Source of the DNA: an uncultured Verrucomicrobiota bacterium
Lineage (GTDB): Bacteria; Verrucomicrobiota; Kiritimatiellia; RFP12; UBA1067
DNA: 64,000 nucleotides
Assembly (NCBI GenBank): GCA_946533675.1
Contig: CAMNBZ010000013.1
Location: 2,391-66,390, forward strand
Reading direction: 5' to 3'
The notes below the pieces were generated by a model. That model saw only the letters and a list, made by a program, of their open reading frames with translations. It did no database searches and was not told where the DNA came from. How positions within the stretch are numbered: the stretch's first letter is position 1; each line of letters opens with the position of its first letter. The translations under genes and the position numbers were made by a program. This document shows, piece by piece, positions 1-64,000 of this stretch.

Positions 1-12
1 TGTGCGATTTTA

Positions 13-290
13 GGGGGGGGGGGGGCAGCCTCTCAGCCTCACGCGCCGCACCTCGCCTAGCACAACAGCGTAACACCGCGCAACTTCCGCGCGCATCGTC
101 CCGTTCCCCAAGGCGTTTCGCGCGCCATCCCGCGCGCATCGTCCGCGCACTCATTTCCGCGCAACTTCCGCGCGCATCATCCCTACAGCCAATCCCGCGC
201 AACTTCCGCGCGCAATCGTCGCTTCGGCCCCTTCTGTCGCTTGCGTCCCTTTCCCCGATTGCGTCGCTTGCGTCCCTTTTCCCCGATTGC
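13..290. repeat. Low-complexity region: G13 tract, 3x CCGCGCAACTTCCGCGCGCA, 2x 27-28 bp tandem repeat
   Basis: G run at 13-25; motif copies at 76-97, 157-178, 195-214; GTCGCTTGCGTCCCTTT(T)CCCCGATTGC at 236-262 and 263-290. Confidence 0.85.
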
Positions 291-377
291 CCCGATTTGC
301 CCCATACGCCCCGATGCGCTTTGTAATCAACCCTTCATGCACTTGACAAAAACCAAAAGAGAGAAAGGAACAGAACC

Positions 378-3300
378 ATGAAAAGAACAATAGAGATACT
401 GCTTCGACTCGTCGCGCCTCCCGCGCGCCTCGTCGCACTACTACTCGCCGTCGGCGCGGCTGGCGGAGCTTGGGCAGGTTTTAAAATGACCAACCCTGTC
501 ACCGGCAAAGAGGAAACGTACACCTACAAGTTCGTTGGAACGACACATATCTGGAACGGCACACAGTACTGGCAAAATTCGGAAGGTGCCAATCCCTCGG
601 CTGTCCCGGGTGTCACAAATAGCAATCTGTGGGATCCCATCCTCTTCGATGCCAGCGTAAATAGCATTAATATAACAGCCGGGCTTTCAGTTGAGGGCTG
701 GAATCTCAGGATGGGACTCTATAAGGGCGCAAATGTCAAGCTGAACAATCTCCAGAAGCTCCAGGGCAATAATACGCCAATGTGGATAACCGTTGATGGA
801 ACATCTCAATGCACAATTGGCCATATGGCCAATGCGAAGCTCGTAAACTCGTCGCCACTAAGTCTATATTCCGCAAAAATGGGTGGCATCGCTTGGTCTG
901 AGGCTCTTTCCGATTCCAGTAACGGCGATGGATCATCAATGCCGTTTCACTACTACCTGACTGGCACGGGTAGCGTCGCATTCAATGCCGGCATCTCGGT
1001 CACAGGCAACGGCGCTCACGTCATCAAACAGGCCGACGTCACGCTCACGGGCACTTCGCAGGTCTCGTCCAAGACGCTCGTTTCGTTCACTTCCTCCACA
1101 AAGACCTTCACCGCCGACGCCGCTATCAAGGTTTATGACACCGACGGCACCACGCTTGTCAAAACCGTCAACCTCGCCGAGGTGAAAGCCGCTTCCACCC
1201 TCACCACGTCCGATCCGGTCGGCACCTGCGAACTCGTCCAGACCTCCACGGGCATCGTCCTTAAATATGTCGATGGCGACCCCGCTGCGGTCACGGGCTA
1301 TAAGCCTTCCATCAACATTAACTTCACGCATTCGGGCGGCAACCTTACTACGTCTGCCGATGTCGGCCTTGCTCCATACGCCGTCCCCGGCACGGTCTGG
1401 AACAACTACGCCGTCCCGTCCGATGGCGCAACCAGTACGCAAACCTCTGTTTACAGCGTCGATGCCACGGGGGTGAAGTCGCTCGTTTCCGGTTCGACGG
1501 TCTCGATCAGCGGTACGCGCGGCTCGTATACATGCAATACTTTGACTGCGGCCAGCGATTTGCGCCACGGCTATATTGATGAAAAAGCGACAGCAGGGCA
1601 GAACACCCCCACAGTTGTCGTCTCTGGCATTTCATACGAGCGTTATCGCGTTGTGATTTATGCCGCGACCGATACAGCTAATGTCACGTTCAACTACATT
1701 ACCATCAACGGTACGGACTACACTTATGTGGACAGCAAGCTTGCGACCGGCGCGACCGACTGGGGCAGCTCAGGCGCGGCAAATTCCGCAAATGCGCTTG
1801 CAGAGGGCGTGAACGTCCTCGTTTCGCCCGTCTTGCACGGTTCGACGGCTACAATCTCCGGTCATAAAGGTACCTCGGCTCGCGGTTGTATTGCCGCCGT
1901 CCAGATCGTCGAATACACTCCTGAAATTGGAGAAAACGATCTCCTTATTGAACTCGATGGCGACGAAACCCATACCTTCAACGAAGCGAAGACATACGAT
2001 ACCGTTTACGTGACCGGTTCCGGCGCTCTTACCTTCGCCGGCACGACCTCGACGGCTACGACACTTGACATCTCCGGCTCCGCCGCCGTCAACATGAACG
2101 GCTCTTCGCTCACGCCTACCGCCGTCACAGGCACAGGCACGGCGATCTATACTGGCGAGCTTCCTGCTGAAGGTCTTGGTTGGACCGCATCCGCCTGGTA
2201 TGGCACCGTCTGGATCAAGAACTATACGACAAAGGTTGCGAGCTTCCAGAGCAATAAGTATGGCAACGCCGCTTCCACATTGCGACTCACCGGCATGAAC
2301 GGTTATTTCGATTATAAATGGACAGGCAACAATGCTACTGCAAATTATTCGCAGAATGTAGCAATCGAACTTGTCGATGACGGCGACACGCCTGCTTTCA
2401 CGTACAATGATGGGTGGGAGAATACCGTAATTTATTTTGCCAAACTTAAAGGTGCCGGAACGTTGAGGACGGCCGGTTCCGGAAACAAGCAAACGCTTTA
2501 CTTTGCCAACGCCGACGAGTTCACCGGTACGTTTGACCTTGCAGCGCAGAAAATACAGATCGGCGGTGATGAGAAGGCAAACAAAGATACGACAGTCGGC
2601 AACGGCAAGTTGATTGTTGCAGGAACATCTGCTATGACCGCCAACGTCAAGACGGCAAACACTATGACAATCTCCGGGACGATGAATATCACTGGGGCGG
2701 CGACGACAGAAGCAATCATATCCGTCGAAAACGGCGGAGCTCTCAACGTAGCCAACGGCGGCACATTGAGACTTACACGCAATACCGACGACAATGGTAT
2801 AAACCCGTACGCGGGCGTCACCATCAAGTCCGGTGCCACGTGCACCATCGCATCTGGCGGCACGATTACTACCGACGGCCAGGTTACATCGCCATATTAC
2901 CAGTTTGTCGTGAACGGGTCTATGACGGTAGCGGGAGCTTTCACAACCCTCGCCGATGTCGCCGTCAATGCGGGTGGTTCGCTGACCATTGCGGGAACTT
3001 TGAAGGCGGCTTATGGTATTGCTAACAGCGGAACTATTACGCTGAATGGAATCGACAACGTGCCGGTATACGCATCTGGATATCCAACAACAATCACAAA
3101 TAGCGACACGGGCGTAGTGAAATTGACTAGCACGGGTAATGTTAACGACTCGGCAAAGGACTATTCTACCATCAAGGGAACTGGCGTGTTGAAGTATAGC
3201 GGCACAGGCTATAGAACTTTGCCTTATAAGTCAGGCACGCCTGCGAAATACCCTGCCACCACATTGACTTTTGAAAATGAGCAGACCGACGGTGGACTGG

Positions 3301-6296
3301 TAGTGCATCAAGCAGACATTGTCATAGGCAGTCTTAAAGGTTCTGGGAACTTTAGGTCTGATTGGTCTGGAGCCACATCTAGTTCACAAACTCATTCCCT
3401 TGTGATAAAACAAAGCAAGGATACGACATGGAGCGGTGTATTCCAGAATGAGGACAGACTGGCTTCCGTTACAGTTGACGCTGGTGATGATTCAGTTGTC
3501 GGCACACTCACTATTTCTGGAGATCAGGTGGCTGCGAATGCAAGCTACACAACTGCGAGCCATAAGCAGGATAATGCGTTGATAGTCAATGGCTCCGTCA
3601 ACCTTACCGGCACATGGGTCGGCGCCACCACCGTCTCCGGTACGTTTGGCGGCACAGGCACGCTCACGGGCAACCTGACCTTCAACGCGGGCGCGACGTT
3701 CAAGGCGTTCGCGAGCGATACGGACGGGCTTGCCGTCAGCGGCACGGTGACGTGCCCCGCCGAAGGCACGGTGACGGTGGACGTCTCCGCGCTTGAGCAG
3801 ACTGGTACGAAAGTCCTCATGACCGCATCTGGTCTCGACGTCTCGAAGTTCGCTCTTGCGGGCGGCCAGAGCGGCACGCTCTCGGTTGCGGACGGCGCGC
3901 TCAAGGTTTCGTTCACAACGTATGTGGCAGAATACGGCGGCATTCAGTACGAGACCGTTCAGGAGGCCATCAATGCGGCAATCGCGGACGGTCACTCCTA
4001 CGCCGATGTCACCATTCTCGACGCGACGGCCGAATGCCCCGCCGGCTACTATGTCGATACCGAAAACTCCAACGCCCTTACCAAGTACCAGGCGGCGATC
4101 GTCAAGATGGACGAGAGCAAGGTCTATTTCAAGACCGCGCAGCTCGCTTTCGACGATATTGCCGCAAACGCCAATCTTGTCACATACATGCAGGGCTATG
4201 TTTGTGTAGAAGTCTATTACGGTACGGACGTCGCGATTTCCATCAATGCGAGCGCAACGATTTGGGCGATGGGTGTCCCTGTCAAAATCAGGTGCCTTGA
4301 CAGTGCGACGGTGAGCGTCACGACCACCGCTACGGAATCGACTTTGACGGCCGGAGCAGCAGATGAAAACGGCATTGTCACTTATACAAAGGCAGACATC
4401 GCCACTACATATGTTTGGGCCGGCGGAACGACACAGGGGCCGTGGTCCAACCCAAACAAGTGGAAAGTCGGCACATTGGAGGGCGCGACGGCAACGCGCA
4501 AGCCAGGTGCACTCGATACAGTCCAAATAGGAGACGGCGCAAAAGTTACCGATATTGTCGGCTCTTTGAACGTAGCTGCGTTGCAGGTGTCTGGGACGGT
4601 GACGTTCGCCGGCGGCGGGACGCTTACTTCCGCGAGCGCGATTACGCTTGGGGCGAACGACTCCATCGTGATTACCGGCACGCTGAGTCCTGTGCCGACG
4701 ACGACAGTCGCCGACTCCTACGTGAAAGCGACGACTTCGGACAAGACGACCACGTATGTTGTCGATACCTACAAGACCGTCACCATCACCGGCTCCAACA
4801 TGACCGCCACGAGAACCGACACGCTGGGGACGGCTATCAAGGATGGCGACACGATTACCTTCACCATCGCTCCAGCTGAGGGCTATGTGGTGACGGGTGT
4901 CGCTGCCACGCTGGCGGGCGGTTCGTCTGAGACGCTGACTGCGAATAACGGCGTTTATTCGTATGTCGTGAATGGCAATGTCATGATTGCAGTGACTGCT
5001 GCACAGGTGGCAACGGTCGCGGAGCCGAGCTTTGAAGTGTACTATGCCGACTACAGCAAGGCGCAGACGGTGACGCTCGCGGTGTCTGATTATGTAGAAG
5101 ATTCGGTCTATACGCTTCAGGTCGGCAACGGTGCGGCGGTGACGGGCGAGTACGACAGCACAGCGCAGACGGTAACCTTCCGCAACGTCGAAGGATTCAC
5201 GCCCGGCGCGGCGGTGAACTACACAATCACCGTCAGCGGAGCGGCCGCGGGTACGAAGTCCGGCACGGTGACGGCGGCTGCGCCGGCGGTGTCGGGGTGG
5301 GTGAGCGAGACGAAGACGACCATCGGAACCGCGAGCGCCACGGGAACGTGGTCGCCGAATGCGCCGACGTTCGGCGATGCCGACAGCGCGGCGCTTTCCG
5401 GCGAGACGACATTCACCGCGCGCGCTCAGGCGTCCGGCAAGGTGACGCTGACGACGGTTGTCAACTTCGGCAACGAGGCGGCTCCCACGATTGAAATCGG
5501 TGCCGACGCAAAGGCCGCGATCAAGGTCGAGAATAATTCGTTCAAGATCTGGACAAAGACGACGTCTGAGGGCGGAACGGGGGCAACTGCCGATTGGCTG
5601 ACCGTCAGCGGCGCAGAGCCGGATCTGGCGGCTGATTCGACGGTTGTCTTCACGTTCGATACCGATGCGAAGACGTTCACCGCCTCGGTGGGCGGAGCTG
5701 CGCTTTACTATGGCGAGAGCAATGCGAATACCTCGTTCGCATTTGCGAGCGACGGTGTCGCCATCAGTTCCGTCGCCTACAAGGGCGCGGGTTCGTTCAC
5801 TTCGCTGACGGGCGAATACACGACGACCGACGTCACCACCTCCGTTGATGGCAAGCAGGTCGTGGTCGCCAACTCGTTCATCAGCGGCAACGCGGCGCTG
5901 CGCGCGATGACGGTTGCGGAAGCGGCGGCGGCGTTGGCGCCGGATTCGGCCGCCACGTGCGGCAACGGCCTCAATTACTTCAAGTGCTACGCGCTGGGTC
6001 TCGATCCGACGAAGACAGATGACAAGCCGATTGTCGATGTGACGACCGACGCGGAAGGAAAATTCGTCTTCACGGTCAAGCATCCGGTCTACAATGCGCA
6101 AGGCGAGATCATCGGTTATGAGGAAATCAATGCGGCGGACAACGTCTCGACGGCAATCACGCTGAAGTACGGTAATGGGGCGGATGCCTTGACTAGCACA
6201 GCGGCTACGAACACCATCGCGCCGAGTGAGTTGCCGTTTGGTGAGAACAACAACGTCCTCTACTACAAGGCGGAGGTGTCGATCAGCGCGAAGTAA
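378..6296 (+). CDS. Large secreted/surface protein (1972 aa), Thr/Gly/Ala-rich, beta-helix/adhesin-like
   Basis: Long ORF with AGAAAGGA RBS; signal peptide ending AWA; repeated GxGTLT/TVSG-like beta-strand motifs; C-terminal GLNYFKCYALGLDP motif; function not determinable. Confidence 0.8.
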   Translation: MKRTIEILLRLVAPPARLVALLLAVGAAGGAWAGFKMTNPVTGKEETYTYKFVGTTHIWNGTQYWQNSEGANPSAVPGVTNSNLWDPILFDASVNSINITAGLSVEGWNLRMGLYKGANVKLNNLQKLQGNNTPMWITVDGTSQCTIGHMANAKLVNSSPLSLYSAKMGGIAWSEALSDSSNGDGSSMPFHYYLTGTGSVAFNAGISVTGNGAHVIKQADVTLTGTSQVSSKTLVSFTSSTKTFTADAAIKVYDTDGTTLVKTVNLAEVKAASTLTTSDPVGTCELVQTSTGIVLKYVDGDPAAVTGYKPSININFTHSGGNLTTSADVGLAPYAVPGTVWNNYAVPSDGATSTQTSVYSVDATGVKSLVSGSTVSISGTRGSYTCNTLTAASDLRHGYIDEKATAGQNTPTVVVSGISYERYRVVIYAATDTANVTFNYITINGTDYTYVDSKLATGATDWGSSGAANSANALAEGVNVLVSPVLHGSTATISGHKGTSARGCIAAVQIVEYTPEIGENDLLIELDGDETHTFNEAKTYDTVYVTGSGALTFAGTTSTATTLDISGSAAVNMNGSSLTPTAVTGTGTAIYTGELPAEGLGWTASAWYGTVWIKNYTTKVASFQSNKYGNAASTLRLTGMNGYFDYKWTGNNATANYSQNVAIELVDDGDTPAFTYNDGWENTVIYFAKLKGAGTLRTAGSGNKQTLYFANADEFTGTFDLAAQKIQIGGDEKANKDTTVGNGKLIVAGTSAMTANVKTANTMTISGTMNITGAATTEAIISVENGGALNVANGGTLRLTRNTDDNGINPYAGVTIKSGATCTIASGGTITTDGQVTSPYYQFVVNGSMTVAGAFTTLADVAVNAGGSLTIAGTLKAAYGIANSGTITLNGIDNVPVYASGYPTTITNSDTGVVKLTSTGNVNDSAKDYSTIKGTGVLKYSGTGYRTLPYKSGTPAKYPATTLTFENEQTDGGLVVHQADIVIGSLKGSGNFRSDWSGATSSSQTHSLVIKQSKDTTWSGVFQNEDRLASVTVDAGDDSVVGTLTISGDQVAANASYTTASHKQDNALIVNGSVNLTGTWVGATTVSGTFGGTGTLTGNLTFNAGATFKAFASDTDGLAVSGTVTCPAEGTVTVDVSALEQTGTKVLMTASGLDVSKFALAGGQSGTLSVADGALKVSFTTYVAEYGGIQYETVQEAINAAIADGHSYADVTILDATAECPAGYYVDTENSNALTKYQAAIVKMDESKVYFKTAQLAFDDIAANANLVTYMQGYVCVEVYYGTDVAISINASATIWAMGVPVKIRCLDSATVSVTTTATESTLTAGAADENGIVTYTKADIATTYVWAGGTTQGPWSNPNKWKVGTLEGATATRKPGALDTVQIGDGAKVTDIVGSLNVAALQVSGTVTFAGGGTLTSASAITLGANDSIVITGTLSPVPTTTVADSYVKATTSDKTTTYVVDTYKTVTITGSNMTATRTDTLGTAIKDGDTITFTIAPAEGYVVTGVAATLAGGSSETLTANNGVYSYVVNGNVMIAVTAAQVATVAEPSFEVYYADYSKAQTVTLAVSDYVEDSVYTLQVGNGAAVTGEYDSTAQTVTFRNVEGFTPGAAVNYTITVSGAAAGTKSGTVTAAAPAVSGWVSETKTTIGTASATGTWSPNAPTFGDADSAALSGETTFTARAQASGKVTLTTVVNFGNEAAPTIEIGADAKAAIKVENNSFKIWTKTTSEGGTGATADWLTVSGAEPDLAADSTVVFTFDTDAKTFTASVGGAALYYGESNANTSFAFASDGVAISSVAYKGAGSFTSLTGEYTTTDVTTSVDGKQVVVANSFISGNAALRAMTVAEAAAALAPDSAATCGNGLNYFKCYALGLDPTKTDDKPIVDVTTDAEGKFVFTVKHPVYNAQGEIIGYEEINAADNVSTAITLKYGNGADALTSTAATNTIAPSELPFGENNNVLYYKAEVSISAK

Positions 6297-6337
6297 GCCG
6301 TAGCCCAAAGATTTAGGCGTCGTGGTTGTCGCCGAGT

Positions 6338-6380
6338 CCCCGCAGGTGAATGCGATCCATAGCCTGCGGGGGCGTTTTTT
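6338..6380 (+). terminator. Probable intrinsic terminator
   Basis: CCCCGCAGG / CCTGCGGGG stem followed by a T run, 40 nt after the stop of the large gene. Confidence 0.6.
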
Positions 6381-6486
6381 TACACGCCTCCTCGCATTCA
6401 TAAATACGCGGATCGCGGGGTCTGTCCCCGTCCTTTCTGAATACGCGTATCCGCATTTGGATCGTGGGGTCTGTCCCCGCCGATCG

Positions 6487-6514
6487 CGGGCGATTGGGGA
6501 CAATCGCCCCTACC
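6487..6514 (-). repeat. GTAG-type REP
   Basis: Reverse complement reads GGTAG-GGGCGATTG-TCCC-CAATCGCCC-G: GTAG tetranucleotide plus hairpin. Confidence 0.8.
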
Positions 6515-6567
6515 AGACGATTGCACGGACTAGGATCGCGGGGTCTGTCCCCGACGATTTCAAAAAA

Positions 6568-6603
6568 CTCTGCGTCCTCTGCGGCTCTGCGACTCTGCGT
6601 TAA
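6568..6603 (+). repeat. CTCTGCG-based short tandem repeat (4 units, 8-9 nt period)
   Basis: CTCTGCGTC CTCTGCGG CTCTGCGA CTCTGCGT TAA; related copy at 43120-43146. Confidence 0.8.
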
Positions 6604-6662
6604 ATAACCCTCACCCGGATAAGTTGAATCCGCGTGGGGACAGACCCCGCGCGCCGGGGAGA

Positions 6663-6704
6663 AATCTTAAGAAAATCTTAAGATAATCTTAAGACAAAAT
6701 TAAG
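6663..6704. promoter_or_regulatory. Phased AATCTTAAG repeats upstream of RAYT promoter-like -10
   Basis: AATCTTAAG at 6663, 6674, 6685 (11-bp period) plus AAATTAAG at 6697; extended -10-like TGcCATAAT at 6723-6731. Confidence 0.5.
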
Positions 6705-6794
6705 ATTTCTTTTTCGGATTTATGCCATAATATCCGCGTCTTGACGGTCAAGACGGCTTTATAACGCATCAAAAACACCACGGAGGATCAGATT

Positions 6795-7628
6795 ATGGCA
6801 CGAACGGCGCGGATGAAACTGACGGGCGAGGGCACGGCGTACTACCATCTCATGTCCCGCACGAACGACAGACGCTTCCTTTTCGAGAAGGGGCGCGTCA
6901 AGACGGAGCTCGTCGCGGCCTTGCGCCGCGCGGCCGCGTTCAGCGGCATAGAGCTCAAGGCGCTGGTGGCGATGGACAACCACTTCCACGTCATCTGCAA
7001 GGTCGTGCGCGGCGCGGGGCCTGTCCCCGCGGATGAAATCCTGCGCCGTGTCGCAACCCTGAAGGGGAGCCGCGCGGCCGACCGGCTCGCGGAACGCTGG
7101 CGCGCCCTTGAGAAAGCGGGTCATTACGCCGAACGGGACGCGGAGCTGAACCGCTGGCGCGCGCGGATGAACGACATCAGCGCAATGATGAAGACATTCA
7201 AGGAGCAGTTCAACATCTGGTTCAAGCGCGAGCACGGCTACTGCGGGAGCCTGTGGAGCGGGCGTTTCGCCTCAACGCTGATCGAGGACGGGCGGTATCT
7301 CGCGACCTGCATGCGCTACGTGGCGCTCAACCCGGTGCGCGCGCGGCTCGTCACGCAGGCGAAGGACTACCGCTGGTCGTGGACGGCCGAGCCGCCGCCC
7401 TGCCCCGCGGGGCCTGTCCCCGCTGACGAGGGGCCTGTCCCCGCGGTGGCGCTGCTGAAGCGGGTGGCGCAGATCGGCGGCGGAAAGGTGTTCGGCAGCC
7501 GAGAGTTCGTGGCGCGGTGGGTGGTCAACCTGGGCGCCTGCCTGCGGTCGCGCGCGGCGGGGCCTGTCCCCGTGGGGGAGTGGGCGTATGCGTCGCACGG
7601 GTGGCGGCTTGCCAAGGCGGACGCGTGA
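6795..7628 (+). mobile_element. REP-associated tyrosine transposase (RAYT; IS200/IS605 Y1 HUH family)
   Basis: N-terminal YYHLMSR, HUH motif MDNHFHV, LWSGRFAS, catalytic-Tyr region RYVALNPVRARLV...DYRWS; flanked by REP-like palindromes. Confidence 0.9.
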
Positions 7629-7631
7629 CGC

Positions 7632-7680
7632 GGGGTCTGTCCCCGCGGCGGGGAAGGCGGGGCGCGCGGGGTCTGTCCCC
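7632..7680. repeat. Two GGGGTCTGTCCCC copies just downstream of RAYT
   Basis: Copies at 7632-7644 and 7668-7680. Confidence 0.9.
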
Positions 7681-7753
7681 GGATGCGATGGCAGCGGAAA
7701 AATTCACGCGACGGCCCCTTTACATCGGACAACGAAAAAGGTATACTGATGGC

Positions 7754-10513
7754 ATGAAAAAAAGATTGTCAGCATGGGTCCCCGTGGCCCTGGCGATTGG
7801 CGGTGCGGCTCTGACGGCCGCCGCGCAGGAAATCGTCCCGAAAATCGTCCACCCCGTGATGCCGCCGTCGGTCATCCGCCCCGTCGATCCGCGCGCGGAC
7901 GAACAGCCGATCGCGATCGAGACGCAGGCGCGCGTCGTGGAGGAGAACGCCTTTTTCCGCCGCGTGCGCACCTCGTTTACCTTCACCAATCCGAACGCGC
8001 GGCAGATGGCCGGCGAACTGGAATTCCCGATCCCGGACGGCGCGCACGTGTGCGCCTACGCGCTCGACGTGAACGGCACGCTCGTGCCGGGCGTCGTCTG
8101 CGAGAAGGAGAAGGCGCGCGTCGCGTTCGAAAACGAAGTCCGCAAGGGCGTCGATCCCGGCCTCGTCGAGCAGGTGAAGGGCAACATCTGGAAGACGCGC
8201 ATCTTTCCGCTCGTCCCGCACACGCCGCGCCAGGCCGCGGTTGAATACGTCGCGCCGAAAACGGATGCGGCCGCGGTGTCCGAAACTGTCTACGAACGCG
8301 ACGGCGAGGATGTGTTTGCCGCCCGCGCGATGCTGGACGAGGCGGCGCCCGCGACGATCGCGCAGAAGATCGCCGCGTTCACAAAAGGCACGATCATCTG
8401 GGACGCCAGCCTGAGCGCGCAGCCGTTCGCCGCCGCGTGGCGCAAGAAGTTGGAGGCACTTCCCGAAAAAGGCGAGTGGGCGCTTGTCCTGTTCCGGAAC
8501 GATGTAATCGGCTACGCGAAGACGAACGGCTTCACGAAGGATTCGCTTCTGAAGCAGATAGACGAAATCGTGTACGACGGCGGCACGGACTTCAGCAAGA
8601 TTCGAGAGAGGCTGTCTCTCGGCAATGCAGACTTCCCGATGCCGGCACTGCTCTTCACGGATGAAATCGACACCCTCGGGCTTGAGAAACCGGACTACGA
8701 GTCAATCCCCGAACTTGTTATCGCCTCGCGCGACGACGTGCCTGTGCACGATGTCGTGGTGCGCAAGCTCGCGCCGGGCGAGACCCCGCCAGAGGGCGCG
8801 GCCGTGAAGGAAGGCCGTCTGCTCGCGACCGTCTGGGCGGCGCGGCGGATGCAGGATCTCGCATCGCAGGCGGACGCCCGCAAGGACGAGTTCCTCGCGC
8901 TCGGCCGCCGGTACGGCGTCGCGGGCCCGGGCCTTTCGCTCCTCGTCCTCGAAACGCTGGAGCAATGGCTGGAGCACAAGATCGAGCCGCCCGCGAACCT
9001 CGCCATCCACGACGAATGGGTGAAACGCCGCGCGGCCGAGGACGACCCCATCGCCGCGAAGAAGGCGAAAGCCGAGCACGAGCAGCAGCTGCTCCAGTAC
9101 TGGGAAGAGCGCGTTAAATGGTGGAACGATCCGAAGCCGCCCAAGTCGACGCCGAAGAGCGGACTCTTTGATGCCGTCGCACGGGCCGTGGGACTGGGCG
9201 CGAGCCGTCGCGACGCGGCTGCGGCGGTCAACGCGGAAGACGTGGCGTGTTGCGAGGAGGCCGCACTGGAGGAGGATGGCGTGATGGCTGCGGCGACCTC
9301 CGCCTCGGCGAGATACGTGCGGGCTGCGGCGAGCGCACCCGGGGCGATAGCTGCGGCGAGCGCACCCGGGGCGATAGAATCTGCCGCCGCCAACTCTCAA
9401 CTCTCCACTCTCAACTCTCAACTCCCCGTGGCCGTCACGCTCAAGGCGTGGGATCCGAAGACGCCGTATCTGGACGCGTTAAAGGCCGTTTCCAAGGGTG
9501 GTGCCGATGAAGCCTACAAAGTCTATCTAAGGGAGCGCGAGAAGTATGCCGATTCGCCCGCGTTCTACATCGACTGCGCGGGGTGGTTCTACAAGGCGGG
9601 CCGGCCGTTCGAGGCCGACCGCATCCTCACGAATCTCGCCGAGTTCAAGCTGGAGGACGCGGCGCTCTGGCGCGCGATGAGCTGGCGCGCCCGCGAGGCC
9701 GGCAGCTACGATCTTGCCGTCCTCGCGTTCCGCAAGGTGCTTGCGATGCGCGGCGAGGAGGCGCAGAGCCGCCGCGACCTGGCGCTCGTTCTCATGGAGC
9801 AGGCCAAGGCCGCGCTCTGCGACGGCGAGTGGGCGCGCGCGAGAGAGAAAGATGCGCAGGCGATCGCGCTCAGGAACTTCTACGATCCGTCCGACACGCC
9901 GGAAAGCCGGCTCAAGGGGAGGCTGGAAATCTCCCGCAAATGGCTTGAGGAGGCGATGCGCCTTTTCGCGGACGCGGCGTTCAACGTGAACGCGCGGCGC
10001 AGCGGACGGCGCGGCAACGACTTCCAGGTTTCCATTATCGCGCTCGAAGAGCTGAACGGGCTCATTGCGTGGGTGAACGCCGTCGACTGGCCCGACGGCA
10101 AGAAGCCCGCCGTGCCGGCGTTCGACGCCGCCTACCGCCGCGACCTGCCCGTGAAGCTCCGCATCGTCATGAGCTGGGACGCGGACGAGACCGATATCGA
10201 CCTGCACGTTCTCGAACCGAACGGCGAGGAGGCGTTCTACGGCCACCGCCGCACGGCCGAGGGCGGGTTCGTCTCGGAGGATGTCACGACGGGCTACGGC
10301 CCGGAGGAGTATTTGAAGAAGGAGCTGGAAAGTGGCGTCTACAAGGTGCTGACCAACTATTTCGCGTCGCACCAGACGGCGCTGACGGGCCCGGCGACGG
10401 TGACGGCGACCGTCTATACCGACTGGGGCACGGCCGCCGAAAAGCGCCAGGTCCTCACGCTCCGCCTCGACAAGCCGAAGGACAAGCAGCTGATCGGCGA
10501 AGTGAAACTCTAA
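7754..10513 (+). CDS. Secreted VIT-domain / TPR / DUF2135 (YfaP-like C-terminus) protein
   Basis: Signal peptide MKKRLSAW...AAAQ; VIT-like TSFTFTNPNARQMAGELEFPIPDGAHVCAYALDVNG; C-terminal LRIVMSWDADETDIDLHVLEPNGEE...DVTTGYGPEEY; start moved from 7517 to 7754. Confidence 0.8.
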   Translation: MKKRLSAWVPVALAIGGAALTAAAQEIVPKIVHPVMPPSVIRPVDPRADEQPIAIETQARVVEENAFFRRVRTSFTFTNPNARQMAGELEFPIPDGAHVCAYALDVNGTLVPGVVCEKEKARVAFENEVRKGVDPGLVEQVKGNIWKTRIFPLVPHTPRQAAVEYVAPKTDAAAVSETVYERDGEDVFAARAMLDEAAPATIAQKIAAFTKGTIIWDASLSAQPFAAAWRKKLEALPEKGEWALVLFRNDVIGYAKTNGFTKDSLLKQIDEIVYDGGTDFSKIRERLSLGNADFPMPALLFTDEIDTLGLEKPDYESIPELVIASRDDVPVHDVVVRKLAPGETPPEGAAVKEGRLLATVWAARRMQDLASQADARKDEFLALGRRYGVAGPGLSLLVLETLEQWLEHKIEPPANLAIHDEWVKRRAAEDDPIAAKKAKAEHEQQLLQYWEERVKWWNDPKPPKSTPKSGLFDAVARAVGLGASRRDAAAAVNAEDVACCEEAALEEDGVMAAATSASARYVRAAASAPGAIAAASAPGAIESAAANSQLSTLNSQLPVAVTLKAWDPKTPYLDALKAVSKGGADEAYKVYLREREKYADSPAFYIDCAGWFYKAGRPFEADRILTNLAEFKLEDAALWRAMSWRAREAGSYDLAVLAFRKVLAMRGEEAQSRRDLALVLMEQAKAALCDGEWARAREKDAQAIALRNFYDPSDTPESRLKGRLEISRKWLEEAMRLFADAAFNVNARRSGRRGNDFQVSIIALEELNGLIAWVNAVDWPDGKKPAVPAFDAAYRRDLPVKLRIVMSWDADETDIDLHVLEPNGEEAFYGHRRTAEGGFVSEDVTTGYGPEEYLKKELESGVYKVLTNYFASHQTALTGPATVTATVYTDWGTAAEKRQVLTLRLDKPKDKQLIGEVKL
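9391..9424 (+). repeat. In-frame (A/C)ACTCTC heptamer tract (encodes NSQLSTLNSQL)
   Basis: CAACTCTCAACTCTCCACTCTCAACTCTCAACTC; preceded by a 27-bp tandem duplication at 9323-9376 (AAASAPGAI x2). Confidence 0.9.
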
Positions 10514-10530
10514 CGGGCAGGCTGTCGGCG

Positions 10531-10848
10531 ATGAAAGTTCCAGAGGGCAAGACCATCACGCTGACCTTCGTGTCGCACCCGACGAAATCGCTGAAGATGC
10601 GGTGGTGGGGCCGCCTGACGTTCCCCGGCGGCGCGGGCGCGGACGCGCTCCTGCCGGTGGCGGTGACGGACGGCGAGGAGCGGCCGGTCAAGGCGGGCAC
10701 GCTCGATCTCTTCGGCGCGCACATCAAGATCCGCGACGGGCAGGGCGCGCTCGCTTCCGCCGATTTCATCAAGGGCAAGCACGACACGGCGATCTGGCTG
10801 CACCGGCGCGGGATGCTGCCGATTCCGGGAGGGCTGACGTTCGCATGA
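10531..10848 (+). CDS. Hypothetical protein (105 aa)
   Basis: Protein-like ORF between the VIT gene and the sigma gene; ATGA overlap with the next gene. Confidence 0.65.
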   Translation: MKVPEGKTITLTFVSHPTKSLKMRWWGRLTFPGGAGADALLPVAVTDGEERPVKAGTLDLFGAHIKIRDGQGALASADFIKGKHDTAIWLHRRGMLPIPGGLTFA

Positions 10849-11438
10849 CGGATCAGGAATGGTACGCGCTCGTGAAGGCGGGCGAGGACGCGGGCTGGAA
10901 GCGCGTGTGGGAGGATGTCGTCGAGCCGGAATCGACGTCGCTGCGGAGCGCCGAGATGATGAAGCGCTATTCGCTGACGGCCGGCGACCTGATGGGCATG
11001 CTCTACGAGGACATGCTGGGGCGGCGGAAGATCGACCTCTACCGCGGCGAGGGGAGCTTCCAGGGGTGGCTGCGCGCCTACGTGCGCGGCTACGTGCTCA
11101 ACGCCGACCCGAACAAGCACGGCGAGATTTCGCTGGAGGGCGCGGCGGCCGCCGGCGCGGAAGACGGCGCGGCGGCGGCGCTGGACATTCCGCAGCAGGA
11201 TCTCGGTCTCGCGCGCAACGAAATCTGGTCGATGACGCACCTCTGCTTCCGCGACCTCTGGAACCAGGATCCCGAGCGCGCGCTCGTCCTCATCCTGAAG
11301 ACGCGCTTCCATCTGACGAGCGAGGAGACGAAGGAGATGCTGGAGGTTTCGTCCGTCGGCAACGTCGACCAGCTCTTCTCGCGGGCGGTCAAGTTCATGC
11401 GCCAGGACTACGCGCGGCGCGACAAGAACGGCTACTGA
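10845..11438 (+). CDS. ECF-type sigma-70 family factor (divergent)
   Basis: Region-2-like YRGEGSFQGWLRAYVRGY; region-4-like ALVLILKTRFHLTSEETKEML...VDQLFSRA; 197 aa. Confidence 0.65.
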   Translation: MTDQEWYALVKAGEDAGWKRVWEDVVEPESTSLRSAEMMKRYSLTAGDLMGMLYEDMLGRRKIDLYRGEGSFQGWLRAYVRGYVLNADPNKHGEISLEGAAAAGAEDGAAAALDIPQQDLGLARNEIWSMTHLCFRDLWNQDPERALVLILKTRFHLTSEETKEMLEVSSVGNVDQLFSRAVKFMRQDYARRDKNGY

Positions 11439-11516
11439 AAAAAGTTTGTCAGGTTTCGGCGGCGAAGCTCCCTAGCCTCGTGTAACCGCGACAAGCGGAG
11501 AAAGTGAAGGTACAAC

Positions 11517-11957
11517 ATGAAGAAGAACAAAAAGAGACTCGTCGCGGCCCTGGCCGCGGTTCTGTGCGCGGGCACCTGCCTCGCCGGTCATCATCGTCCA
11601 CCCGCCCCCGGCGGACACCGCGGCCCCGGCCCGCGCCCGGCGCCGATGATGCACCGCAGCATGCCGCCGCCGCCGCACCGCCACCATCACCACCACCACG
11701 GCGGCAGCGGTTTCGTGGGCGGTGTTGTCGGCGGCATCGTCGGCGGGCTCCTGTACGACGCGGTGACGACGCCGACGGTGACGTACCCCAGCGTGGTCGT
11801 GTCGCAGCCGGTCGTCGTGACGCCTCCGGCGCCCGTCTACCAGACCCAGAACGTCTGGGTGCCGGGGTGCTACGTCAACCAGGTGCTGGCGAACGGCACG
11901 GTCGTCCGCGTCTGGCAGCCGGGCCACTACGAGCAGCGCACGGTCGTCGTGCAGTAG
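11517..11957 (+). CDS. Small secreted Pro/His-rich protein with YXWGXW-like motifs
   Basis: Signal peptide; HRHHHHHH; VWVPGCY and VWQPGHYE motifs. Confidence 0.65.
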   Translation: MKKNKKRLVAALAAVLCAGTCLAGHHRPPAPGGHRGPGPRPAPMMHRSMPPPPHRHHHHHHGGSGFVGGVVGGIVGGLLYDAVTTPTVTYPSVVVSQPVVVTPPAPVYQTQNVWVPGCYVNQVLANGTVVRVWQPGHYEQRTVVVQ

Positions 11958-12048
11958 CGGCGGTCGGTGAAAAAACATAAGATAACTCCACAAAGCGATG
12001 GGCGAATATGGTAAAATATTCGTCCATCAGTCTTTTAAGGAGAAAGAA

Positions 12049-12435
12049 ATGTCGCAGTTTTTTGATTACACGGGCGTGGTCGAGGAAGTCGGCCAGACGC
12101 AGAGTTTCGGCGCGAGCGGGTTCACCAAGCGCGAACTGATCGTCGGCAACGACATCGATTCCAACAGCCGCTATCCCAATCCCGTCAAGTTCACCTTCAA
12201 GAAGGACAACTGCTCGCTCATCGACGGCATCCAGAAGGGCCAGCGCGTGAAGATCCACTTCGCGATCGACGGCCGCCGCTGGGACGGCCCGCGCGGCACG
12301 CAGTATTTCGTCGATCTGACGGCGCTCAAGATTGACGTGATGAACGCCGACGGCACCTCGACCGAGCCGGTGCCCGCGCCCGCCGAGCCGGACCTCCCGG
12401 CCGACGCCGGCGAGATCGACGACATGCCGTTTTGA
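12049..12435 (+). CDS. DUF3127-family OB-fold (SSB-like) protein
   Basis: GQTQSFGASGFTKRELIV...YPNPVKFTF...HFAIDGRRW; acidic C-terminus DDMPF; AAGGAG RBS. Confidence 0.8.
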   Translation: MSQFFDYTGVVEEVGQTQSFGASGFTKRELIVGNDIDSNSRYPNPVKFTFKKDNCSLIDGIQKGQRVKIHFAIDGRRWDGPRGTQYFVDLTALKIDVMNADGTSTEPVPAPAEPDLPADAGEIDDMPF

Positions 12436-13280
12436 TGGTCTGGCGCGACGTCATCACCAAGTCCGCCGCCTACCTCGACGCCAAGGGCGTGCCCGAGGCC
12501 GCGGTCGCGGCGGAACTGCTGGTCGCGCGGCTGCTCAAGTGCGGACGCGGCGATTTTGCCGCGGTCTTCGAGAAGGAGGCGGGCGAACGCTGTCTGGCGG
12601 CGATGCGGCGCGCGATGGCGCGGCTCGTCAAGGGCGAGCCGGTCCAGTACGTCCTCGGCGAATGGGATTTCCGCCGCCTCACGCTGAAATGCGACCGCCG
12701 CGCGCTCATCCCGCGCCCGGAGACGGAGGAGCTCGTCACGCGCGTTCTGAAGCATCTCCGCGACGGCATGACGGTCGTCGACGTCGGCACGGGGACGGGC
12801 GCGATCGCGCTCAGCCTCGCCGCCGAATTCAAAGGCGCGGCGACGATCCTCGCGACGGACGTGAGCGAGGACGCGATCGCGCTCGCGAAGGAGAACGCCG
12901 CGCGGTGCGCGCTCGCCGACCGCGTCACGTTCGCGGTGATGGACGGGCTGGACGAGTTCGACGAGCCCGCGTGCGTCGATATCCTCGTTTCCAACCCGCC
13001 GTACATCGAAAGCGCCGTGTGCGAGACGCTCGACCGGCGCGTGAGGGATTTCGAGCCGCGCCTCGCGCTCGACGGCGGCGCGAACGGCCTCGACTTCTAC
13101 GACCGCTATCTCGCCGACGCGCTCAACCTGCTCAAGCCGGGCGGACGCGTCTTCTTCGAGATCGGCGAAGGGCAGGGCGCGGCCGTGCGCAAGCTGATGG
13201 GCGACTACGGGTTTGAGGACGTCGCGATCGAGAAGGATTTTGCGGGCCATGACCGTTACGCCTTGGCGGCGCTGCGGTAA
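12435..13280 (+). CDS. prmC: Release factor glutamine methyltransferase
   Basis: GEPVQYVLG, ALIPRPETEELV, DVGTGTGAI, ILVSNPPY, EPRLALDGG motifs. Confidence 0.95.
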   Translation: MVWRDVITKSAAYLDAKGVPEAAVAAELLVARLLKCGRGDFAAVFEKEAGERCLAAMRRAMARLVKGEPVQYVLGEWDFRRLTLKCDRRALIPRPETEELVTRVLKHLRDGMTVVDVGTGTGAIALSLAAEFKGAATILATDVSEDAIALAKENAARCALADRVTFAVMDGLDEFDEPACVDILVSNPPYIESAVCETLDRRVRDFEPRLALDGGANGLDFYDRYLADALNLLKPGGRVFFEIGEGQGAAVRKLMGDYGFEDVAIEKDFAGHDRYALAALR

Positions 13281-13315
13281 ATATGGTAAAATATCCGCCG
13301 TTTTGAGCGGATGAC

Positions 13316-13403
13316 GCCGGGGTGGTGAAATGGCAGACACAGGGGACTTAAAATCCCTTGCCAGGTATTTGGCGTGCGGGTTCGAGTCCCGCCCTCGGCA
13401 CCA
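13316..13403 (+). tRNA. tRNA-Leu (anticodon TAA)
   Basis: Acceptor GCCGGGG/CCTCGGC, anticodon arm GGGGA-CTTAAAA-TCCCT, long variable arm, T arm GCGGG-TTCGAGT-CCCGC, encoded CCA. Confidence 0.97.
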
Positions 13404-13439
13404 GTCGCCGCGCGGCTGCGGATCCGCCCGCACGATTTC

Positions 13440-13460
13440 GAAGTCTGAAGTCGGAAGTCC
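13440..13460 (+). repeat. GAAGTC(T/G/C) heptamer tract
   Basis: GAAGTCT GAAGTCG GAAGTCC; same family inside the REP hairpins at about 24.43-24.51 kb and 26.42-26.51 kb. Confidence 0.75.
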
Positions 13461-13537
13461 TTCCATCTTCACGCGGCGCGCGGCGGGGAAGCTGCTCGCT
13501 CAGAAGTTTTTGCGCCACTTCCATCGCCTTGCGCCTT

Positions 13538-13668
13538 GGTAGGGCGCGTTGTCTTCAACGCGCCGGAATGCGGTGCGGCGGCTTGAGGACAAGCCGCCCT
13601 ACCAGAGGTGCCCTGTTGGTCCTGTTCCGTGTCAATTGATGGTCGGGCGCGTTGTCCTCAACGCGCCG
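13538..13668. repeat. BIME-like triplet of GTAG-type REPs
   Basis: GGTAG-GGCGCGTTG-TCTT-CAACGCGCC at 13538-13565 (+), inverted variant at 13576-13603, GGTCG variant at 13641-13668. Confidence 0.85.
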
Positions 13669-13711
13669 CGCGGTCTAGCTGAGCGAGCGCTCTAGAACGC
13701 GGCGGCGGGCC

Positions 13712-13740
13712 TTGCCCGCAGACGCGGAATGTGATATACT
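13712..13740 (+). promoter_or_regulatory. sigma70-type promoter for greA
   Basis: TTGCCC-N17-TATACT with extended TG. Confidence 0.6.
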
Positions 13741-13772
13741 AATACCTCAAATTTCACAAGAAAGGTTGAAAG

Positions 13773-15788
13773 ATGGCTGATACGGAAGCGTTGGCGGTGC
13801 AGTTGACCGAATGTGCGGAGCGTGGAGACTTCGAGGGAGCCTTCAAGCTCATTCGGGCGAATCAGGATGAATTCGCCAAGAATCTCAAACCGGCCGGCGT
13901 CCGCGACGCCTTGAAGAAGACGACGAAAGATCGCCTTCTTCTTTCTTTTGTGGACGGCGTCCCGTTCGGCGCGGAGCCGCTCGACAAGTCGCTCGTCCGC
14001 CTCGAGAAGCTGCTCGGCTTCCAGCCCGGCGCGCTTGTCCTGAACGGCACGTGGGGCCTCGGCGTCGTCAAGCGCCTCGACTACTTCTACAAGAAGATCA
14101 CGGTCGACTTCAAGACGAAGAAGGGCCACCAGTTCACGTATGCGGCGGCGGTGGACATGCTCGAGCGCGCGCCCGAGGGTCACATCCTCGTCAAGTACCA
14201 CGACCGCGACGCGGAGCTCCAGACGCTCATCAAGGAGCAGCCCGGCGAATTCATCAAGGACGTCCTCAAGAGCTACGGCGACATGCCGATCACGCGCCTC
14301 GAGGACGTCTGCGCGCAGAACGGGTTCGTCAAGAGCGTCAACTGGAAGAAGTTCTGGGAAGGCGCGCGCGCGGCGCTGCGCAAGGACAAGCTCGTCGAGA
14401 TCCCCGTCAAGCGCGCCGATCCGATCCGCCTCAAGGCGTCGGTCGAGGACTACGGCGACAGCTGGCTGACGGCGTTTTCGCACGAGACCGACCCGAAGCT
14501 GCTGCTCGCGGGCGTCAAGGAGTTCGTCGCGCAGGGCAAGTTCAAGACGGCGACGGACGAGGTCAAGGCGAAGATCGAGGAGCGTCTCGTCTTCGCGGTG
14601 ACGGCGGCGCGCAAGGTGGACGACGCGCTCTACACGCGGCTCGCGGTGACGGTGAGGGAGCTCGGCTTCTCGAAGCCGGCGGCGGCGGAGATGCGCGACT
14701 ACCTCTGGGAGCGCAAGCGCTTCGTCAAGGCCGCGGCGACGCTGCCCGCGCGCGAGGTCGGCGCGATGATCGCGTTTCTCGCCGACGGCGACGAGGCCAA
14801 GGCGCGGCTCTACGCGGCGGTCCCCGACCTCTGCTTCACGGCGGTCGCCGAGATCGTCCAGCAGTTCGGGCAGGAGGAGGCGTGCCGCCAGGCGATGGGC
14901 GCGCTCATGAAGGCGCCCAAGGCGCCGGCGACGCTGACGACGCTGCTCGTCGGCAAGTACGAGAATTTCCGCGCGTGGAAGGAGCTGCCGCCGCTGAGCA
15001 CGCTCCTGACGCACGCGATCGCGCTCGGCGAAGGCCGCCAGAGCGGCGAGACGCTGAAGATGCAGAACTTGATCCGCCGCCTCTTCGCGGACGTCAAGTG
15101 GCTGGCAAAGGTGTTCGCGTGGCTCGCGCCGGCGGACCAGGCGCTCTTCTTCGAGCGCTTCCAGGCGTCGATCGCGTGGGATCCGTCGACGCACCACACG
15201 ATCGTCGTGCGCATGACGCGCATCGTCCCCGCGCTCGAGGCGCACGTCGTCGCGGTCGAGAAGAAGAAGGAGTACGCGCGCCTGACGAGCTACCGCAGCT
15301 TCGCGCTGAAGAAGGCGGAGTATCTGAAGCTCATCAACGAGGACATGCCCGAGAACGTCCGCAAGATCGAGTTCGCCAAGGGCTTCGGCGACCTGTCGGA
15401 GAACGCGGAATACCAGTACGCGAAGGACGAGCAGCGCCAGCTGATGCAGAAGCAGACGCTCATGCAGCAGGACCTCGAGACGGTCAAGCCGAGCGACTTC
15501 GCGGACGCGACGACCGACGAGGTGATGCCCGGCGTCGCGGTCGTCGTCGCCACGGCGAACGGCGAGAAGACGTATTCCATCCTCGGCGAGTGGGACAACG
15601 ACCCCGAGCAGGGCGTGCTGTCGTCGAAGGCGCGGCTCGCGGCGAACATGCTCGGCAAGAAGGTCGGCGACCAGTTCGAGCTGCCGGGCGCCGAAGGCCA
15701 GGTCGCGTTCGGCACGGTCAAGGCGATCCAGCCGCTGAGCGACGCCGTCCGCGCGTGGATGGCGCTCCCGGCCGGGATGCAGATCTGA
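13773..15788 (+). CDS. greA: GreA/GreB transcript cleavage factor with long N-terminal extension
   Basis: C-terminal IEFAKGFGDLSENAEYQYAKDEQ and YSILGEWDNDPEQGVLSSKARLAANMLGKKVGD; 671 aa. Confidence 0.9.
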   Translation: MADTEALAVQLTECAERGDFEGAFKLIRANQDEFAKNLKPAGVRDALKKTTKDRLLLSFVDGVPFGAEPLDKSLVRLEKLLGFQPGALVLNGTWGLGVVKRLDYFYKKITVDFKTKKGHQFTYAAAVDMLERAPEGHILVKYHDRDAELQTLIKEQPGEFIKDVLKSYGDMPITRLEDVCAQNGFVKSVNWKKFWEGARAALRKDKLVEIPVKRADPIRLKASVEDYGDSWLTAFSHETDPKLLLAGVKEFVAQGKFKTATDEVKAKIEERLVFAVTAARKVDDALYTRLAVTVRELGFSKPAAAEMRDYLWERKRFVKAAATLPAREVGAMIAFLADGDEAKARLYAAVPDLCFTAVAEIVQQFGQEEACRQAMGALMKAPKAPATLTTLLVGKYENFRAWKELPPLSTLLTHAIALGEGRQSGETLKMQNLIRRLFADVKWLAKVFAWLAPADQALFFERFQASIAWDPSTHHTIVVRMTRIVPALEAHVVAVEKKKEYARLTSYRSFALKKAEYLKLINEDMPENVRKIEFAKGFGDLSENAEYQYAKDEQRQLMQKQTLMQQDLETVKPSDFADATTDEVMPGVAVVVATANGEKTYSILGEWDNDPEQGVLSSKARLAANMLGKKVGDQFELPGAEGQVAFGTVKAIQPLSDAVRAWMALPAGMQI

Positions 15789-15811
15789 GGCGCGGCGGAA
15801 AAGGGACGGCC

Positions 15812-16774
15812 ATGAAGATCCTCACCGGCATCCAGCCTTCGGGCAAGCTCCACTGGGGCAACTATTTCGGCGCGATGAAGTCGATGTTCGACCTTCAGGC
15901 GAAGGGCGAGTCGCTGTTCATGTTCATCGCGAACTTCCACGCCATGACGACGGTGCGCGACGGCGCGGCGCTGCGGGCGGCGACGCGCGACGTGGCGCTC
16001 GACTACCTCGCGTGCGGGCTCGATCCGGCGCGGTCGATCATGTACCGCCAGAGCGACGTGCCGGAGGTGCAGGAGCTCGCGTGGTATCTCTCGTGCCTGA
16101 CGCCGATGGGGCTCCTGGAGCGCTGCCACAGCTACAAGGACAAGCTCGCGCACGGGCTGGACGCGACGCACGGCCTTTTCGCGTATCCCGTCCTGATGGC
16201 GGCGGACATCCTCATCATGAACGCCGAGCTCGTGCCGGTCGGCAAGGACCAGAAGCAGCACCTGGAGGTGACGCGCGACCTCGCGCAGAAGTTCAACAAC
16301 GCCTACGGCGAGATCTTCACGCTGCCGGACGCCTACATCCCCGAGACGGTCGCGACGATCCCCGGCACCGACGGCCAGAAGATGTCGAAGAGCTACCACA
16401 ACACGATTGAGCTCTTCGAGGACGCGAAGTCCATCAAAAAGAAGGTGATGGCCATCGTCACCGACTCGACGCCGATGGAGGCGCCGAAGGAGCCGGAGGG
16501 CAATTCCATCTACGAGCTCTACAAGCTCTTCGCGACGCCCGACGAGGTCGCGGCGATGGCGGCCGCGTTCCGCGCGGGCGGCTACGGCTACGGCCACGCG
16601 AAGAAGGCGCTCTTGGAGGCGTACCACCGCCTGTTCGACCCGTTCCGCGCGCGCCGCGAGGAGCTGGCGAAGGACCCGGCGACGCTGGAGGACATCCTGC
16701 AGGACGGTGCGCGCCGCGCCCGTGCCGCCGCCGCGCCCGTGATGGACAAGGTCCGCCGCGCCGTCGGTCTCTGA
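15812..16774 (+). CDS. trpS: Tryptophanyl-tRNA synthetase
   Basis: MKILTGIQPSGKLHWGNY, YPVLMAADIL, VPVGKDQKQHLE, KMSKS; start moved from the 14051 track start. Confidence 0.97.
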   Translation: MKILTGIQPSGKLHWGNYFGAMKSMFDLQAKGESLFMFIANFHAMTTVRDGAALRAATRDVALDYLACGLDPARSIMYRQSDVPEVQELAWYLSCLTPMGLLERCHSYKDKLAHGLDATHGLFAYPVLMAADILIMNAELVPVGKDQKQHLEVTRDLAQKFNNAYGEIFTLPDAYIPETVATIPGTDGQKMSKSYHNTIELFEDAKSIKKKVMAIVTDSTPMEAPKEPEGNSIYELYKLFATPDEVAAMAAAFRAGGYGYGHAKKALLEAYHRLFDPFRARREELAKDPATLEDILQDGARRARAAAAPVMDKVRRAVGL

Positions 16775-16916
16775 CGGCGGCGGAACATATTCCGGCCGTT
16801 TCGCGAAGACGAATCCAGGGGTTGTCGGCCCGCATGCCGGCCGCCGCACAGCCGGCCGCGCGGCAGGGCGGCCGGGAATGTGATATAATACCGCCAACGG
16901 AAATCGTGGAGTGAAC

Positions 16917-17135
16917 ATGAAAGCAGGAAATCTTTATCGCAGTGCGGACGAAAAGGTGGTGGCCGGCGTGTGCGCCGGCCTGGCCGACAAGCTGGACCTG
17001 AACGTGACGGGCGTGCGCTGGGTGTGGGCGCTCGTGGCGCTCGTCTCCGGCCTTCCCGTCCTGATCTATCTCGTCCTGTGGGTCGTCTTGAAGGAGCGCC
17101 CGACCGGCGACGACGTTTCGTTCATCGACGTCTGA
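16917..17135 (+). CDS. pspC: PspC-domain membrane protein
   Basis: LYRSADEKVVAGVCAGLA...VRWVWAL...IYLVLWVVL. Confidence 0.85.
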   Translation: MKAGNLYRSADEKVVAGVCAGLADKLDLNVTGVRWVWALVALVSGLPVLIYLVLWVVLKERPTGDDVSFIDV

Positions 17136-17196
17136 CGCGCGCCTGTTCGCCGGCGGCGGCCCGCGCGGCCGGCTTTTTTGATATACTTACGACGGC

Positions 17197-17862
17197 ATGC
17201 AGACGATCCTACTCAATGGCTGGGCGGCGAGTCCCGATGCGTGGAGCCTGTGCGCGGCGGCAAAGGGCGCGTCGCTCTTCAGCTATCTCGACCAGCTCGA
17301 CGGCCGGCCCGAAGCCGCGCTCGCGGCCGCGCCGGACGGCGCGGCGCTCGTCGGCTGGTCGATGGGCGGCTCGGGCGCGCTGCGTCTCGCGTGCCGCTTT
17401 CCCGAGAAGATCCGGGGCCTCGTGCTCCTGGCCGCGACGCCGCGCATGATGGAGGAGAAGGAGACGGGCTGGCGCGGGATGTCGCCGCGCCGCCTGAAGG
17501 CGCTCGAATTCGGCCTGAAGGCGACGCACGGGGAAGGGTTCTTCGGCGTGCCGGACGGAAAGCCCAACCCGTACCGGATGGACAGCGACGCGAACCTCGC
17601 GCGCGGGCTCGACTACCTGCGCGCGACCGACCTGCGCGCCGCGCTGGAGCAGCTCGCGCGCACCGGCGCGCTGCGGCGGACGCCGGTCTTCATCTTCCAG
17701 TCGGAGCGCGACGGCATTGTGCGCGCGGAGAACGCCGCGTACCTGCAGCGCATCTTTCCCCACGCCGTCGTCGAGCTGATCCCCGGCGGCGAACACGCCC
17801 TGCCGATCCTGATCCCCGAAAAGATCGATGCGGCGGTGGCCGCGATCAGGAGCGGGCGATGA
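17197..17862 (+). CDS. Alpha/beta hydrolase (BioH-like)
   Basis: LLNGWA, nucleophile elbow GWSMGG, C-terminal GGEHALP. Confidence 0.75.
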   Translation: MQTILLNGWAASPDAWSLCAAAKGASLFSYLDQLDGRPEAALAAAPDGAALVGWSMGGSGALRLACRFPEKIRGLVLLAATPRMMEEKETGWRGMSPRRLKALEFGLKATHGEGFFGVPDGKPNPYRMDSDANLARGLDYLRATDLRAALEQLARTGALRRTPVFIFQSERDGIVRAENAAYLQRIFPHAVVELIPGGEHALPILIPEKIDAAVAAIRSGR

Positions 17863-19220
17863 ACGGTCTGACGCTCGCCAACGGCCATCTGCTCCTGCCG
17901 GACCGCACGGTCGTCACCGGCGACCTGGTCATCGCGGGCGACACGATCGCCGCCATCCGCCCGGCCGACCGCGGCAGAAGTGCCGCGGCGCCGGAATCGG
18001 GACCGGCCGACGGCACGACCGTCATCGACTGCCGCGACCGCCTGATCCTGCCCGGCCTCGTCAACTGCCACTGCCACGCGCCGATGACGCTCCTGCGCGG
18101 CGTGGGCGGCGGTCTGCCGCTCGACCGCTGGCTGCGCGAGGCCATCTTCCCGCGCGAGGCGCTGCTGACGGACGACGACGTCCATGCGGGCGCGGTGTGG
18201 GGCGCGCTGGAGATGCTCGCGGGCGGCACGACGTGCGTCGCCGACATGTACGAATGGCACTACCAGCACGCCTTTCTCGAAACGGGGATGCGCGCGCGCG
18301 TCACCACGGTCGGGCGCCTCGGCGCGCCGGGGCGGCTGCAGGACTGCCGCGCGGCGACGCGCGACTGGAACCGCTGGATGCGCGACGAGGTGAAGGGCGA
18401 CGTCTACATGGATCTCTGCATCCATTCGGAATACCTCACCGACGAGCGGTTCTGCCGCGAGCTGGCGGCCGCGAACCGCGAGCTGAAGCGGCGGCTCCAC
18501 GTGCACGTGAGCGAGACGCGGCGCGAGCACGACGAGTGCTTGACGCGCCACGGCAGGACGCCGATCGCCTATCTCGTCGACACGGGGCTGTTCGACTGCG
18601 GCGGCTACGCGGCGCATGGCGTGTGGTGCACCGACGACGACTTCCGCCTCATGGCCGAGCGCGACATCTCGCTCGTCCACAACCCGACGAGCAACCTGAA
18701 GCTCGGCAGCGGCATCGCGCGCATCGTGCGCGCGCGCGAGCTGGGCGTGAACGTCGCGCTCGGCACCGACGGCCCCGCCTCGAACGACAACCTCGATATG
18801 TTCGAGGAGATGCACCTCGCCTCGCTCCTCCACAAGGGCGTCGCGCACGATCCGACGGTGCTGACGCCGTGGGAGGTGATCGAGATGGCGACGGTGAACG
18901 GCGCGCGGGCGCTGGGGCGCGACGACATCGGCGCGCTGGCCGTCGGCCGGAAGGCGGACCTTTGCGTCGTCGATCTCGACCGGCTGCACCTGACGCCCGC
19001 CGACGACCTCGCCAATCTCGTCGTCCACGCGATGCACGCGGGCGACGTCGTCCAGACGATGGTCGGCGGCCGGTTCGTCTACGACCGCACGCACGGCGAC
19101 GCGCCGGCGGTCGCGTTCGACGGCTGCCCCGTCGCCGCCGCGGCGAAGGCGGAGCTCCTGGCCGCCGTGAAACGGATTTCCGACAAGCAACAGCAACTCA
19201 ACAACACGACAAAAAACTAA
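17859..19220 (+). CDS. mtaD: Amidohydrolase, MTA/SAH deaminase-like
   Basis: PGLVNCHCHAPM (HxH), HVHVSET, HNPTSNLKLGSG, LGTDGPASNDNLDMFEEM; adjacent to the nucleosidase. Confidence 0.75.
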   Translation: MNGLTLANGHLLLPDRTVVTGDLVIAGDTIAAIRPADRGRSAAAPESGPADGTTVIDCRDRLILPGLVNCHCHAPMTLLRGVGGGLPLDRWLREAIFPREALLTDDDVHAGAVWGALEMLAGGTTCVADMYEWHYQHAFLETGMRARVTTVGRLGAPGRLQDCRAATRDWNRWMRDEVKGDVYMDLCIHSEYLTDERFCRELAAANRELKRRLHVHVSETRREHDECLTRHGRTPIAYLVDTGLFDCGGYAAHGVWCTDDDFRLMAERDISLVHNPTSNLKLGSGIARIVRARELGVNVALGTDGPASNDNLDMFEEMHLASLLHKGVAHDPTVLTPWEVIEMATVNGARALGRDDIGALAVGRKADLCVVDLDRLHLTPADDLANLVVHAMHAGDVVQTMVGGRFVYDRTHGDAPAVAFDGCPVAAAAKAELLAAVKRISDKQQQLNNTTKN

Positions 19221-19224
19221 ACTG

Positions 19225-19872
19225 ATGAAAGCCTTTCTGATTGCGATGGACAACGAGGCCAAGTGCCTCACGGACAACCTGACGAACATGACCGAGGAGC
19301 GCCGCTTCGGCCGGCGCGTCGTGCGCGGCGAACTGAACGGCGAGGCCGTGCTGCTCGTCGTCTCGGGCATCGGCAAGGCGAACGCGGCGGCGGCGACGCA
19401 GATGGCGATCGAGCGGGGCGCGGACGTCGTCATCAACGTCGGCGTCGCGGGCGGCCTCGACGCGGCGATCGACGTCGGCGACATCTACGAGATCGACAGC
19501 GCCGTGCAGTACGACTTCGACCTCACGGCCGTGAACGGCACGATGGTCGGCACGCTGGACGAGTACGACACGCCCTACATTCCCCTCGAACCGACCGGCC
19601 GGCTGCCGCTGCACCAGATCGGCACGGGCGACCGCTTCAACGATTCGGACGCGGACAACGACCTGCTGGCGCAGCTCGGCGTGACGCTGCGCGACATGGA
19701 GTGCGCGGCGGTCGCGCACGTCTGCCGCACGGCGGGCGTGCGGTGCGTCGCCTTCAAGTGCGTCACCGACGTGCGCGGCAAGGGCGCGATGACGGGCCAG
19801 TACGTGGACAACCTCAAGCGGTGCCTCGCGAAGCTCACCGCCGAGCTGCCCGCGCTCGTCGCGGGCCTGTGA
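19225..19872 (+). CDS. mtnN: 5'-methylthioadenosine/SAH nucleosidase
   Basis: IAMDNE, SGIGKANAA, INVGVAGG, GTGDRF, DMECAAVAHVC, KCVTD. Confidence 0.85.
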   Translation: MKAFLIAMDNEAKCLTDNLTNMTEERRFGRRVVRGELNGEAVLLVVSGIGKANAAAATQMAIERGADVVINVGVAGGLDAAIDVGDIYEIDSAVQYDFDLTAVNGTMVGTLDEYDTPYIPLEPTGRLPLHQIGTGDRFNDSDADNDLLAQLGVTLRDMECAAVAHVCRTAGVRCVAFKCVTDVRGKGAMTGQYVDNLKRCLAKLTAELPALVAGL

Positions 19873-19891
19873 GGACGCGGAGGCGCGCGCC

Positions 19892-21220
19892 ATGTTCGAG
19901 ACCCGGGGCTACATGCTGGACATCAGCCGCGACCGCGTGCCGACGCTGCGGACGCTGCGGCTCATCGTCGACATTCTCGCGCGCTACCGCTACAACCAGT
20001 TCCAGCTCTACACCGAGCACACGTTCGCCTACGCGGGGCACGAGGCGGTCTGGGAGGAGGCCGACCCGCTGACGGCGGCCGAGATCAAAAAGCTCCAGGC
20101 GTACTGCGAGATGCAGGGGCTCGCGCTCGTCCCGAACCAGAATTCGTTCGGGCACATGGAGCGGTGGCTGACGCACCCGAAGTACAACGCGCTCGCGAAG
20201 TTCCCGAAGGGCGGCGCGATGACGCCGTGGGGGACGATCAAGAAGTTCCCCACGACGCTTGATCCGGCGAACCCCGGCTCGCTCGCGCTGATCGAAGACC
20301 TCTTCGCGCAGCTGCTGCCGAACTTCGACGCGCCGCTCGTCAACATCGGCTGCGACGAGACGTTCGAGATCGCGGACAAGGAGGAGTATCTCGCCTTTCT
20401 CCTCAAGGTCGCGGACGTGGCGCGGCGGCACAGGAAGCGGCCGATGTTCTGGGGCGACATCATTCTGAAGCACCCCGAGCTGATCGCGCGGCTGCCGAAG
20501 GACCTGATCGCGCTCGACTGGGGCTACGAGGCGGACCATCCGTTCGCGCGCGAGGCGGCGGCGTTCGCGGCGTCGGGGCTCGACTTCTACGTCTGTCCCG
20601 GCACGTCGGCGTGGCGCTCGCTCGCCGGGCGCGTCGAGAACATGCGCGAGAATCTCCAGGCGGCGGAGAAGGCGGGGCGCGAATGCGGCGCGAAGGGGTA
20701 TCTGCTGACCGACTGGGGCGACGAGGGGCACTGGCAGCCGCTCGCGGCGTCGCTGCCCGGCATCATCCTCGCGGGCAATTTCGCGGCGTCGGGCCCGAAG
20801 TCCGCGAACATGGACCTGGAGCGCGAGCTCGATTCGGTGATGGACGCGCCGCTCGGCGGCTACCTGCTGAAGCTGGGCACGCTCTACCTGCGCGGCGGCG
20901 CGCTGCGGGCGAATGCGTCGGAGCTCTTCAACATCCTGCGCGAGGGCGTGGGCTATTCGCGCCATCCGGGGCTGACCGATTCGATCCTGAACGAGATCAG
21001 CGGCGTGGCGGCGGGCGTGCGGATCGCGGCGGAGCGGTGGACGGACCGCAACGACTGGGCGAAGGAGATCGTCTACATGGCGAACCTGATCGACTGCGCG
21101 TGCCACCGCCGCGACGAAGGGCGGCTGCGGGCGCTCCGCGACGAGCACGGGCGCATCTGGCGTCTGCGTTCACGCGAGGGCGGCCGCATCGATTCGCTCG
21201 CCAAGCTCCCGCGCTTCTGA
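19892..21220 (+). CDS. GH20-like glycoside hydrolase (hexosaminidase-type)
   Basis: RGYMLDISRDRVP, VPNQNSFGHME, NIGCDET, TDWGDEGH. Confidence 0.75.
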   Translation: MFETRGYMLDISRDRVPTLRTLRLIVDILARYRYNQFQLYTEHTFAYAGHEAVWEEADPLTAAEIKKLQAYCEMQGLALVPNQNSFGHMERWLTHPKYNALAKFPKGGAMTPWGTIKKFPTTLDPANPGSLALIEDLFAQLLPNFDAPLVNIGCDETFEIADKEEYLAFLLKVADVARRHRKRPMFWGDIILKHPELIARLPKDLIALDWGYEADHPFAREAAAFAASGLDFYVCPGTSAWRSLAGRVENMRENLQAAEKAGRECGAKGYLLTDWGDEGHWQPLAASLPGIILAGNFAASGPKSANMDLERELDSVMDAPLGGYLLKLGTLYLRGGALRANASELFNILREGVGYSRHPGLTDSILNEISGVAAGVRIAAERWTDRNDWAKEIVYMANLIDCACHRRDEGRLRALRDEHGRIWRLRSREGGRIDSLAKLPRF

Positions 21221-21262
21221 GCGCGCACGTGCGCGGCGGCGGGGAACGGCCCCCAGGCGGCG

Positions 21263-21275
21263 GGGGACAGACCCC
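21263..21275 (-). repeat. Isolated GGGGTCTGTCCCC copy
   Basis: GGGGACAGACCCC upstream of the ECF sigma promoter. Confidence 0.8.
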
Positions 21276-21296
21276 AGATTGTTTTTAAATTTTCTT

Positions 21297-21322
21297 GAAA
21301 TTTTTTCGCGCGGATTTCGTTT
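21297..21322 (+). promoter_or_regulatory. Putative ECF-type promoter (copy 1 of 3)
   Basis: GAAATT-N15-CGTTT within GAAATTTTTTCGCGCGGATTTCGTTT; same motif and spacing at 24247 and 26242. Confidence 0.55.
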
Positions 21323-21387
21323 ATTACGGTTGAAGGGCGTGGAGTGCCGTCGTGACACGCGGCAGCGCCTGAATGGAGCGAATAACT

Positions 21388-22008
21388 ATGCAGCCCGTCC
21401 TGTCACGGCCGAAAATTTCGTTTGCCCGCACGCGGCAGACGCTTCTCGAGCGTCTCGCCCGCGATCTGTCGCCCGACGGCGAGGCGGCGTGGATGCAGTT
21501 TTTCGAGCTGTACCACCCCGTGATGCTGAAATATGCCGAACTTTACTGCAGCCCGTCGTCTGCCGAGGATATTGTCCAGGACGTGTTCGTCAAACTCGTC
21601 GCCGCGCTGCGCGAGCGGCGCTACGTGCCGCGGCCGGGCGTGAAGTTCAGGACCTATCTCATGACGCTCATCCGGAACGGGTTCGTCGACTGGCGCCGGC
21701 ATGAGCGCGCGCACGGCGCGGACGGCCGCGTGCCCGTCCGCGCGGCGGACGCCGTGACGGCCGTCACCGCGGCCGACCGCCTGGATGCCGAATGGCGCGT
21801 CGCGCGCCGGTTCGCGGCGACCGAGCACGTCCTGTCGCAGACCGCGCTGCCGGACCGGATGCGCCAGGCCTACTGGCTGCACGTGATCGAGGGGCGTCCG
21901 GTCGGCGCGGTGGCGGCGGCGCTCGGCATCCGGAAAAACTACGTGAGTCTGGCCAAGTCGCGCATTTCACGGCGGATCGCCTCGGTCGAGGCGCTTTACG
22001 GAGACTGA
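21388..22008 (+). CDS. ECF sigma factor (kinase-associated type)
   Basis: TRQTLLERL, AEDIVQDVFVKLV, KFRTYLMTLIRN, region 4 VYVSLAKSRI-like; directly upstream of the Ser/Thr kinase; GGAG RBS supports 21388. Confidence 0.85.
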   Translation: MQPVLSRPKISFARTRQTLLERLARDLSPDGEAAWMQFFELYHPVMLKYAELYCSPSSAEDIVQDVFVKLVAALRERRYVPRPGVKFRTYLMTLIRNGFVDWRRHERAHGADGRVPVRAADAVTAVTAADRLDAEWRVARRFAATEHVLSQTALPDRMRQAYWLHVIEGRPVGAVAAALGIRKNYVSLAKSRISRRIASVEALYGD

Positions 22009-22024
22009 CAACGGGAGGTTGACA

Positions 22025-24229
22025 ATGGAAGAAGATCTCAAGGCGGGAACGGTTCTGGGCGGCTATCGCATCATCCGCAGCCTCGGCAGCGGCGGCATGG
22101 GGCGCGTGTACGAGGCGGAGCACCTCGCGCTCGGCGTGCGGCGCGCGCTCAAGGTGTTTTCCGCGCGCACGCGTCCGGCGGAGGAGCTCGCGGCCGGTTT
22201 CGTGGCGGAAGGGCGGGTTCTCGCGAATCTGGCGCACGACCGGGTGGTGCGGATCCACGACCTGGCGGTGGACGGCGAGACGGGCCTTTCGTATTTCGCG
22301 ATGGACCTGGTGCTGTCGCCGGACGGAACGCCCCGGACGCTGGAGGACGCGCGCCGGCGCGGGCTGGACGAAGCGCGCGCGGCGGGCTGGTTCGCCGACA
22401 TCTGCGAAGCGCTGGACTACATCCATGCGCGCGGCATCGTCCACTGCGACCTGAAGCTGGAGAATCTGCTGATCGGGCCCGACGGGCGCGTCGTCATCTC
22501 CGACTTCGGCATCTCGCGCATTTTCGAGGGCGATCTGCGCGAACGGGTGCGGCAGCCGGTCGCGTCGCCCGCGGCGATCGGCCGGCTCGCGGGCGGCACG
22601 CCGCGCTACATCGCGCCGGAGCTGCTGGCGGCGTCGGGCGCCGAGCCGGGCCCCGCATCGGACGCCTGGTCGCTCGGCGTGCTGACGTTCCGGCTGCTGA
22701 CCGGCTTCTGGTTCGACGATGCGCCGCGGGCGAAGAGTCTCGCGCTGCTTGACGAATTCGACCTGCCGTGGCGCGCGGTCGTGGCGGGGCTCTGCGCGGC
22801 CGACCCCAAGGCGCGCCTCGTAAACGGCGGGCTGCGCGGCTGGGCGACACGCCTGTCGACGGACGGCCCGCGCCGGCGCGGCCTCCTCGCCGCCGGCGGC
22901 CTCCTCGCCGCCGCCGCGCTGGCGCTGGCGGCCGGGGCGCTCTTCCGGGGGCTGCGCGCGGACTCGCCCGTCGCCTGCGCGCTGCGTCCCGACGCGCCGA
23001 ACTGGAGCGACTGGCGCGCCGGGCGGTTTGCGCGTCTGGACGCGACGCTGCTCGACGGCCGGGCGAAGGAGGACGGCGACCTCGCGTTCGTGCTGGGGCT
23101 ATCCGTGGAGCGCCGCGCCTCCTACCTTTCCTACGGGAAGCGCTGGCGGGACGGCCTGCTGGAGAAGATGGACGCCCTGATCGCCGCAGAGGCCGCGACG
23201 GAAGGCGCGACGGGGCTCAGTCCCGCGCAGGCGTTCGTCGTCGCGGGCGAGATTCACCGCGTGCGGCGTGCGCAGGCGCCGTATTACGCGGAGTTTCCCG
23301 ACGAGATCGACCGCCTGCTGCTGCTGGCGAAGCGTTTCATCGCCGACGCCACGAAACGCCAGCTTCATCCCGAGAAGCGCTATATGGTGATCGATCCCGA
23401 ATGGGTGTATGAAATCATCGAGGACGAGCTGCCGTTCGGGCGGCTGGACGGCCGGCGCGTCGGCGCGGGCGACACGGAGTTTCAACGCACGGCGGACGTC
23501 TGGATCATGCGCATGATCCGCGGCGCGACGCTGGCGGCGGAGGCGTCCCGCGCGCTGGCCGGACGCGGCGCAAACGCGCCGGCCGAGGCGCGTGCGGCGC
23601 ACGAGGAGAAGTGCGCGCTCGCGCGGCGGAACTTCTACGAGGCGTATGCGATGAAGCCGCAACGGTACGCGGCCGCGATGCGGATGATCGGCGTGTCGCA
23701 CGACGACATCCCGGAATGCCGCCGCTGGTTCGAGACCTGCCAGGCATTCAGCTTCGACGACTTCTGCGTCTGGATGAACTACGCGCACTGCCTCGCGCTG
23801 GCCGACGGCGGACGCGCGCGGCTGGAGCGCCTGCTGGACGCCGCGTTCGAGACGGGGCGCTACGATACATGGGTTCCGGCGTTCTATGTGCTCGTCCGCT
23901 GGCGGATCTATGCGAAATACTGCGGGCCGGAACGTCCGCTCGGCGCGGACGCGCGCGCCTGGGCGTACGAAGACGAGGCGGTGCGCGCGCGGTCGCTGGA
24001 CGTCATCCGGAAGTATCAGGCGAGCGAGATTTTCGCGCGTGCGCCGGACATGCGCCGCCGGGCGGTGACGGCGGTTTTCGCCGTCGTGGCGCTGCTGTGC
24101 GGCGACGAGGCGCTGGCGGACGAACTCGCGGCGACGATTCCGGCGGAAGACCTCAAGGCGGTCGTCAGCGAAGCCGCCGCGAAAGGCACGTCGCTTTACC
24201 GGCGTCTCGTGCGTCGAAACGGCGATTAA
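22025..24229 (+). CDS. Membrane-anchored Ser/Thr protein kinase
   Basis: LGSGGMGRVY, ALKVF, HCDLKLENLL, DFG, YIAPE; hydrophobic segment then a C-terminal domain of unknown function. Confidence 0.9.
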   Translation: MEEDLKAGTVLGGYRIIRSLGSGGMGRVYEAEHLALGVRRALKVFSARTRPAEELAAGFVAEGRVLANLAHDRVVRIHDLAVDGETGLSYFAMDLVLSPDGTPRTLEDARRRGLDEARAAGWFADICEALDYIHARGIVHCDLKLENLLIGPDGRVVISDFGISRIFEGDLRERVRQPVASPAAIGRLAGGTPRYIAPELLAASGAEPGPASDAWSLGVLTFRLLTGFWFDDAPRAKSLALLDEFDLPWRAVVAGLCAADPKARLVNGGLRGWATRLSTDGPRRRGLLAAGGLLAAAALALAAGALFRGLRADSPVACALRPDAPNWSDWRAGRFARLDATLLDGRAKEDGDLAFVLGLSVERRASYLSYGKRWRDGLLEKMDALIAAEAATEGATGLSPAQAFVVAGEIHRVRRAQAPYYAEFPDEIDRLLLLAKRFIADATKRQLHPEKRYMVIDPEWVYEIIEDELPFGRLDGRRVGAGDTEFQRTADVWIMRMIRGATLAAEASRALAGRGANAPAEARAAHEEKCALARRNFYEAYAMKPQRYAAAMRMIGVSHDDIPECRRWFETCQAFSFDDFCVWMNYAHCLALADGGRARLERLLDAAFETGRYDTWVPAFYVLVRWRIYAKYCGPERPLGADARAWAYEDEAVRARSLDVIRKYQASEIFARAPDMRRRAVTAVFAVVALLCGDEALADELAATIPAEDLKAVVSEAAAKGTSLYRRLVRRNGD

Positions 24230-24246
24230 AAAATAAATTTTTTCGT

Positions 24247-24616
24247 GAAATTTTTTCGCGCGATTTTCGTTTGTTAGGATTGAAGGGGGAAATAGGGCCT
24301 TCTTCCGCCGTGGCGCGGCGCCGGCGCGCTTGACAGCAAACGAAGATAAATGATAAGATAAAGGCAGAAAATGAAACTTGCGTGCGATGTCAATGTTGGT
24401 TGGGGTCTGTCCCCGCAAGGTTGGGCATCAGACTTCGGACTTCAGACTCCCAAGTTGAGGTCGAAGGGGAGGGCGTTGCAGTTTCGAAGTCTGAAGTCAG
24501 ATGTCCGAAGTCCTTCTCCCCAATTTGCGGGGACAGACCCCAGCTGAAAAGGCGATAATGTGTCAGAAAGGAGATTGAATGATGCAAAATGTAAATGTTG
24601 GTTGGGGTCTCTCCCC
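24247..24616 (+). repeat. Array unit A leader scaffold (promoters, REP hairpin, RBS/ATG head)
   Basis: Near-identical to 26242-26611 (offset 1995); TTGACA 24330-24335 / TGaTAAGAT to 24359; 18-bp perfect inverted repeat 24401-24418 / 24525-24542; ends in GGGGTCTCTCCCC 24604-24616. Confidence 0.92.
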
Positions 24617-25577
24617 AATTTTTAAACGCAATCTTTCGATTTTAGTGCTGATAGTCGCTTGCTTGGTGAGACTTCCCTTGAGCGCGATTGAAGGACAATC
24701 TGAGGCGCTTAGCATATTAGCTCCGTTTCATGGTTTTTGCCCTAGGTTGGCGCAGGCTTTAAGTGGTAATAATGTTGAAGAACTTGTAGCGCTTACAGCC
24801 CCAATGTTCAGGGTTGCGCTGACAAATGATCTAAATAAGTTCAAATTGAGATTCGAAGGTTTGCGCGGGACAGATATTTTTTGTTCGGTTGTACCAAGGC
24901 AGGTGCTTTATTCTAAAGCAGATAATGATGTGATAGAATCTTTTATGGAAGAGGGCATAAAAGATATTGTGCCTATCCGCATAGTCAGCTTAAGTAAAAA
25001 ACAACAGAATGTACCATCGGTTGATACGATTTATGTTAATACCGTGTTGCAGAATAGCGGACAGCCGATGATTATCGGGCGATTCATCATAGGCGGGCCA
25101 GTCACGCCGGATGATGTCAACAGAGATATTCAGGCGCTAAGGGATGGCTGTTTGGATGTTGATGATTCCATCATCTTTCGACGTGATCGGCTATTTGTTA
25201 GCGATGGGGAGTATGCGTGGAATCTTGCCAGTAAGATTAAAGACATACTTTCTGATAAGAATCAAGCGCGGTCTCTTTCCTCCAGAATTTCTGTAAACGC
25301 TGATTTGCGATCTACAGTTGAAGAAATTGAGAGGTTGTCAACATACAGGATTAGGGCGGTCATTCCATTCTGCTCAGATTCACAATATACACGAAATAAG
25401 GTAGATGCAAGGGATGGTGATGTCCATGCATATTCGTTCGCGGTATATGCAGAAGAATTGCCGATAAAGGAAATTGGGTTTATTCATGTTGTTATTGGTC
25501 GTGATTTAAGTTTTCGCATTATAAATGTTGAAGAATACGGCCGTTTTTACCGTATGCGTTCATGTGACGGGGGGTGA
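24579..25577 (+). CDS. Low-GC cargo ORF A, hypothetical, possibly secreted (332 aa)
   Basis: AAAGGAG RBS; first residues MMQNVNVGWGLSP are encoded by the repeat motif and followed by signal-peptide-like KRNLSILVLIVACLVRLPLSA; visibly AT-rich. Confidence 0.7.
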   Translation: MMQNVNVGWGLSPIFKRNLSILVLIVACLVRLPLSAIEGQSEALSILAPFHGFCPRLAQALSGNNVEELVALTAPMFRVALTNDLNKFKLRFEGLRGTDIFCSVVPRQVLYSKADNDVIESFMEEGIKDIVPIRIVSLSKKQQNVPSVDTIYVNTVLQNSGQPMIIGRFIIGGPVTPDDVNRDIQALRDGCLDVDDSIIFRRDRLFVSDGEYAWNLASKIKDILSDKNQARSLSSRISVNADLRSTVEEIERLSTYRIRAVIPFCSDSQYTRNKVDARDGDVHAYSFAVYAEELPIKEIGFIHVVIGRDLSFRIINVEEYGRFYRMRSCDGG

Positions 25578-25708
25578 AAGGGTCAGCAACTGTAAATTTC
25601 ATGAGAAATTTTCGGGCATTGTCTAAGGGTGTCGAATTCCATCCTTGCGCGTCAGAGGGGTGCGAGGGTCAAACCCTTGTGAAACGGTCGAAGTGATACG
25701 GTCAAAGT

Positions 25709-26220
25709 AGTTTTGATAGACTGCTAGCCCTGATGAATCTGCGCGAGAATATGTCTGGAAGATGCCGCCGAGCCCGTCGGTCGGCACGTCAGCCATTTGT
25801 GCGCCATAATCCGGCGGGCCCGAACACGCATGTCCGTGATCGTGAACACGCATGTCCGCGTTCGTGAATACGCATGTTCGCGATTGTGAATACGCATGTT
25901 CGTGATTACGGGCGCGGTTCCCCTGTTTTTAATTAACTCCGAGCAGCTGGGCTTTCGTTACCACTTCGCGCAATTCGTTCTGCTTCGCATGTGAAATTGT
26001 TCTGTAGCTGATGAGAAATGTCTATTTGTGGCTGGAGGAGGTTTCCTTCCGACCACCTCGTGTCTGAAGGCGGGTCGTCTTACCTGCCGAAGGCAGCCTC
26101 TAAAGATGCTGACCCAACCTGAACAGCCGTTGAAAAACGCGAAGCGGCGGAGCGGTCGCGGGAGCCTAAACGCTCGGAGTTGATAAATGTCAATGTTGGC
26201 CGGGGTCCCACCGCAATTTT
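25709..26220 (+). repeat. Array unit A tail scaffold
   Basis: Near-identical to 27411-27945; contains four 22-bp repeats (25820-25907); ends in ATGTCAATGTTGGCCGGGGTCCCACCGCAATTTT. Confidence 0.92.
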
Positions 26221-26241
26221 CGAGAAGTCTAGATTTTCCTT

Positions 26242-26611
26242 GAAATCTTTTCGCGCGGTTTTCGTTTGTTAGGATTGAAGGGGGCGGCAGGGCCTTCTTC
26301 CGCCGTGGCGCGGCGCCCGCGCGCTTGACAGCAAACGAAGATAAATGATAAGATAAAGGCAGAAAATGAAACTTGCGTGCGATGTCAATGTTGGTTGGGG
26401 TCTGTCCCCGCAAGGTTGGGCATCAGACTTCGGACTTCAGACTCCCAAGTTGAGGTCGAAGGGGAGGGCGTTGCAGTTTCGAAGTCTGAAGTCAGATGTC
26501 CGAAGTCCTTCTCCCCAATTTGCGGGGACAGACCCCAGCTGAAAAGGCGATAATGCGTCAGAAAGGAGCCTAAACAATGAAAAATGTAAATGTCGGTTGG
26601 GGTCTCTCCCC
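26242..26611 (+). repeat. Array unit B leader scaffold
   Basis: TTGACA 26325-26330; REP pair 26397-26409 / 26524-26536; head ATG 26577 (MKNVNVGWGLSP); GGGGTCTCTCCCC 26599-26611. Confidence 0.92.
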
Positions 26612-26853
26612 TATTTTCCGAATGTTGGAATCCATCTTATTGTTTTGACGTTGAGCCTCAATGCCCAGATGGTTGGTGCCCTTCTGGCGCGAAACCATTT
26701 TTAACTGATGGACTAGGGAAACTATCTAATACTAACCCAGCGTGGAATTTCAGTACGAATGGACTGCATTCCAATTGTTTTGAGATGCAAACTCGTGAGT
26801 GGATTTTGGGCGTCCAAGCATACCTTGGTCGTTGGTGCACAAAATGTGAATAG
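26590..26853 (+). CDS. Cys-rich low-GC ORF (87 aa), possibly a truncated 3' gene fragment
   Basis: The only start is an ATG inside the repeat motif; six Cys; ends RWCTKCE. Confidence 0.35.
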   Translation: MSVGVSPLFSECWNPSYCFDVEPQCPDGWCPSGAKPFLTDGLGKLSNTNPAWNFSTNGLHSNCFEMQTREWILGVQAYLGRWCTKCE

Positions 26854-26891
26854 ACAATCGATCAAATCTTACTTGCAGCTTTGAGTTTATT

Positions 26892-27410
26892 ATGAAAAGA
26901 GTTCAACAATCATATGTCGCTGCTACTACTGCGACAATCTTTTTCTTCCAATGCATAGCGACATGCTGTATTTGGGATATGAAAATGGGTGTTCTGCTAT
27001 ATTTTTTAATGGCATTACTATGTATTATTCAATTTCCTACATTTATTATAATAATGTGTTTTCTGTTTTTAGCCCCTGTACCTTCAAACAGCATCTTTTC
27101 ATGCTTGGCAGAAAAAGCCTTTTCAATATATTTGTCGAAATTTTACGTTTTTGCCATTGCACATAGTATTCTTTGGCATCACTTCCTGACAGGCGAACAA
27201 TACATAATGTCTAAAAGTTCACTATACATTTTGCTTTTGTATGGTTTATTGTTTATTTCGTCGCCTTTGCCTGATTCGCCATCGATTTGTTTATTGCTAT
27301 TTCCTCTAGAAGTGTTATCCCCTTTGGGTCTTTATGTTCTTGTCGATAATGGTTTGTCTCGGATTATGGTTGCTATAAGAAGGGACGGACATGATTGCCA
27401 CAGTAAATGA
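26892..27410 (+). CDS. Low-GC cargo ORF B, multi-pass membrane hypothetical protein (172 aa)
   Basis: Several hydrophobic segments; very AT-rich; stop codon abuts the tail scaffold at 27411. Confidence 0.6.
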   Translation: MKRVQQSYVAATTATIFFFQCIATCCIWDMKMGVLLYFLMALLCIIQFPTFIIIMCFLFLAPVPSNSIFSCLAEKAFSIYLSKFYVFAIAHSILWHHFLTGEQYIMSKSSLYILLLYGLLFISSPLPDSPSICLLLFPLEVLSPLGLYVLVDNGLSRIMVAIRRDGHDCHSK

Positions 27411-27945
27411 AGTTTATGATACACTGCTAGCCATGATGAATCTGCGCGAGAGTATGTCTGGAAGATGCCGCCGAATCCGTCGGTTGGCACGTCAGCCATT
27501 TGTGCGACATAATTCTGCGGGTCCGAACACGCATGTCCGTGATCGTGAACACGCATGTCCGTGATCGTGAACACGCATGTCCGCGTTCGTGAATACGCAT
27601 GTTCGCGATTGTGAATACGCATGTTCGTGATTACGGGCGCGGTTCCCCTGTTTTTAATTAACTCCGAGCAGCTGGGCTTTCGTTACCACTTCGCGCAATT
27701 CGTTCTGCTTCGCATGTGAAATTGTTCTGTAGCTGATGAGAAATGTCTATTTGTGGCTGGAGGAGGTTTCCTTCCGACCACCTCGTGTCTGAAGGCGGGT
27801 CGTCTTACCTGCCGAAGGCAGCCTCTAAAGATGCTGACCCAACCTGAACAGCCGTTGAAAAACGCGAAGCGGCGGAGCGGTCGCGGGAGCCCAAACGCTC
27901 GGAGTTGATAAATGTCAATGTTGGTTGGGGCCCCACCGCAATTTT
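27411..27945 (+). repeat. Array unit B tail scaffold
   Basis: Five 22-bp repeats (27523-27632); ends in ATGTCAATGTTGGTTGGGGCCCCACCGCAATTTT. Confidence 0.92.
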
Positions 27946-27957
27946 TTTTCTAGAGGG

Positions 27958-28067
27958 GCTAGACCGCTCGCTTACGCGGGCTACGCTAGACCGCTCGCTT
28001 TGCTCGCTACGCTAGACCGCCCGCTTACGCGGGCTACGCTAGACTTCTAGAATAGCGAGCGGTCTAG
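27958..28067. repeat. Three 26-27 bp GCTAGACCGCTCGCTT...CTAC repeats plus an inverted partial copy
   Basis: Units 27958-27984, 27985-28010, 28011-28037; inverted AGCGAGCGGTCTAG at 28054-28067; related AGCGAGCGCTCTAGA at 13682. Confidence 0.85.
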
Positions 28068-28237
28068 ACCAGCGTGCAACGCGGCACAAATTCCTTTGCC
28101 CCGGCGGCGGTTGACTTTGGGGGAGCGATATGATAACATACGCCCCCGTTCGTCCGGAATAGGCGACTCTCCACGTGCGGGTGCACGACGGGAAGCAACG
28201 CCCCTTACGGATTCACTTGCGTCAAGGGTCACATGAA

Positions 28238-29689
28238 TTGTCTCACCTTACACAGCAAGCTACGCCTCTCGCGGAGGCGCTGAACGCGCAGCGGATCAAC
28301 CGTCTGGCGCATTTCGACGTGCCCGGCCACAAGGGCGGGCGCATGAACCCCGAGCTCCCCGAGTACTACGGACGCCTGTGCATGTCGCTCGACGTCAACT
28401 CGATGAAGCCGCTTGACAACCTGGGCCATCCCGTGGGCGTCATCCGGGACGCGCAGGCGCTCGCGGCGGAGGCGTTCGGCGCGGACCACGCCTTCTTCAT
28501 GGTGAACGGCACCACCTCCGCCGTCCAGACGATGATCTGGACGACGTGCGGCCGCGGCGAAAAGATCATCATGCCGCGCAACGTCCACCGCAGCGCCATC
28601 AACGCGCTCGTCATCAACGGCGCGATCCCCGTCTACGTCAACCCCGGGCGCAACGCGCGGCTCGGCATCCCGCTGGGGATGGGCGTGGAGGACGTGCAGC
28701 GCGCCATCGAGCAGCACCCCGACGCGAAGGCCATCCTCGTCAACAACCCGACGTACTACGGCGTGTGCTCCGACCTGGAGACGATCGTCTCCATCGCGCA
28801 CGCGGCGGGGATGAAGGTGCTGGCGGACGAGGCGCACGGCACGCACTTCTACTTCTCCGACAGGCTGCCGGTCTCGGGCATGGCGGCGGGCTGCGACATG
28901 GCGGCCGTCTCGCTCCACAAGACGGGCGGCTCGCTCACGCAGAGCTCGATCCTCCTCAGCCGGAACACGGTCAACCCCGACTACGTGCGCCAGATGATCA
29001 CGCTGACGCAGTCGACGAGCGCGAACTACCTGCTGCTGAGTTCGCTCGATCTCGCGCGCCGCCACCTGCACTTCCACGGCCGCGAGGTCTACGAAAAGAC
29101 CATCGCCTTCGCGGAGTACGCGCGCGAGGAGATCAACCGCCTCGGCGGCTACTACGCGTTCGGCCCCGAGATCTGCAACGGCGACACGTGCTTCGCGTTC
29201 GACCTGACGAAGCTGTCGGTCCACACGCGCGACATCGGGCAGGCCGGCATCGAGGTGTACGACCTGCTCCGCGACGACTACGGCATCCAGATCGAGTTCG
29301 GCGACGTCGGCAACATCCTCGCCATCATCTCGGCGGGCGACCGCCGCATGGACGTCGAGCGGCTCATCTCCGCGCTCGCCGAGATCAAGCGCCTGCACCG
29401 CAAGGATCCCGTCGGCCTCTTCGACCACGAATACATCGACCCCGACGTCGCCATGACGCCCGAGGCCGCGTTCGTCGCGCAGAAGGAGACGGTGCCGCTG
29501 CGGGCGTCGCTCGGCCGCGTCGCCGGCGAATTCGTGATGAGCTATCCGCCCGGCATCCCGATTCTCGCGCCGGGCGAGCGCGTCACGCCCGACATCCTCG
29601 AACACATCGAATTCACCAAGGCCAAGGGCTGCTTCATGACCGGCCCCCTGGACATGGCGCTCAACAACCTGCAGGTCGTTGTGAGTTGA
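28238..29689 (+). CDS. PLP-dependent Orn/Lys/Arg decarboxylase (probably arginine decarboxylase by context)
   Basis: FDVPGHKGG, VNGTTSA, PRNVHRS, ADEAHG, SLHKTGG, SYPPGIP; TTG start 28238 inferred (track start 28175). Confidence 0.9.
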   Translation: MSHLTQQATPLAEALNAQRINRLAHFDVPGHKGGRMNPELPEYYGRLCMSLDVNSMKPLDNLGHPVGVIRDAQALAAEAFGADHAFFMVNGTTSAVQTMIWTTCGRGEKIIMPRNVHRSAINALVINGAIPVYVNPGRNARLGIPLGMGVEDVQRAIEQHPDAKAILVNNPTYYGVCSDLETIVSIAHAAGMKVLADEAHGTHFYFSDRLPVSGMAAGCDMAAVSLHKTGGSLTQSSILLSRNTVNPDYVRQMITLTQSTSANYLLLSSLDLARRHLHFHGREVYEKTIAFAEYAREEINRLGGYYAFGPEICNGDTCFAFDLTKLSVHTRDIGQAGIEVYDLLRDDYGIQIEFGDVGNILAIISAGDRRMDVERLISALAEIKRLHRKDPVGLFDHEYIDPDVAMTPEAAFVAQKETVPLRASLGRVAGEFVMSYPPGIPILAPGERVTPDILEHIEFTKAKGCFMTGPLDMALNNLQVVVS

Positions 29690-29718
29690 GAGTGGAGAAT
29701 GGAGAGTGGAGAGTTGAG
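29684..29718 (+). repeat. G-rich heptamer array (left arm), 5 units
   Basis: AGTTGAG AGTGGAG AATGGAG AGTGGAG AGTTGAG; contains the TGA stop of the decarboxylase. Confidence 0.92.
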
Positions 29719-29757
29719 CGTGGCGTGTCACAACTTGAGAATGGAGGGCGAGGCAGG

Positions 29758-30117
29758 ATGAGGGAAAGCATCATTGCAGACAAGAGTTATGCCTTGGCCG
29801 TCAGGGTCGTCAGGCTGAACCGGCATTTGGCGGAGAAGAAAAAAGAGTTCGTCCTGAGCAAGCAGCTCTTGCGTGCCGGCACGAGCATCGGCGCCAATGT
29901 CCGCGAAGGGCAGGAGGGGCAGAGCAAGGCCGATTTCGTCAACAAGTTCAGCATTGCGCTCAAGGAGTGCGGCGAGACGCTGTATTGGCTGGATCTCTTG
30001 CACGATACCGGATTCCTGACGGATCGGCAGTACCGCTCCATTTGCGATGATTGCATTGAAGTGAAGAAACTGCTCGTCTCGATCGTCAAGACTTCCCGCT
30101 CCCGCCTCCCGCACTAA
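29758..30117 (+). CDS. Four-helix-bundle protein (23S rRNA intervening-sequence protein family)
   Basis: DKSYALAVRVV, LSKQLLRAGTSIGANVREG, SKADFVNKFSIALKECGETLYWL; 119 aa. Confidence 0.92.
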   Translation: MRESIIADKSYALAVRVVRLNRHLAEKKKEFVLSKQLLRAGTSIGANVREGQEGQSKADFVNKFSIALKECGETLYWLDLLHDTGFLTDRQYRSICDDCIEVKKLLVSIVKTSRSRLPH

Positions 30118-30213
30118 CTCTCCACTCTCAACTTTCAACTTTCAACTCTCAACTCTCCACTCTCAACTTTCAACTCTCAACTCTCCACTCTCAACTTTCA
30201 ACTCTCAACTCTC
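30116..30213 (+). repeat. C-rich heptamer array (right arm), 14 units
   Basis: 14 x (A/C)ACT(C/T)TC from the TAA of the four-helix gene up to 1 nt before the speE ATG; reverse complement of the left arm. Confidence 0.95.
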
Positions 30214-30214
30214 C

Positions 30215-31060
30215 ATGGAACTGTGGTACACCGACAAGCATACGGAGGACGTGCGCTTCTCCGTCAAGGTCAAGCGGCAGCTCGCCTCGCACAAGAGCGA
30301 GATCCAGCAGATCGACATCCTCGACACGTGCGGCTTCGGGCGCGTCCTGGTCCTCGACGGCGAGCTGATGATCACCGAGAAGGACGAGTTCATCTACCAT
30401 GAGATGCTCACGCACGTGCCGATGGCGGTCCATCCCAACGTGGAGACGGTGCTCGTCGTCGGCGGCGGCGACGGCGGCACGGTGCGCGAACTCGCGAAGT
30501 ACCCGTCCATCCGCGAAATCGATCTCGTCGAGGCCGACAAGGAGGTGGTGACGCTCTCGTCCATCCACCTGCCGTTCACGGCGTGCAAGCTGCGCGACCC
30601 GCGCGTGCGGCTCCACTTCGAGGATGGCCTGCGGTTCGTGCGCGGCAAGAAGGACGCATACGATCTCATCATCGTCGACTGCCCCGATCCCTACGGCCCC
30701 GCCGAGGGCCTCTTCACGCGCGAGTTCTACGGCAACTGCTGCAACGCGCTCAAGGAGGACGGCATCCTCATCAACCAGCACGAGTCGCCGTTCTACGCCG
30801 CGCACCAGACGAGCGTCAAGAACGCCCACGCGCACATCGCGATCGAGTTCCCCGTCTCGACCGTCTACCAGTGCCACATCCCGAGCTATCCGTCGGGCCA
30901 CTGGCTCTTCGGCTTCGCGTCGCTCAAGTACGATCCCGTGCGCGACCTCGACGCGGCGCGCTGGAACGCGCTCGGCATCGCCGCGCGCTACTACAACACC
31001 GACCTCCACCGCGGCGCGTTCGCGCTGCCCAACTACGTCAAGGAGCTCCTGAACCGATGA
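30215..31060 (+). CDS. speE: Polyamine aminopropyltransferase (spermidine synthase)
   Basis: DEFIYHEML, VLVVGGGDGG, IIVDCPDP, IPSYPSGHW. Confidence 0.93.
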   Translation: MELWYTDKHTEDVRFSVKVKRQLASHKSEIQQIDILDTCGFGRVLVLDGELMITEKDEFIYHEMLTHVPMAVHPNVETVLVVGGGDGGTVRELAKYPSIREIDLVEADKEVVTLSSIHLPFTACKLRDPRVRLHFEDGLRFVRGKKDAYDLIIVDCPDPYGPAEGLFTREFYGNCCNALKEDGILINQHESPFYAAHQTSVKNAHAHIAIEFPVSTVYQCHIPSYPSGHWLFGFASLKYDPVRDLDAARWNALGIAARYYNTDLHRGAFALPNYVKELLNR

Positions 31061-31902
31061 ACTTCATCGCCGCTGACGCATCCTTCGCGGACGCTGCGGT
31101 CGTCCTCTTCGGCGCACCGTACGATTCGACGACGAGCTTCCGCCCCGGCACGCGCTTCGGGCCCGCCGCGCTGCGCTCGGAGTCGTTCGGCATCGAAACG
31201 TATTCGCCGTATCAGGACCGCGACCTCGAAACCGACGTGCGCGTCCACGACGCGGGCGACCTGGAGCTGCCGTTCGGTGCGCCCGAGCGCGCGCTGGCGA
31301 TGATCGAGGCGCAGGCCGCGGCGATCCTGGACGCGGGCAAGGTGCCGTTCCTCCTCGGCGGCGAACACCTCGTCACGCTCGGCGCGGTGCGCGCGGCCGC
31401 GCGCAAGCACCCGGACCTGCGCATCCTCCACTTCGACGCGCACGCCGATCTGCGCGAGGATTACCTCGGCGTGACGCTCTCGCACGCCTGCGTCCTGCGC
31501 CGCTGCCACGACCTGCTCGGCGACGGCCGCATCTGGCAGTTCGGCATCCGCTCGGGAACGCGCGACGAGTTCGCGTTCATGAAGGCGGGCCGTGTGACGA
31601 CCGAGCCGTTCGCCGACGCGACGCTGCCGGCCGTCCTCGACGCGATCGGGCCCGACGCGCCCGTCTATCTCACGATCGACCTCGACGTCCTCGACCCGGC
31701 GGAGTTCCCCGGCACGGGCACGCCCGAGGCGGGCGGCTTCAGCTTCCTCCGGCTGCTGGGCGACATCCGCCGGATCTGCGCGCGGCTGCATGTCGTCGCG
31801 CTCGACAACGTGGAGCTCGCGCCGACGCTCGACCCGACGGGCCGCTCCACCGCGCTCGCCTGCAAGCTCCTGCGCGAAGAGCTGCTGGCACTCAAGGTTT
31901 GA
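31057..31902 (+). CDS. speB: Agmatinase
   Basis: GAPYDSTTSFRPGTRFGP, LGGEHL, HFDAHADL, TIDLDVLDPAEFPGTGTPEAGG. Confidence 0.93.
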   Translation: MNFIAADASFADAAVVLFGAPYDSTTSFRPGTRFGPAALRSESFGIETYSPYQDRDLETDVRVHDAGDLELPFGAPERALAMIEAQAAAILDAGKVPFLLGGEHLVTLGAVRAAARKHPDLRILHFDAHADLREDYLGVTLSHACVLRRCHDLLGDGRIWQFGIRSGTRDEFAFMKAGRVTTEPFADATLPAVLDAIGPDAPVYLTIDLDVLDPAEFPGTGTPEAGGFSFLRLLGDIRRICARLHVVALDNVELAPTLDPTGRSTALACKLLREELLALKV

Positions 31903-31924
31903 CATCAGGAAAGGAACGGAAGAA

Positions 31925-33267
<1,343 letters not shown>

Positions 33268-33268
<1 letters not shown>

Positions 33269-34470
33269 TGCCGCGCTACGTGATCGACGAGGCGGCGCTC
33301 CGGCGCAATCTGACGGTTCTGAAGGGCGTCGCGGACCGCACGGGAGCCCGGATTCTCCTCGCGCAGAAGGCGTTTTCGTGCGCGGCGACGTACCCGCTCT
33401 GCGCGCAGTATCTCGCGGGCACGACGGCGAGCTCGCTTTTCGAGGCGCGCCACGGCCACGACAATTTCGGCGGCGAGACGCACGTCTTCGCACCCGCGTT
33501 CGTGCCGGAGGAGATGGAGGAGCTGCTGGGGCTCGTCGATCATATCGTCTTCAATTCGCCGCGTCAGGTTGCGCTCTACGGCGAGAGGGCGCGCGCGCGC
33601 GGCGTGTCGGCGGGGCTTCGGGTGAATCCCGAGGTCTCCGTCGCGACGACGCCCGCGTACGATCCGTGCCGTCCGTCGTCGCGTCTCGGCACCCGACGCG
33701 CCGACCTCGACGCGCAACTTTCAACTTTCAGCTCTCCACTTTCAACTCTCTCGGGTTTGCATTTCCACTGCCTGTGCGAGCAGGGCGTGGCGGAGCTGCA
33801 GAAAGTCCTGGCGGGGTTCGAGGAAAAGTTCGGCGACCTGCTGCCGCAGATGGAATGGGTGAATTTCGGCGGCGGCCACCACATCACGCGCGCGGACTAC
33901 GACGTAGACGGGCTCGTCGCGCTCCTGAACGATTTCCGTCGCCGCCATCCGCATCTGACGGTCTATCTGGAGCCGGGCGAGGCGGTGGCGCTCAACGCGG
34001 GCACGCTCGAAGCGCGCGTCCTCGAAATCCAGCCGCGCGGCGCGGACGGGATCGCGAACGCGATTCTCGATACGAGCGCGGCGTGCCACATGCCGGACGT
34101 GCTCGAAATGCCGTACACACCGCGGGTGAGAGTTGAGAGTGGAGAGTGGAGAATGGAGAGTGGGGAAAGGAGTCCGGATAGTGGTCAGGCTGTCAACTCT
34201 CAATTCTCAACTCTCAACTCTCAACTCTTCACCTATCGTTTCGGCGGGCCGACGTGTCTGGCGGGCGACGAGATCGGCGTCTACGCGTTCGCGCGTCCGC
34301 TCCACGCGGGCGACACGGTCGTCTTCGAGGACATGGCGATCTACTCGATGGTGAAGAACAACACGTTCAACGGCGTCAACCTGCCGGACATCGCCCTGCG
34401 GCATGAAGACGGGACGGTCGAGACGCTGCGCGCCTTCGGCTACGCCGACTTCGCCGCCCGCCTCGGCTGA
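33268..34470 (+). CDS. nspC: Carboxynorspermidine/carboxyspermidine decarboxylase
   Basis: LLAQKAFS, TTASSLFEA, GLHFHCLCEQ, NFGGGHHIT, YLEPGEA, TCLAGD, YSMVKNNTFNG. Confidence 0.92.
34128..34228. repeat. In-frame inverted heptamer mini-element inside nspC
   Basis: G-rich arm 34128-34163, 30-bp spacer, C-rich arm 34194-34228. Confidence 0.9.
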
Positions 34471-34480
34471 GTCATCTTTA

Positions 34481-34523
34481 AAAATTTCCCCTAAATGACA
34501 AAATGCAGATTAGGGGAAATTTT
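34481..34523. repeat. 14-bp perfect inverted repeat after nspC
   Basis: AAAATTTCCCCTAA (34481-34494) / TTAGGGGAAATTTT (34510-34523); terminator or operator role unresolved. Confidence 0.75.
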
Positions 34524-34768
34524 GTTGTGGCGGACACGCGGCGTTTTTGGTATCATACCCACATTCGTCAAAGTTGACGAGAAGGTTCGGTCGCTTTCGC
34601 GGCCGTCCGGTGTCTCAGCCAGAGCCGCGCTCGTCTACAGCGGACACCTCGCGCCAATCGTCGCAGCAGACGGTTACTTCGACGCGCTCGTTCCGTTCCG
34701 CAGACTGCTCGGCCTGGTCTCATAAGGGTCGTGGGAGGATTCGGCAACACATCAGCGAGGAGGCAGCC

Positions 34769-36235
34769 ATGTCGTTCTGGTCAAGCACAAAAGATGTCCT
34801 TTCGGGGCGGCGCCCGGTCGGCGCTGTTCTCGGCGCCGCCGTCAAGGGCTATCGCACGATCCGCGTCGCGGTCATGGGTTCCAAGGCGAGCGGCAAGACC
34901 GTCTTTCTGACCGCGCTCGCCAGCCATCTTCAGGATCATCGCCCGACGGAGTTCCCGCTGGGCGGCCGGATCGTCACGTGGGACAGAGACGCGATTTCCG
35001 GCGAGACGCTGCATGGTCTGCCGCGCTTCAGCTACGAAGAGGCGCGCGCGTTCCTGGCCAGGGGCGAATGGCCCGCCAAGACGACGGCGACCTCGATTCT
35101 GGCCCTGCGGCTGCTGATCGAGGACAAGACGGGCCGTCAGGAGAACGTGCAGCTCGAGGTCGTTGACATCCCGGGCGAGCGGATCGCCGATTTCGCGATG
35201 AAGGGGCGCTCGTACAGATCGTGGTGCCGGTGGATGCAGCGGGAATCCGCGACGCCGGCGTACACCGCGTACGTCGACGCCGTCAAGAAGGCGGGGCCGG
35301 ACGATGCAGAGCCGCTCTTCGCGGCCTATCGCGACTTCCTCGCGCAGGAGTACGTGAACGGTGCGCCCTGCATCACGCCGTCGGCGGTCAAGCTGGGGAT
35401 CGACGGCGAAAAGCGCGGCGGGTCGCCGGCCGCATTCCGGGCGGCGATCGATTCCGTTCCCGTCGGTTTCACGGACGGCAAAGGGCGCGTCTGGGACTTC
35501 GTGCCGCTGCCCGAATCGTGTTTCGAGAAGGGGTCGCCGTGGCACGGTCTGATCAAGCGGTTTGCGCGCGGCTACGACAGGTATGTCGCGACGGTCGTGC
35601 GGCCGATCGCCGACTGGATGGCGGGCGCGGAGAAGCTGTTCTATCTCGTCGACATGCTGTCCCTGCTCCAGCAGGGGGCGAAGGCCTGCGACTCGGAACG
35701 GCAGTACGGCGAAGCGGCGATCGGCGCGCTGTGCCCGCGCAGGGGCTCGGCGCTGCGCCGCCTCGGACGCTGGGCGTCGGGCGTGCTGTGGCAGACGCGC
35801 ATCCGCGCCGTCTATGTCGTGACGACCAAGGCCGACTGCGTCTGGTCCCGGACGAATCGCGACAATCTGGTCCTGCTGGCGGATGCGCTGCTGGGGCGCG
35901 CGCTCCGGTGCGTGGACCGCACGCGCGTGTCGACGTGCATCCTGCCCTGCGCGGCCGTGTGCAGCACCAAGGAGCGGACCGACGGGCAGCCGGGGCTGCA
36001 GGGCCCGATCCCGGATCCGGCGCAGCCCGACGCGCGGCCGGCGCTGAAGAAATGGCGGCCGTCCGACGTGCCGGCCGTCTGGCCGCGCTCGTCCGAGGAA
36101 TGGGAGGCGGCCATCGCGGACGGGACGTTCAACTACCCGTTCGCGTTCCCGTGGTTCGACGCGGCGCAGATCTGCCTGCCGCGGCAGCTGAATCTGGACA
36201 TCCTGGCCGAGGCCCTGCTCGCGCGGGAAGACTGA
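34769..36235 (+). CDS. ycjX: YcjX-family P-loop NTPase
   Basis: IRVAVMGSKASGKTVFLTAL, EVVDIPGERIADF, VVTTKAD, C-terminal QLNLDILAEALL; paired with a ycjF-like gene. Confidence 0.75.
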   Translation: MSFWSSTKDVLSGRRPVGAVLGAAVKGYRTIRVAVMGSKASGKTVFLTALASHLQDHRPTEFPLGGRIVTWDRDAISGETLHGLPRFSYEEARAFLARGEWPAKTTATSILALRLLIEDKTGRQENVQLEVVDIPGERIADFAMKGRSYRSWCRWMQRESATPAYTAYVDAVKKAGPDDAEPLFAAYRDFLAQEYVNGAPCITPSAVKLGIDGEKRGGSPAAFRAAIDSVPVGFTDGKGRVWDFVPLPESCFEKGSPWHGLIKRFARGYDRYVATVVRPIADWMAGAEKLFYLVDMLSLLQQGAKACDSERQYGEAAIGALCPRRGSALRRLGRWASGVLWQTRIRAVYVVTTKADCVWSRTNRDNLVLLADALLGRALRCVDRTRVSTCILPCAAVCSTKERTDGQPGLQGPIPDPAQPDARPALKKWRPSDVPAVWPRSSEEWEAAIADGTFNYPFAFPWFDAAQICLPRQLNLDILAEALLARED

Positions 36236-36252
36236 AGGAAGGGAGGTCGACG

Positions 36253-37260
36253 ATGGCGTACGAAGTCGAGCGGCGGCAGGGCGGATGCGACATCCGGCGT
36301 CCGGCGCCCCCGCCCGTTTTTCAGGAGGACGAGGCGCGTTACGAGGATGTTGCCGCGCGCGAGGGCGGCCGTCTGCGGCTGGACGGCGGCGGGGGCGTCG
36401 GCCGGGCGGCGCCGCGTGACGAACGGGCGGGCGGCCTCTTTGCGTTTCTCGGCGGATGCGTCGCGGCGCTGGTCGCCGTGTGGGTCTACTCCGTGTCCGC
36501 GCCGTTTCTGGCCGCGGCGCTCACGCTGCACGGCTGGCGGCTGTGGGTGTCGGTTGCGCTCGCCTGCGCCCCGGCGCTTCTGGTGCTCGCGCTGCTGGCG
36601 TCCGCGCTCGTGCGGCTGCGCCGGCTGCCGCGCCTGGTCCAGCTGGAGGCGGACGCGTTCACGAACAAGGCCGAGCTGCAGCGGCTGCTGGCGGACGCGT
36701 ATCTCGCCCGGTTCCCCGATCCGGAGCGCTATGCGGCCGACAACGGCTTCGCCGGTGGCGCGGGCGACCGCGCGCGCCAGGAGGTCGTCGGCTGCCTGCG
36801 TCGGCTGCGCGGGACGGTGGCGGACAGCCGCGGCTGGCTGATCGAGTTCGCGCGCTTCCAGGAGCTGCAGGACGGCCGGGCGAAGGAGATCGTCGCGCAG
36901 GCGTGGAAGCTGGTGGCGATCAAGACGGCGGCCTCGCCGTGGAAGATCGTCGACATGCTGGCGGTCATCTACAATTCCACGGTGATGATCGTGCGGCTCG
37001 CCCGGCTGTACAACCGGCGCGTGTCGCGTCCGGCGGCGTTCCGTCTGGCGTGCCGGTGGATCGTGAACATCTACATCGCGGGCGAGATGGGGGATGCGAC
37101 GCAGGGCGCGGTGGAATGGGCGGGCGCCAACGAGCTGATCTCGGCGACGTACAAGCCGCTGGCGGGGCTTGTCGGCAAGGTGGCGGAAGGCGGGGCCAAT
37201 GCGTTCCTGGTTTATCGCCTGGGGCTCCGCGCGATGGACGCATTCCGCCCGCTTCGGTAA
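36253..37260 (+). CDS. ycjF: YcjF-family (DUF697) membrane protein
   Basis: Two N-terminal TM segments; TAASPWKIVDMLAVIYNSTVMIVRLARLY; AFLVYRLGLRAM. Confidence 0.75.
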   Translation: MAYEVERRQGGCDIRRPAPPPVFQEDEARYEDVAAREGGRLRLDGGGGVGRAAPRDERAGGLFAFLGGCVAALVAVWVYSVSAPFLAAALTLHGWRLWVSVALACAPALLVLALLASALVRLRRLPRLVQLEADAFTNKAELQRLLADAYLARFPDPERYAADNGFAGGAGDRARQEVVGCLRRLRGTVADSRGWLIEFARFQELQDGRAKEIVAQAWKLVAIKTAASPWKIVDMLAVIYNSTVMIVRLARLYNRRVSRPAAFRLACRWIVNIYIAGEMGDATQGAVEWAGANELISATYKPLAGLVGKVAEGGANAFLVYRLGLRAMDAFRPLR

Positions 37261-37365
37261 GGGGGCGGTCGTGAGGCGGCTGAGACGACTGGGCGGGCCT
37301 CCATGTACAGGCGCGGCGGGAAATGCTATAATAGGGCCGTATCCTGTAAGGGAGGACATGTGCCC

Positions 37366-39222
37366 ATGACGCATTTGACACGAACGATCTTTGGCCTCGC
37401 CGCAGTCGGTGCGGTGCTGGCCGCGCGCCCGGCGCGGGGCGACTGCCTCGACGAGCTGCTACCGCGGCCGCGCCTCGTCCAGCGCGGCGCGGCCGACGTC
37501 AACGCGACGCACGTCGCGCACGCGGGCGGCTACACGCTGACGGTGCGCGGCGGCCGTCCGTCCGTCCAGGGCGACGCGGACGGGCAGCGGTACGCGCGCG
37601 CGACGTGGGCGCAGCTTCGGGCGCTCGCGGCGGCGGACGGCGCGGCCGTCCCCGACTGCACGATCGTCGACTGGCCGCAGTTCGCGTACCGCGGCCTGCT
37701 GCTCGACTGCGGGCGCAACTACCAGAGCGTCGCGTCGATCAAGGATGTCATTTCGATGCTGGCCGCCTACAAGTTCAACGTCTTCCACTGGCACCTCACC
37801 GACAACGACGGCTGGCGGCTCGAATCGAAGAAGCATCCCGAACTTCAGAAGACGGCGGCGTTCACGCGGCAGGTCGGCCGGTTCTACACGCAGGCGGAGT
37901 TCAAGGACGTGCTCGCCTACGCGAAGGCGCGTGGCGTGACGGTCGTGCCGGAGCTCGACATGCCCGGCCACACGCGCGCGTTCCGCACGGCGACGGGCCT
38001 CGGCGATCTCGCGGACGAACGCGCGAAAATCCTCCTCGGCGAGCTGATCGATGAGCTCTGCACGCTCGCGCCGGCCGCCGACATGCCGATCATCCACCTC
38101 GGGACGGACGAGGCGCGCGAACGCGGCGAGAAGGTGCCGCAGACGCACCTCGACCACTGGGCGGGCCGGGTCGCGGCGAACGGCCGCCGCCTGATGGGCT
38201 GGAGCCCCGGCCTGAAGCTGCCGGGCCAGTCGATCAAGCAGCTCTGGATGGGCGCGAACGATCCGCGCGGCGACCGCACGCCCTACGTGGATTCGCAGAA
38301 CAGCTTCTACATCAACCACGTCGATCCCGAGGAGCTCCTGTCCGTCGCCGCGTACCAGCAGCCGTGCCGGTGGGGCGCGGCCGACGAGAAGCTCGGTGCG
38401 GAAATCTGCGTCTGGCACGACGACGCCATCGCCGACGCGGACGAGGACGTCGTGCGGATGAACGCCGTCTATCCCGCGATCGCGCTCCTGAGCGACAGTT
38501 TCTGGTGCGGCCGCGACACGGACGAGCCCTCGCTCTACGCGCGCCTGCCGCCGCCGGACGATCCGCGCTTCGCGCTCGCCGCCGACCTCGAACGGCGGCT
38601 CGTCGCCCAGCGCGACAAGGTGCTGACGCGGCCGGACCGTCCGTTCCGCCACCCGTTCCCCTACGTCGCGCAGACGGCGCTGCGCTGGCGGCTGACGGAC
38701 GAACGCGGACAGGCGCTCGCGACCGACATCCCGCAGGCGACCGTCTATCCGCGCCACTTCTGGTTTCCCGCCGGTGCGTACGTCCCGTCGGCCGACGGCG
38801 TCGTGACGCTCGAGACGTGGATCACGAGCCCGCGCGACCTCGCGTGCGGCGCGTGGATCGGCGCGACGGGCTTCTCGCGCTCTGACGGGCGCGGCCGCGA
38901 CGGCCCGACGCCGCGCCTCGGCCAGTGGAACAAGCACGGCGCGACGGTCGAACTGAACGGCGTGCCGGTCGCGCCGCCGAGGTGGGCGCATCCGGGCGTC
39001 GGCGGCAACCCGAAGGAAACGCCGCTCGCGGACGAGGACTACTGGTACCGCGCGCCGACGCCGATCCGGCTGAAGAAGGGCGTCAACCACGTGAAGCTGA
39101 CGCTGCCCAAGCGCGGCGGCTGGAAGTGGATCGGCACGTTCACGCCCCTCCTCGGCACGAGCGACCACCCCCGCGAAGTGCCGGATCTCGTCTTCTCCAG
39201 CGCGCCGCCGCACGCCGATTGA
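37366..39222 (+). CDS. Secreted GH20 beta-N-acetylhexosaminidase
   Basis: Signal peptide; YRGLLLDCGRNY, FHWHLTD, PELDMPGH, HLGTDE; GGAGG RBS supports 37366. Confidence 0.88.
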   Translation: MTHLTRTIFGLAAVGAVLAARPARGDCLDELLPRPRLVQRGAADVNATHVAHAGGYTLTVRGGRPSVQGDADGQRYARATWAQLRALAAADGAAVPDCTIVDWPQFAYRGLLLDCGRNYQSVASIKDVISMLAAYKFNVFHWHLTDNDGWRLESKKHPELQKTAAFTRQVGRFYTQAEFKDVLAYAKARGVTVVPELDMPGHTRAFRTATGLGDLADERAKILLGELIDELCTLAPAADMPIIHLGTDEARERGEKVPQTHLDHWAGRVAANGRRLMGWSPGLKLPGQSIKQLWMGANDPRGDRTPYVDSQNSFYINHVDPEELLSVAAYQQPCRWGAADEKLGAEICVWHDDAIADADEDVVRMNAVYPAIALLSDSFWCGRDTDEPSLYARLPPPDDPRFALAADLERRLVAQRDKVLTRPDRPFRHPFPYVAQTALRWRLTDERGQALATDIPQATVYPRHFWFPAGAYVPSADGVVTLETWITSPRDLACGAWIGATGFSRSDGRGRDGPTPRLGQWNKHGATVELNGVPVAPPRWAHPGVGGNPKETPLADEDYWYRAPTPIRLKKGVNHVKLTLPKRGGWKWIGTFTPLLGTSDHPREVPDLVFSSAPPHAD

Positions 39223-39298
39223 CGCGTCCGTCTTGCGCGGCGGCGGGCAATTATGATACACTTCGCGCACACAGACAAACGCCCCGGGAGGTGCGACG

Positions 39299-40906
39299 AT
39301 GATTTTGATGATTGACAACTACGACTCCTTCACCTACAACCTCGTGCAGGAGTTCGGCAAGCTCGGCGCCGACATGAAGGTCGTGAAGAACGACGAAGTG
39401 TCCGTCGACGACATCGCGGCGATGGCGCCCGCGGCCATCGTCTTTTCGCCCGGTCCCGGCAATCCCGATTCGGCGGGCGTGACGCTCGCGGCGATCCGGG
39501 CGTTCGCGGGCAAGGTTCCGCTGATGGGCGTCTGCCTCGGGCACCAGGCGATCGCGCAGGCGTTCGGCGGGCGCATCGTGGCGGCGAAGACGATCCGCCA
39601 CGGCAAGACCTCGCGTCTGCGCCACGACGGCAAGGGCCTCTTCGCGGGGCTGGACCAGGGCTTCGAGGTGATGCGCTACCATTCGCTCGCGGTGGACCGC
39701 GCGACGCTGCCCGACTGCCTCGAGATCACGGCGGAGTCGGAGGACGGCGAGATCATGGGCCTGCGGCACAGGACGCTGCCGATCGAATCGCTCCAGTACC
39801 ATCCCGAATCCATCGGCTCGTCGTGCGGCGCGCGGCAGCTGGCGAACTTTCTCGCGATGACGACGGGCCGGGCGGTGCCGAAATCCGCGACGCCGTCGCA
39901 GCGCAGGGCGATCCTGATGCGCACGCTCGAGGGCGCGACGCCGAACGAGGAGGAGGCGGAGGGTTTCTTCGCCGCGGCGATGGCGGGCGAGGTGAGCGAG
40001 CCGGAGCTGGCGGCGTTCCTGACGGCGACGGCGCGCCTTCCCGTGACGGTCGACGAGCTGACGGGCGCGGCGCGGGCGATGGCGGGCGCGGGCGTGAAGC
40101 TCCACGCGCCCGCCGGCGCGGTCGACATCGTCGGCACGGGCGGCGACGGCGCGGGCACGTTCAACGTCTCGACGACGGCGGCGTTCGTCGCGGCGGGCGC
40201 GGGCGTGACGATCGCCAAGCACGGCAACGTGGCGTCGACGTCGGCGTGCGGCTCGGCGGACGTCCTGCGCGCGCTCGGCTACAACCTGTCGGCGGACGTA
40301 CGGACGGTCGAGCGGTGCCTCGCCGAGATCGGCATCGGCTTTCTCTACGCGAAGGAGCTCCATCCCGCGATGCGCTTCGCCGCGTCGGTCCGCCGGCTGC
40401 TCGGCTTCCGGACGGTCTTCAATCTGCTCGGGCCGCTGACGAATCCGGCGGGTGCGAAGCGACACGTCATCGGTGTGCCGCAGGAGAAGCTGACGATGAT
40501 CTTCGCCGAAACGCTGCGGCGGCTCGGCGCGGTGCGCGCGTGGGTCGTCGCGGGCTCCGGCGGCGTCGACGAGGTGAGCCCCGCGAGCTTCACGTTCGTC
40601 TCGTCGCTGGAGGGCGGCGCGCTCAAGAGTTCGCTCCTGGACGCCGGGCGCGAGCTGGGCGCGCACCATCCGCTCACGGCCATCGCGGGCGGTGACGCGG
40701 AGACGAACGCGAAGTTGCTCCTGTCGGTCCTGCGCGGCGAGGAGCGCGGCGCCTACCGGGCGGCGGCGCTCGAGAACGCGGCGGCGGCGATTCTCGTCGG
40801 CGAGCGCGCGGCGACGTACGCCGAGGCGCTGGCGCAGGCGGCGGAGTCGGTCGATTCGGGCCGCGCGCTCCAGAAGCTGGACGCGCTCCTCTCCGCCGCG
40901 CGTTGA
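39299..40906 (+). CDS. trpGD: Anthranilate synthase component II / anthranilate phosphoribosyltransferase fusion
   Basis: IDNYDSFTYNL, SPGPG, GVCLGHQ, QYHPES; then DIVGTGGDG, TFNVST, KHGN, FNLLGPLTNP. Confidence 0.95.
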   Translation: MILMIDNYDSFTYNLVQEFGKLGADMKVVKNDEVSVDDIAAMAPAAIVFSPGPGNPDSAGVTLAAIRAFAGKVPLMGVCLGHQAIAQAFGGRIVAAKTIRHGKTSRLRHDGKGLFAGLDQGFEVMRYHSLAVDRATLPDCLEITAESEDGEIMGLRHRTLPIESLQYHPESIGSSCGARQLANFLAMTTGRAVPKSATPSQRRAILMRTLEGATPNEEEAEGFFAAAMAGEVSEPELAAFLTATARLPVTVDELTGAARAMAGAGVKLHAPAGAVDIVGTGGDGAGTFNVSTTAAFVAAGAGVTIAKHGNVASTSACGSADVLRALGYNLSADVRTVERCLAEIGIGFLYAKELHPAMRFAASVRRLLGFRTVFNLLGPLTNPAGAKRHVIGVPQEKLTMIFAETLRRLGAVRAWVVAGSGGVDEVSPASFTFVSSLEGGALKSSLLDAGRELGAHHPLTAIAGGDAETNAKLLLSVLRGEERGAYRAAALENAAAAILVGERAATYAEALAQAAESVDSGRALQKLDALLSAAR

Positions 40907-40984
40907 GGCTTTGCGCAAAATCCCACCTTGCGCGGCGGCGGGGGAATGTGATACAATGTGCGGCAACTGAGAAAGACGGCAACG

Positions 40985-41044
40985 ATGAACCGGACGTTTA
41001 ACGGCTACTTTTGGTGGTGGCGCCTTACTGACGAAGCGAGGTGA
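40985..41044 (+). CDS. trpL: Trp attenuator leader peptide MNRTFNGYFWWWRLTDEAR
   Basis: 19-aa ORF with three consecutive TGG codons, after a TTGCGC...TGaTACAAT promoter (40928-40957). Confidence 0.9.
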   Translation: MNRTFNGYFWWWRLTDEAR

Positions 41045-41077
41045 CGATGCGTCTGTGTCTCATGTAACCAGAGGAGG

Positions 41078-41110
41078 ACGGCCCCGCTTCAACGAGCGAG
41101 GCCGTTTTTC
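41078..41110 (+). terminator. Attenuator terminator hairpin
   Basis: ACGGCC(C)CGCT / AGCG(A)GGCCGT stem followed by TTTT, between the leader and trpC. Confidence 0.85.
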
Positions 41111-41134
41111 AATTTCAGAACCCCCAGCACAACA

Positions 41135-41946
41135 ATGACCGATCCGACAACCAGCAAACACGACAACACGCGCGACATCCTCGTCGAGCTGAGCGACGCG
41201 CGGCGCGCGGACGCGGCGGCGCGCGAGGCCGCGCGCCCCTACCGCCAGCTCCTGCGCGACATCGCGCAAACGCCCGAGCCGCGCGACTTCGCCGCGGCGT
41301 TCCGCCGGACGAAGGGCGCGCCGCGCATCATCGCGGAACTGAAGAAGGCGAGCCCGAGCGAAGGGCTCATCCGCGCGGACTTCCGCCCGGCGGCACTCGC
41401 CGCCGAACTGGCGCAGGCGGGCGCGGCGGCGCTCTCCGTCCTCTGCGAGCCGCACCGTTTCCTCGGCGACGAAGCGTACCTGCGCGCGGCGCGTGCGCAG
41501 GTGAAGCTGCCGATCCTCTACAAGGACTTCATCACGACGCGCTATCAGGTGGCGGAGGCGCGGCTCGCCGGCGCGGACGCGGTGCTCCTCATCGCGGCGG
41601 TGCTGAACGACGCCGACCTCCTCGCGCTCAAGGCCCACGCGCACCAGCTCGGCCTGAAGGCGCTCGTCGAGACGCACGACGCGCGGGAGATCCGGCGCGC
41701 GGTCGACCTCGGCTGCGAGGTGATCGGCGTCAACTGCCGCAATCTGCGCAACTTCACGACCGACACGTCGCTCATCGGCGAGCTGATCGGGCGGATTCCG
41801 TCCGGCTGCGTGCGCATCGCCGAATCGGGACTGCACACGGCCGCGGCGATCCGCGCGGCGCAGGCGGCGGGCGCGGACGGATTTCTGGTGGGCACCGCGC
41901 TCATGCGCGCGGAACGCCCGGGACTTCAACTCAAGGAGATGATGCA

Positions 41947-41950
<4 letters not shown>
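41135..41950 (+). CDS. trpC: Indole-3-glycerol phosphate synthase
   Basis: [45 protein letters not shown]. Confidence 0.95.
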
Positions 41951-43146
<1,196 letters not shown>

Positions 43147-43163
43147 AAATCACGAAAGGGAAG

Positions 43164-43934
43164 ATGACGATGAAGCAGCGAATTACAGAATCTTTTGCAC
43201 GGGCGAAGGCGGAGGGGCGCGGCGCGTTCGTCGCCTACCTGACGATGGGCTGTCCGACGCTCGACGCGAGCGAAGCGGCGGTCGACGCGCTCGTGGCGGG
43301 CGGCGCGGACGTGATCGAGCTCGGTGTGCCGTTCTCCGATCCGTTCGCGGACGGCGCGGTGATCCGCGCGGCGGCGTACCGGGCGCTCGCGAACGGCGTC
43401 ACGCTCGACGACGTCCTTGCGGCGGCGAAGCGCATCCGCGCGCGGCATCCCGATCTCGCGCTCGTCCTCTTCACCTACTACAACCTTATCTTCTCGAAGG
43501 GGCTGGAGACCTTTGCCGCGGCGGCGGCGGACGCGGGGATCGACGCCGTGCTGTCGGTCGATCTGCCGCTCGAAGAGCGCGACGAGCTCCTGTCGGCGCT
43601 TGCGCCCCACGGCCTCGCCTACGTGCCGCTCATCGCGCCGAACACGCCGATCGAGCGCGTCGTCGCGAGCGCGGACGGACTGAAGGACAGCTTCCTCTAC
43701 GTCATCACCGTCAAGGGCATCACAGGGGCGCGCGCGGAGCTGCCCGCCGACCTGACGGCGCGCCTCGACCGGATCCGCGCGGCGGTGAAGCTGCCCATCG
43801 CGGCCGGCTTCGGCATCTCGACGCGCGCGCAGGCGGACGTCGTCAGCCGCCACGCGGACGGCTTCGTCGTCGGTTCCGCGCTCGTCAAGCGCCTCGGCGA
43901 AACCGGCCGCCTCGACGGTCCCGTTCTGCCGTAG
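43164..43934 (+). CDS. trpA: Tryptophan synthase alpha chain
   Basis: IELGVPFSDPFADGAVI, LFTYYN, SVDLPLEE, GITG, AGFGIS, DGFVVGSALV. Confidence 0.96.
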   Translation: MTMKQRITESFARAKAEGRGAFVAYLTMGCPTLDASEAAVDALVAGGADVIELGVPFSDPFADGAVIRAAAYRALANGVTLDDVLAAAKRIRARHPDLALVLFTYYNLIFSKGLETFAAAAADAGIDAVLSVDLPLEERDELLSALAPHGLAYVPLIAPNTPIERVVASADGLKDSFLYVITVKGITGARAELPADLTARLDRIRAAVKLPIAAGFGISTRAQADVVSRHADGFVVGSALVKRLGETGRLDGPVLP

Positions 43935-43970
43935 GCGGCGGCCGCTCCGTTTTTTCCGGCCGTCGGGGGA

Positions 43971-44000
43971 TTGACAGGTGCAACGGCTTTGGTGTAAAAT
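43971..44000 (+). promoter_or_regulatory. sigma70-type promoter of the uptake cluster
   Basis: TTGACA-N18-TAAAAT. Confidence 0.6.
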
Positions 44001-44077
44001 AAGTAATATGCCTGAAAGGGAAAGGGCGCAAGCCTTTCCCGCCGGGCGTGTTTCGGAAAACGGAGAATAAGGATTAA

Positions 44078-45772
44078 ATGAACAGCAAGTTCCTGTCGGT
44101 GATGTGTGCCGGAGTTCTCGCAACGGGCTTCGGGCAGGAGGTGGCCGCCCCTGCAACGGTGGATGCGGTCAGTCCGTCGGACGTCGCGGCGCTCGTCGAG
44201 CGCATGGCCCGGCTGGAGGCGGCGCTGCAGTCGCCGTCCGCCGAGGTGACGGCCCTGACCGAGCGCCTGGCCGAGCTCGAGGCGACGAACCGGGCGCAGG
44301 CCGCGCGGATCGCCGAGCTGGAGGCGCAGAACAGGGCGGCGGCCGCGGCGCAGGAGCAGTATCGCAAGGAGGTGCAGGAGATTCAGGCCCTCTATCACCG
44401 CGACCTCGCGCAGGTCCAGGCCGACGTCCGCGAGGAGACGAAGAATGACATCGCGCAGGCCAAGGCTGAAGTCGCGGAAGCGACGAAGAAGGAGATCGCC
44501 GAGGCGACGGCCCTGAAGTGGGATCCGACGACGGAGCGCAGCGAATCCGGCCGCATCTTCACCACGGACATGGGCCGGAAGTACTACCTCGCCGACGTCG
44601 CGGCCGGCATCTTCCAGCCGCTCACCGAATCCGGGCTCCAGATCACGCCCTACGGCTACCTGACGTTCGAGGCCGTCCACAACACGCACAAGACGATGGC
44701 CGACATCTACACCGACTGGGTCCTGCCGCGCCGCAACGGCCGCAAGAACGGCGACCACCAGACGGTGTTCAGCATGAACGACTCGATCCTCGGCTTCAAC
44801 TTCGACGCTCCCGAGGCGCAGAACGGCTGGAAGTTCCGCGGCAAGTTCGAGTTCGACCTCGCCGGCGACGACGCCAACCATCCCGACTTCCACTTCCGCC
44901 ACCTCTATTTCGCGATGAACCACGAGGAATCGGGCTGGGACATCCTCTTCGGCCAGACGTGGCACCTCTGGAAGATGGTCACGCCCAACGAGATCGACGG
45001 CGCGTGGCTGGAGCAGACGGGCCATCCGTACCGCCGCAGCCCGCAGCTGCGCGTCACGAAGACCTTCACGTTCGACGACGAGAGCCAGCTCGACGTCCGC
45101 CTCGGCATCGTGAAGAACGGCAACGGCATGGGCGGCGACCGCGACGAGGACGAGAACCAGGACAACGCCGCGTCGGCCTGGCCGCTCTTCGAGGGCGCGG
45201 TGGTCTACGCGCGCAAGGCGGGCTGGGAGGACGCCGGCCGCCGCTGGCTCGTCGGCCTCGCCGGCATGTACGGGCGCGACAAGTCGCACCGCTTCGAGCG
45301 CGACGCGAACGACAAGATCGTGCGCCTCGACGCGAGCGACGAATACGACACGGACATGGTCATGGCCGCGCTCCAGCTGCCGTTCCTCGAGAAGTTCACG
45401 CTCACCGGCCAGCTCTTCGCCGGCGAGAACCTCGCGGGCGTCCAGGCGGGCATCGGCCAGGGCGTCGCCATGCGCGACTCCACGCGCAAGGGCCGCGAGG
45501 TCTCCACGATCGGCGGCTTCGCCGACCTGCGCTACGATCTGGACGACCGCTGGGCGTTCGCCGTCGGCTACGGCTTCGACGACCCGACGGATTCGCAGGC
45601 CCGCGACGCCGAGGACCGCACGTACAACGAGCGCGCGTACATCGACGCCTTCTACCGGTTCAACGCGAACCTGCACTTCGGTCTCGAATACGCCCGTCTG
45701 CGCACGAAATACTACCGCGACGACGACGCGGACGACGACCGCTTCCAGTTCACGGCCTACTACGATTTCTGA
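44078..45772 (+). CDS. Outer-membrane porin, DcaP-like, with N-terminal coiled coil
   Basis: Signal peptide; heptad-rich N-terminus; FEFDL, FRHLYF, FGQTW, RSPQLR motifs; terminal Phe (YYDF). Confidence 0.7.
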   Translation: MNSKFLSVMCAGVLATGFGQEVAAPATVDAVSPSDVAALVERMARLEAALQSPSAEVTALTERLAELEATNRAQAARIAELEAQNRAAAAAQEQYRKEVQEIQALYHRDLAQVQADVREETKNDIAQAKAEVAEATKKEIAEATALKWDPTTERSESGRIFTTDMGRKYYLADVAAGIFQPLTESGLQITPYGYLTFEAVHNTHKTMADIYTDWVLPRRNGRKNGDHQTVFSMNDSILGFNFDAPEAQNGWKFRGKFEFDLAGDDANHPDFHFRHLYFAMNHEESGWDILFGQTWHLWKMVTPNEIDGAWLEQTGHPYRRSPQLRVTKTFTFDDESQLDVRLGIVKNGNGMGGDRDEDENQDNAASAWPLFEGAVVYARKAGWEDAGRRWLVGLAGMYGRDKSHRFERDANDKIVRLDASDEYDTDMVMAALQLPFLEKFTLTGQLFAGENLAGVQAGIGQGVAMRDSTRKGREVSTIGGFADLRYDLDDRWAFAVGYGFDDPTDSQARDAEDRTYNERAYIDAFYRFNANLHFGLEYARLRTKYYRDDDADDDRFQFTAYYDF

Positions 45773-45784
45773 TAAGGATTTGAC

Positions 45785-47221
45785 ATGAGCGGCAAGCGTG
45801 CAAGTTGGTCGGGATCTCTGGCGTTCGTCTTGGCGGCGGCGGCGTCCGCGATCGGTCTGGGGAACCTCTGGCGGTTCCCGTATCTCGCCGCGCAGTACGG
45901 CGGCGGCATGTTCATCGCGATCTACCTCGCTCTCGTGGTCACGCTCGGCTTCACGCTGATGGTGACCGAGATCGCGGTGGGCCGCAAGACGCAGCAGTCG
46001 CCGCTGACGGCCTACGCGCTCATCCAGCGCCGGTGGGGCTTCGTGGGGCTCCTCGGGACGCTCATCCCGCTCTTCATCACGCCGTACTACTGCGTGATCG
46101 GCGGCTGGGTGCTCTACTACCTCAAGGCGTACGCGTGCATGGCGTTCACGGGCGTGAACATCATGGGCGAGGCGGCGGCGAACTCCGGCGAGGTGTTCGG
46201 CGCGCTGATCTCCGCCCCGTTCGCCCCGTTCGGCTACGGGATGCTCTTCATCCTCGCGTGCGCGGCGGTCATCGTCCTCGGCGTCAAGAACGGCATCGAG
46301 AAGTCCAACCTCGTCATGATGCCGATCCTCTTCCTCATGGCGCTGGGGCTCGCCGTCTACGTCGTCACGATTCCCGGCACGTTCGACGGCATCAAGTACT
46401 ACCTCATCCCGAACCTCGACTGCGTCTCCACGCCGGACGGCCGGTTCTCTCTGGCGCTCCTCGCCAAGACGGTCCTCGGCGCGACCGGCCAGATGTTCTA
46501 TTCGCTCTCGCTCGCGATGGGCATCATGATCACGTACGGCTCGTACATGAAGAAGACCGATTCGATCGAGCGGTGCGTGCGGCGCATCGAGGTCTTCGAC
46601 ACGCTCATCGCGTTCATCGCCGGCCTCATGATCATCCCCGTCGTCTACCTCTTCGCCGTCAAGACCGGCACGCCGGTCAAGGAGGCGATGAACGCGGGCC
46701 CGGGGCTCATGTTCGTGACGCTGCCCAAGGTGTTCGCGATGTTCGGCGCGGCGGGCGCGTGGATCGGCCTCGCGTTCTTCCTCCTCGTCCTCTTCGCGGC
46801 GGCCACGTCGGCCATCTCGCTCTACGAGGCGTGCGTCTCGTCGCTCTGCGACTTCCTGAAGCTCGAGCGCAAGACGGCCACGACGTTCATGGCGACGCTG
46901 ATCATGTTCCTGTCGTCCTTCTCGGCGCTCGGCTACGGCGCGTGGGGCCACATCAAGCTCTTCGGCATGCAGTTCCTCGACTTCTTCGACTTCTTCACGA
47001 ACTCCGTGATGATGCCGATCGTGGCGATCGCGACGTGCGTGTTCATCGGCTGGTTCACCGGCCCACGGCTCGTGATCGAGGAATGCGAGGCGGAGGGCGC
47101 GAAGTTCCGCGTCAAGCGCTTCTACTCCTTCATGGTCAAGTATCTGGCGCCGCTCCTGCTGACCGCGCTGCTCGTCTCCGAGGTCTGCCGCGCGCTGGGC
47201 ATCAAGGGCTGGAGCATCTAG
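45785..47221 (+). CDS. Sodium-dependent transporter, NSS/SNF family
   Basis: ASAIGLGNLWRFPY, QMFYSLSL, AGPGLMFVTLP. Confidence 0.93.
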   Translation: MSGKRASWSGSLAFVLAAAASAIGLGNLWRFPYLAAQYGGGMFIAIYLALVVTLGFTLMVTEIAVGRKTQQSPLTAYALIQRRWGFVGLLGTLIPLFITPYYCVIGGWVLYYLKAYACMAFTGVNIMGEAAANSGEVFGALISAPFAPFGYGMLFILACAAVIVLGVKNGIEKSNLVMMPILFLMALGLAVYVVTIPGTFDGIKYYLIPNLDCVSTPDGRFSLALLAKTVLGATGQMFYSLSLAMGIMITYGSYMKKTDSIERCVRRIEVFDTLIAFIAGLMIIPVVYLFAVKTGTPVKEAMNAGPGLMFVTLPKVFAMFGAAGAWIGLAFFLLVLFAAATSAISLYEACVSSLCDFLKLERKTATTFMATLIMFLSSFSALGYGAWGHIKLFGMQFLDFFDFFTNSVMMPIVAIATCVFIGWFTGPRLVIEECEAEGAKFRVKRFYSFMVKYLAPLLLTALLVSEVCRALGIKGWSI

Positions 47222-47308
47222 GCCGTGCCGGAACGGAGAAAAGCGATGATGCAGTTGCTGACGATTTTTAAAGGAAAAACATGGCGCCGGGCGCCAGGGA
47301 AGGTAAAC

Positions 47309-48043
47309 ATGAAAAAACTGATGATGGCCGCCGCGGCGGCGCTGGTGCTCTGCGGGTGCGCGCAGAAGGATGACAACACGCTGAGGATGATCACGGAGGC
47401 GACGTTCCCGCCGTACGAGTTCCTGCGCGGGCAGGAGATCGTCGGCATCGACGTGGAGATCTGCCGCGCCGTCGCCCAGAAGCTCGGCCAGGGCTTCAAG
47501 TGCGAGACGGTCGATTTCGATTCCGTCATCCCCGCCGTCGTCTCGGGCAAGGCGGACGTCGCCGCCGCCGGCATCACGGTGACGGAGGACCGCAAGAAGA
47601 ACGTCGACTTCTCCATCCCCTACGTGACGACGGGCATCGTCGTCATCTACAAGGTCGCCGAGCCCTACACCGGTGTCGAATCGCTCAAGGGCCGCCGGAT
47701 CGGCGTCCAGGCCGGCACCACGAGCGAGACGTTCGTCCTCGAGCAGGTCGGCCAGGAGCCGGAGCGCTCGCGCTCGCCCGCGGAGTCCGTCGCCGCCCTC
47801 AAGGCCGGCCGCGTCGACTTCGTGATCGCCGACATCGACCCCGCGAAGAACTGCGTGAAGAACGAGCCGGGCCTGGCGCTCTCCGATTTCGTCTCGAGCG
47901 AATCCTACGCCATCGCGATCCGCAAGGGACGGCCCGAGCTCCTCCAGGTCATCAACGAGACGATCGCCGAGATCAAGGCCGACGGCCGCCTCGCGGCGTG
48001 GGTGGAGCAGTACACCGCCGAGGCCGACCGGCTCAAGGACTGA
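47309..48043 (+). CDS. Polar amino-acid ABC transporter substrate-binding lipoprotein
   Basis: Lipobox LVLCGC; EATFPPYEF, GIDVEI, FSIPY; start moved to 47309. Confidence 0.9.
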   Translation: MKKLMMAAAAALVLCGCAQKDDNTLRMITEATFPPYEFLRGQEIVGIDVEICRAVAQKLGQGFKCETVDFDSVIPAVVSGKADVAAAGITVTEDRKKNVDFSIPYVTTGIVVIYKVAEPYTGVESLKGRRIGVQAGTTSETFVLEQVGQEPERSRSPAESVAALKAGRVDFVIADIDPAKNCVKNEPGLALSDFVSSESYAIAIRKGRPELLQVINETIAEIKADGRLAAWVEQYTAEADRLKD

Positions 48044-48067
48044 TCGCGCCGTCAAGGGGTTTGGATC

Positions 48068-48778
48068 GTGTTGGACGGTTTGATCAGCGACTTCACCCAG
48101 TGCTTCGTCAAGAACGGGCGCTGGGAATACCTCTGGAACGGGCTGGGCGTCACGCTGGAGGTGGCGCTCGCCGCGATCTTCCTCGGGCTCGCGCTCGGCT
48201 TCCTCGTCGCCGTCGTGCGCGCGACGCACGACAGGTACGGGCGCTTCCGCCTGCTCGACCTGGTCGCGAAGGTCTATCTGACGGTGATCCGCGGCACGCC
48301 GATGGTGGTGCAGCTGCTCATCACCTACTACATCATCCTGCGGTCGGTCGACTCGAAGGTGCTGATCGCCATCATCGCGTTCGGCCTCAATTCCGGCGCG
48401 TACCAGGCGGAGATCATCCGCGCGGGCATCGTGTCGATCGACCCCGGCCAGATGGAGGCGGCGCGCGCGCTGGGGCTGTCGTACTGGAGGAGCATGGTGC
48501 GGATCATCCTGCCGCAGGCGGTGCGCAACATCCTGCCGGCGCTCGGCAACGAGTTCATCGTCCTCATGAAGGATACGTCCATCGTCGGCTACATCGCGCT
48601 CATCGACCTCGCGAAGGGCGGCGACATCATCCGCTCGCAGACGTACTCCGTCTATCTCCCGTACCTCACGGTCGCGGCCGTCTACCTCATTCTCGTCATG
48701 ACGTTCACCGGACTCCTCGGCCGGCTCGAGCGCTATCTCCGGAACACCGGCGCGGACCCGGTCCACAACGACAGCTGA
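48068..48778 (+). CDS. Polar amino-acid ABC transporter permease
   Basis: [44 protein letters not shown]. Confidence 0.92.
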
Positions 48779-48791
48779 CGGCCGCCGCCGG

Positions 48792-48819
48792 CCACGAACC
48801 ACGAATCACGAAACGCGAA
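48792..48819 (+). repeat. CACGAA heptamer tract before the ATPase gene
   Basis: CCACGAA CCACGAA TCACGAA ACGCGAA. Confidence 0.7.
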
Positions 48820-48824
48820 CTGCC

Positions 48825-49685
48825 ATGTCTGAAACACTGCTCAAGATCGAAAACCTCACGAAGAGCTTCGGCGAGCTCGAGGTGCTGAAGGGACTCTCGA
48901 CCGAGATCCGCAAGGGCGAGGTCGTGGTGATGATCGGTCCGTCCGGCGGCGGCAAGTCGACCTTCCTCCGCTGCATGAACCTGCTGGAGCGGCCGACGGG
49001 AGGATCGATCATCTTCGACGGGATCGACATCGTCCAGGCGGACGAGAAGACGAAAAACCGCGTCCGCAGCGAGATGGGCATGGTGTTCCAGCACTTCAAC
49101 CTGTTCCCGCACCTGACGATCCTCGACAACATCACGCTCGCGCCGAAGCTCGTGCGCGGCGTGTCCGCCGCGGACGCCGAGAAGAAGGCGAGGGAGCTCT
49201 TGAAGCTGGTCGGCCTCGCCGACAAGGCGAAGGCGTATCCGCAGCAGCTCTCCGGCGGGCAGAAGCAGCGCGTCGCGATCGTGCGCTCGCTCGCGATGGA
49301 GCCGAAGGTGATGCTGTTCGACGAGCCGACGTCCGCGCTCGATCCCGAGATGGTCGGCGAGGTGCTCGACGTCATGAAGGATCTCGCGAAGGACGGCATG
49401 ACGATGGTCGTCGTCACGCACGAGATGCGCTTCGCGCGCGACGTCGCCACGCGCGTCCTGTTCCTCGAGGGCGGCCGGATCGCCGCGGAAGGGACGCCGG
49501 CGGCGATTTTCGACGGACGGCACGACGGCCGCCTCGGCGAGTTCCTGGGCAAGGTGCGCGTCGGCACCGAATTCCGCGACAAGGTCAAGTCCGAGCTCTT
49601 CGACATCCTGAAGGACCGCGAGGTTTCCGAGGAGGAGCTCGCGCGGCTCAAGGATCTGCTCGCCGGCGGCGCGCCGGCGACGTGA
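48825..49685 (+). CDS. Polar amino-acid ABC transporter ATP-binding protein (GlnQ-like)
   Basis: [34 protein letters not shown]; about 40-aa C-terminal extension. Confidence 0.93.
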
Positions 49686-49729
49686 ACCGATTTTCCCCGA
49701 CACCAACCAACGAAGAAGGAGAAAAACAC

Positions 49730-50626
49730 ATGAAAAAACCGATGATCCTGCTGGGCGCACTCGCCGCAGCAACCGCATTCGCGGCGCAGGCCGACGAACA
49801 GCCCGTTTCCGGCGCACCGACGCAGCCGGCGGCGGAGCAGATGGAGACGGAAGAGGACGAGACATCGCTCGTTGAAGTCTCGCTCACGCTCGACGTGAAT
49901 TCCGCCTACGTCTCCCACAACCGCATCTTCTCGGACACGCCGGTCGCGCAGTACGACCTCTGGATGCAGATGAACCTGCCGGAGGACTTCGGCTGGCTGG
50001 CGTTCGACGTCTGGGCCAACCAGGAGCTCAACAAGCGGCACAGCTCGCGCGTGCACGGCAACGGCGGCCGTCAGTTCGGCGGATTCGGCGAGTTCGACTA
50101 TGAAATCGTCTACGGCAACTCCCTCGGACCGGTGAACTTCACCGCCTCCCATCTCTGGTACACGTACCCGCGCTGCGGCTGGCATTCCCAGAAATTCTGG
50201 ACGGTCGGCGCCGAGTATGACAACGAGTTCCTCGTCCCGAGCGTCAAGTTCTTCTGGGAGTACGGCCATGACAACAAGCCGGACGAGGCGTTCATGTTCG
50301 ATTTCGCGCTCTCGCGCGGATTCGAGCTCACCGAGAAGCTCTCGCTCACGTTCACGTCCAAGACGACGCTCTACACCTCGCAGTACGCGAAGTACATCTC
50401 CGGCGGCGAGCTGACCGACACCGTCTTCGGCGGCTGGGACAACGGCCTCGCGCTGAACTACGCGCTCACCGACAACATTTCGCTCGGCGCGCATCTCAAC
50501 TACCTCTACAAGATCGACCACCGCGTGCGTCACGCCAGGGACTGGGACGCCTATTCCGTCGGCAGCGGGCACAGCACGCACGACGGCATGCTCTACGGCG
50601 GCTTCTCCGCCAGTCTCTCGTTCTGA
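49730..50626 (+). CDS. Putative outer-membrane beta-barrel protein
   Basis: Signal peptide AFAAQA; alternating aromatic/hydrophobic strands; terminal SASLSF; AAGGAG RBS. Confidence 0.6.
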   Translation: MKKPMILLGALAAATAFAAQADEQPVSGAPTQPAAEQMETEEDETSLVEVSLTLDVNSAYVSHNRIFSDTPVAQYDLWMQMNLPEDFGWLAFDVWANQELNKRHSSRVHGNGGRQFGGFGEFDYEIVYGNSLGPVNFTASHLWYTYPRCGWHSQKFWTVGAEYDNEFLVPSVKFFWEYGHDNKPDEAFMFDFALSRGFELTEKLSLTFTSKTTLYTSQYAKYISGGELTDTVFGGWDNGLALNYALTDNISLGAHLNYLYKIDHRVRHARDWDAYSVGSGHSTHDGMLYGGFSASLSF

Positions 50627-50652
50627 TCCCGGACGCCAACGGAGGCAATGAC

Positions 50653-52704
50653 ATGAAGAGCATCCTGATCGCGGCCGCCGTGCTGTCCGCCTCGTTCGCG
50701 TTCGCGGACGAGGCGGCGCCGGCGGAGACGCCGGCGTGTCCGGTGTCCGTCGTCGTCGACGGCACCGCGACTTCGTACAACCTCGCGGTCGTCGCGGACG
50801 CGGGCGACGTCAAGGGCGCGCAGGCGTACATCGGCGCCTACGCGGACAACGTTCAGAACGACGCGAACTTCAAGGCGAACGAGGCGACGGCGCTGGCGAC
50901 CATCCGCACGGAGAACCGGTTCTTCGGCACGTGGTGGTCGATCTTCCCGCCGCTGCTGGCGATCTTCCTCGCGCTTCTCACGAAGGAGGTCTATTCGTCG
51001 CTCTTCATCGGCATTGTCTCCGGCGGCCTGATCTATTCCGGCTTCGCGTTCGAGGGGACGCTGCTGCACGTCGTCAAGGACGGCTTCATCGACTCGGTCG
51101 CGGACGGCTACAACGTCGGCATCCTGCTCTTCCTCGTCCTGCTCGGCTCGCTCGTCGCGATGATGAACAAGACGGGCGCGTCGGCGGCGTTCGGGCGGTG
51201 GGCGCAGACGCACATCCGCACCCGCATCGGCGCGCAGGTCGCGACGATCATCCTCGGCCTGCTCATCTTCGTCGACGACTACTTCAACTGCCTCACCGTC
51301 GGCAGCGTGATGCGCCCCGTGACCGACGCGAAGAAGGTGTCGCGCGCGAAGCTCGCGTACCTCATCGACGCGACGGCCGCGCCGATCTGCATCATCGCGC
51401 CGATCTCGAGCTGGGCGGCGGCGGTCGCGGGCTTCGCGAAGGGCGCGGGCGCCGAGAGCGGCTTCTCGCTCTTCATCAACGCCATCCCCTACAACTTCTA
51501 CGCGATCCTCACCATCGTCGCGATGTTCGCGTTCGCGTTCATGAAGTTCGACTTCGGCCCGATGAAGCGCCACGAGGCGGCGACCGCCGCCGGCGGGCCG
51601 GATCTCGGCGCGATCGAGGACGCGACCGACGCGCTCGCGAAGAACGACCGCGGCCGCGTCATCGACCTCGTCATCCCGGTGCTCGTGCTCATCGCGTGCT
51701 GCATGGTCGGCATGATCTACTCGGGCGGCTATTTCGGCGGCGACAACGCCGGCGACTTCGTGAAGGCGTTCTCCGACTCCGACGCGTCCGTCGGCCTCGC
51801 GCTCGGCTCGATCGTCGCGATCGTCTTCGCCGTCGCGTTCTACCTCTGCCGCCGCGTCATCTCGTTCCGCGACTGCATGGACGCGTTCCCGGAGGGCTTC
51901 AAGGCGATGGTGCCCGCGATCATGATCCTCTGCTGCGCGTGGACGCTCAAGGCGATGACCGATTCGCTCGGCGCGAAGGTGTTCATCTCCGACATCATCA
52001 GCGGCCCGGCGGCGGGCCTCTGGAACTTCCTCCCCGCCATCATCTTCGTCATCGCGATCATCCTCGCGTTCTCGACGGGCACGAGCTGGGGCACGTTCGG
52101 CATTCTCATCCCGATCGTCCTCGCGGCGATCCCGGGCTCGTCGATGACGATCGTTGCCGTCTCCGCCTGCATGGCGGGCGCCGTCTGCGGCGACCACTGC
52201 TCGCCGATCTCCGACACGACGATCATGGCGTCGGCGGGCGCGCAGTGCAACCACATCGTGCACGTCAACACGCAGCTGCCGTACGCGCTCACCGTCGCGG
52301 CCGTCTCGTTCGTCGCCTACATCGTGGCGCCGTTCGTCGGCTCGGCGTGGATCTCGCTCCCGCTTGCCGTCCTGCTTATGCTCGCGACGCTCTTCTTCCT
52401 GAAGCTCGTCGTCAAGGGCGCGGTCGCGGAGGGCTCCATGCCCGCCGTGTTCCGCAAGTTCGCCCAGAGCGTCAACAACCGGCCGTTCGCCGCGCAGCTC
52501 GCGCACATGGCGGACGCGATCCTCGCCGACGGCCGCATCGACGAGAAGGAGGCCGTGCAGCTGTCCGAGCTGCTCGCCAAGATCGAGGGCCAGGAGGAGT
52601 TCCGGAAGGCGCTTGACGCCGCGCGGGAGGACGGCGTGATCACGCTGGAGGAGTCGGCCAACATCGAAGGCTTCATCCGCCGGCTCATCGGCCGCAAGGC
52701 GTAG
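50653..52704 (+). CDS. NhaC-family transporter with periplasmic N-extension and TerB-like C-tail
   Basis: FVDDYFNCLTVG, IDATAAPIC, STGTSWGTFGI, CGDHCSPISDTTIMAS; tail ADAILADGRIDEKEA...REDGVITLEE. Confidence 0.85.
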   Translation: MKSILIAAAVLSASFAFADEAAPAETPACPVSVVVDGTATSYNLAVVADAGDVKGAQAYIGAYADNVQNDANFKANEATALATIRTENRFFGTWWSIFPPLLAIFLALLTKEVYSSLFIGIVSGGLIYSGFAFEGTLLHVVKDGFIDSVADGYNVGILLFLVLLGSLVAMMNKTGASAAFGRWAQTHIRTRIGAQVATIILGLLIFVDDYFNCLTVGSVMRPVTDAKKVSRAKLAYLIDATAAPICIIAPISSWAAAVAGFAKGAGAESGFSLFINAIPYNFYAILTIVAMFAFAFMKFDFGPMKRHEAATAAGGPDLGAIEDATDALAKNDRGRVIDLVIPVLVLIACCMVGMIYSGGYFGGDNAGDFVKAFSDSDASVGLALGSIVAIVFAVAFYLCRRVISFRDCMDAFPEGFKAMVPAIMILCCAWTLKAMTDSLGAKVFISDIISGPAAGLWNFLPAIIFVIAIILAFSTGTSWGTFGILIPIVLAAIPGSSMTIVAVSACMAGAVCGDHCSPISDTTIMASAGAQCNHIVHVNTQLPYALTVAAVSFVAYIVAPFVGSAWISLPLAVLLMLATLFFLKLVVKGAVAEGSMPAVFRKFAQSVNNRPFAAQLAHMADAILADGRIDEKEAVQLSELLAKIEGQEEFRKALDAAREDGVITLEESANIEGFIRRLIGRKA

Positions 52705-52749
52705 CTGGACATCCGACACAGACCGAATCAGAAAAAAAGGACAGACATC

Positions 52750-53520
52750 ATGAAAAAACTGTTGATTGCACTCGCCGCCGCGGCGGCGCTCGCCGGCTGC
52801 GGCGAAAAGGACGACGGCACGCGCAAGTTCGTCGTCGGCTTCGACGCCGACTTCCCGCCCTACGGCTACAAGGACGGCAGCGAGTACAAGGGCTTCGACC
52901 TCGATCTCGCCCGCGCCGTCTGCGCGAAGAAGGGCTGGACGTTCGTCGCCAATCCCATCAACTGGGACGCGAAGGACATGGAGCTCAACTCCGGCGCGAT
53001 CGACTGCATCTGGAACGGCTTCACGATGCAGGGCCGCGAAAACGCCTACACGTTCAGCGCGCCGTACGTCGACAACTCGCAGGTCGTGCTCGTGAAGGTG
53101 GATTCGCCCGTCGTCAGGCTGACCGACCTCGCGGGCCGGACCGTGGGCGTCCAGATCGACACGCCCGTGCAGAAGGCGCTGTCGGCCGGCGGCGACCGCG
53201 CGGCGCTCGGCGCCACGTTCAAGGGGCTCGTCGTCGAACCGAACTACAACCAGCTCGTGAACGAGCTCGTCATGGACGCGGTCGAGGCCGTCGCGCTTGA
53301 CGTCGGCGTCGCGCGCCGGAAGATGGCGGACCTGCCCGGCAAGTTCCGCATCCTCGACGAGATCGTCATGAAGGAGACGTACGGCATCGGCTTCAAGAAG
53401 GGCAACACGGCCCTCTGCGCGGAGGTCGAGGCGGCCCTGCGCGAAGTCGTCGCCGACGGCACGATGGCTGCCCTCGCCGAGACGTACGGCATCGAGAAGG
53501 ACGCGCTCCTCCTCAAATAA
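52750..53520 (+). CDS. Amino-acid ABC transporter substrate-binding lipoprotein
   Basis: Lipobox LAGC; VGFDADFPPYGY, GFDLDLA, IDCIWNGFT. Confidence 0.9.
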   Translation: MKKLLIALAAAAALAGCGEKDDGTRKFVVGFDADFPPYGYKDGSEYKGFDLDLARAVCAKKGWTFVANPINWDAKDMELNSGAIDCIWNGFTMQGRENAYTFSAPYVDNSQVVLVKVDSPVVRLTDLAGRTVGVQIDTPVQKALSAGGDRAALGATFKGLVVEPNYNQLVNELVMDAVEAVALDVGVARRKMADLPGKFRILDEIVMKETYGIGFKKGNTALCAEVEAALREVVADGTMAALAETYGIEKDALLLK

Positions 53521-53529
53521 GGACCGCCG

Positions 53530-54180
53530 ATGACGTTCTCCGGCATGATCGTGGATCTCCTCTCGGGACTCGCCGTCTCGGTGGAGATCTTCGTCTTCAC
53601 GCTGCTCATCGCGCTGCCGCTCGGCTTCCCGATCGCGCTCGGGCGCATGTCGCGCCACCCGCTGGTGTCCGGCCTCTTCCGCCTGTACATCTCCGTCGTG
53701 CGCGGCACGCCGCTCATGCTCCAGATCATCTTCGTCTACTTTGCGCCGTACATCTTCTTCAAGATGCCGCTGTCGCGCTATCCGCGCCTCCTGGCGACGG
53801 TGCTCGCGTTCGGCTTCAACTACGCGGCGTATTTCGCGGAGATCTACCGCGGCGGGATGCTGTCGATCGACGTCGGGCAGCGCGAGGCGGCGCTTTCGCT
53901 CGGCCTCGACCGCTTCCAGACGTTCTTCCGCATCATCCTGCCGCAGACGGTCAAGCGCGTCATCCCGGCCGTCGGCAACGAGGTGATCACGCTCGTGAAG
54001 GACACGTCGCTCGCGTTCACCATCGCCGTCACGGAGATGTTCACGATCGCCAAGCAGCTGTCGTCCGCGCACACGTCGATGACGCCGCTCATCGCCGCCG
54101 GCGTCTTCTACTACGTCTTCAACTACCTCGTCGCGTTCGCCATGGAGCGGCTGGAGCGGCGCTTCGCGTACTACAACTAG
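53530..54180 (+). CDS. Amino-acid ABC transporter permease
   Basis: VRGTPLMLQ, AAYFAEIYRGG, GQREAALSLG, NEVITLVKDTS. Confidence 0.92.
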   Translation: MTFSGMIVDLLSGLAVSVEIFVFTLLIALPLGFPIALGRMSRHPLVSGLFRLYISVVRGTPLMLQIIFVYFAPYIFFKMPLSRYPRLLATVLAFGFNYAAYFAEIYRGGMLSIDVGQREAALSLGLDRFQTFFRIILPQTVKRVIPAVGNEVITLVKDTSLAFTIAVTEMFTIAKQLSSAHTSMTPLIAAGVFYYVFNYLVAFAMERLERRFAYYN

Positions 54181-54192
54181 GGACGCGCCGCC

Positions 54193-55122
54193 ATGGGTCC
54201 GATCCTGCTCCTGCTTGCGGCCCTCCTGTGGGGCAGTGCGTTCGTGGCGCAGAAGCTCGCCGCCGAACACCTCGGGCCGTTTGCCGTCACGTGCGCGCGC
54301 AACATCATCGGCGGCGCGTTCATCTACCTCTGCTTCCGCCTGCGCCTCCGCTTCTGGGGGCGCGCGGGCATCCCGGCGGGCGTGCGCTCCTTCTCGCCGC
54401 GCGCGTTCGCGGGCGGCGTGGCGGCGGGCGTCGCGCTCTTCACCGCCTCCGTCACGCAGCAGATCGGCATCACCCACACGACGCCCGGCATCTCCGCCTT
54501 CCTGACCTCGAACTACATGATCCTCGTGCCGCTCTTCGGCCTCTTCGTCGGCCGCCGCGCGGGCGCGCTCGTGTGGCTCTGGGCCGCGCTGGCCCTCGGC
54601 GGCACGTACCTGCTCTGCGTCGAGCCGTCCGCCGCCGTGCCCGCGCTCGGCCGCGGCGAGGCGTGGACGCTCCTCTGCGCCGCGCTCTTCGCCGTCCAGA
54701 TGCTCTGCGTCGACCGCTTCGCGCCCGGGACCGACATCCTCGCCTTTTCCTGCATCCAGCAGTTCACCGGCGCCGTGTGCGCCGCGCCGTTCCTCTTCAC
54801 CGCCGCCGAGCGCGCGTTCTTCACCGCGCCGCACCTCGCGGCCGCGACCGGCCCGCTCCTCTACATCGCCATCCTCTCGAGCGGCATCGCCTACACCTGC
54901 CAGAACCTCGGCCAGGTCCGCACGCCGCCCGCGCTCGCCACCATCATCATGGCGCAGGAAAGCGCGATCGGCGCGATCTGCGGCGCGCTCGTCCTCGGCG
55001 ACGTCCTCACGGCGCGCCAGATCGTCGGCTGCGGCGTCATGCTCGCGGCGGTCATCCTTTCGCAGATTTTCAATGGCACGGAGCAGACGGACGCCGCGCG
55101 CGGCGGGAAAGGAGAACGGTAG
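54193..55122 (+). CDS. DMT/EamA-family transporter
   Basis: LLWGSAFVAQK, SAFLTSNYMILVP, SSGIAYTCQ, ESAIGA. Confidence 0.88.
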   Translation: MGPILLLLAALLWGSAFVAQKLAAEHLGPFAVTCARNIIGGAFIYLCFRLRLRFWGRAGIPAGVRSFSPRAFAGGVAAGVALFTASVTQQIGITHTTPGISAFLTSNYMILVPLFGLFVGRRAGALVWLWAALALGGTYLLCVEPSAAVPALGRGEAWTLLCAALFAVQMLCVDRFAPGTDILAFSCIQQFTGAVCAAPFLFTAAERAFFTAPHLAAATGPLLYIAILSSGIAYTCQNLGQVRTPPALATIIMAQESAIGAICGALVLGDVLTARQIVGCGVMLAAVILSQIFNGTEQTDAARGGKGER

Positions 55123-55923
55123 ATGGGCTGGATCGGCGGCGCGATCGGCTATGCGGTGGGCGCGCGCTTCGGCGCGCTCGCCGGGATTCTCGGCGCGGTG
55201 ATCGGCAGCGCGGTCGGCAATCTGGTCGGCGGCGGCGCGGGGACGCCGACGGGCGGGTCGTACGGCCAGACGCGCCGACGCGCGGCCACGCAGCGCGAGC
55301 GCGAGGTCGTGTTCCTGACGGCCGCGGGCGCGCTCCTGGCGAAGCTCGCCAAGGCCGACGGCCACGTGGACGCGTCGGAGATCGCGGCCGCCGAGCGGGC
55401 CTTCGTGCGGCTGGGACTCACGCCCGGCAACCGCGCGATCTGCATCCAGGCGTTCCGCGCGGCGAAGGCCGACGCCCATTCGATCTTCGACTACGCCGAG
55501 TCGTTCGCCGCCGTCGCGCGCGGCGAGCCGCTGCGCCAGCTGATGTACGATCTCCTCTGGGACGTCGCGTGCGCCGACGGCGAGCTGTCGCCCGACGAGC
55601 GGCGCATCCTCGAGATGATCGTCACGCCCCTCCGGATCCGGCCGTCGCTCTTCGCCGAACAGCGCGCCCGCCGTCTCGGCGGCCGCGCGGGCGCGGCGCG
55701 GCGCGCGCCGTCCGCGCCGTCGCCGTACGAGATCCTCGGCTGCGCGCCGACCGCGACGGACGACGAGGTGCGCCGCGCCTACCGGGCGCAGGCGAAGAAG
55801 AACCACCCCGATCTCCTGCGCGCGCAGGGCCTGCCGGAGGAGATGGTGACGCGCGCGACCGCGCAGATGGCGCGCATCAACGCCGCGTGGGAGGAGATCA
55901 AGCGCGCGCGCGGCCTGTCCTGA
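55123..55923 (+). CDS. djlA: DjlA-like co-chaperone (TM + TerB-like + J domain)
   Basis: Gly-rich TM; AKADGHVDASEI; YEILG...YRAQAKKNHPD. Confidence 0.85.
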   Translation: MGWIGGAIGYAVGARFGALAGILGAVIGSAVGNLVGGGAGTPTGGSYGQTRRRAATQREREVVFLTAAGALLAKLAKADGHVDASEIAAAERAFVRLGLTPGNRAICIQAFRAAKADAHSIFDYAESFAAVARGEPLRQLMYDLLWDVACADGELSPDERRILEMIVTPLRIRPSLFAEQRARRLGGRAGAARRAPSAPSPYEILGCAPTATDDEVRRAYRAQAKKNHPDLLRAQGLPEEMVTRATAQMARINAAWEEIKRARGLS

Positions 55924-56839
55924 CCGGGGCCGCCCGCCCGTCCGCGCCGATGATCCGGCGGATCGCCGCGATGAAGGTCCGCGCCGCGTCGGACGGCGCG
56001 ATGCCCATGCGCCGCACGAGGCCGACACGGATCGTCTCGCCGAGCCGGAGCGGCACGGAGACGATGGCCGGGTCGTAGGCTTTCGCGTGCGCCCCGGACG
56101 CCACCGTGAAGCCGTTCAGCCCCAGGATGAGATTCGTCATCGTCGCGCGGTCGCGCACGCGGATGTTCTTTTTCCGGTCGATGGCCGCCATCACCTCCTC
56201 GGCGAAGGACAGCGCGTTCTCCGCGCCCTGCTCGTACGTGAGGTAGGGGTACGCGTCCAGCTCGGCGGGCAGGATGGCCTTCTTCTTCGCGAGCGGATGG
56301 CGCCGGCCGAGAAAGACGTGCGGCTGCGCCGAATAGAGCTCCTCGAACGCGAGCTCGTCGCGCTTGAAGATCTTGCGCAGCAGGCGCTCGTTGCGGCTGG
56401 ACAGGTAGAGCAGGCCGATCTCGCTGCGGTGCCGGGCCACGTCGTCGATGATCTCGCTCGTCACCGTCTCGCGCAGCGTGAAGTCGTAGGCGTCGCTCGT
56501 CGCCGCCCGGACGACCTCCATGAACGCCTCGGCCGCGAACGCGAAGTGCTGGCACGAGACGGCGAACTGCGGCCGGCGCACGGTCTTGCCCGTGTACTTT
56601 TCGGTGATGCGCGCGGCGTCGTCCAGAATCTGGCGCGCCGACGCCAGGAACTCTTCGCCCTCGCGGGTGACGGAGATGCCGCGCACCGAACGCGTGAAGA
56701 GGGCCGTGCGGAGCTCCTCCTCCAGCGCGCGGATCGATTCGGTCAGCGTCGGCTGGGTGGCGAACATGCGCCGCGCGGCCTCGCTGATGCTGCCGTAGGT
56801 CGCCACCGCGTCCGCATATTTGAGCTGTTGCAGTGTCAT
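55898..56839 (-). CDS. LysR-family transcriptional regulator
   Basis: MTLQQLKY...GSISEAARRMFATQPTLTESIRALEEELRTALFTRS. Confidence 0.93.
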   Translation of the reverse strand: MTLQQLKYADAVATYGSISEAARRMFATQPTLTESIRALEEELRTALFTRSVRGISVTREGEEFLASARQILDDAARITEKYTGKTVRRPQFAVSCQHFAFAAEAFMEVVRAATSDAYDFTLRETVTSEIIDDVARHRSEIGLLYLSSRNERLLRKIFKRDELAFEELYSAQPHVFLGRRHPLAKKKAILPAELDAYPYLTYEQGAENALSFAEEVMAAIDRKKNIRVRDRATMTNLILGLNGFTVASGAHAKAYDPAIVSVPLRLGETIRVGLVRRMGIAPSDAARTFIAAIRRIIGADGRAAPVRTGRARA

Positions 56840-56866
56840 GACGCTAGTATATCATATTGATCGTGT

Positions 56867-57970
56867 TCAGATTCGGTTGTCCCACGTCTTGAAGACCGCC
56901 TCCTGCCCGTGCGCGCGGATGGCGGCGAAGACCTCGGCGGGCGGGCGGCCGTCGGACAGGGTGAACTGCGCCGTGTCGTCCGCGTGCACGGCGGCGTAGC
57001 CGCCCGGCGTGACGCGCGAGCCCGCGCTCATGTTGTCCGCGGCGGTGAGGACGATCCGGTCGCGGAAGGCCGGCGCCTCGCGCGTCGAGACGGTCAGGCC
57101 GCACGACGGGAACACGATGCGGAAGGCGAGCATCATCTGCTCCAGATCGTCTTCACCGACCTCGCAGGGCGGGACGAAGCCGCCGTCGACGCGGCAGATG
57201 CGCGGGAACGCGAACTGCACTTTCGCCTCGTAGCATTCGCGCATCAGGTGGTATGCGTGCGCGGCGAGGCTGGCCGCCTCCCGGCGCCACGGCCCGAGTC
57301 CGAGCAGGAAGGCGCAGCCGAGCGTGCGGAAGCCGGCGCGTCCCGCGCGCAGCTGCGTGCCGAGCCGCCAGTCGTAGTCCGCCTTGGGCCCGGCCGGGTG
57401 CATCTCGCGGTAGAGCGTGCGGTCGTACGTCTCCTGAAAGCACGTCAGCCCCTCGTAGCCCGCGGCGAAGAGCGCGCGATAGGCGTCTTCCGTCTGCGGC
57501 GCGACCTCCAGCGCCCGGTACGCGAACAGCGGCTTCAGCAGCCGCCCGACGTCGGCCAGATGGTCGACGGTGTTGACCTGCGGATCCTCGCCGGCGACGA
57601 CGAGGACGGAATCGATGCCGCTCGACCGGAGGACCTCGGCCTCGGCGCGGATCTCGTCGAGCGTGAGGTTGCGCCGCGCCGTGCCGACGTGCCCGCGGCG
57701 GAAGTCGCAGTAGCGGCATGCGTTGACGCACGTGTTGCCGATGTAGAGCGGCGCGTACACGCTGACGGTTCGGCCGTAGTGGCGCCGCCGCGCGAGCTGC
57801 GCCGCGCGGCGCAGCTCGGCGAGACGCGGCCGCGCCGCCGGGCTGATCAGGTTCAGCAGATCGAACCAGTCGGGCCGCGCGGCGTCCAGCGACGCGCGCA
57901 CATCCGCGTCCGTGACGCGGGCGAGAAAACTCTCCACCTCCTCTTCACGATACTTCAGCAACGGAAACAT
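56867..57970 (-). CDS. thiH: 2-iminoacetate synthase (radical SAM)
   Basis: YAPLYIGNTCVNACRYCDF, FQETY, AFLLGLGPWR, STRE, SAGSRVTPGGY; follows thiG. Confidence 0.88.
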   Translation of the reverse strand: MFPLLKYREEEVESFLARVTDADVRASLDAARPDWFDLLNLISPAARPRLAELRRAAQLARRRHYGRTVSVYAPLYIGNTCVNACRYCDFRRGHVGTARRNLTLDEIRAEAEVLRSSGIDSVLVVAGEDPQVNTVDHLADVGRLLKPLFAYRALEVAPQTEDAYRALFAAGYEGLTCFQETYDRTLYREMHPAGPKADYDWRLGTQLRAGRAGFRTLGCAFLLGLGPWRREAASLAAHAYHLMRECYEAKVQFAFPRICRVDGGFVPPCEVGEDDLEQMMLAFRIVFPSCGLTVSTREAPAFRDRIVLTAADNMSAGSRVTPGGYAAVHADDTAQFTLSDGRPPAEVFAAIRAHGQEAVFKTWDNRI

Positions 57971-57984
57971 CCCTTTTCTCCTCC

Positions 57985-58043
57985 CTCTCCACTCTCCACT
58001 CTCAACTTTCCACTCTCAACTCTCCACTCTCCACTCTCAACTC
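57985..58043 (-). repeat. Heptamer array at the thiG-thiH junction (about 8 units)
   Basis: ACT(C/T)TC(A/C) repeats; on the coding strand AGT-TGA provides the thiG stop. Confidence 0.92.
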
Positions 58044-58804
58044 CCAAAGATGTCCGCCGGGCTGGTCGCGTGCGCCTGCGCGCTCGCGCGCGGCGGCCGC
58101 GCCTCCCGCGCCCGTTCCGCCGCGCGGACGGCGAGTTTGAAGGCTTCCGCCATCTTGACCGGATCGCCGGCCGCGGCGACGGCGGTGTTGGCCAGGACCG
58201 CGTCCGCGCCGATCTCGATCGCCTCCGCCGCGTGGCTGGGCAGTCCGATGCCGGCGTCGACCACGACCGGCACGCGGCTCTGCTCGACGATGATCTCGAT
58301 CATGTCGCGCGTGCGGAGGCCGCGGTTGGAGCCGATCGGCGCGCCGAGCGGCATGACCGCCGCCGCGCCGGCCTCCTCGCAGCGGCGCGCGAGGACGGGA
58401 TCGGCGTTGATGTACGGCAGGACGACCATCCCCAGCTTCGCGCAGGCGCGCACGGCGGCCAGCGTCTCCACCGGGTCCGGCAGCAGGTAGCGCGCGTCGG
58501 GGTGGATCTCGATCTTCAGCCAGGTGAAGCCGGCGGCCCGGCCGATCTGCGCGATGCGCACGGCCTCGTCGGCGTTCCGCGCGCCGGACGTGTTCAGCAT
58601 GACTTCGATGCGGTCGCGGTCGATCGCCCGGAGGATGTCGTCGCCGGCCGCGTCGCGTTCATGCGCGCGCGTCAGCGCGACGGTGACGAGCTCCGTCTCG
58701 CTCGCGGCGAGCGCGGCCCGCGTCTGTTCGCTCGACGCGAACTTGCCCGTGCCCAGAAAGAAACGGCTGGTGAACGATCTGTTGGCGATGACAAGCGGTT
58801 TCAT
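58037..58804 (-). CDS. thiG: Thiazole synthase
   Basis: [43 protein letters not shown]. Confidence 0.96.
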
Positions 58805-59400
58805 AGTTCTTCTCCCAGTAAAAGCGACACGACGCAGTTCGCCTGCATCGCGGCGGCGATGACGACGCGCACGCCGACCGGCGCCAGGCCGTCGCGGACG
58901 TCGCGCGTCTGGTCGCCGACCAGAACGAGGTTGCGCCCGATCCGGCGCACGCGGATGTCGTTCGACCGGCCCCAGCCGGCGAGGCCGGCCGCGGCGACGA
59001 CGGGCCGGCCGGCGGGCAGCAGCGCGTCGAGGAGCATCTTCTTCGCCTCGGCCGTGTCGAACGCCTCGATGACCGCGTCGCAGCCGGCGAACGCCGCGCG
59101 CGCCGTGTCGGGCGTCAGGCGCGCCGCGTGCAGCGTCAGGCGGAGGTCCGGCTCGATCCGGCGCAGGTTGGCCGCGAGCGCGTCGACCTTCAGCCGCCCG
59201 ATCTGCCGCCGGAAGAAGAACTGGCGGTTCAGGTTCGACGCCGCCACCGTGTCGAAGTCGGCGATCGTCAGGTTCTTCACGCCCGCGCGCACGAGCAGCA
59301 TGGCGGCGTTGGAGCCGAGCCCGCCCGCGCCGGCGATGCCGACGCGCGCGGACTCCAGGATGCGACGCTCGCGGTCCGTCAGAGAGGTGTTGGCGCCCAT
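58801..59400 (-). CDS. thiF: Sulfur-carrier adenylyltransferase
   Basis: [30 protein letters not shown]. Confidence 0.9.
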
Positions 59401-59401
59401 C

Positions 59402-59599
59402 TCAGCCTCCGGCGACGATGCGGAACACGTTGAGCACCGCGTTGGCCGCGAGCGGCGCGGCCAGGGCCCGGGCCCCGATGCGGATTTCGCCGTCGCACTC
59501 GACGACCGATTCCGGGATGTTGACGCCGCGCGCGGTCAGAAACGCCGCGAGGGTCGTCGGCTCGGTTTCGGTCTCCTGTCCCTGGTACGTGATCTTCAT
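59402..59599 (-). CDS. thiS: Sulfur carrier protein
   Basis: 65 aa, MKITYQG...FRIVAGG with C-terminal GG; last part of the 59402-61306 track ORF. Confidence 0.88.
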   Translation of the reverse strand: MKITYQGQETETEPTTLAAFLTARGVNIPESVVECDGEIRIGARALAAPLAANAVLNVFRIVAGG

Positions 59600-59625
59600 G
59601 ATGCGGTCTCCCTCCCTCGGGCGCG

Positions 59626-60549
59626 TCAGTCGAAGAGCCACGTCGACAGGTAGCGCTCGCCGGTGTCGGGCAGCAGCGCGACGATCGTCCGGCCGGCGAA
59701 CGCGGGGCGCTTCGCGAGTTCGAGCGCGGCCCAGAGCGCGGCGCCGGACGAGATGCCGACGAGCAGACCGTCCTTCGCCGCCGCCGCGCGCGCCGTCGCG
59801 CCCGCGTTCTCCGCCGAGACCGGAACGACCTCCGTGAGGAGCGACGTGTCGAGCACCTTCGGCACGAAGCCCGCACCGATGCCCTGGATCTTGTGCGGGC
59901 CGGGCTGCCCGCCGGAGAGGACGGGCGACGTGTCGGGTTCGACCGCGAACAGCTGCACGCCGGGATCGCGCTCCTTCAGGTACCGTCCCGCGCCGGTGAT
60001 CGTGCCGCCCGTGCCGACGCCGGCGACGAACGCCGCGATGTCGCCGCCCGTGCCGTCCCAGATCTCGGGCCCCGTCGTGCGGTAGTGGACGTCGGGATTG
60101 GCGGGATTCTCGAACTGCTGGAGGATCACCGCGCCCGGCGTCGCCGCGCGCAGCTCCTCCGCCTTGGCGATCGCGCCTTTCATGCCCGCCGCGCCCGGCG
60201 TCAGCACGATCTGCGCGCCGTACGCCGCCGCGAGCCGGCGCCGCTCGACGCTCATCGTCTCGGGCATCGTGAGAATGAGACGGTAGCCCTTGACCGCGCT
60301 CACGAAGGCGAGGCCGACGCCCGTGTTGCCGCTCGTCGGCTCGATGATCGTCGCGCCGGGCTTCAGCGTGCCGTCCGCCTCGGCGGCTTCGACCATCGCG
60401 CGGGCGATGCGGTCCTTGACGCTGCCGCCGGGGTTGAAGAACTCCACCTTCGCGAGAACGCGCGCCCCGCCCGTGTTCAGTCGCCTGGAGATTTCGACGA
60501 GCGGCGTGCCGCCCACCTTGTCGAGAATCGTTTTTGCCGTGCTGCTCAT
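59626..60549 (-). CDS. cysK: Cysteine synthase A
   Basis: NPGGSVKDR, EPTSGNTG, GVGTGGT, HKIQGIG, GISSGA, PDTGERYLST. Confidence 0.96.
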   Translation of the reverse strand: MSSTAKTILDKVGGTPLVEISRRLNTGGARVLAKVEFFNPGGSVKDRIARAMVEAAEADGTLKPGATIIEPTSGNTGVGLAFVSAVKGYRLILTMPETMSVERRRLAAAYGAQIVLTPGAAGMKGAIAKAEELRAATPGAVILQQFENPANPDVHYRTTGPEIWDGTGGDIAAFVAGVGTGGTITGAGRYLKERDPGVQLFAVEPDTSPVLSGGQPGPHKIQGIGAGFVPKVLDTSLLTEVVPVSAENAGATARAAAAKDGLLVGISSGAALWAALELAKRPAFAGRTIVALLPDTGERYLSTWLFD

Positions 60550-60582
60550 GTTGACTGCTCCTTTCTTTCCTGTTGTGTTCGA

Positions 60583-61449
60583 TCAGAACTGATACTGCGC
60601 GCTGAGGACGAGACCCGAGCCCACGCCGAGATTCTTCGTCGATCCGCGCCGGTAGAACTTGTCCTTGTCGCCCGTTTCCGCGAACGCCGCGACGAGCGTC
60701 AGCTTCTGCGTGACGAACCACGCGACGTGACCGTCCCAGTAGTCGTGGTTGCGGATGCCGTCGCCGACGTCCGCGCCCTGCTTGTACTCGAGGCCGACGG
60801 CGACGTTCTCGGCCGGCAGGACGTCGATGTTGCCGAACGCCGCGAGGCCGTAGTGGTTGTGCCCGACGACGCCGTTGACGACCTCGTCCGTGTAGGCGAG
60901 GCCCGCCGACAGGAGCACCGGCACGGGCGTTTGGGTGACGAGCTTCGAGGCGACGGCGTAGTAGTCGAAGCCGTGGTCGTCGAGCCCCAGCGCGTCCACG
61001 GTCTTGGAGTCGGTGTACTTCCACACCGCGCCGACCGCGACCGCCGGCACCCACGCCGTGTCGAAGGCGTTCTCGTCGAGGAGCCGCAGCTTCGCGCCGA
61101 CGTTGTGCGTCTCGATCGACTTGTCGCCGTACTTGCGGGCGTTGATGTAGCCGTAGCCGTACGAGAGCTCGAGGCGGTTCGCGACGGTGAGCGCGGCGGA
61201 TCCCGCGTACCAGTTGATGTCCGCGTCGTTCAGGTTCACGTACCACGTGCCGAACTGCGGCGCGCTGACGAAGTCGTTGAGGTTCGTCGTCGCGCCGTAT
61301 TCCCACGGCAGGCCCGCCGTGTAGGCCAGGGGGTTGAAGGCGATGCCGCCCGCGCCCTGGAGGTTGTTGAGCGGCACGCCCGCGAAGAGCAGGTCGTGCG
61401 CGAGCGCGGCCAGCGCCGCGACGGTGATTCGGAGTGTCGTATTCTTCAT
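60583..61449 (-). CDS. Putative outer-membrane protein (DUF3034-like)
   Basis: Signal peptide; GAGGIAFNPLAY; beta-strand pattern; terminal QYQF. Confidence 0.55.
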   Translation of the reverse strand: MKNTTLRITVAALAALAHDLLFAGVPLNNLQGAGGIAFNPLAYTAGLPWEYGATTNLNDFVSAPQFGTWYVNLNDADINWYAGSAALTVANRLELSYGYGYINARKYGDKSIETHNVGAKLRLLDENAFDTAWVPAVAVGAVWKYTDSKTVDALGLDDHGFDYYAVASKLVTQTPVPVLLSAGLAYTDEVVNGVVGHNHYGLAAFGNIDVLPAENVAVGLEYKQGADVGDGIRNHDYWDGHVAWFVTQKLTLVAAFAETGDKDKFYRRGSTKNLGVGSGLVLSAQYQF

Positions 61450-61469
61450 GGTTTTGTTCCTTTCTGTTG

Positions 61470-61517
61470 GGTTTCTGGGTTTCGAGGATGCTGGACTTCG
61501 AGGTTTCTAGACTTCTA
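61470..61517 (-). repeat. Octamer tandem repeat (6 units) starting at the metY stop
   Basis: Minus strand TAGAAGTC TAGAAACC TCGAAGTC CAGCATCC TCGAAACC CAGAAACC. Confidence 0.75.
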
Positions 61518-62810
61518 GGCCGCCGCGAGCGCGCGGTCGAGCGCGCCGAGAATGTCGTCGATGTGTTCGATGCCGATGGACAGGCGGATGAGCTCGGGCC
61601 GGACGCCGCCCTTGAGCAGGTCTTCGTCGGACAGCTGCGAATGGGTCGTGGACGCCGGATGGATGATGAGGCTCTTCGCGTCGCCGACGTTGGCGAGGAT
61701 GGAGAAGATGTCGCCGTTCGCCGCGTCCGTCACCCGGCGCGCGGCCGCCGCGCCGCCCTTGACGCCGAAGACGACCACGCCGCCCGCGCCGTCCGGCAGG
61801 TATTTCGCCGCGAGCTCGGGCTGGGTGAGCGACGGATACCTCACCCACGCCACCTTCGGATGGCGCTGGAGCCACGTCGCGACGGCGAGGGCGTTTTCGC
61901 TGTGGCGCGCGATCCGGAGCGGCAGCGACTCGACGCCCTGCAGGAAGATCCAGGCCGCGTCCGGCGCGAGCGTCGGCCCCTGGTTGCGGATGCCGACGGT
62001 GAGCAGGCGCAGCGAGAAGGCGATCGGCCGCAGCGGCTCGGGCAGGTCGTGCGCGAACCGGAGGCCGTGATAGCCGCGGTCCGGCTCGTTGTAGAGCGCG
62101 AACTTGGGGTCGGACCAGTCGAAGTTGCCCGCGTCCACCACCACGCCGCCGATGCCCGCGCCGTGTCCGCCGATCCACTTGGAGAGCGAGTGGATGACGA
62201 GATTCGCGCCGTGCGCGATCGGGCGGAGGAGCGGCGGCGGGGTGAACGTCGCGTCCACGACGAGCGGCAGACGGTGTTTGCGCGCGAGCGCGGCGTAGCC
62301 CTCGATGTCGGCGATGTCCAGCGCGGGGTTGCCGACGGACTCGATGAAGATGAGACGCGTCCTGTCGTTGATCGCGGCCTCGACGGCGGCGAAATCGTTG
62401 ACGGGCGTGAAGTTGACCTTGATGCCGACGTTCGGCAGGATCGCGTCGAACTGGGAGAAGGTGCCGCCGTAGAGGTTGGCGGCGGCCACGATCTCGTCGC
62501 CCGCGCGGGCGATGTTGGTGATCGTGAAGTAGATGGCCGCGGTGCCGCTGGCGAGCGTCTGGGCCGCCGCGCCGCCCTCGAGCGCGGCGAGGCGCGCGGC
62601 GAGGACGTCGTTCGTCGGGTTCATGAGGCGGGCGTAGATGTTGCCGAGCTCGCGCAGGGCGAAGAGGTCGGCCCCGTGCCGGGAGTCGCGGAAGTTGTAG
62701 GCGGTCGTGCGGTAGACCGGCACCGCGCGTGCGTTCGTCGCGGGGTCGCCGTGGACGGGCTGGCCGGCGTGCACCGCCAGCGTCTCGGGATGATAGGTCG
62801 TCTTGCTCAT
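61515..62810 (-). CDS. metY: O-acetylhomoserine/O-acetylserine sulfhydrylase
   Basis: ETLAVHAGQ, YARLMNPT, LYGGT, HSLSKWIGGHG, ANVGDAKSLIIHPASTTH, IRLSIGIE. Confidence 0.92.
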   Translation of the reverse strand: MSKTTYHPETLAVHAGQPVHGDPATNARAVPVYRTTAYNFRDSRHGADLFALRELGNIYARLMNPTNDVLAARLAALEGGAAAQTLASGTAAIYFTITNIARAGDEIVAAANLYGGTFSQFDAILPNVGIKVNFTPVNDFAAVEAAINDRTRLIFIESVGNPALDIADIEGYAALARKHRLPLVVDATFTPPPLLRPIAHGANLVIHSLSKWIGGHGAGIGGVVVDAGNFDWSDPKFALYNEPDRGYHGLRFAHDLPEPLRPIAFSLRLLTVGIRNQGPTLAPDAAWIFLQGVESLPLRIARHSENALAVATWLQRHPKVAWVRYPSLTQPELAAKYLPDGAGGVVVFGVKGGAAAARRVTDAANGDIFSILANVGDAKSLIIHPASTTHSQLSDEDLLKGGVRPELIRLSIGIEHIDDILGALDRALAAA

Positions 62811-62911
62811 GGTCGTGTTCCTTTCCTGTCGTGTCGATCCTGTCGTGTCGACGCGGGGTATTATCGCATATTGCCGTGCCCAAAGGATAATCGGAATTTA
62901 ACGCGCATCTC

Positions 62912-62928
62912 CATCGGAAATTCCGATG
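62912..62928. promoter_or_regulatory. Perfect palindrome, candidate LysR-type operator
   Basis: CATCGGAA-A-TTCCGATG (ATC-N9-GAT, contains T-N11-A) upstream of metY. Confidence 0.5.
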
Positions 62929-63037
62929 TCTTTCGCCGACGCGGGCCCCGCGGGTCCGTGCGGCTCGCCGGGCGTCGCCCCGCGCGGACGGCCGCTTGCG
63001 CGCGGCGGACGGATTATGATACAATGCGCGCCTCACC

Positions 63038-64000
63038 ATGAAGAACCTCATCTTCCTCTATGGCGCGCCGGCGAGCGGCAAGACGACGCTCGGCCGGAAG
63101 CTGGGCGCGGCGCTCGGCGCGGCGTTCGTCGACCTCGACGCGGAGATCGTCGCGCGCGAAGGGCGGCCGATTCCCGACATCTTCGCGACGGACGGCGAGC
63201 GCGCCTTCCGCGACATCGAGGCGCGCACGCTCGCGGCCGTCATCGACGCGGCGGCGGGCCGGACCGTCGTCTCGCTCGGCGGCGGCACGCTCCTCCGGGA
63301 CGCCAACCGCGCGCGGTGCGAACGCGCCGGCACGGTCTTCTGCCTCGACACGCCGGACGAGGCGGAGCTGGCGCGCCGCATCGGCTCGGCGGCGGGGAGC
63401 CGTCCCCTGGGCAACAAGGCGCGCGAGCGCGCGCCGCACTACGCCTCCTTCCCGAACCGCGTCGCCGCGAGCTTCGACCTCGACGGCTCGCTCGTCGTCG
63501 TCGGCAACGGCCTCGCGCGCGCGCTGCTGGGCGCGACGCCGTTCGTCGCCGACGGCACGGTGGCGGAACTCTACAAGGACACGCTGCCCGCGCCGCTCGC
63601 GACGATTCCCTCCGGCGAAGTCCACAAGACGCCGGCGACGGTCGCCGGCCTCTGGCATGCGTTCGCGCGCGCGGGCCTCGGCCGCCGCGATACCGTCGCC
63701 GCGGTGGGCGGCGGCGTGACGGGCGACCTGACGGGCTTCGCCGCCGCGACGTGGATGCGCGGCATCGACTGGATCAATTTCCCGACGACGCTCCTCGCGA
63801 TGGTGGACGCCTCGACGGGCGGCAAGACGGGCTGCGACCTGCCCGAGGGCAAGAACCTCGCGGGCGCGTTCCATTCGCCGAAACTCGTCGTGATCGACAC
63901 GGACTTCCTGAAGACGCTGCCGCCGGACGTGCTCGCCGACGGCCGCGCGGAGATGATCAAGCACGAGGCCATCGGCGGCCGCGGCCGGGAGAAGATCGCC
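63038..64000 (+). CDS. aroKB: Shikimate kinase / 3-dehydroquinate synthase fusion (3' partial)
   Basis: [25 protein letters not shown]; then [37 protein letters not shown]; runs off the window and is absent from the ORF track. Confidence 0.9.

What the first reader, a model, noticed from the sequence alone, without database searches (positions are those of the whole stretch)
24564..26648. Scaffold supplies the translation start: cargo is fused to a REP-encoded head peptide (M.NVNVGWGLSP)
Seen: both units have AAAGGAG-N8-ATG-(C/A)AA-AAT-GTA-AAT-GT(T/C)-GGT-TGG-GGT-CTC-TCC-CC. In A this ATG opens a 332-aa ORF whose signal-peptide-like segment begins right after the motif, as if the native start had been replaced. 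In B it gives a 23-aa ORF (26577-26648), while an ATG-TAA-ATG inside the motif opens the +1 frame ORF 26590-26853. The same VNVGWGLSP frame occurs in a 58-aa leader ORF (24371-24547; 26366-26542). The spacer between RBS and ATG differs between units although the leader upstream is conserved. Inference: the head offers starts in two frames so that promoterless or start-less fragments can be expressed.
Basis: partly seen in the sequence, partly recalled or inferred. Interest (0 to 1): 0.7.

Follow-up and report, generated by a model that had tools for sequence, protein, structure and literature searches.

The report
Shared start signal for orphan immunity genes
A rumen bacterium keeps stolen anti-toxin (immunity) genes behind a repeated leader that supplies promoters, a ribosome-binding site and a start codon, so one gene that lost its own start can still be read; the idea that the leader offers starts in two reading frames does not hold.

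Summary
The sequence observation is correct. Both units carry AAAGGAG, an in-frame ATG and a 14-15 codon "head" that runs over a REP-like hairpin to a fixed junction (..CCCCWATTTT|cargo).

The units are two cassettes in a low-GC island (24239-27946). This lies inside a strain-variable segment (about 21221-28103) of a high-GC rumen Kiritimatiellia genome.

Cargo A (ORF 24579-25577) is an Rhs-type immunity-position gene. Its homologues start with their own SD-ATG exactly where the head ends, so here the head does replace the native start.

Cargo B begins inside an Rhs toxin tip. The "+1 frame" ORF 26590-26853 is a 5'-truncated toxin remnant. The intact partner gene (26892-27410) has its own ATG. 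The two-frame design is therefore not supported.

Among 12 heads in related metagenome loci, three are in-frame fusions, all inside signal peptides. One of these has a 97%-identical unfused relative. The other heads end as short upstream ORFs, two of which overlap the cargo start.

The head behaves like the ORF-11/ORF-18 element of integron attI1, and the array resembles Bacteroidales rAID-1 immunity arrays. No integrase, attC site or XerD-like recombinase is present. Translation itself is untested.

The parts
21221..28103 (+). Strain-variable segment. Order: REP(-), ECF-type promoter, sigma gene, Ser/Thr kinase gene, unit A, unit B, terminal repeats.
   Evidence: Sister strains (L037, L039-L044) have a 1320-aa CotH gene between the same GH20 and decarboxylase genes. 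Homology stops right after the GH20 stop codon and resumes at GGCGGCGGTTGAC.
21263..21337 (+). REP copy (minus orientation, 21263-21275), followed by a 48-nt promoter region (21290-21337) upstream of the sigma gene that is repeated at the start of each leader.
   Evidence: Repeat family D6 has copies at 21290, 24240 and 26235 at 88% identity.
21373..24229 (+). ECF-type sigma factor gene (21373-22008) and Ser/Thr protein kinase gene (22019-24229), immediately upstream of unit A.
   Evidence: Pfam Sigma70_r2 and r4_2, and Pkinase. A 32%-identical sigma plus a kinase is itself cargo behind a head in L026.
24239..24578 (+). Leader A. It contains the ECF-type promoter copy (24239-24300), a sigma-70-type promoter TTGACA-18-TAAGAT (24330-24359), motif S (24385-24421), a REP-doublet hairpin (about 24396-24547), the SD AAAGGAG (24567-24573) and a spacer.
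   Evidence: The fold has -113 kcal/mol and z = -6.7.
24579..24623 (+). Head A: ATG ATG CAA then NVNVGWGLSPIF, running over the REP-like hairpin GGTTGGGGTCTCTCCCCAATT. The fixed junction lies after 24623.
   Evidence: In other samples different cargoes start at 24621-24624.
24579..25577 (+). ORF A (332 aa): head fused to an Rhs immunity-position gene that lacks its own SD and ATG. The cargo DNA itself spans 24624 to about 25656.
   Evidence: Homologues P0002 and P0003 have their own starts and lie directly after ORFs with an Rhs core plus C-terminal domain.
25657..26221 (+). Tail A. It contains a palindrome AGGGTCAAACCCT plus GTGATACGGTC repeats, four 22-nt iterons (about 25822-25909), a conserved 270-nt block and motif S (26185-26221).
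   Evidence: Alignment of 8 tails and repeat families D1 and D4.
26234..26576 (+). Leader B, with the same parts as leader A: promoter 26325-26354, S 26380-26416, SD 26562-26568 and an 8-nt spacer.
26577..26648 (+). Head B ORF (23 aa, MKNVNVGWGLSPIF + 9). It ends in the cargo. The junction lies at 26616/26617.
   Evidence: Homology to the native toxin locus L047 starts at 26617.
26617..26853 (+).
   Evidence: It matches only the last 78 residues of P0009-P0013. P0010-P0013 carry the Rhs_assc_core domain.
26892..27410 (+). 172-aa membrane protein with its own ATG; candidate cognate immunity gene of the truncated toxin.
   Evidence: Homologues lie directly downstream of the intact toxins in L047 (81% identity) and L048 (32%).
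27405..27946 (+). Tail B, with five iterons and motif S at 27910-27946.
27946..28060 (+). Terminal GCTAGACCGCTCGC / TCTAGA repeat block that closes the array.
   Evidence: Repeat family D10. The same block ends or precedes arrays in L006, L026, L028, L029, L033 and L038.
6795..7628 (+). REP-associated tyrosine (Y1/HUH) transposase gene, flanked by clusters of the same REP.
   Evidence: Pfam Y1_Tnp scores 37.6 bits against a cut-off of 23. NCBIfam REP_Tyr_transpos scores 70.7 bits, below its cut-off of 80.

Best explanation
The finding is the 3' end of a repeated 'expression leader' that precedes foreign, low-GC cargo in a cassette array of a rumen Kiritimatiellia genome.

Each cassette has three parts:
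- a leader of about 340 nt, holding a copy of the promoter region of the neighbouring ECF sigma gene, a near-consensus sigma-70 promoter, a REP-doublet hairpin, an SD, an ATG and a 14-15 codon head;
- the cargo;
- a tail of about 560 nt.

The head ORF runs across a fixed junction (..GGGGTCTCTCCCCWATTTT|). What happens next depends on where the cargo DNA begins:
- If the cargo begins inside the 5' end of a gene and in frame, the head supplies SD, start codon and an N-terminal extension. This is the case for cargo A, an orphan Rhs-type immunity gene whose signal peptide stays intact behind the head.
- If the cargo brings its own start, the head is a short upstream ORF that stops in the cargo, sometimes overlapping the cargo start (translational coupling).
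- If the cargo begins deep inside a gene, the product is a dead remnant. This is the case for cargo B's toxin tip, where the real payload is the downstream immunity gene with its own ATG.

The head therefore works like the ORF-11/ORF-18 translation-initiation region built into integron attI1. It is a platform-borne start signal that rescues or boosts cargo. It is not a two-frame adaptor.

Shown by the data: the anatomy, the homologue N-termini, the fixed junction and cargo turnover between strains. Inferred: that the promoters fire, that the head is translated, and that ORF A protects against a toxin.
For: 1. The motif and leaders are real repeats.

2. The leader carries TTGACA-18-TAAGAT with a TG extension. 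It also carries a copy of the region upstream of the sigma gene.

3. ORF A homologues carry their own SD-ATG at the position where the head ends, and they follow Rhs core-CT genes. No other SD-preceded start exists in ORF A (read).

4. In L025 the head replaces codons 1-11 of a gene whose 97%-identical copy P0008 (L035) has MYMRMLICCVL|TLLLLQSVNA and follows an Rhs core-CT ORF.

5. In L034 the head is fused in frame to ..LVCVLLGGC.., which looks like a lipoprotein signal. All 3 junctions that fall in signal peptides are in frame, where 1/27 is expected if frame were free.

6. Twelve heads were examined; eleven keep AAAGGAG plus an in-frame ATG. The 14 nt between the SD and AAT GTA exist as two unrelated alleles, and codon 2 varies (ATG, CGA, AGA, GGT).

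7. An independent sample (X3) has the same cargo A at the same junction behind a head with four amino-acid changes, with the ATG and frame kept.

8. The head-ORF stop overlaps the cargo start in L030 (ctATGAgc) and L033.

9. The junction is fixed on the head side and variable on the cargo side, seen in 14 junctions, including two in L036 that differ by 6 nt.

10. The same chromosomal site behind the kinase holds a different cargo in L027.

11. A bovine metatranscriptome holds a 151-nt contig identical to ORF A.
Against: - There is no direct evidence of transcription start sites or of translation from 24579/24582. The single RNA contig could be DNA carry-over.
- Only 3 of about 12 distinct cargoes use the head as their start, close to the one-in-three expected for random frames if all junctions are pooled.
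- Several cargoes next to heads are plain gene debris (the toxin tip in B; a Fic-like C-terminal fragment in L027, L029 and L033). Junction formation is therefore not guided by expression.
- The whole leader is 90-100% conserved among copies, so conservation of the SD and ATG alone is weak evidence of selection.
- The head hairpin followed by a run of T looks like an intrinsic terminator in A, which could limit read-through.
- A profile search of the protein database for the head peptide returned only four short ORFs and missed ORF A itself, so its spread is poorly sampled.
Confidence: 0.6

Rival explanations
1. The head ORF is an inert relic. SD, ATG and the 14 codons would be the leftover 5' end of some ancestral gene, or a by-product of the repeat's DNA sequence. 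On this view the in-frame fusions are luck, and ORF A is a recently truncated gene that is not made, or is made from another start.
For: - Cargo next to heads is often debris.
- The L020 head has lost its SD and frame while its cargo keeps its own SD.
- All three S variants (leader, head, tail) keep the same open frame simply because they are DNA paralogues.
- Pooled in-frame rate is about one third.
Against: - Three intact ORFs of 332, 361 and 152 aa occur in stop-rich low-GC DNA, each joined within its signal peptide and each in frame.
- The ATG and frame are kept through two unrelated spacer alleles and four codon-2 variants.
- ORF A is carried unchanged behind a diverged head in a second sample.
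- There is no alternative SD-preceded start in ORF A.
Confidence: 0.2
2. The motif is first of all a DNA recombination or cleavage site. Candidate enzymes are the REP-associated Y1 transposase or an unlinked recombinase. It may also serve as a terminator or attenuator hairpin. On this view its coding capacity is secondary, and the head ORF matters, if at all, only as a leader peptide whose translation opens the hairpin.
For: - The junction is fixed at ..CCCCWATTTT| with variable cargo ends.
- Hybrid S sites show that the 200-nt hairpin has been deleted (L027, L029) or that tail-S has joined leader-S (L030).
- A REP doublet is 'filled' with cargo in L010 and L020 but 'empty' in L030 and in runs X2-X4.
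- REPs in the window occur only at the transposase gene and in this segment.
- The head A hairpin has 8 bp followed by U5.
Against: - This reading does not conflict with start donation; both can hold.
- No recombinase sits next to any array.
- The hairpin is weak in head B (only 4 bp).
- The S-S hybrids can also arise by ordinary recombination between 30-nt direct repeats.
Confidence: 0.15
3. One reading: the head is an adaptor that deliberately offers ATGs in two reading frames, so that start-less fragments in either frame are expressed.
For: ATG-TAA-ATG is present inside every head, and in unit B the second ATG opens an 87-aa ORF.
Against: - That ORF is the last 78 residues of an Rhs toxin domain of about 150 residues, so it cannot be a working product.
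- No other head among 12 has a long ORF in that frame.
- The +1 ATG has no SD of its own.
Confidence: 0.03

Closest known systems
ORF-11 / ORF-18 / ORF-17 translation-initiation region in attI1 of class 1 integrons (review PMC8876359, section 3.1)
   Same: - A canonical SD plus ATG (GGAG 8 bp upstream there; AAAGGAG 5 or 8 nt upstream here) is built into the platform.
- The short ORF runs across the recombination junction.
- Its stop codon is supplied by whatever cassette follows.
- It serves cassettes that lack their own initiation region, by coupling or by fusion.
- The peptide sequence itself seems unimportant.
   Different: - Here every cassette has its own copy, together with its own promoters. 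In an integron there is one copy at the head of the array.
- The junction lies next to a REP-like hairpin, not in an attI/attC core.
- True in-frame N-terminal fusions to signal peptides occur.
- No integrase is present.
rAID-1 recombinase-associated acquired interbacterial defence clusters of Bacteroidales (Ross et al., bioRxiv 10.1101/471110)
   Same: - Co-directional arrays of orphan immunity genes, with toxin remnants.
- GC content differs from that of the host.
- Repeated intergenic sequences.
- Contents vary between strains of gut bacteria.
   Different: [quoted passage not shown]
- The repeats here are long (about 900 nt from tail to leader) and carry promoters, a REP doublet and an SD-ATG.
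- The host phylum is different.
- Related arrays also carry anti-phage-type genes: TOTE, SIR2-like, reverse transcriptase and a CARF protein.
Orphan Rhs/CDI toxin-immunity modules downstream of rhs genes (for example Salmonella, PMC3967940)
   Same: Cargo B is a truncated Rhs C-terminal tip plus its partner gene. Cargo A is an immunity-position gene without its toxin.
   Different: - Classical orphans keep a piece of the Rhs core, which lets them recombine into the main gene. Here no core is left.
- The modules sit behind dedicated promoters, far from any rhs gene.
- The 1972-aa ORF at 378-6296 has no Rhs signature.
REP / REPIN elements and their RAYT transposases
   Same: - The leader hairpin is an inverted doublet of the same 13-mer that flanks the window's RAYT-like gene.
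- The head hairpin is a one-base variant of that 13-mer.
   Different: - REPINs are short, non-coding and carry no cargo.
- Here the REP-like sites bracket 0.4 to more than 13 kb of genes and are embedded in a longer conserved motif (AATGTMAATGTYGG + REP + ATTTT).
Insertion sequences with outward-facing promoters (own knowledge: IS10, ISAba1, ISEcp1 type activation)
   Same: A repeated element places a strong promoter in front of whatever lies next to it.
   Different: - No transposase lies within the unit.
- The unit also supplies an SD, a start codon and codons.
- The conserved parts flank the cargo on both sides (leader on the left, tail on the right).

Membership tests
Integron | intI integrase gene adjacent to the array | tested here: not met
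   The array is flanked by a Ser/Thr kinase gene and a decarboxylase gene. No tyrosine or serine recombinase domain was found in about 30 window ORFs scanned, nor upstream of the L028 array.
Integron | attC site (imperfect inverted repeat with RYYYAAC / GTTRRRY cores) at the 3' end of each cassette | tested here: not met
   Cassettes end in a 560-nt tail with iterons and the S motif. No inverse-core/core pair was seen on reading. This was checked by eye, not with an attC model.
Integron | Single platform promoter (Pc) expressing promoterless cassettes | tested here: not met
   Each cassette has its own leader with a TTGACA-18-TAAGAT promoter.
attI1 ORF-11-type translational enhancer (functional class) | Platform-encoded SD and ATG; the ORF crosses the junction; the stop codon is supplied by the cargo | tested here: met
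   Eleven of the 12 heads examined are intact.
attI1 ORF-11-type translational enhancer (functional class) | Measured increase of cargo translation that depends on the SD and ATG | not testable with these tools
   This needs reporter assays or ribosome profiling.
rAID-1 (Bacteroidales) | 5' XerD-like tyrosine recombinase with at least 44% identity to BF9343_RS08045 | tested here: not met
   No recombinase lies at either end of the arrays. The definition is taken from 10.1101/471110.
rAID-1 (Bacteroidales) | Two or more co-directional genes of deviant GC with immunity-gene homology and repeated intergenic sequence | tested here: met
   The island has 46-50% GC against 68% for the genome. Immunity-position genes are shown. 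Repeats are shown.
Classical orphan Rhs module | Retained fragment of the Rhs core (PxxxxDPxGL region) 5' of the toxin tip | tested here: not met
   Cargo B starts at residue 85 of the 162-aa P0009, well past the core.
REPIN / RAYT system | Inverted doublet of the REP that flanks a RAYT gene in the same genome | tested here: met
   Exact 13-mers lie at 24402(+)/24529(-) and 26397(+)/26524(-). The same 13-mer clusters around 6795-7628, which matches Y1_Tnp. The NCBIfam REP_Tyr_transpos score of 70.7 is below its cut-off of 80.
REPIN / RAYT system | Mobilisation or cleavage by the RAYT | not testable with these tools
   This needs biochemistry or population time series.

The most novel reading that the evidence does not exclude
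The leader-cargo-tail units would be a gene-capture and expression platform that works without an integrase. On this reading:
- REP-like S sites, cut or joined by the genome's REP-associated Y1 transposase, bracket foreign immunity and anti-phage genes, in effect cargo-carrying REPINs.
- Every captured piece is automatically placed behind a promoter pair, one promoter being controlled by the island's own ECF sigma / Ser-Thr kinase pair.
- It also sits behind a ready-made SD-ATG head that can rebuild a signal peptide.
Probability: 0.15. Interest if true: 0.85.

Novelty: new variant of a known kind. Interest (0 to 1): 0.55.

Why it matters
Orphan immunity genes let gut bacteria survive neighbours' toxins, and so far they have mainly been studied in Bacteroidales and Proteobacteria. 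This locus shows a different arrangement in an uncultured rumen lineage. Each acquired gene gets its own portable promoter-plus-start module. At least three genes that lost their own start are kept as intact reading frames through that module.

If the head is translated, this would be a second, independent case of the integron ORF-11 principle. It would also be a natural example of a signal peptide rebuilt from platform sequence.

The link to REP sequences, and to a neighbouring sigma/kinase pair whose promoter is copied into every leader, gives testable ideas for how such arrays are filled and switched on.

Tried and rejected
- **Rfam.** The whole window at gathering threshold, and the island at E <= 1, gave only a tRNA and chance microRNA-like hits. 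The leader and tail match no described RNA family.

- **Plasmid, phage and viral collections.** The tail-leader module and two exact patterns found nothing. The 22-nt iterons are therefore not traceable to a known replicon.

- **Genome-wide scan for the 20-nt core.** It returned 21 loci, but about 17 are expected by chance for a pattern of this information content.
  - The 11 Treponema hits are one conserved ABC-ATPase coding stretch (..NVNVGWGDN..). I rejected them as relatives.
  - Only L006, L010 and L020 (Kiritimatiellia) are true relatives.

- **Searching the protein database for the head peptide.** A profile of nine head N-termini found only four short ORFs and did not recover ORF A. The spread of head fusions could therefore not be measured that way.

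- **Exact look-up of ORF A** found no record.

- **Consensus folding of the tail.** It gives a long-range helix (CTCCGAGC..GCTCGGAG), but the copies are too similar for covariation. I make no claim that the tail is an RNA.

- **Other models considered.**
  - Integron attC, dif/Xer, Tn7-end and plasmid-origin readings of the tail and S motif found no support in the sequence.
  - I also considered the tail-leader-head block as a single 950-nt insertion element. The arrays begin with a leader and end with a tail (window, L025, L026, L028, L030), which fits leader-cargo-tail units better. I could not settle this.

- **Pfam and NCBIfam on cargo A, the 172-aa ORF and most other cargo** found no family.
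Full report
**Observation**

The sequence is as described.

- Unit A: AAAGGAG (24567-24573), ATG ATG (24579, 24582), then CAA AAT GTA AAT GTT GGT TGG GGT CTC TCC CCA ATT TTT, continuing as a 332-aa ORF to 25577.
- Unit B: AAAGGAG (26562-26568), an unrelated 8-nt spacer, ATG AAA (26577), then the same codons. This gives a 23-aa ORF. The internal ATG-TAA-ATG opens ORF 26590-26853.
- The 20-nt core of the motif occurs six times in the window, always on the + strand, against 0.03 expected.
- The heads lie at the end of 300-nt leaders that are 97% identical.
- The hairpin part of the motif is a one-base variant of GGGGTCTGTCCCC. That 13-mer clusters around a REP-associated Y1 transposase gene at 6795-7628. 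Elsewhere in the window it occurs only at 21263 and in this island.

**Anatomy**

The window is a 68%-GC genome. Positions 24239-27946 have 46-50% GC and consist of two units, each built as leader, cargo, tail.

The leader contains:
- a copy of the 48 nt found upstream of the neighbouring ECF sigma gene (21290-21337);
- a TTGACA-18-TAAGAT promoter with a TG extension;
- motif S;
- a long hairpin made of an inverted REP pair (-113 kcal/mol, z = -6.7);
- the SD and the head.

The tail (about 560 nt) contains:
- a palindrome at its start;
- four or five 22-nt iterons;
- a highly conserved 270-nt block;
- a third copy of S.

A block of GCTAGACC.. repeats closes the array (27946-28060).

**What the cargo is**

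Cargo A:
- ORF A has two distant homologues, P0002 and P0003 (41-43% identity).
- P0003 lies directly behind an ORF with an Rhs core followed by a C-terminal domain. That is the position of an immunity gene. P0002 follows the 3' end of a similar ORF.
- They start MKGNCLLLF.. and MKVHCLVLL.. behind their own GGAGG.
- ORF A aligns from ..KRNLSILVL.., so the head (MMQNVNVGWGLSPIF) stands exactly where the native Met was.

Cargo B:
- Residues 10-87 of the 87-aa ORF match only the last 78 residues of proteins of 162-1726 aa. Four of those five proteins carry Rhs core domains.
- The ORF is therefore the 3' half of a toxin tip.
- The next ORF (26892-27410, 172 aa, membrane protein, own ATG) is the conserved neighbour of the intact toxins in L047 (81% identity) and L048 (32%).
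- Unit B thus carries a dead toxin remnant plus an intact immunity candidate. The +1-frame start inside the motif is an accident of where the cargo DNA begins (26617).

**Heads elsewhere**

One genome scan and one metagenome scan found the same leaders and tails. They occur in three contigs of two Kiritimatiellia MAGs and in ten rumen/gut metagenome contigs. Protein look-ups added L035 and L036. Twelve head copies were examined.

- Eleven keep AAAGGAG and an in-frame ATG.
- The 14 nt between the SD and AAT GTA occur as two unrelated alleles (NTTGA ATG NNN CAA, or CCTAAACA ATG AAA). Codon 2 is ATG, CGA, AGA or GGT.
- One head (L020) has lost both SD and frame. Its cargo has its own SD.

Three heads continue in frame into long ORFs, each time inside a signal peptide:
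- window A (332 aa);
- L025 (361 aa, ..SPIF|TLLLLQSVNAFE);
- L034 (152 aa..SPIF|LVCVLLGGC).

For L025 there is a 97%-identical gene, P0008, with its native start MYMRMLICCVL|TLLLLQSVNA. It lies behind an Rhs core-CT ORF in L035. That fusion is therefore a recent deletion that removed the toxin gene and the first 11 codons of the immunity-position gene.

The other heads end after 23-62 codons.
- In L030 the head stop overlaps the cargo start (ctATGAgc).
- In L033 the two ORFs overlap by 11 nt.
- In the remaining cases the cargo gene starts 20-250 nt further on, with its own SD.

A contig of run X3 carries cargo A at the same junction behind a head with four amino-acid changes. The ATG and frame are kept.

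**Junction behaviour**

- The head side of the junction is fixed (..CCCCWATTTT, plus or minus one T). The cargo side is arbitrary (14 junctions).
- S copies recombine with each other:
  - L027 and L029 have a leader-S/head-S hybrid that has lost the hairpin.
  - L030 has a tail-S/leader-S hybrid.
  - The REP doublet that follows that hybrid is empty in L030 and in runs X2-X4, but holds a 0.7-kb gene in L010.
- Cargo size ranges from 0.4 kb to more than 13 kb.
- Besides toxin/immunity pieces, the cargo includes conflict-system genes: TOTE components, an AAA_15 ATPase, a reverse transcriptase, Cas_NE0113 and a SIR2-like protein. It also includes a second sigma/kinase pair and glycoside hydrolases.

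**Context**

- In sister strains with an identical spermidine synthase, the interval between the GH20 gene and the decarboxylase gene holds a CotH gene instead.
- In the window the same interval (21221-28103) holds REP, sigma, kinase and the two units.
- L027 has the same sigma-kinase-leader arrangement but a different cargo.
- No recombinase other than the distant Y1 transposase was found in about 30 window ORFs or next to other arrays.

**How it most likely works**

Shown:
- The leader is a repeated module with promoter-like and initiation signals.
- The head ORF crosses a fixed junction.
- One window cargo, and two cargoes elsewhere, have no start of their own and are in frame.
- Cargo differs between strains.

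Inferred:
- Transcription starts at the leader promoters. The copied sigma-gene promoter would tie the cassettes to the adjacent ECF sigma/kinase pair.
- Ribosomes load at AAAGGAG-ATG.
- They then either make a fusion protein in which the head extends the n-region of the signal peptide, or terminate near the cargo start and re-initiate.
- The peptide sequence itself seems free to vary, as with integron ORF-11.

The only expression datum is a 151-nt metatranscriptome contig inside ORF A. How cargo is inserted is open. Both REP-directed cutting by the Y1 transposase and ordinary recombination between S repeats fit the data.

**Comparison and novelty**

- Functionally, the head matches the ORF-11/ORF-18 initiation region of attI1 (PMC8876359).
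- The array matches the rAID-1 orphan-immunity clusters of Bacteroidales (10.1101/471110).
- It is a member of neither. It has no integrase, no attC, no XerD-like recombinase and no single platform promoter.
- It is not a classical Rhs orphan either, because no Rhs core is retained.
- I rate it a new variant of a known kind. The new elements are a per-cassette promoter-plus-start module, REP-like junctions, and in-frame rebuilding of signal peptides.

Noticed in passing
window 6795-7628 (also 7016, 7409, 7430, 7559): The REP-associated transposase gene contains four copies of a one-base REP variant (GGGGCCTGTCCCC) inside its own coding sequence, each read as G-P-V-P. It is flanked by six exact REPs.
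   Followed up: partly
window 29676-30215: A 23S-rRNA-IVP (four-helix-bundle) gene at 29740-30117 sits between inverted arrays of 7-nt repeats (GAGAGTG/GAGAGTT type). This lies between the decarboxylase and spermidine synthase genes. In strain L045 those two genes are only 2 nt apart, so the whole 525-nt piece is an insertion polymorphism. Similar heptamer runs lie at 32102, 32588 and 33702.
   Followed up: partly
window 21221-28103 versus L037 3094-7212: The sigma-kinase-cassette segment and a 1320-aa CotH/LTD gene are alternative occupants of the same chromosomal interval in strains that are otherwise near-identical.
   Followed up: yes
window 25822-25909 and 27525-27634; tails in L006, L010, L020, L025, L030, L034: The 22-nt iterons (GTGAAYACGCATGTYCGYGWTY) vary from one to five copies between tails. 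The flanks are 95-100% conserved. Their role is unknown.
   Followed up: partly
L033 (promoter-strand orientation) 4614-5148; window 25733-25867 and 27391-27564: The first 130 nt of the tail look like a native-style promoter and start (GATAGACT, 7 nt, ATGATGAATCTGCGCGAG). In L033 this start runs in frame into a 152-aa membrane protein. This may be a second scaffold piece that can donate a start.
   Followed up: no
L029 748-11740: A head-less leader is followed by more than 13 kb of low-GC conflict-system genes. These include a Cas_NE0113 CARF protein, a TOTE helicase and a TPR/S1 protein, an AAA_15/DUF3696 ATPase and a reverse transcriptase.
   Followed up: partly
window 378-6296: A 1972-aa ORF lies in a 55%-GC stretch, next to the REP cluster. 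It has no Pfam or NCBIfam match.
   Followed up: no
L001, L003-L005, L008, L012-L014, L018, L019, L021: Eleven Treponema MAGs share the exact 20-nt core inside an ABC-type ATPase gene, where it is also read as NVNVGWG. I judged this a coincidence of one conserved gene, because the scan expects about 17 chance hits.
   Followed up: partly
window 24371 and 26366: The ATG of the 58-aa 'leader ORF' lies only about 5 nt after the predicted transcription start of the TTGACA/TAAGAT promoter. It would therefore be near-leaderless. In L010 and L020, cargo is inserted right after this first S copy.
   Followed up: no

Follow-up and report, generated by a model that had tools for sequence, protein, structure and literature searches.

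How a conserved metabolic enzyme comes to carry a hairpin-forming simple repeat in its reading frame, and what kind of element such an insert represents, is the question raised by nspC, the last gene of a polyamine operon in the 64,000-nucleotide stretch of DNA analyzed here (hereafter the window). The insert (34124-34233; 110 nt overall) consists of a run of G-rich heptamers, a spacer of 29 nt and a complementary run of C-rich heptamers. It was initially annotated as a MITE-like, non-autonomous derivative of a nearby element that contains the gene of a four-helix-bundle (4HB) protein. Our analysis led to a different view. We consider it probable that the insert represents two STRR-type heptamer arrays in inverted orientation around a locus-unique spacer, located in a variable loop of a functional enzyme, that it is read through and adds approximately 23 tolerated residues, and that it is not a MITE. 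The coordinates of all features are listed in Table 1.

Table 1. Features of nspC, its insert, the solitary heptamer arrays and the 4HB element (positions refer to the window)
Feature	Position	Strand	Description
nspC, carboxynorspermidine decarboxylase	33268-34470	+	400 aa; TIGR01047, PDB 9eaf, PF00278
NspC insert, G-rich arm	34124-34163	+	Outer GGTGA followed from 34128 by five tandem heptamers (GAGAGTT, GAGAGTG three times, GAGAATG); encodes VRVESGEWRMES
NspC insert, spacer (hairpin loop)	34164-34192	+	29 nt, locus-specific; encodes about GERSPDSGQA
NspC insert, C-rich arm	34193-34233	+	Five tandem heptamers (CAACTCT/CAATTCT) up to 34228, then the outer TCACC; encodes NSQFSTLNSQLFT
Predicted tryptic peptides of NspC from the insert region			MESGER and SPDSGQAVNSQFSTLNSQLFTYR
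Solitary C-type array	33715-33750	+	In frame in nspC (QLSTFSSPLSTL); second variable site
Solitary C-type array	32108-32143	+	In frame in carboxynorspermidine synthase gene (FSTLDSQLST); 19-aa insertion relative to PDB 4rl6
Solitary G-type array	32588-32614	+	In frame in carboxynorspermidine synthase gene (LKVESGES); insertion of about 28 aa relative to PDB 4rl6
Solitary C-type array	9391-9426	+	In frame in VIT-domain protein (NSQLSTLNSQL)
Solitary array of nine heptamers	57981-58045	+	Between thiG and ThiH-like radical-SAM gene
Full 4HB element	about 29683-30213		G arm, 4HB gene, C arm
4HB element, G-rich arm	29683-29723	+	Contains the stop codon at which the upstream decarboxylase gene ends
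4HB protein gene	29758-30117	+	119 aa; 23S rRNA intervening-sequence protein family; PF05635 (E = 2e-30), TIGR02436 (E = 2e-33), PDB 2rld (E = 2e-38)
4HB element, C-rich arm	30116-30213	+	14 heptamers; ends at the speE start codon

Anatomy of the insert

The two arms and the spacer were found at 34128-34228 as initially annotated, except that the spacer measured 29 nt rather than 30 nt, and the arms followed the same order as in the 4HB element at 29683-30213, with the gene absent. Pairing of the arms reached outward to GGTGA (34124) and TCACC (34233). The arms comprised 33 nt with a complementarity of 91%, and TRF assigned to each of them a period of 7 with 5.1 copies; the units of the heptamer arrays were imperfect (89-93% matches). 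The RNA fold of 34118-34240 reached -62.1 kcal/mol, compared with -37.0 +/- 3.9 kcal/mol in shuffled sequences (z = -6.4), and was equaled by none of the 200 shuffles. Within a reading frame, so stable a hairpin could impose a cost on regulation or take part in it. Rfam analysis of the NspC insert and the 4HB element region revealed no rRNA, and both copies were located within a protein-coding operon. With regard to known RNA families, the hairpin showed only sub-threshold matches to microRNA precursors (33 bits versus a gathering score of 100), which we dismissed as a chance resemblance in shape. The same hairpin recurred in independent assemblies and in metagenomes, and thus it is not an assembly artefact.

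The reading frame was kept across the whole insert, as had been proposed, with RVRVESGEWRMESGERSPDSGQAVNSQFSTLNSQLFT encoded between EMPYTP and YRFGGPTCLAGD, and the single TGA-containing unit of the G-rich arm was out of frame. No second copy of the spacer was present elsewhere in the window. Comparison of the flanks of the insert, ACACCGCGG and TATCGTTTC, revealed no direct repeat in common that could represent a target-site duplication.

NspC and its variable loop

NspC matched TIGR01047 over model positions 4-380 (E = 4e-122), with a score (407.3 bits) slightly below the curated cut-off of 409.05. The insert drops the protein just below the NCBI naming threshold, which is a practical annotation hazard. 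NspC also matched the solved structures PDB 9eaf (E = 9e-124), 36gy, 3n29 and 3mt1. The active-site motifs AQKAF, GGGHH, EPGEA, CHMPD and GGPTCLAGD were invariant in an alignment of 39 sequences including the window protein, and all 120 homologues examined were full length. The full-length nspC is not a pseudogene, which had been considered as an alternative.

The expectation that this loop is normally shorter was borne out by comparison with relatives and structures. In L001, the nearest repeat-free genome, the loop contained 14 aa against 37 aa in the window, i.e., it was 23 aa shorter without the repeats, and in the alignment with PDB 9eaf 27 query residues stood opposite four residues of the chain, the insert lying between aligned blocks. 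Repeat-free orthologues had the shorter loop, and thus an unrelated loop of equal length was not encountered among them. Across the 120 homologues, the length of the loop ranged from 11 to 50 aa. The net gain amounted to 69 nt and the insert was not cleanly placed, which implied that approximately 30 nt of the native loop had been replaced. When mapped on the AF2 model, the insert corresponded to residues 295-317, which had pLDDT values below 50 and no secondary structure and were located between two strands. The loop with the insert is therefore predicted to be disordered, in a model that was itself mediocre (mean pLDDT 68), such that its placement at the surface is based on the alignment together with the low confidence of the loop.

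Close strains differed at this segment only by indels of 21 or 54 nt: in strain L081 the G-rich arm was shorter by exactly 21 nt (three units), and in strain L082 54 nt were missing. The 21-nt variant was also present in metagenomes X2 and X3, and none of the assembled metagenome contigs contained an out-of-frame variant, though contigs hide rare alleles. Because repeat-free relatives have a shorter loop and close strains differ only by these 21- and 54-nt indels, the segment is most likely translated. The contigs obtained from four metatranscriptome runs corresponded solely to repeat arms of other loci or other organisms, and none extended across the NspC insert.

In other relatives, the same loop contained arrays of different 7-nt units, sometimes one array alone or two direct arrays, and the inverted arrangement was often absent from this site. 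Moreover, array sequences varied between strains that had identical flanks or an identical 4HB gene, and the turnover of units in the arrays appears to be rapid. A perfect complement of the C-rich arm would place TGA in every frame, and the coding G-rich arms carried GTG/ATG variants. We rejected avoidance of stop codons as the sole cause of the GTG-type units, since the G-rich arm of the 4HB element, which is largely non-coding, has an equal bias.

Distribution of heptamer arrays and the 4HB element

Searching the window with the two-unit pattern CAACTCTCAACTCTC (up to three mismatches) yielded 47 overlapping matches, compared with 1.1 expected, which defined nine array sites. Seven of these nine arrays of the CAACTCT family were clustered in one 5-kb polyamine operon. 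Solitary arrays outnumbered paired ones, two further gene-less inverted pairs were located at 24396-24542 and 26391-26537, and arrays were present in unrelated genes as well as in intergenic DNA. At the second array site of NspC (33715-33750), the protein exceeded PDB 9eaf in length by about 6 aa, and the loop lengths of homologues formed two series in steps of 7 aa (17/24/31 and 21/28/35 aa). The idea that each genome maintains one heptamer family by concerted evolution clearly fitted only L086, other relatives containing several families, and is left here as a suggestion.

The window contained no 4HB gene besides that at 29758-30117. The arms of the 4HB element paired around the ORF in the predicted fold (z = -4.9). 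The segment 29684-30214 was missing as a whole from L081 and L086, leaving clean empty sites, one of them seen in a strain with 97% identity. The element is a discrete module. As close strains either carry it or lack it in its entirety, it appears to move or to be lost precisely, and we regard it as apparently mobile. Comparison of the full element with the empty site showed no target-site duplication. Its protein is a small helical bundle, closest to PDB 2rld, with no recognizable transposase or nuclease domain.

To place this module in a wider context, we analyzed 31 4HB loci of several phyla from plasmids, viral contigs and metagenomes, which were gathered by searching plasmids with tblastn and viral contigs with a profile; an earlier protein scan of metagenomes had given four loci. 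The tandem period that fitted best was 7 in 26 of the 31 upstream flanks and also in 26 of the 31 downstream flanks, and the flank pairs were inverted-complementary (z >= 4) at 24 of the 31 loci; the background was eight period-7 arrays in 870 kb of unrelated loci. Heptamer arrays and the 4HB gene usually occurred together as one unit in the sampled loci. The 4HB proteins and the repeat units covaried (Mantel r = 0.24, p = 0.002), an effect largely driven by close pairs; because of stops in their 4HB reading frames, L089 and L093 entered neither the protein alignment nor the Mantel test. We did not accept this covariation as proof of specificity, as simple co-inheritance is compatible with the same result.

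Analysis of read depth in gut metagenomes revealed that the arms were present at 20-2600 times the baseline (1000-2600 times for the C-rich arm), whereas the NspC spacer was single-copy at baseline depth in the four metagenomes. Thus, the repeated entity is the heptamer array rather than a defined 100-bp transposable element.

Possible origin of the insert

We propose that the arrays are simple STRR-type repeats, with CAACTCT and its complement as the unit, flanking a locus-unique spacer. At the DNA level they may behave as fast-evolving selfish or neutral repeats, in which 7-nt units are gained, lost and swapped, and in coding DNA the only survivors would be changes that preserve the frame (21 nt, or three units, equal to 7 aa) and introduce no stop codons. 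The insert would be transcribed together with nspC and translated along with it, and the enzyme would tolerate the roughly 23 residues gained. The arrays belong to the same family as both arms of the apparently mobile module of G arm, 4HB gene and C arm in the same operon, and the NspC pair may best be regarded as a sibling of this module that lacks the gene, with two arrays of one family in opposite orientation. The arm order common to both could also reflect descent from a 4HB element by gene loss, against which a spacer of 29 nt is too short to argue.

It seems unlikely to us that the segment arose as a MITE-like deletion derivative of the 4HB element that was mobilised in trans and inserted into nspC as a unit. 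Such an origin would be supported by the heptamer family and arm order, which equal those of the full element, by the presence or absence of the latter as a unit among close strains, and by the other two gene-less inverted pairs in the window; inverted heptamer pairs are known in Xanthomonas as well (PMC4692102), and the segment does have terminal inverted repeats on a short gene-less element (33-nt arms, 91% complementary, 110 nt). However, the spacer was unique in the window and single-copy in the four metagenomes, and its best local alignment with the 4HB element interior (11/12 nt) was equaled in 39 of 500 shuffles and was thus discarded as evidence of descent from that element. No target-site duplication was visible, some 30 nt of the native loop were replaced instead of being cleanly interrupted, relatives had other heptamer units at the same site in single or direct arrays, solitary arrays were more numerous than pairs, and the PF05635 bundle is the sole product encoded within the full element, with no transposase. 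Hence, this part of the initial annotation was not retained.

Considerably less probable is a role of the arrays in switching or regulating nspC, either as a contingency locus that is turned off and on by slippage of 7 nt, or via an mRNA hairpin that tunes translation or decay. The high stability of the hairpin, the presence of seven arrays within one polyamine operon and the fact that coding heptanucleotide repeats are an established device of phase variation (neuO; PMC13001214) would be in line with such a role, but the imperfect units damp slippage, the length variants in strains and metagenome contigs were all in frame, the inverted arrangement was often missing at the same site in relatives, and the same arrays occurred in unrelated genes and intergenic DNA. 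We attach very little credence to the idea that the hairpin is excised from the transcript by RNase III like 23S rRNA intervening sequences and the mRNA rejoined, such that the insert is never translated, even though the 4HB family was first found in RNase III-excised rRNA intervening sequences (bioRxiv 10.1101/2024.02.27.582315), with which the insert has the stem-loop form in common. An insert that is removed would need no frame, yet all variants were multiples of 3 and the coding G-rich arms lacked in-frame TGA. Furthermore, to our knowledge, the ends left when RNase III cuts out an intervening sequence are not rejoined.

Under the proposed origin from inverted heptamer arrays, a conserved metabolic enzyme with an in-frame, hairpin-forming simple repeat, which is apparently long-lasting, marks a permissive loop in NspC. 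A broader and more tentative possibility is that the STRR-type heptamer repeats of bacterial genomes derive from the 4HB module. Its protein would recognize or process its own array, and arrays would spread from the module to intergenic DNA and to permissive loops like that of NspC. If this were true, the long-unexplained heptamer repeats would gain an origin and a very common 'hypothetical' 4HB protein would gain a function. For decades, such repeats have been recorded in cyanobacteria, Xanthomonas, Geobacter and Beggiatoaceae with, as far as we know, no origin or function assigned to them, and the 4HB proteins of the PF05635/TIGR02436 family are very common and uncharacterised. Since heptamers and 4HB genes usually formed one unit in the sampled loci, and the unit of the window is missing from a close relative, two puzzles merge into one testable hypothesis.

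Comparison with known systems

There are earlier descriptions of heptamer repeats, of inverted heptamer pairs and of palindromic inserts in frame, and the insert in NspC resembles several of the known systems in part. Like the neuO repeats of E. coli K1, the NspC arrays are coding tandem heptamers that give heptad peptides, with full-length protein only at multiples of three units. However, the neuO repeats are perfect, located at the 5' end and switch frequently, whereas the NspC arrays are imperfect, located in an internal loop and partly palindromic, with no off-frame alleles seen in assembled contigs. REPIN-RAYT systems and MITEs have in common with our locus the scattered short hairpin doublets, a gene flanked by the same repeats and a strain-variable full element. 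In contrast to REPIN-RAYT, the flanked gene belongs to TIGR02436/PF05635 and no transposase of the IS200/IS605 type (RAYT) is involved; in contrast to REPINs and MITEs in general, no target-site duplication is seen and the mini element does not recur as a conserved unit in multiple copies.

The 23S rRNA intervening sequences are similar to the full 4HB element in that a stem of complementary flanks surrounds a PF05635 ORF, and to the NspC copy in being gene-less hairpins of about 100 nt, and a sporadic distribution that suggests horizontal transfer is likewise common to them. Here, on the other hand, both copies are located in an mRNA operon or coding sequence and not in rRNA helices 25 or 45, and for the NspC copy the conservation of the frame speaks against excision. 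The analogy with Rickettsia palindromic elements, which had been drawn in the initial annotation, applied in one respect: both are hairpin repeats in the frame of conserved genes, which loops can accommodate and which selection keeps open, and in the variable loop of NspC the in-frame peptide is most likely tolerated. It did not extend to the repeated unit, because the Rickettsia elements are defined sequences of about 100-150 bp that are repeated whole within Rickettsia, whereas in our case only the 7-nt arrays recur, the center is unique and the arms change unit by unit.

The closest relationship is with the simple heptamer repeats themselves. We know of no function or spreading mechanism for these repeats. 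Their units include TAACTGA in Beggiatoaceae, cyanobacteria and Bacteroidetes (PMC4679880), GGGAATC in Xanthomonas and GGGGAYT in Nostoc (PMC4692102), and GGACCGG in Geobacter (PMC2700814), and 70 convergent inverted heptamer pairs have been reported in X. campestris (PMC4692102). The 4HB protein family is unmentioned in these three papers, and a full-text literature search found no link between heptamer repeats and PF05635/TIGR02436, an absence that is no proof of novelty. Similar to cyanobacterial STRRs and related repeats, the NspC arrays are tandem 7-nt units with many loci per genome and lineage-specific units; they are arranged head to tail at dispersed loci and change in length by whole units between strains. 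The known repeats are mostly intergenic, and those in genes have a stop-free orientation and are translated as 7-aa repeats, as they would be here. Unlike them, however, the arrays described here include an inverted pair in the frame of a conserved enzyme, in a loop that carries arrays throughout the clade, and they also form the arms of a 4HB gene module.

Anatomy and placement of the NspC insert

Analysis of 34128-34228 revealed a G arm, a spacer and a C arm as the initial annotation had described, with the spacer measured at 29 nt. The insert also kept the reading frame as claimed, and encoded RVRVESGEWRMESGERSPDSGQAVNSQFSTLNSQLFT between EMPYTP and YRFGGPTCLAGD. The G arm contained five tandem 7-nt units (GAGAGTT, GAGAGTG three times and GAGAATG), and the C arm five complementary-type units (CAACTCT, CAATTCT). 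The 33-nt arms were 91% complementary, and their pairing reached outward to GGTGA (34124) and TCACC (34233). The predicted RNA fold of 34118-34240 (-62.1 kcal/mol vs -37.0 +/- 3.9 for shuffles, z -6.4) had a stem of 6-bp blocks, with one G.A mismatch per unit between blocks. A two-unit heptamer motif had 47 matches in the window vs 1.1 expected, grouped in nine array sites.

The host gene was the final gene of a polyamine operon (see the table). NspC scored 407.3 bits, just short of the 409.05 that NCBIfam sets as its equivalog cut-off, and the repeat insertions are the probable reason why a genuine NspC falls slightly under the automatic naming threshold. The YcjX-like/DUF697 gene pair 3' of nspC was also present in the close strain L081. 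L082 and L083 lacked it and had a GH20 gene directly after nspC, which amounts to an indel of about 2.7 kb between strains.

The statement that this loop is normally shorter proved correct: it had 14 aa (PVAGASKGPCGPYA) in L001, the nearest repeat-free genome (a rumen 'Verrucomicrobia bacterium' MAG, 73% identity), vs 37 aa in the window, and 4 residues in the solved chain of PDB 9eaf vs 27. Across 120 homologues, loop length ranged from 11 to 50 aa. A structure of about 110 nt lengthened the loop by 69 nt net; the insertion had therefore replaced about 30 nt of native sequence rather than simply interrupting the loop. In the AlphaFold model (mean pLDDT 68), residues 295-317, between strands 287-289 and 321-326, had pLDDT values under 50 and were assigned no secondary structure.

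Table. Features of the window
Feature	Position	Details
Clustered tandem repeats	76-315	38, 27, 13 and 9 nt; 5' of a 1972-aa ORF starting at 378
Tandem duplication	9323-9377	exact, 27 nt (AASAPGAI twice); in frame, VIT-domain protein; directly 5' of array 9391-9426
Solitary array	9391-9426	in frame, VIT-domain protein
TCAGACT/CGAAGTC unit	13440-13459	
TCAGACT/CGAAGTC hairpins	24396-24542, 26391-26537	gene-less
Tandem repeats	25822-25906, 27525-27631, 27958-28044	22 nt (GAACACGCATGTCCGCGATCGT, 3.9 and 4.9 copies) and 27 nt (3.3 copies)
Orn/Lys/Arg decarboxylase	28175-29689	
G arm, full 4HB element	29683-29723	
4HB gene	29758-30117	PF05635/TIGR02436; closest solved structure 2rld
C arm, full 4HB element	30116-30213	14 units
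speE	30215-31060	
Putative agmatinase-like gene	about 31060-31900	between speE and synthase; from the Arginase-family gene at the same position in L081
Carboxynorspermidine synthase	31925-33268	
Solitary array	32108-32143	in frame, synthase; 19-aa insertion relative to PDB 4rl6
Solitary array	32588-32614	in frame, synthase; roughly 28-aa insertion relative to PDB 4rl6
nspC	33268-34470	carboxynorspermidine decarboxylase; PDB 9eaf E 9e-124, TIGR01047 E 4e-122
Solitary array	33715-33750	in NspC
YcjX-like (DUF463) and DUF697 genes	34772-37260	
Four CCACGAA units	48792-48820	directly 5' of ATG at 48825
Solitary array	57981-58045	between thiG and ThiH-like radical-SAM gene

Frame conservation and probable read-through

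Within the NspC element, close strains differed from the window only by multiples of three nucleotides: L081 (97% aa identity) lacked 21 nt, exactly three G-arm units, and L082 (94% identity) lacked 54 nt that took in the spacer together with some of the C arm. The 21-nt variant was found in two of four gut metagenomes, and no out-of-frame form was found in any of the four. All 120 homologues were full length. At the other NspC array site (33715-33750), homologues formed two loop-length series in 7-aa steps (17/24/31 and 21/28/35 aa), as expected from unit slippage filtered for reading frame. A perfect C-arm complement (AGAGTTG repeated) would bring TGA into each of the three frames in succession; coding G arms carried GTG and ATG variants, and the sole TTGA unit was out of frame. 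Thus, the in-frame variants, full-length homologues, loop-length steps and GTG/ATG units argue, at the sequence level, for read-through of the NspC segment by the ribosome, and the proposed tolerated in-frame palindromic insertion was supported. The only matches in metatranscriptome contigs were to repeat arms of other loci.

Heptamer arrays as the repeated entity

The segment had also been taken for a MITE-like non-autonomous derivative of the 4HB element, a short gene-less transposable element. In four gut metagenomes, depth relative to single-copy flanks was 1000-2600x for the C arm and 20-120x for the G arm; the spacer lay at baseline, solely on the nspC contig, and occurred once within the window. 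Against the interior of the four-helix element, the best spacer match was not significant (39 of 500 shuffles equalled it), no target-site duplication was visible around the insert, and most CAACTCT/GAGAGTG-family arrays in the window were solitary. A MITE-like origin was therefore not supported, as far as testable, and what is repeated is the heptamer array. One operon housed seven of the nine window arrays of this family.

Other repeats with 7-aa periodicity occupied this NspC loop in relatives of 75-84% identity, and their DNA units differed: TTCCCCG in direct arrays flanking a small hairpin (L084), GTGAAAG with a short complementary arm (L085), a single AAAATGT array (L086) and about 17 in-frame CACGAAC units (L087), the last unit also present in the window at 48792-48820. 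The loop is thus a clade-wide hot spot for heptamer arrays. Array turnover exceeded that of the surroundings, as 33715-33750 differed at many positions between L081 and the window with identical flanks, and locus L088 had a 100% identical four-helix gene with a different C-arm order. At the site equivalent to 33715-33750, the L086 array used CAACTAC, common to four other arrays of that locus, which hints at homogenisation within the genome; other relatives carried several families.

A second gene-less hairpin family had inverted TCAGACT/CGAAGTC arms nested within an outer inverted repeat (GGGGTCTGTCCCCGCAA...), with a fold of -80 kcal/mol (z -6.6). Its two near-identical copies, 2 kb apart and each 5' of a gene, looked like part of a segmental duplication.

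The full four-helix-bundle element and its distribution

The two arms of the full 4HB element were predicted to pair (z -4.9). Clean empty sites occurred in both L081 and L086; in L081 (...GTGGTCGTCTGACAATGGAACTG...), two bases separated the stop codon of the decarboxylase gene from the speE start, and no heptamers were present. Therefore, about 531 bp (arm, gene, arm) was present or absent as a unit; no target duplication was visible between filled and empty sites. The decarboxylase stop codon (29687-29689) lay inside the G arm. The C-terminus read ...QVVVS* in the window vs ...QVVV* in L081.

We analyzed 200 nt on either side of the 4HB-family gene at 31 distinct loci from plasmids (12 examined of 33 records matched: Nostoc, Anabaena, Planktothrix, Euhalothece, Gloeocapsa, Pseudanabaena, two Cytophagales, Treponema, Monoglobus and Chlorohelix), IMG/VR viral contigs (16 loci used of 19 found) and metagenomes (two distinct loci plus the window's own). 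On each side of the gene, upstream as well as downstream, 26 of the 31 flanks had 7 as their best tandem period. A period of 8 was seen at one locus, and three loci lacked tandem repeats. Inverted complementarity between flanks reached z of at least 4 at 24 of the 31 loci. A stricter detector found period-7 arrays in 13 of 15 loci and periods 5, 6, 8 and 9 in none, with a background of 8 period-7 arrays per 870 kb of unrelated bacterial loci. Exceptions to the period-7 pattern were L112, with inverted period-8 arrays, and L114, L118 and L120, with dispersed, non-tandem CCTTCAC or ATTTCAC motifs 5' of the four-helix gene and small GC-rich hairpins between them.

The unit varied among loci and was weakly correlated with the protein (Mantel r 0.24, p 0.002). 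AACTTTC was common to the window and L116 (50% identity), and AAAATCY was shared by the copies of Gloeocapsa and Chlorohelix, which are 69% identical and come from different phyla. This is compatible with arms inherited along with the gene, although such a correlation does not prove specificity. L096 (a Treponema saccharophilum plasmid; CCGCTCT/CCACTCT) and the IMG/VR contig L116 (CAACTTT/CAACTCT) carried four-helix genes with nearly the same arm units and 44-50% identity to that of the window; L096, from a different phylum, had an additional GTGAAAG-type array upstream.

Often, the genes on both sides of a 4HB gene belonged to the same operon (hsdS/hsdR, cas2/cas1, RND adaptor/permease, DUF1156/Swt1-HEPN). 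Heptamer-armed copies in L093, L103, L102, L100, L101 and L094 were within defence or transport operons, one adjoining cas1, and the DUF1156/Swt1-HEPN placement was seen in a cyanobacterium as well as in a Chloroflexota plasmid.

Proposed mechanism and comparison with known repeats

Most likely, fast-evolving heptamer arrays of a family carried by the mobile 4HB module would occupy a permissive NspC loop and be translated there, with selection permitting only frame-preserving, stop-free array states.

In-frame palindromic repeats are known in Rickettsia, and coding heptamer repeats in neuO. The PF05635 domain is still termed functionally uncharacterised (bioRxiv 10.1101/2024.02.27.582315). We found no mention of 'four helix'/'helix bundle' or 'S23' in PMC4679880, PMC4692102 or PMC2700814, and no description of a link between heptamer arrays and 4HB genes in a literature coverage that was incomplete, so that novelty is not proven. 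This link is the part without a found description, and the NspC segment is a variant of already known kinds. Heptanucleotide repeats are known in cyanobacteria, Beggiatoaceae and Bacteroidetes, where the stop-free orientation includes translated cases (PMC4679880), between and within genes in Geobacter (PMC2700814), and in Xanthomonas and Nostoc, with some arrays in coding regions and 70 convergent inverted heptamer pairs in X. campestris (PMC4692102).
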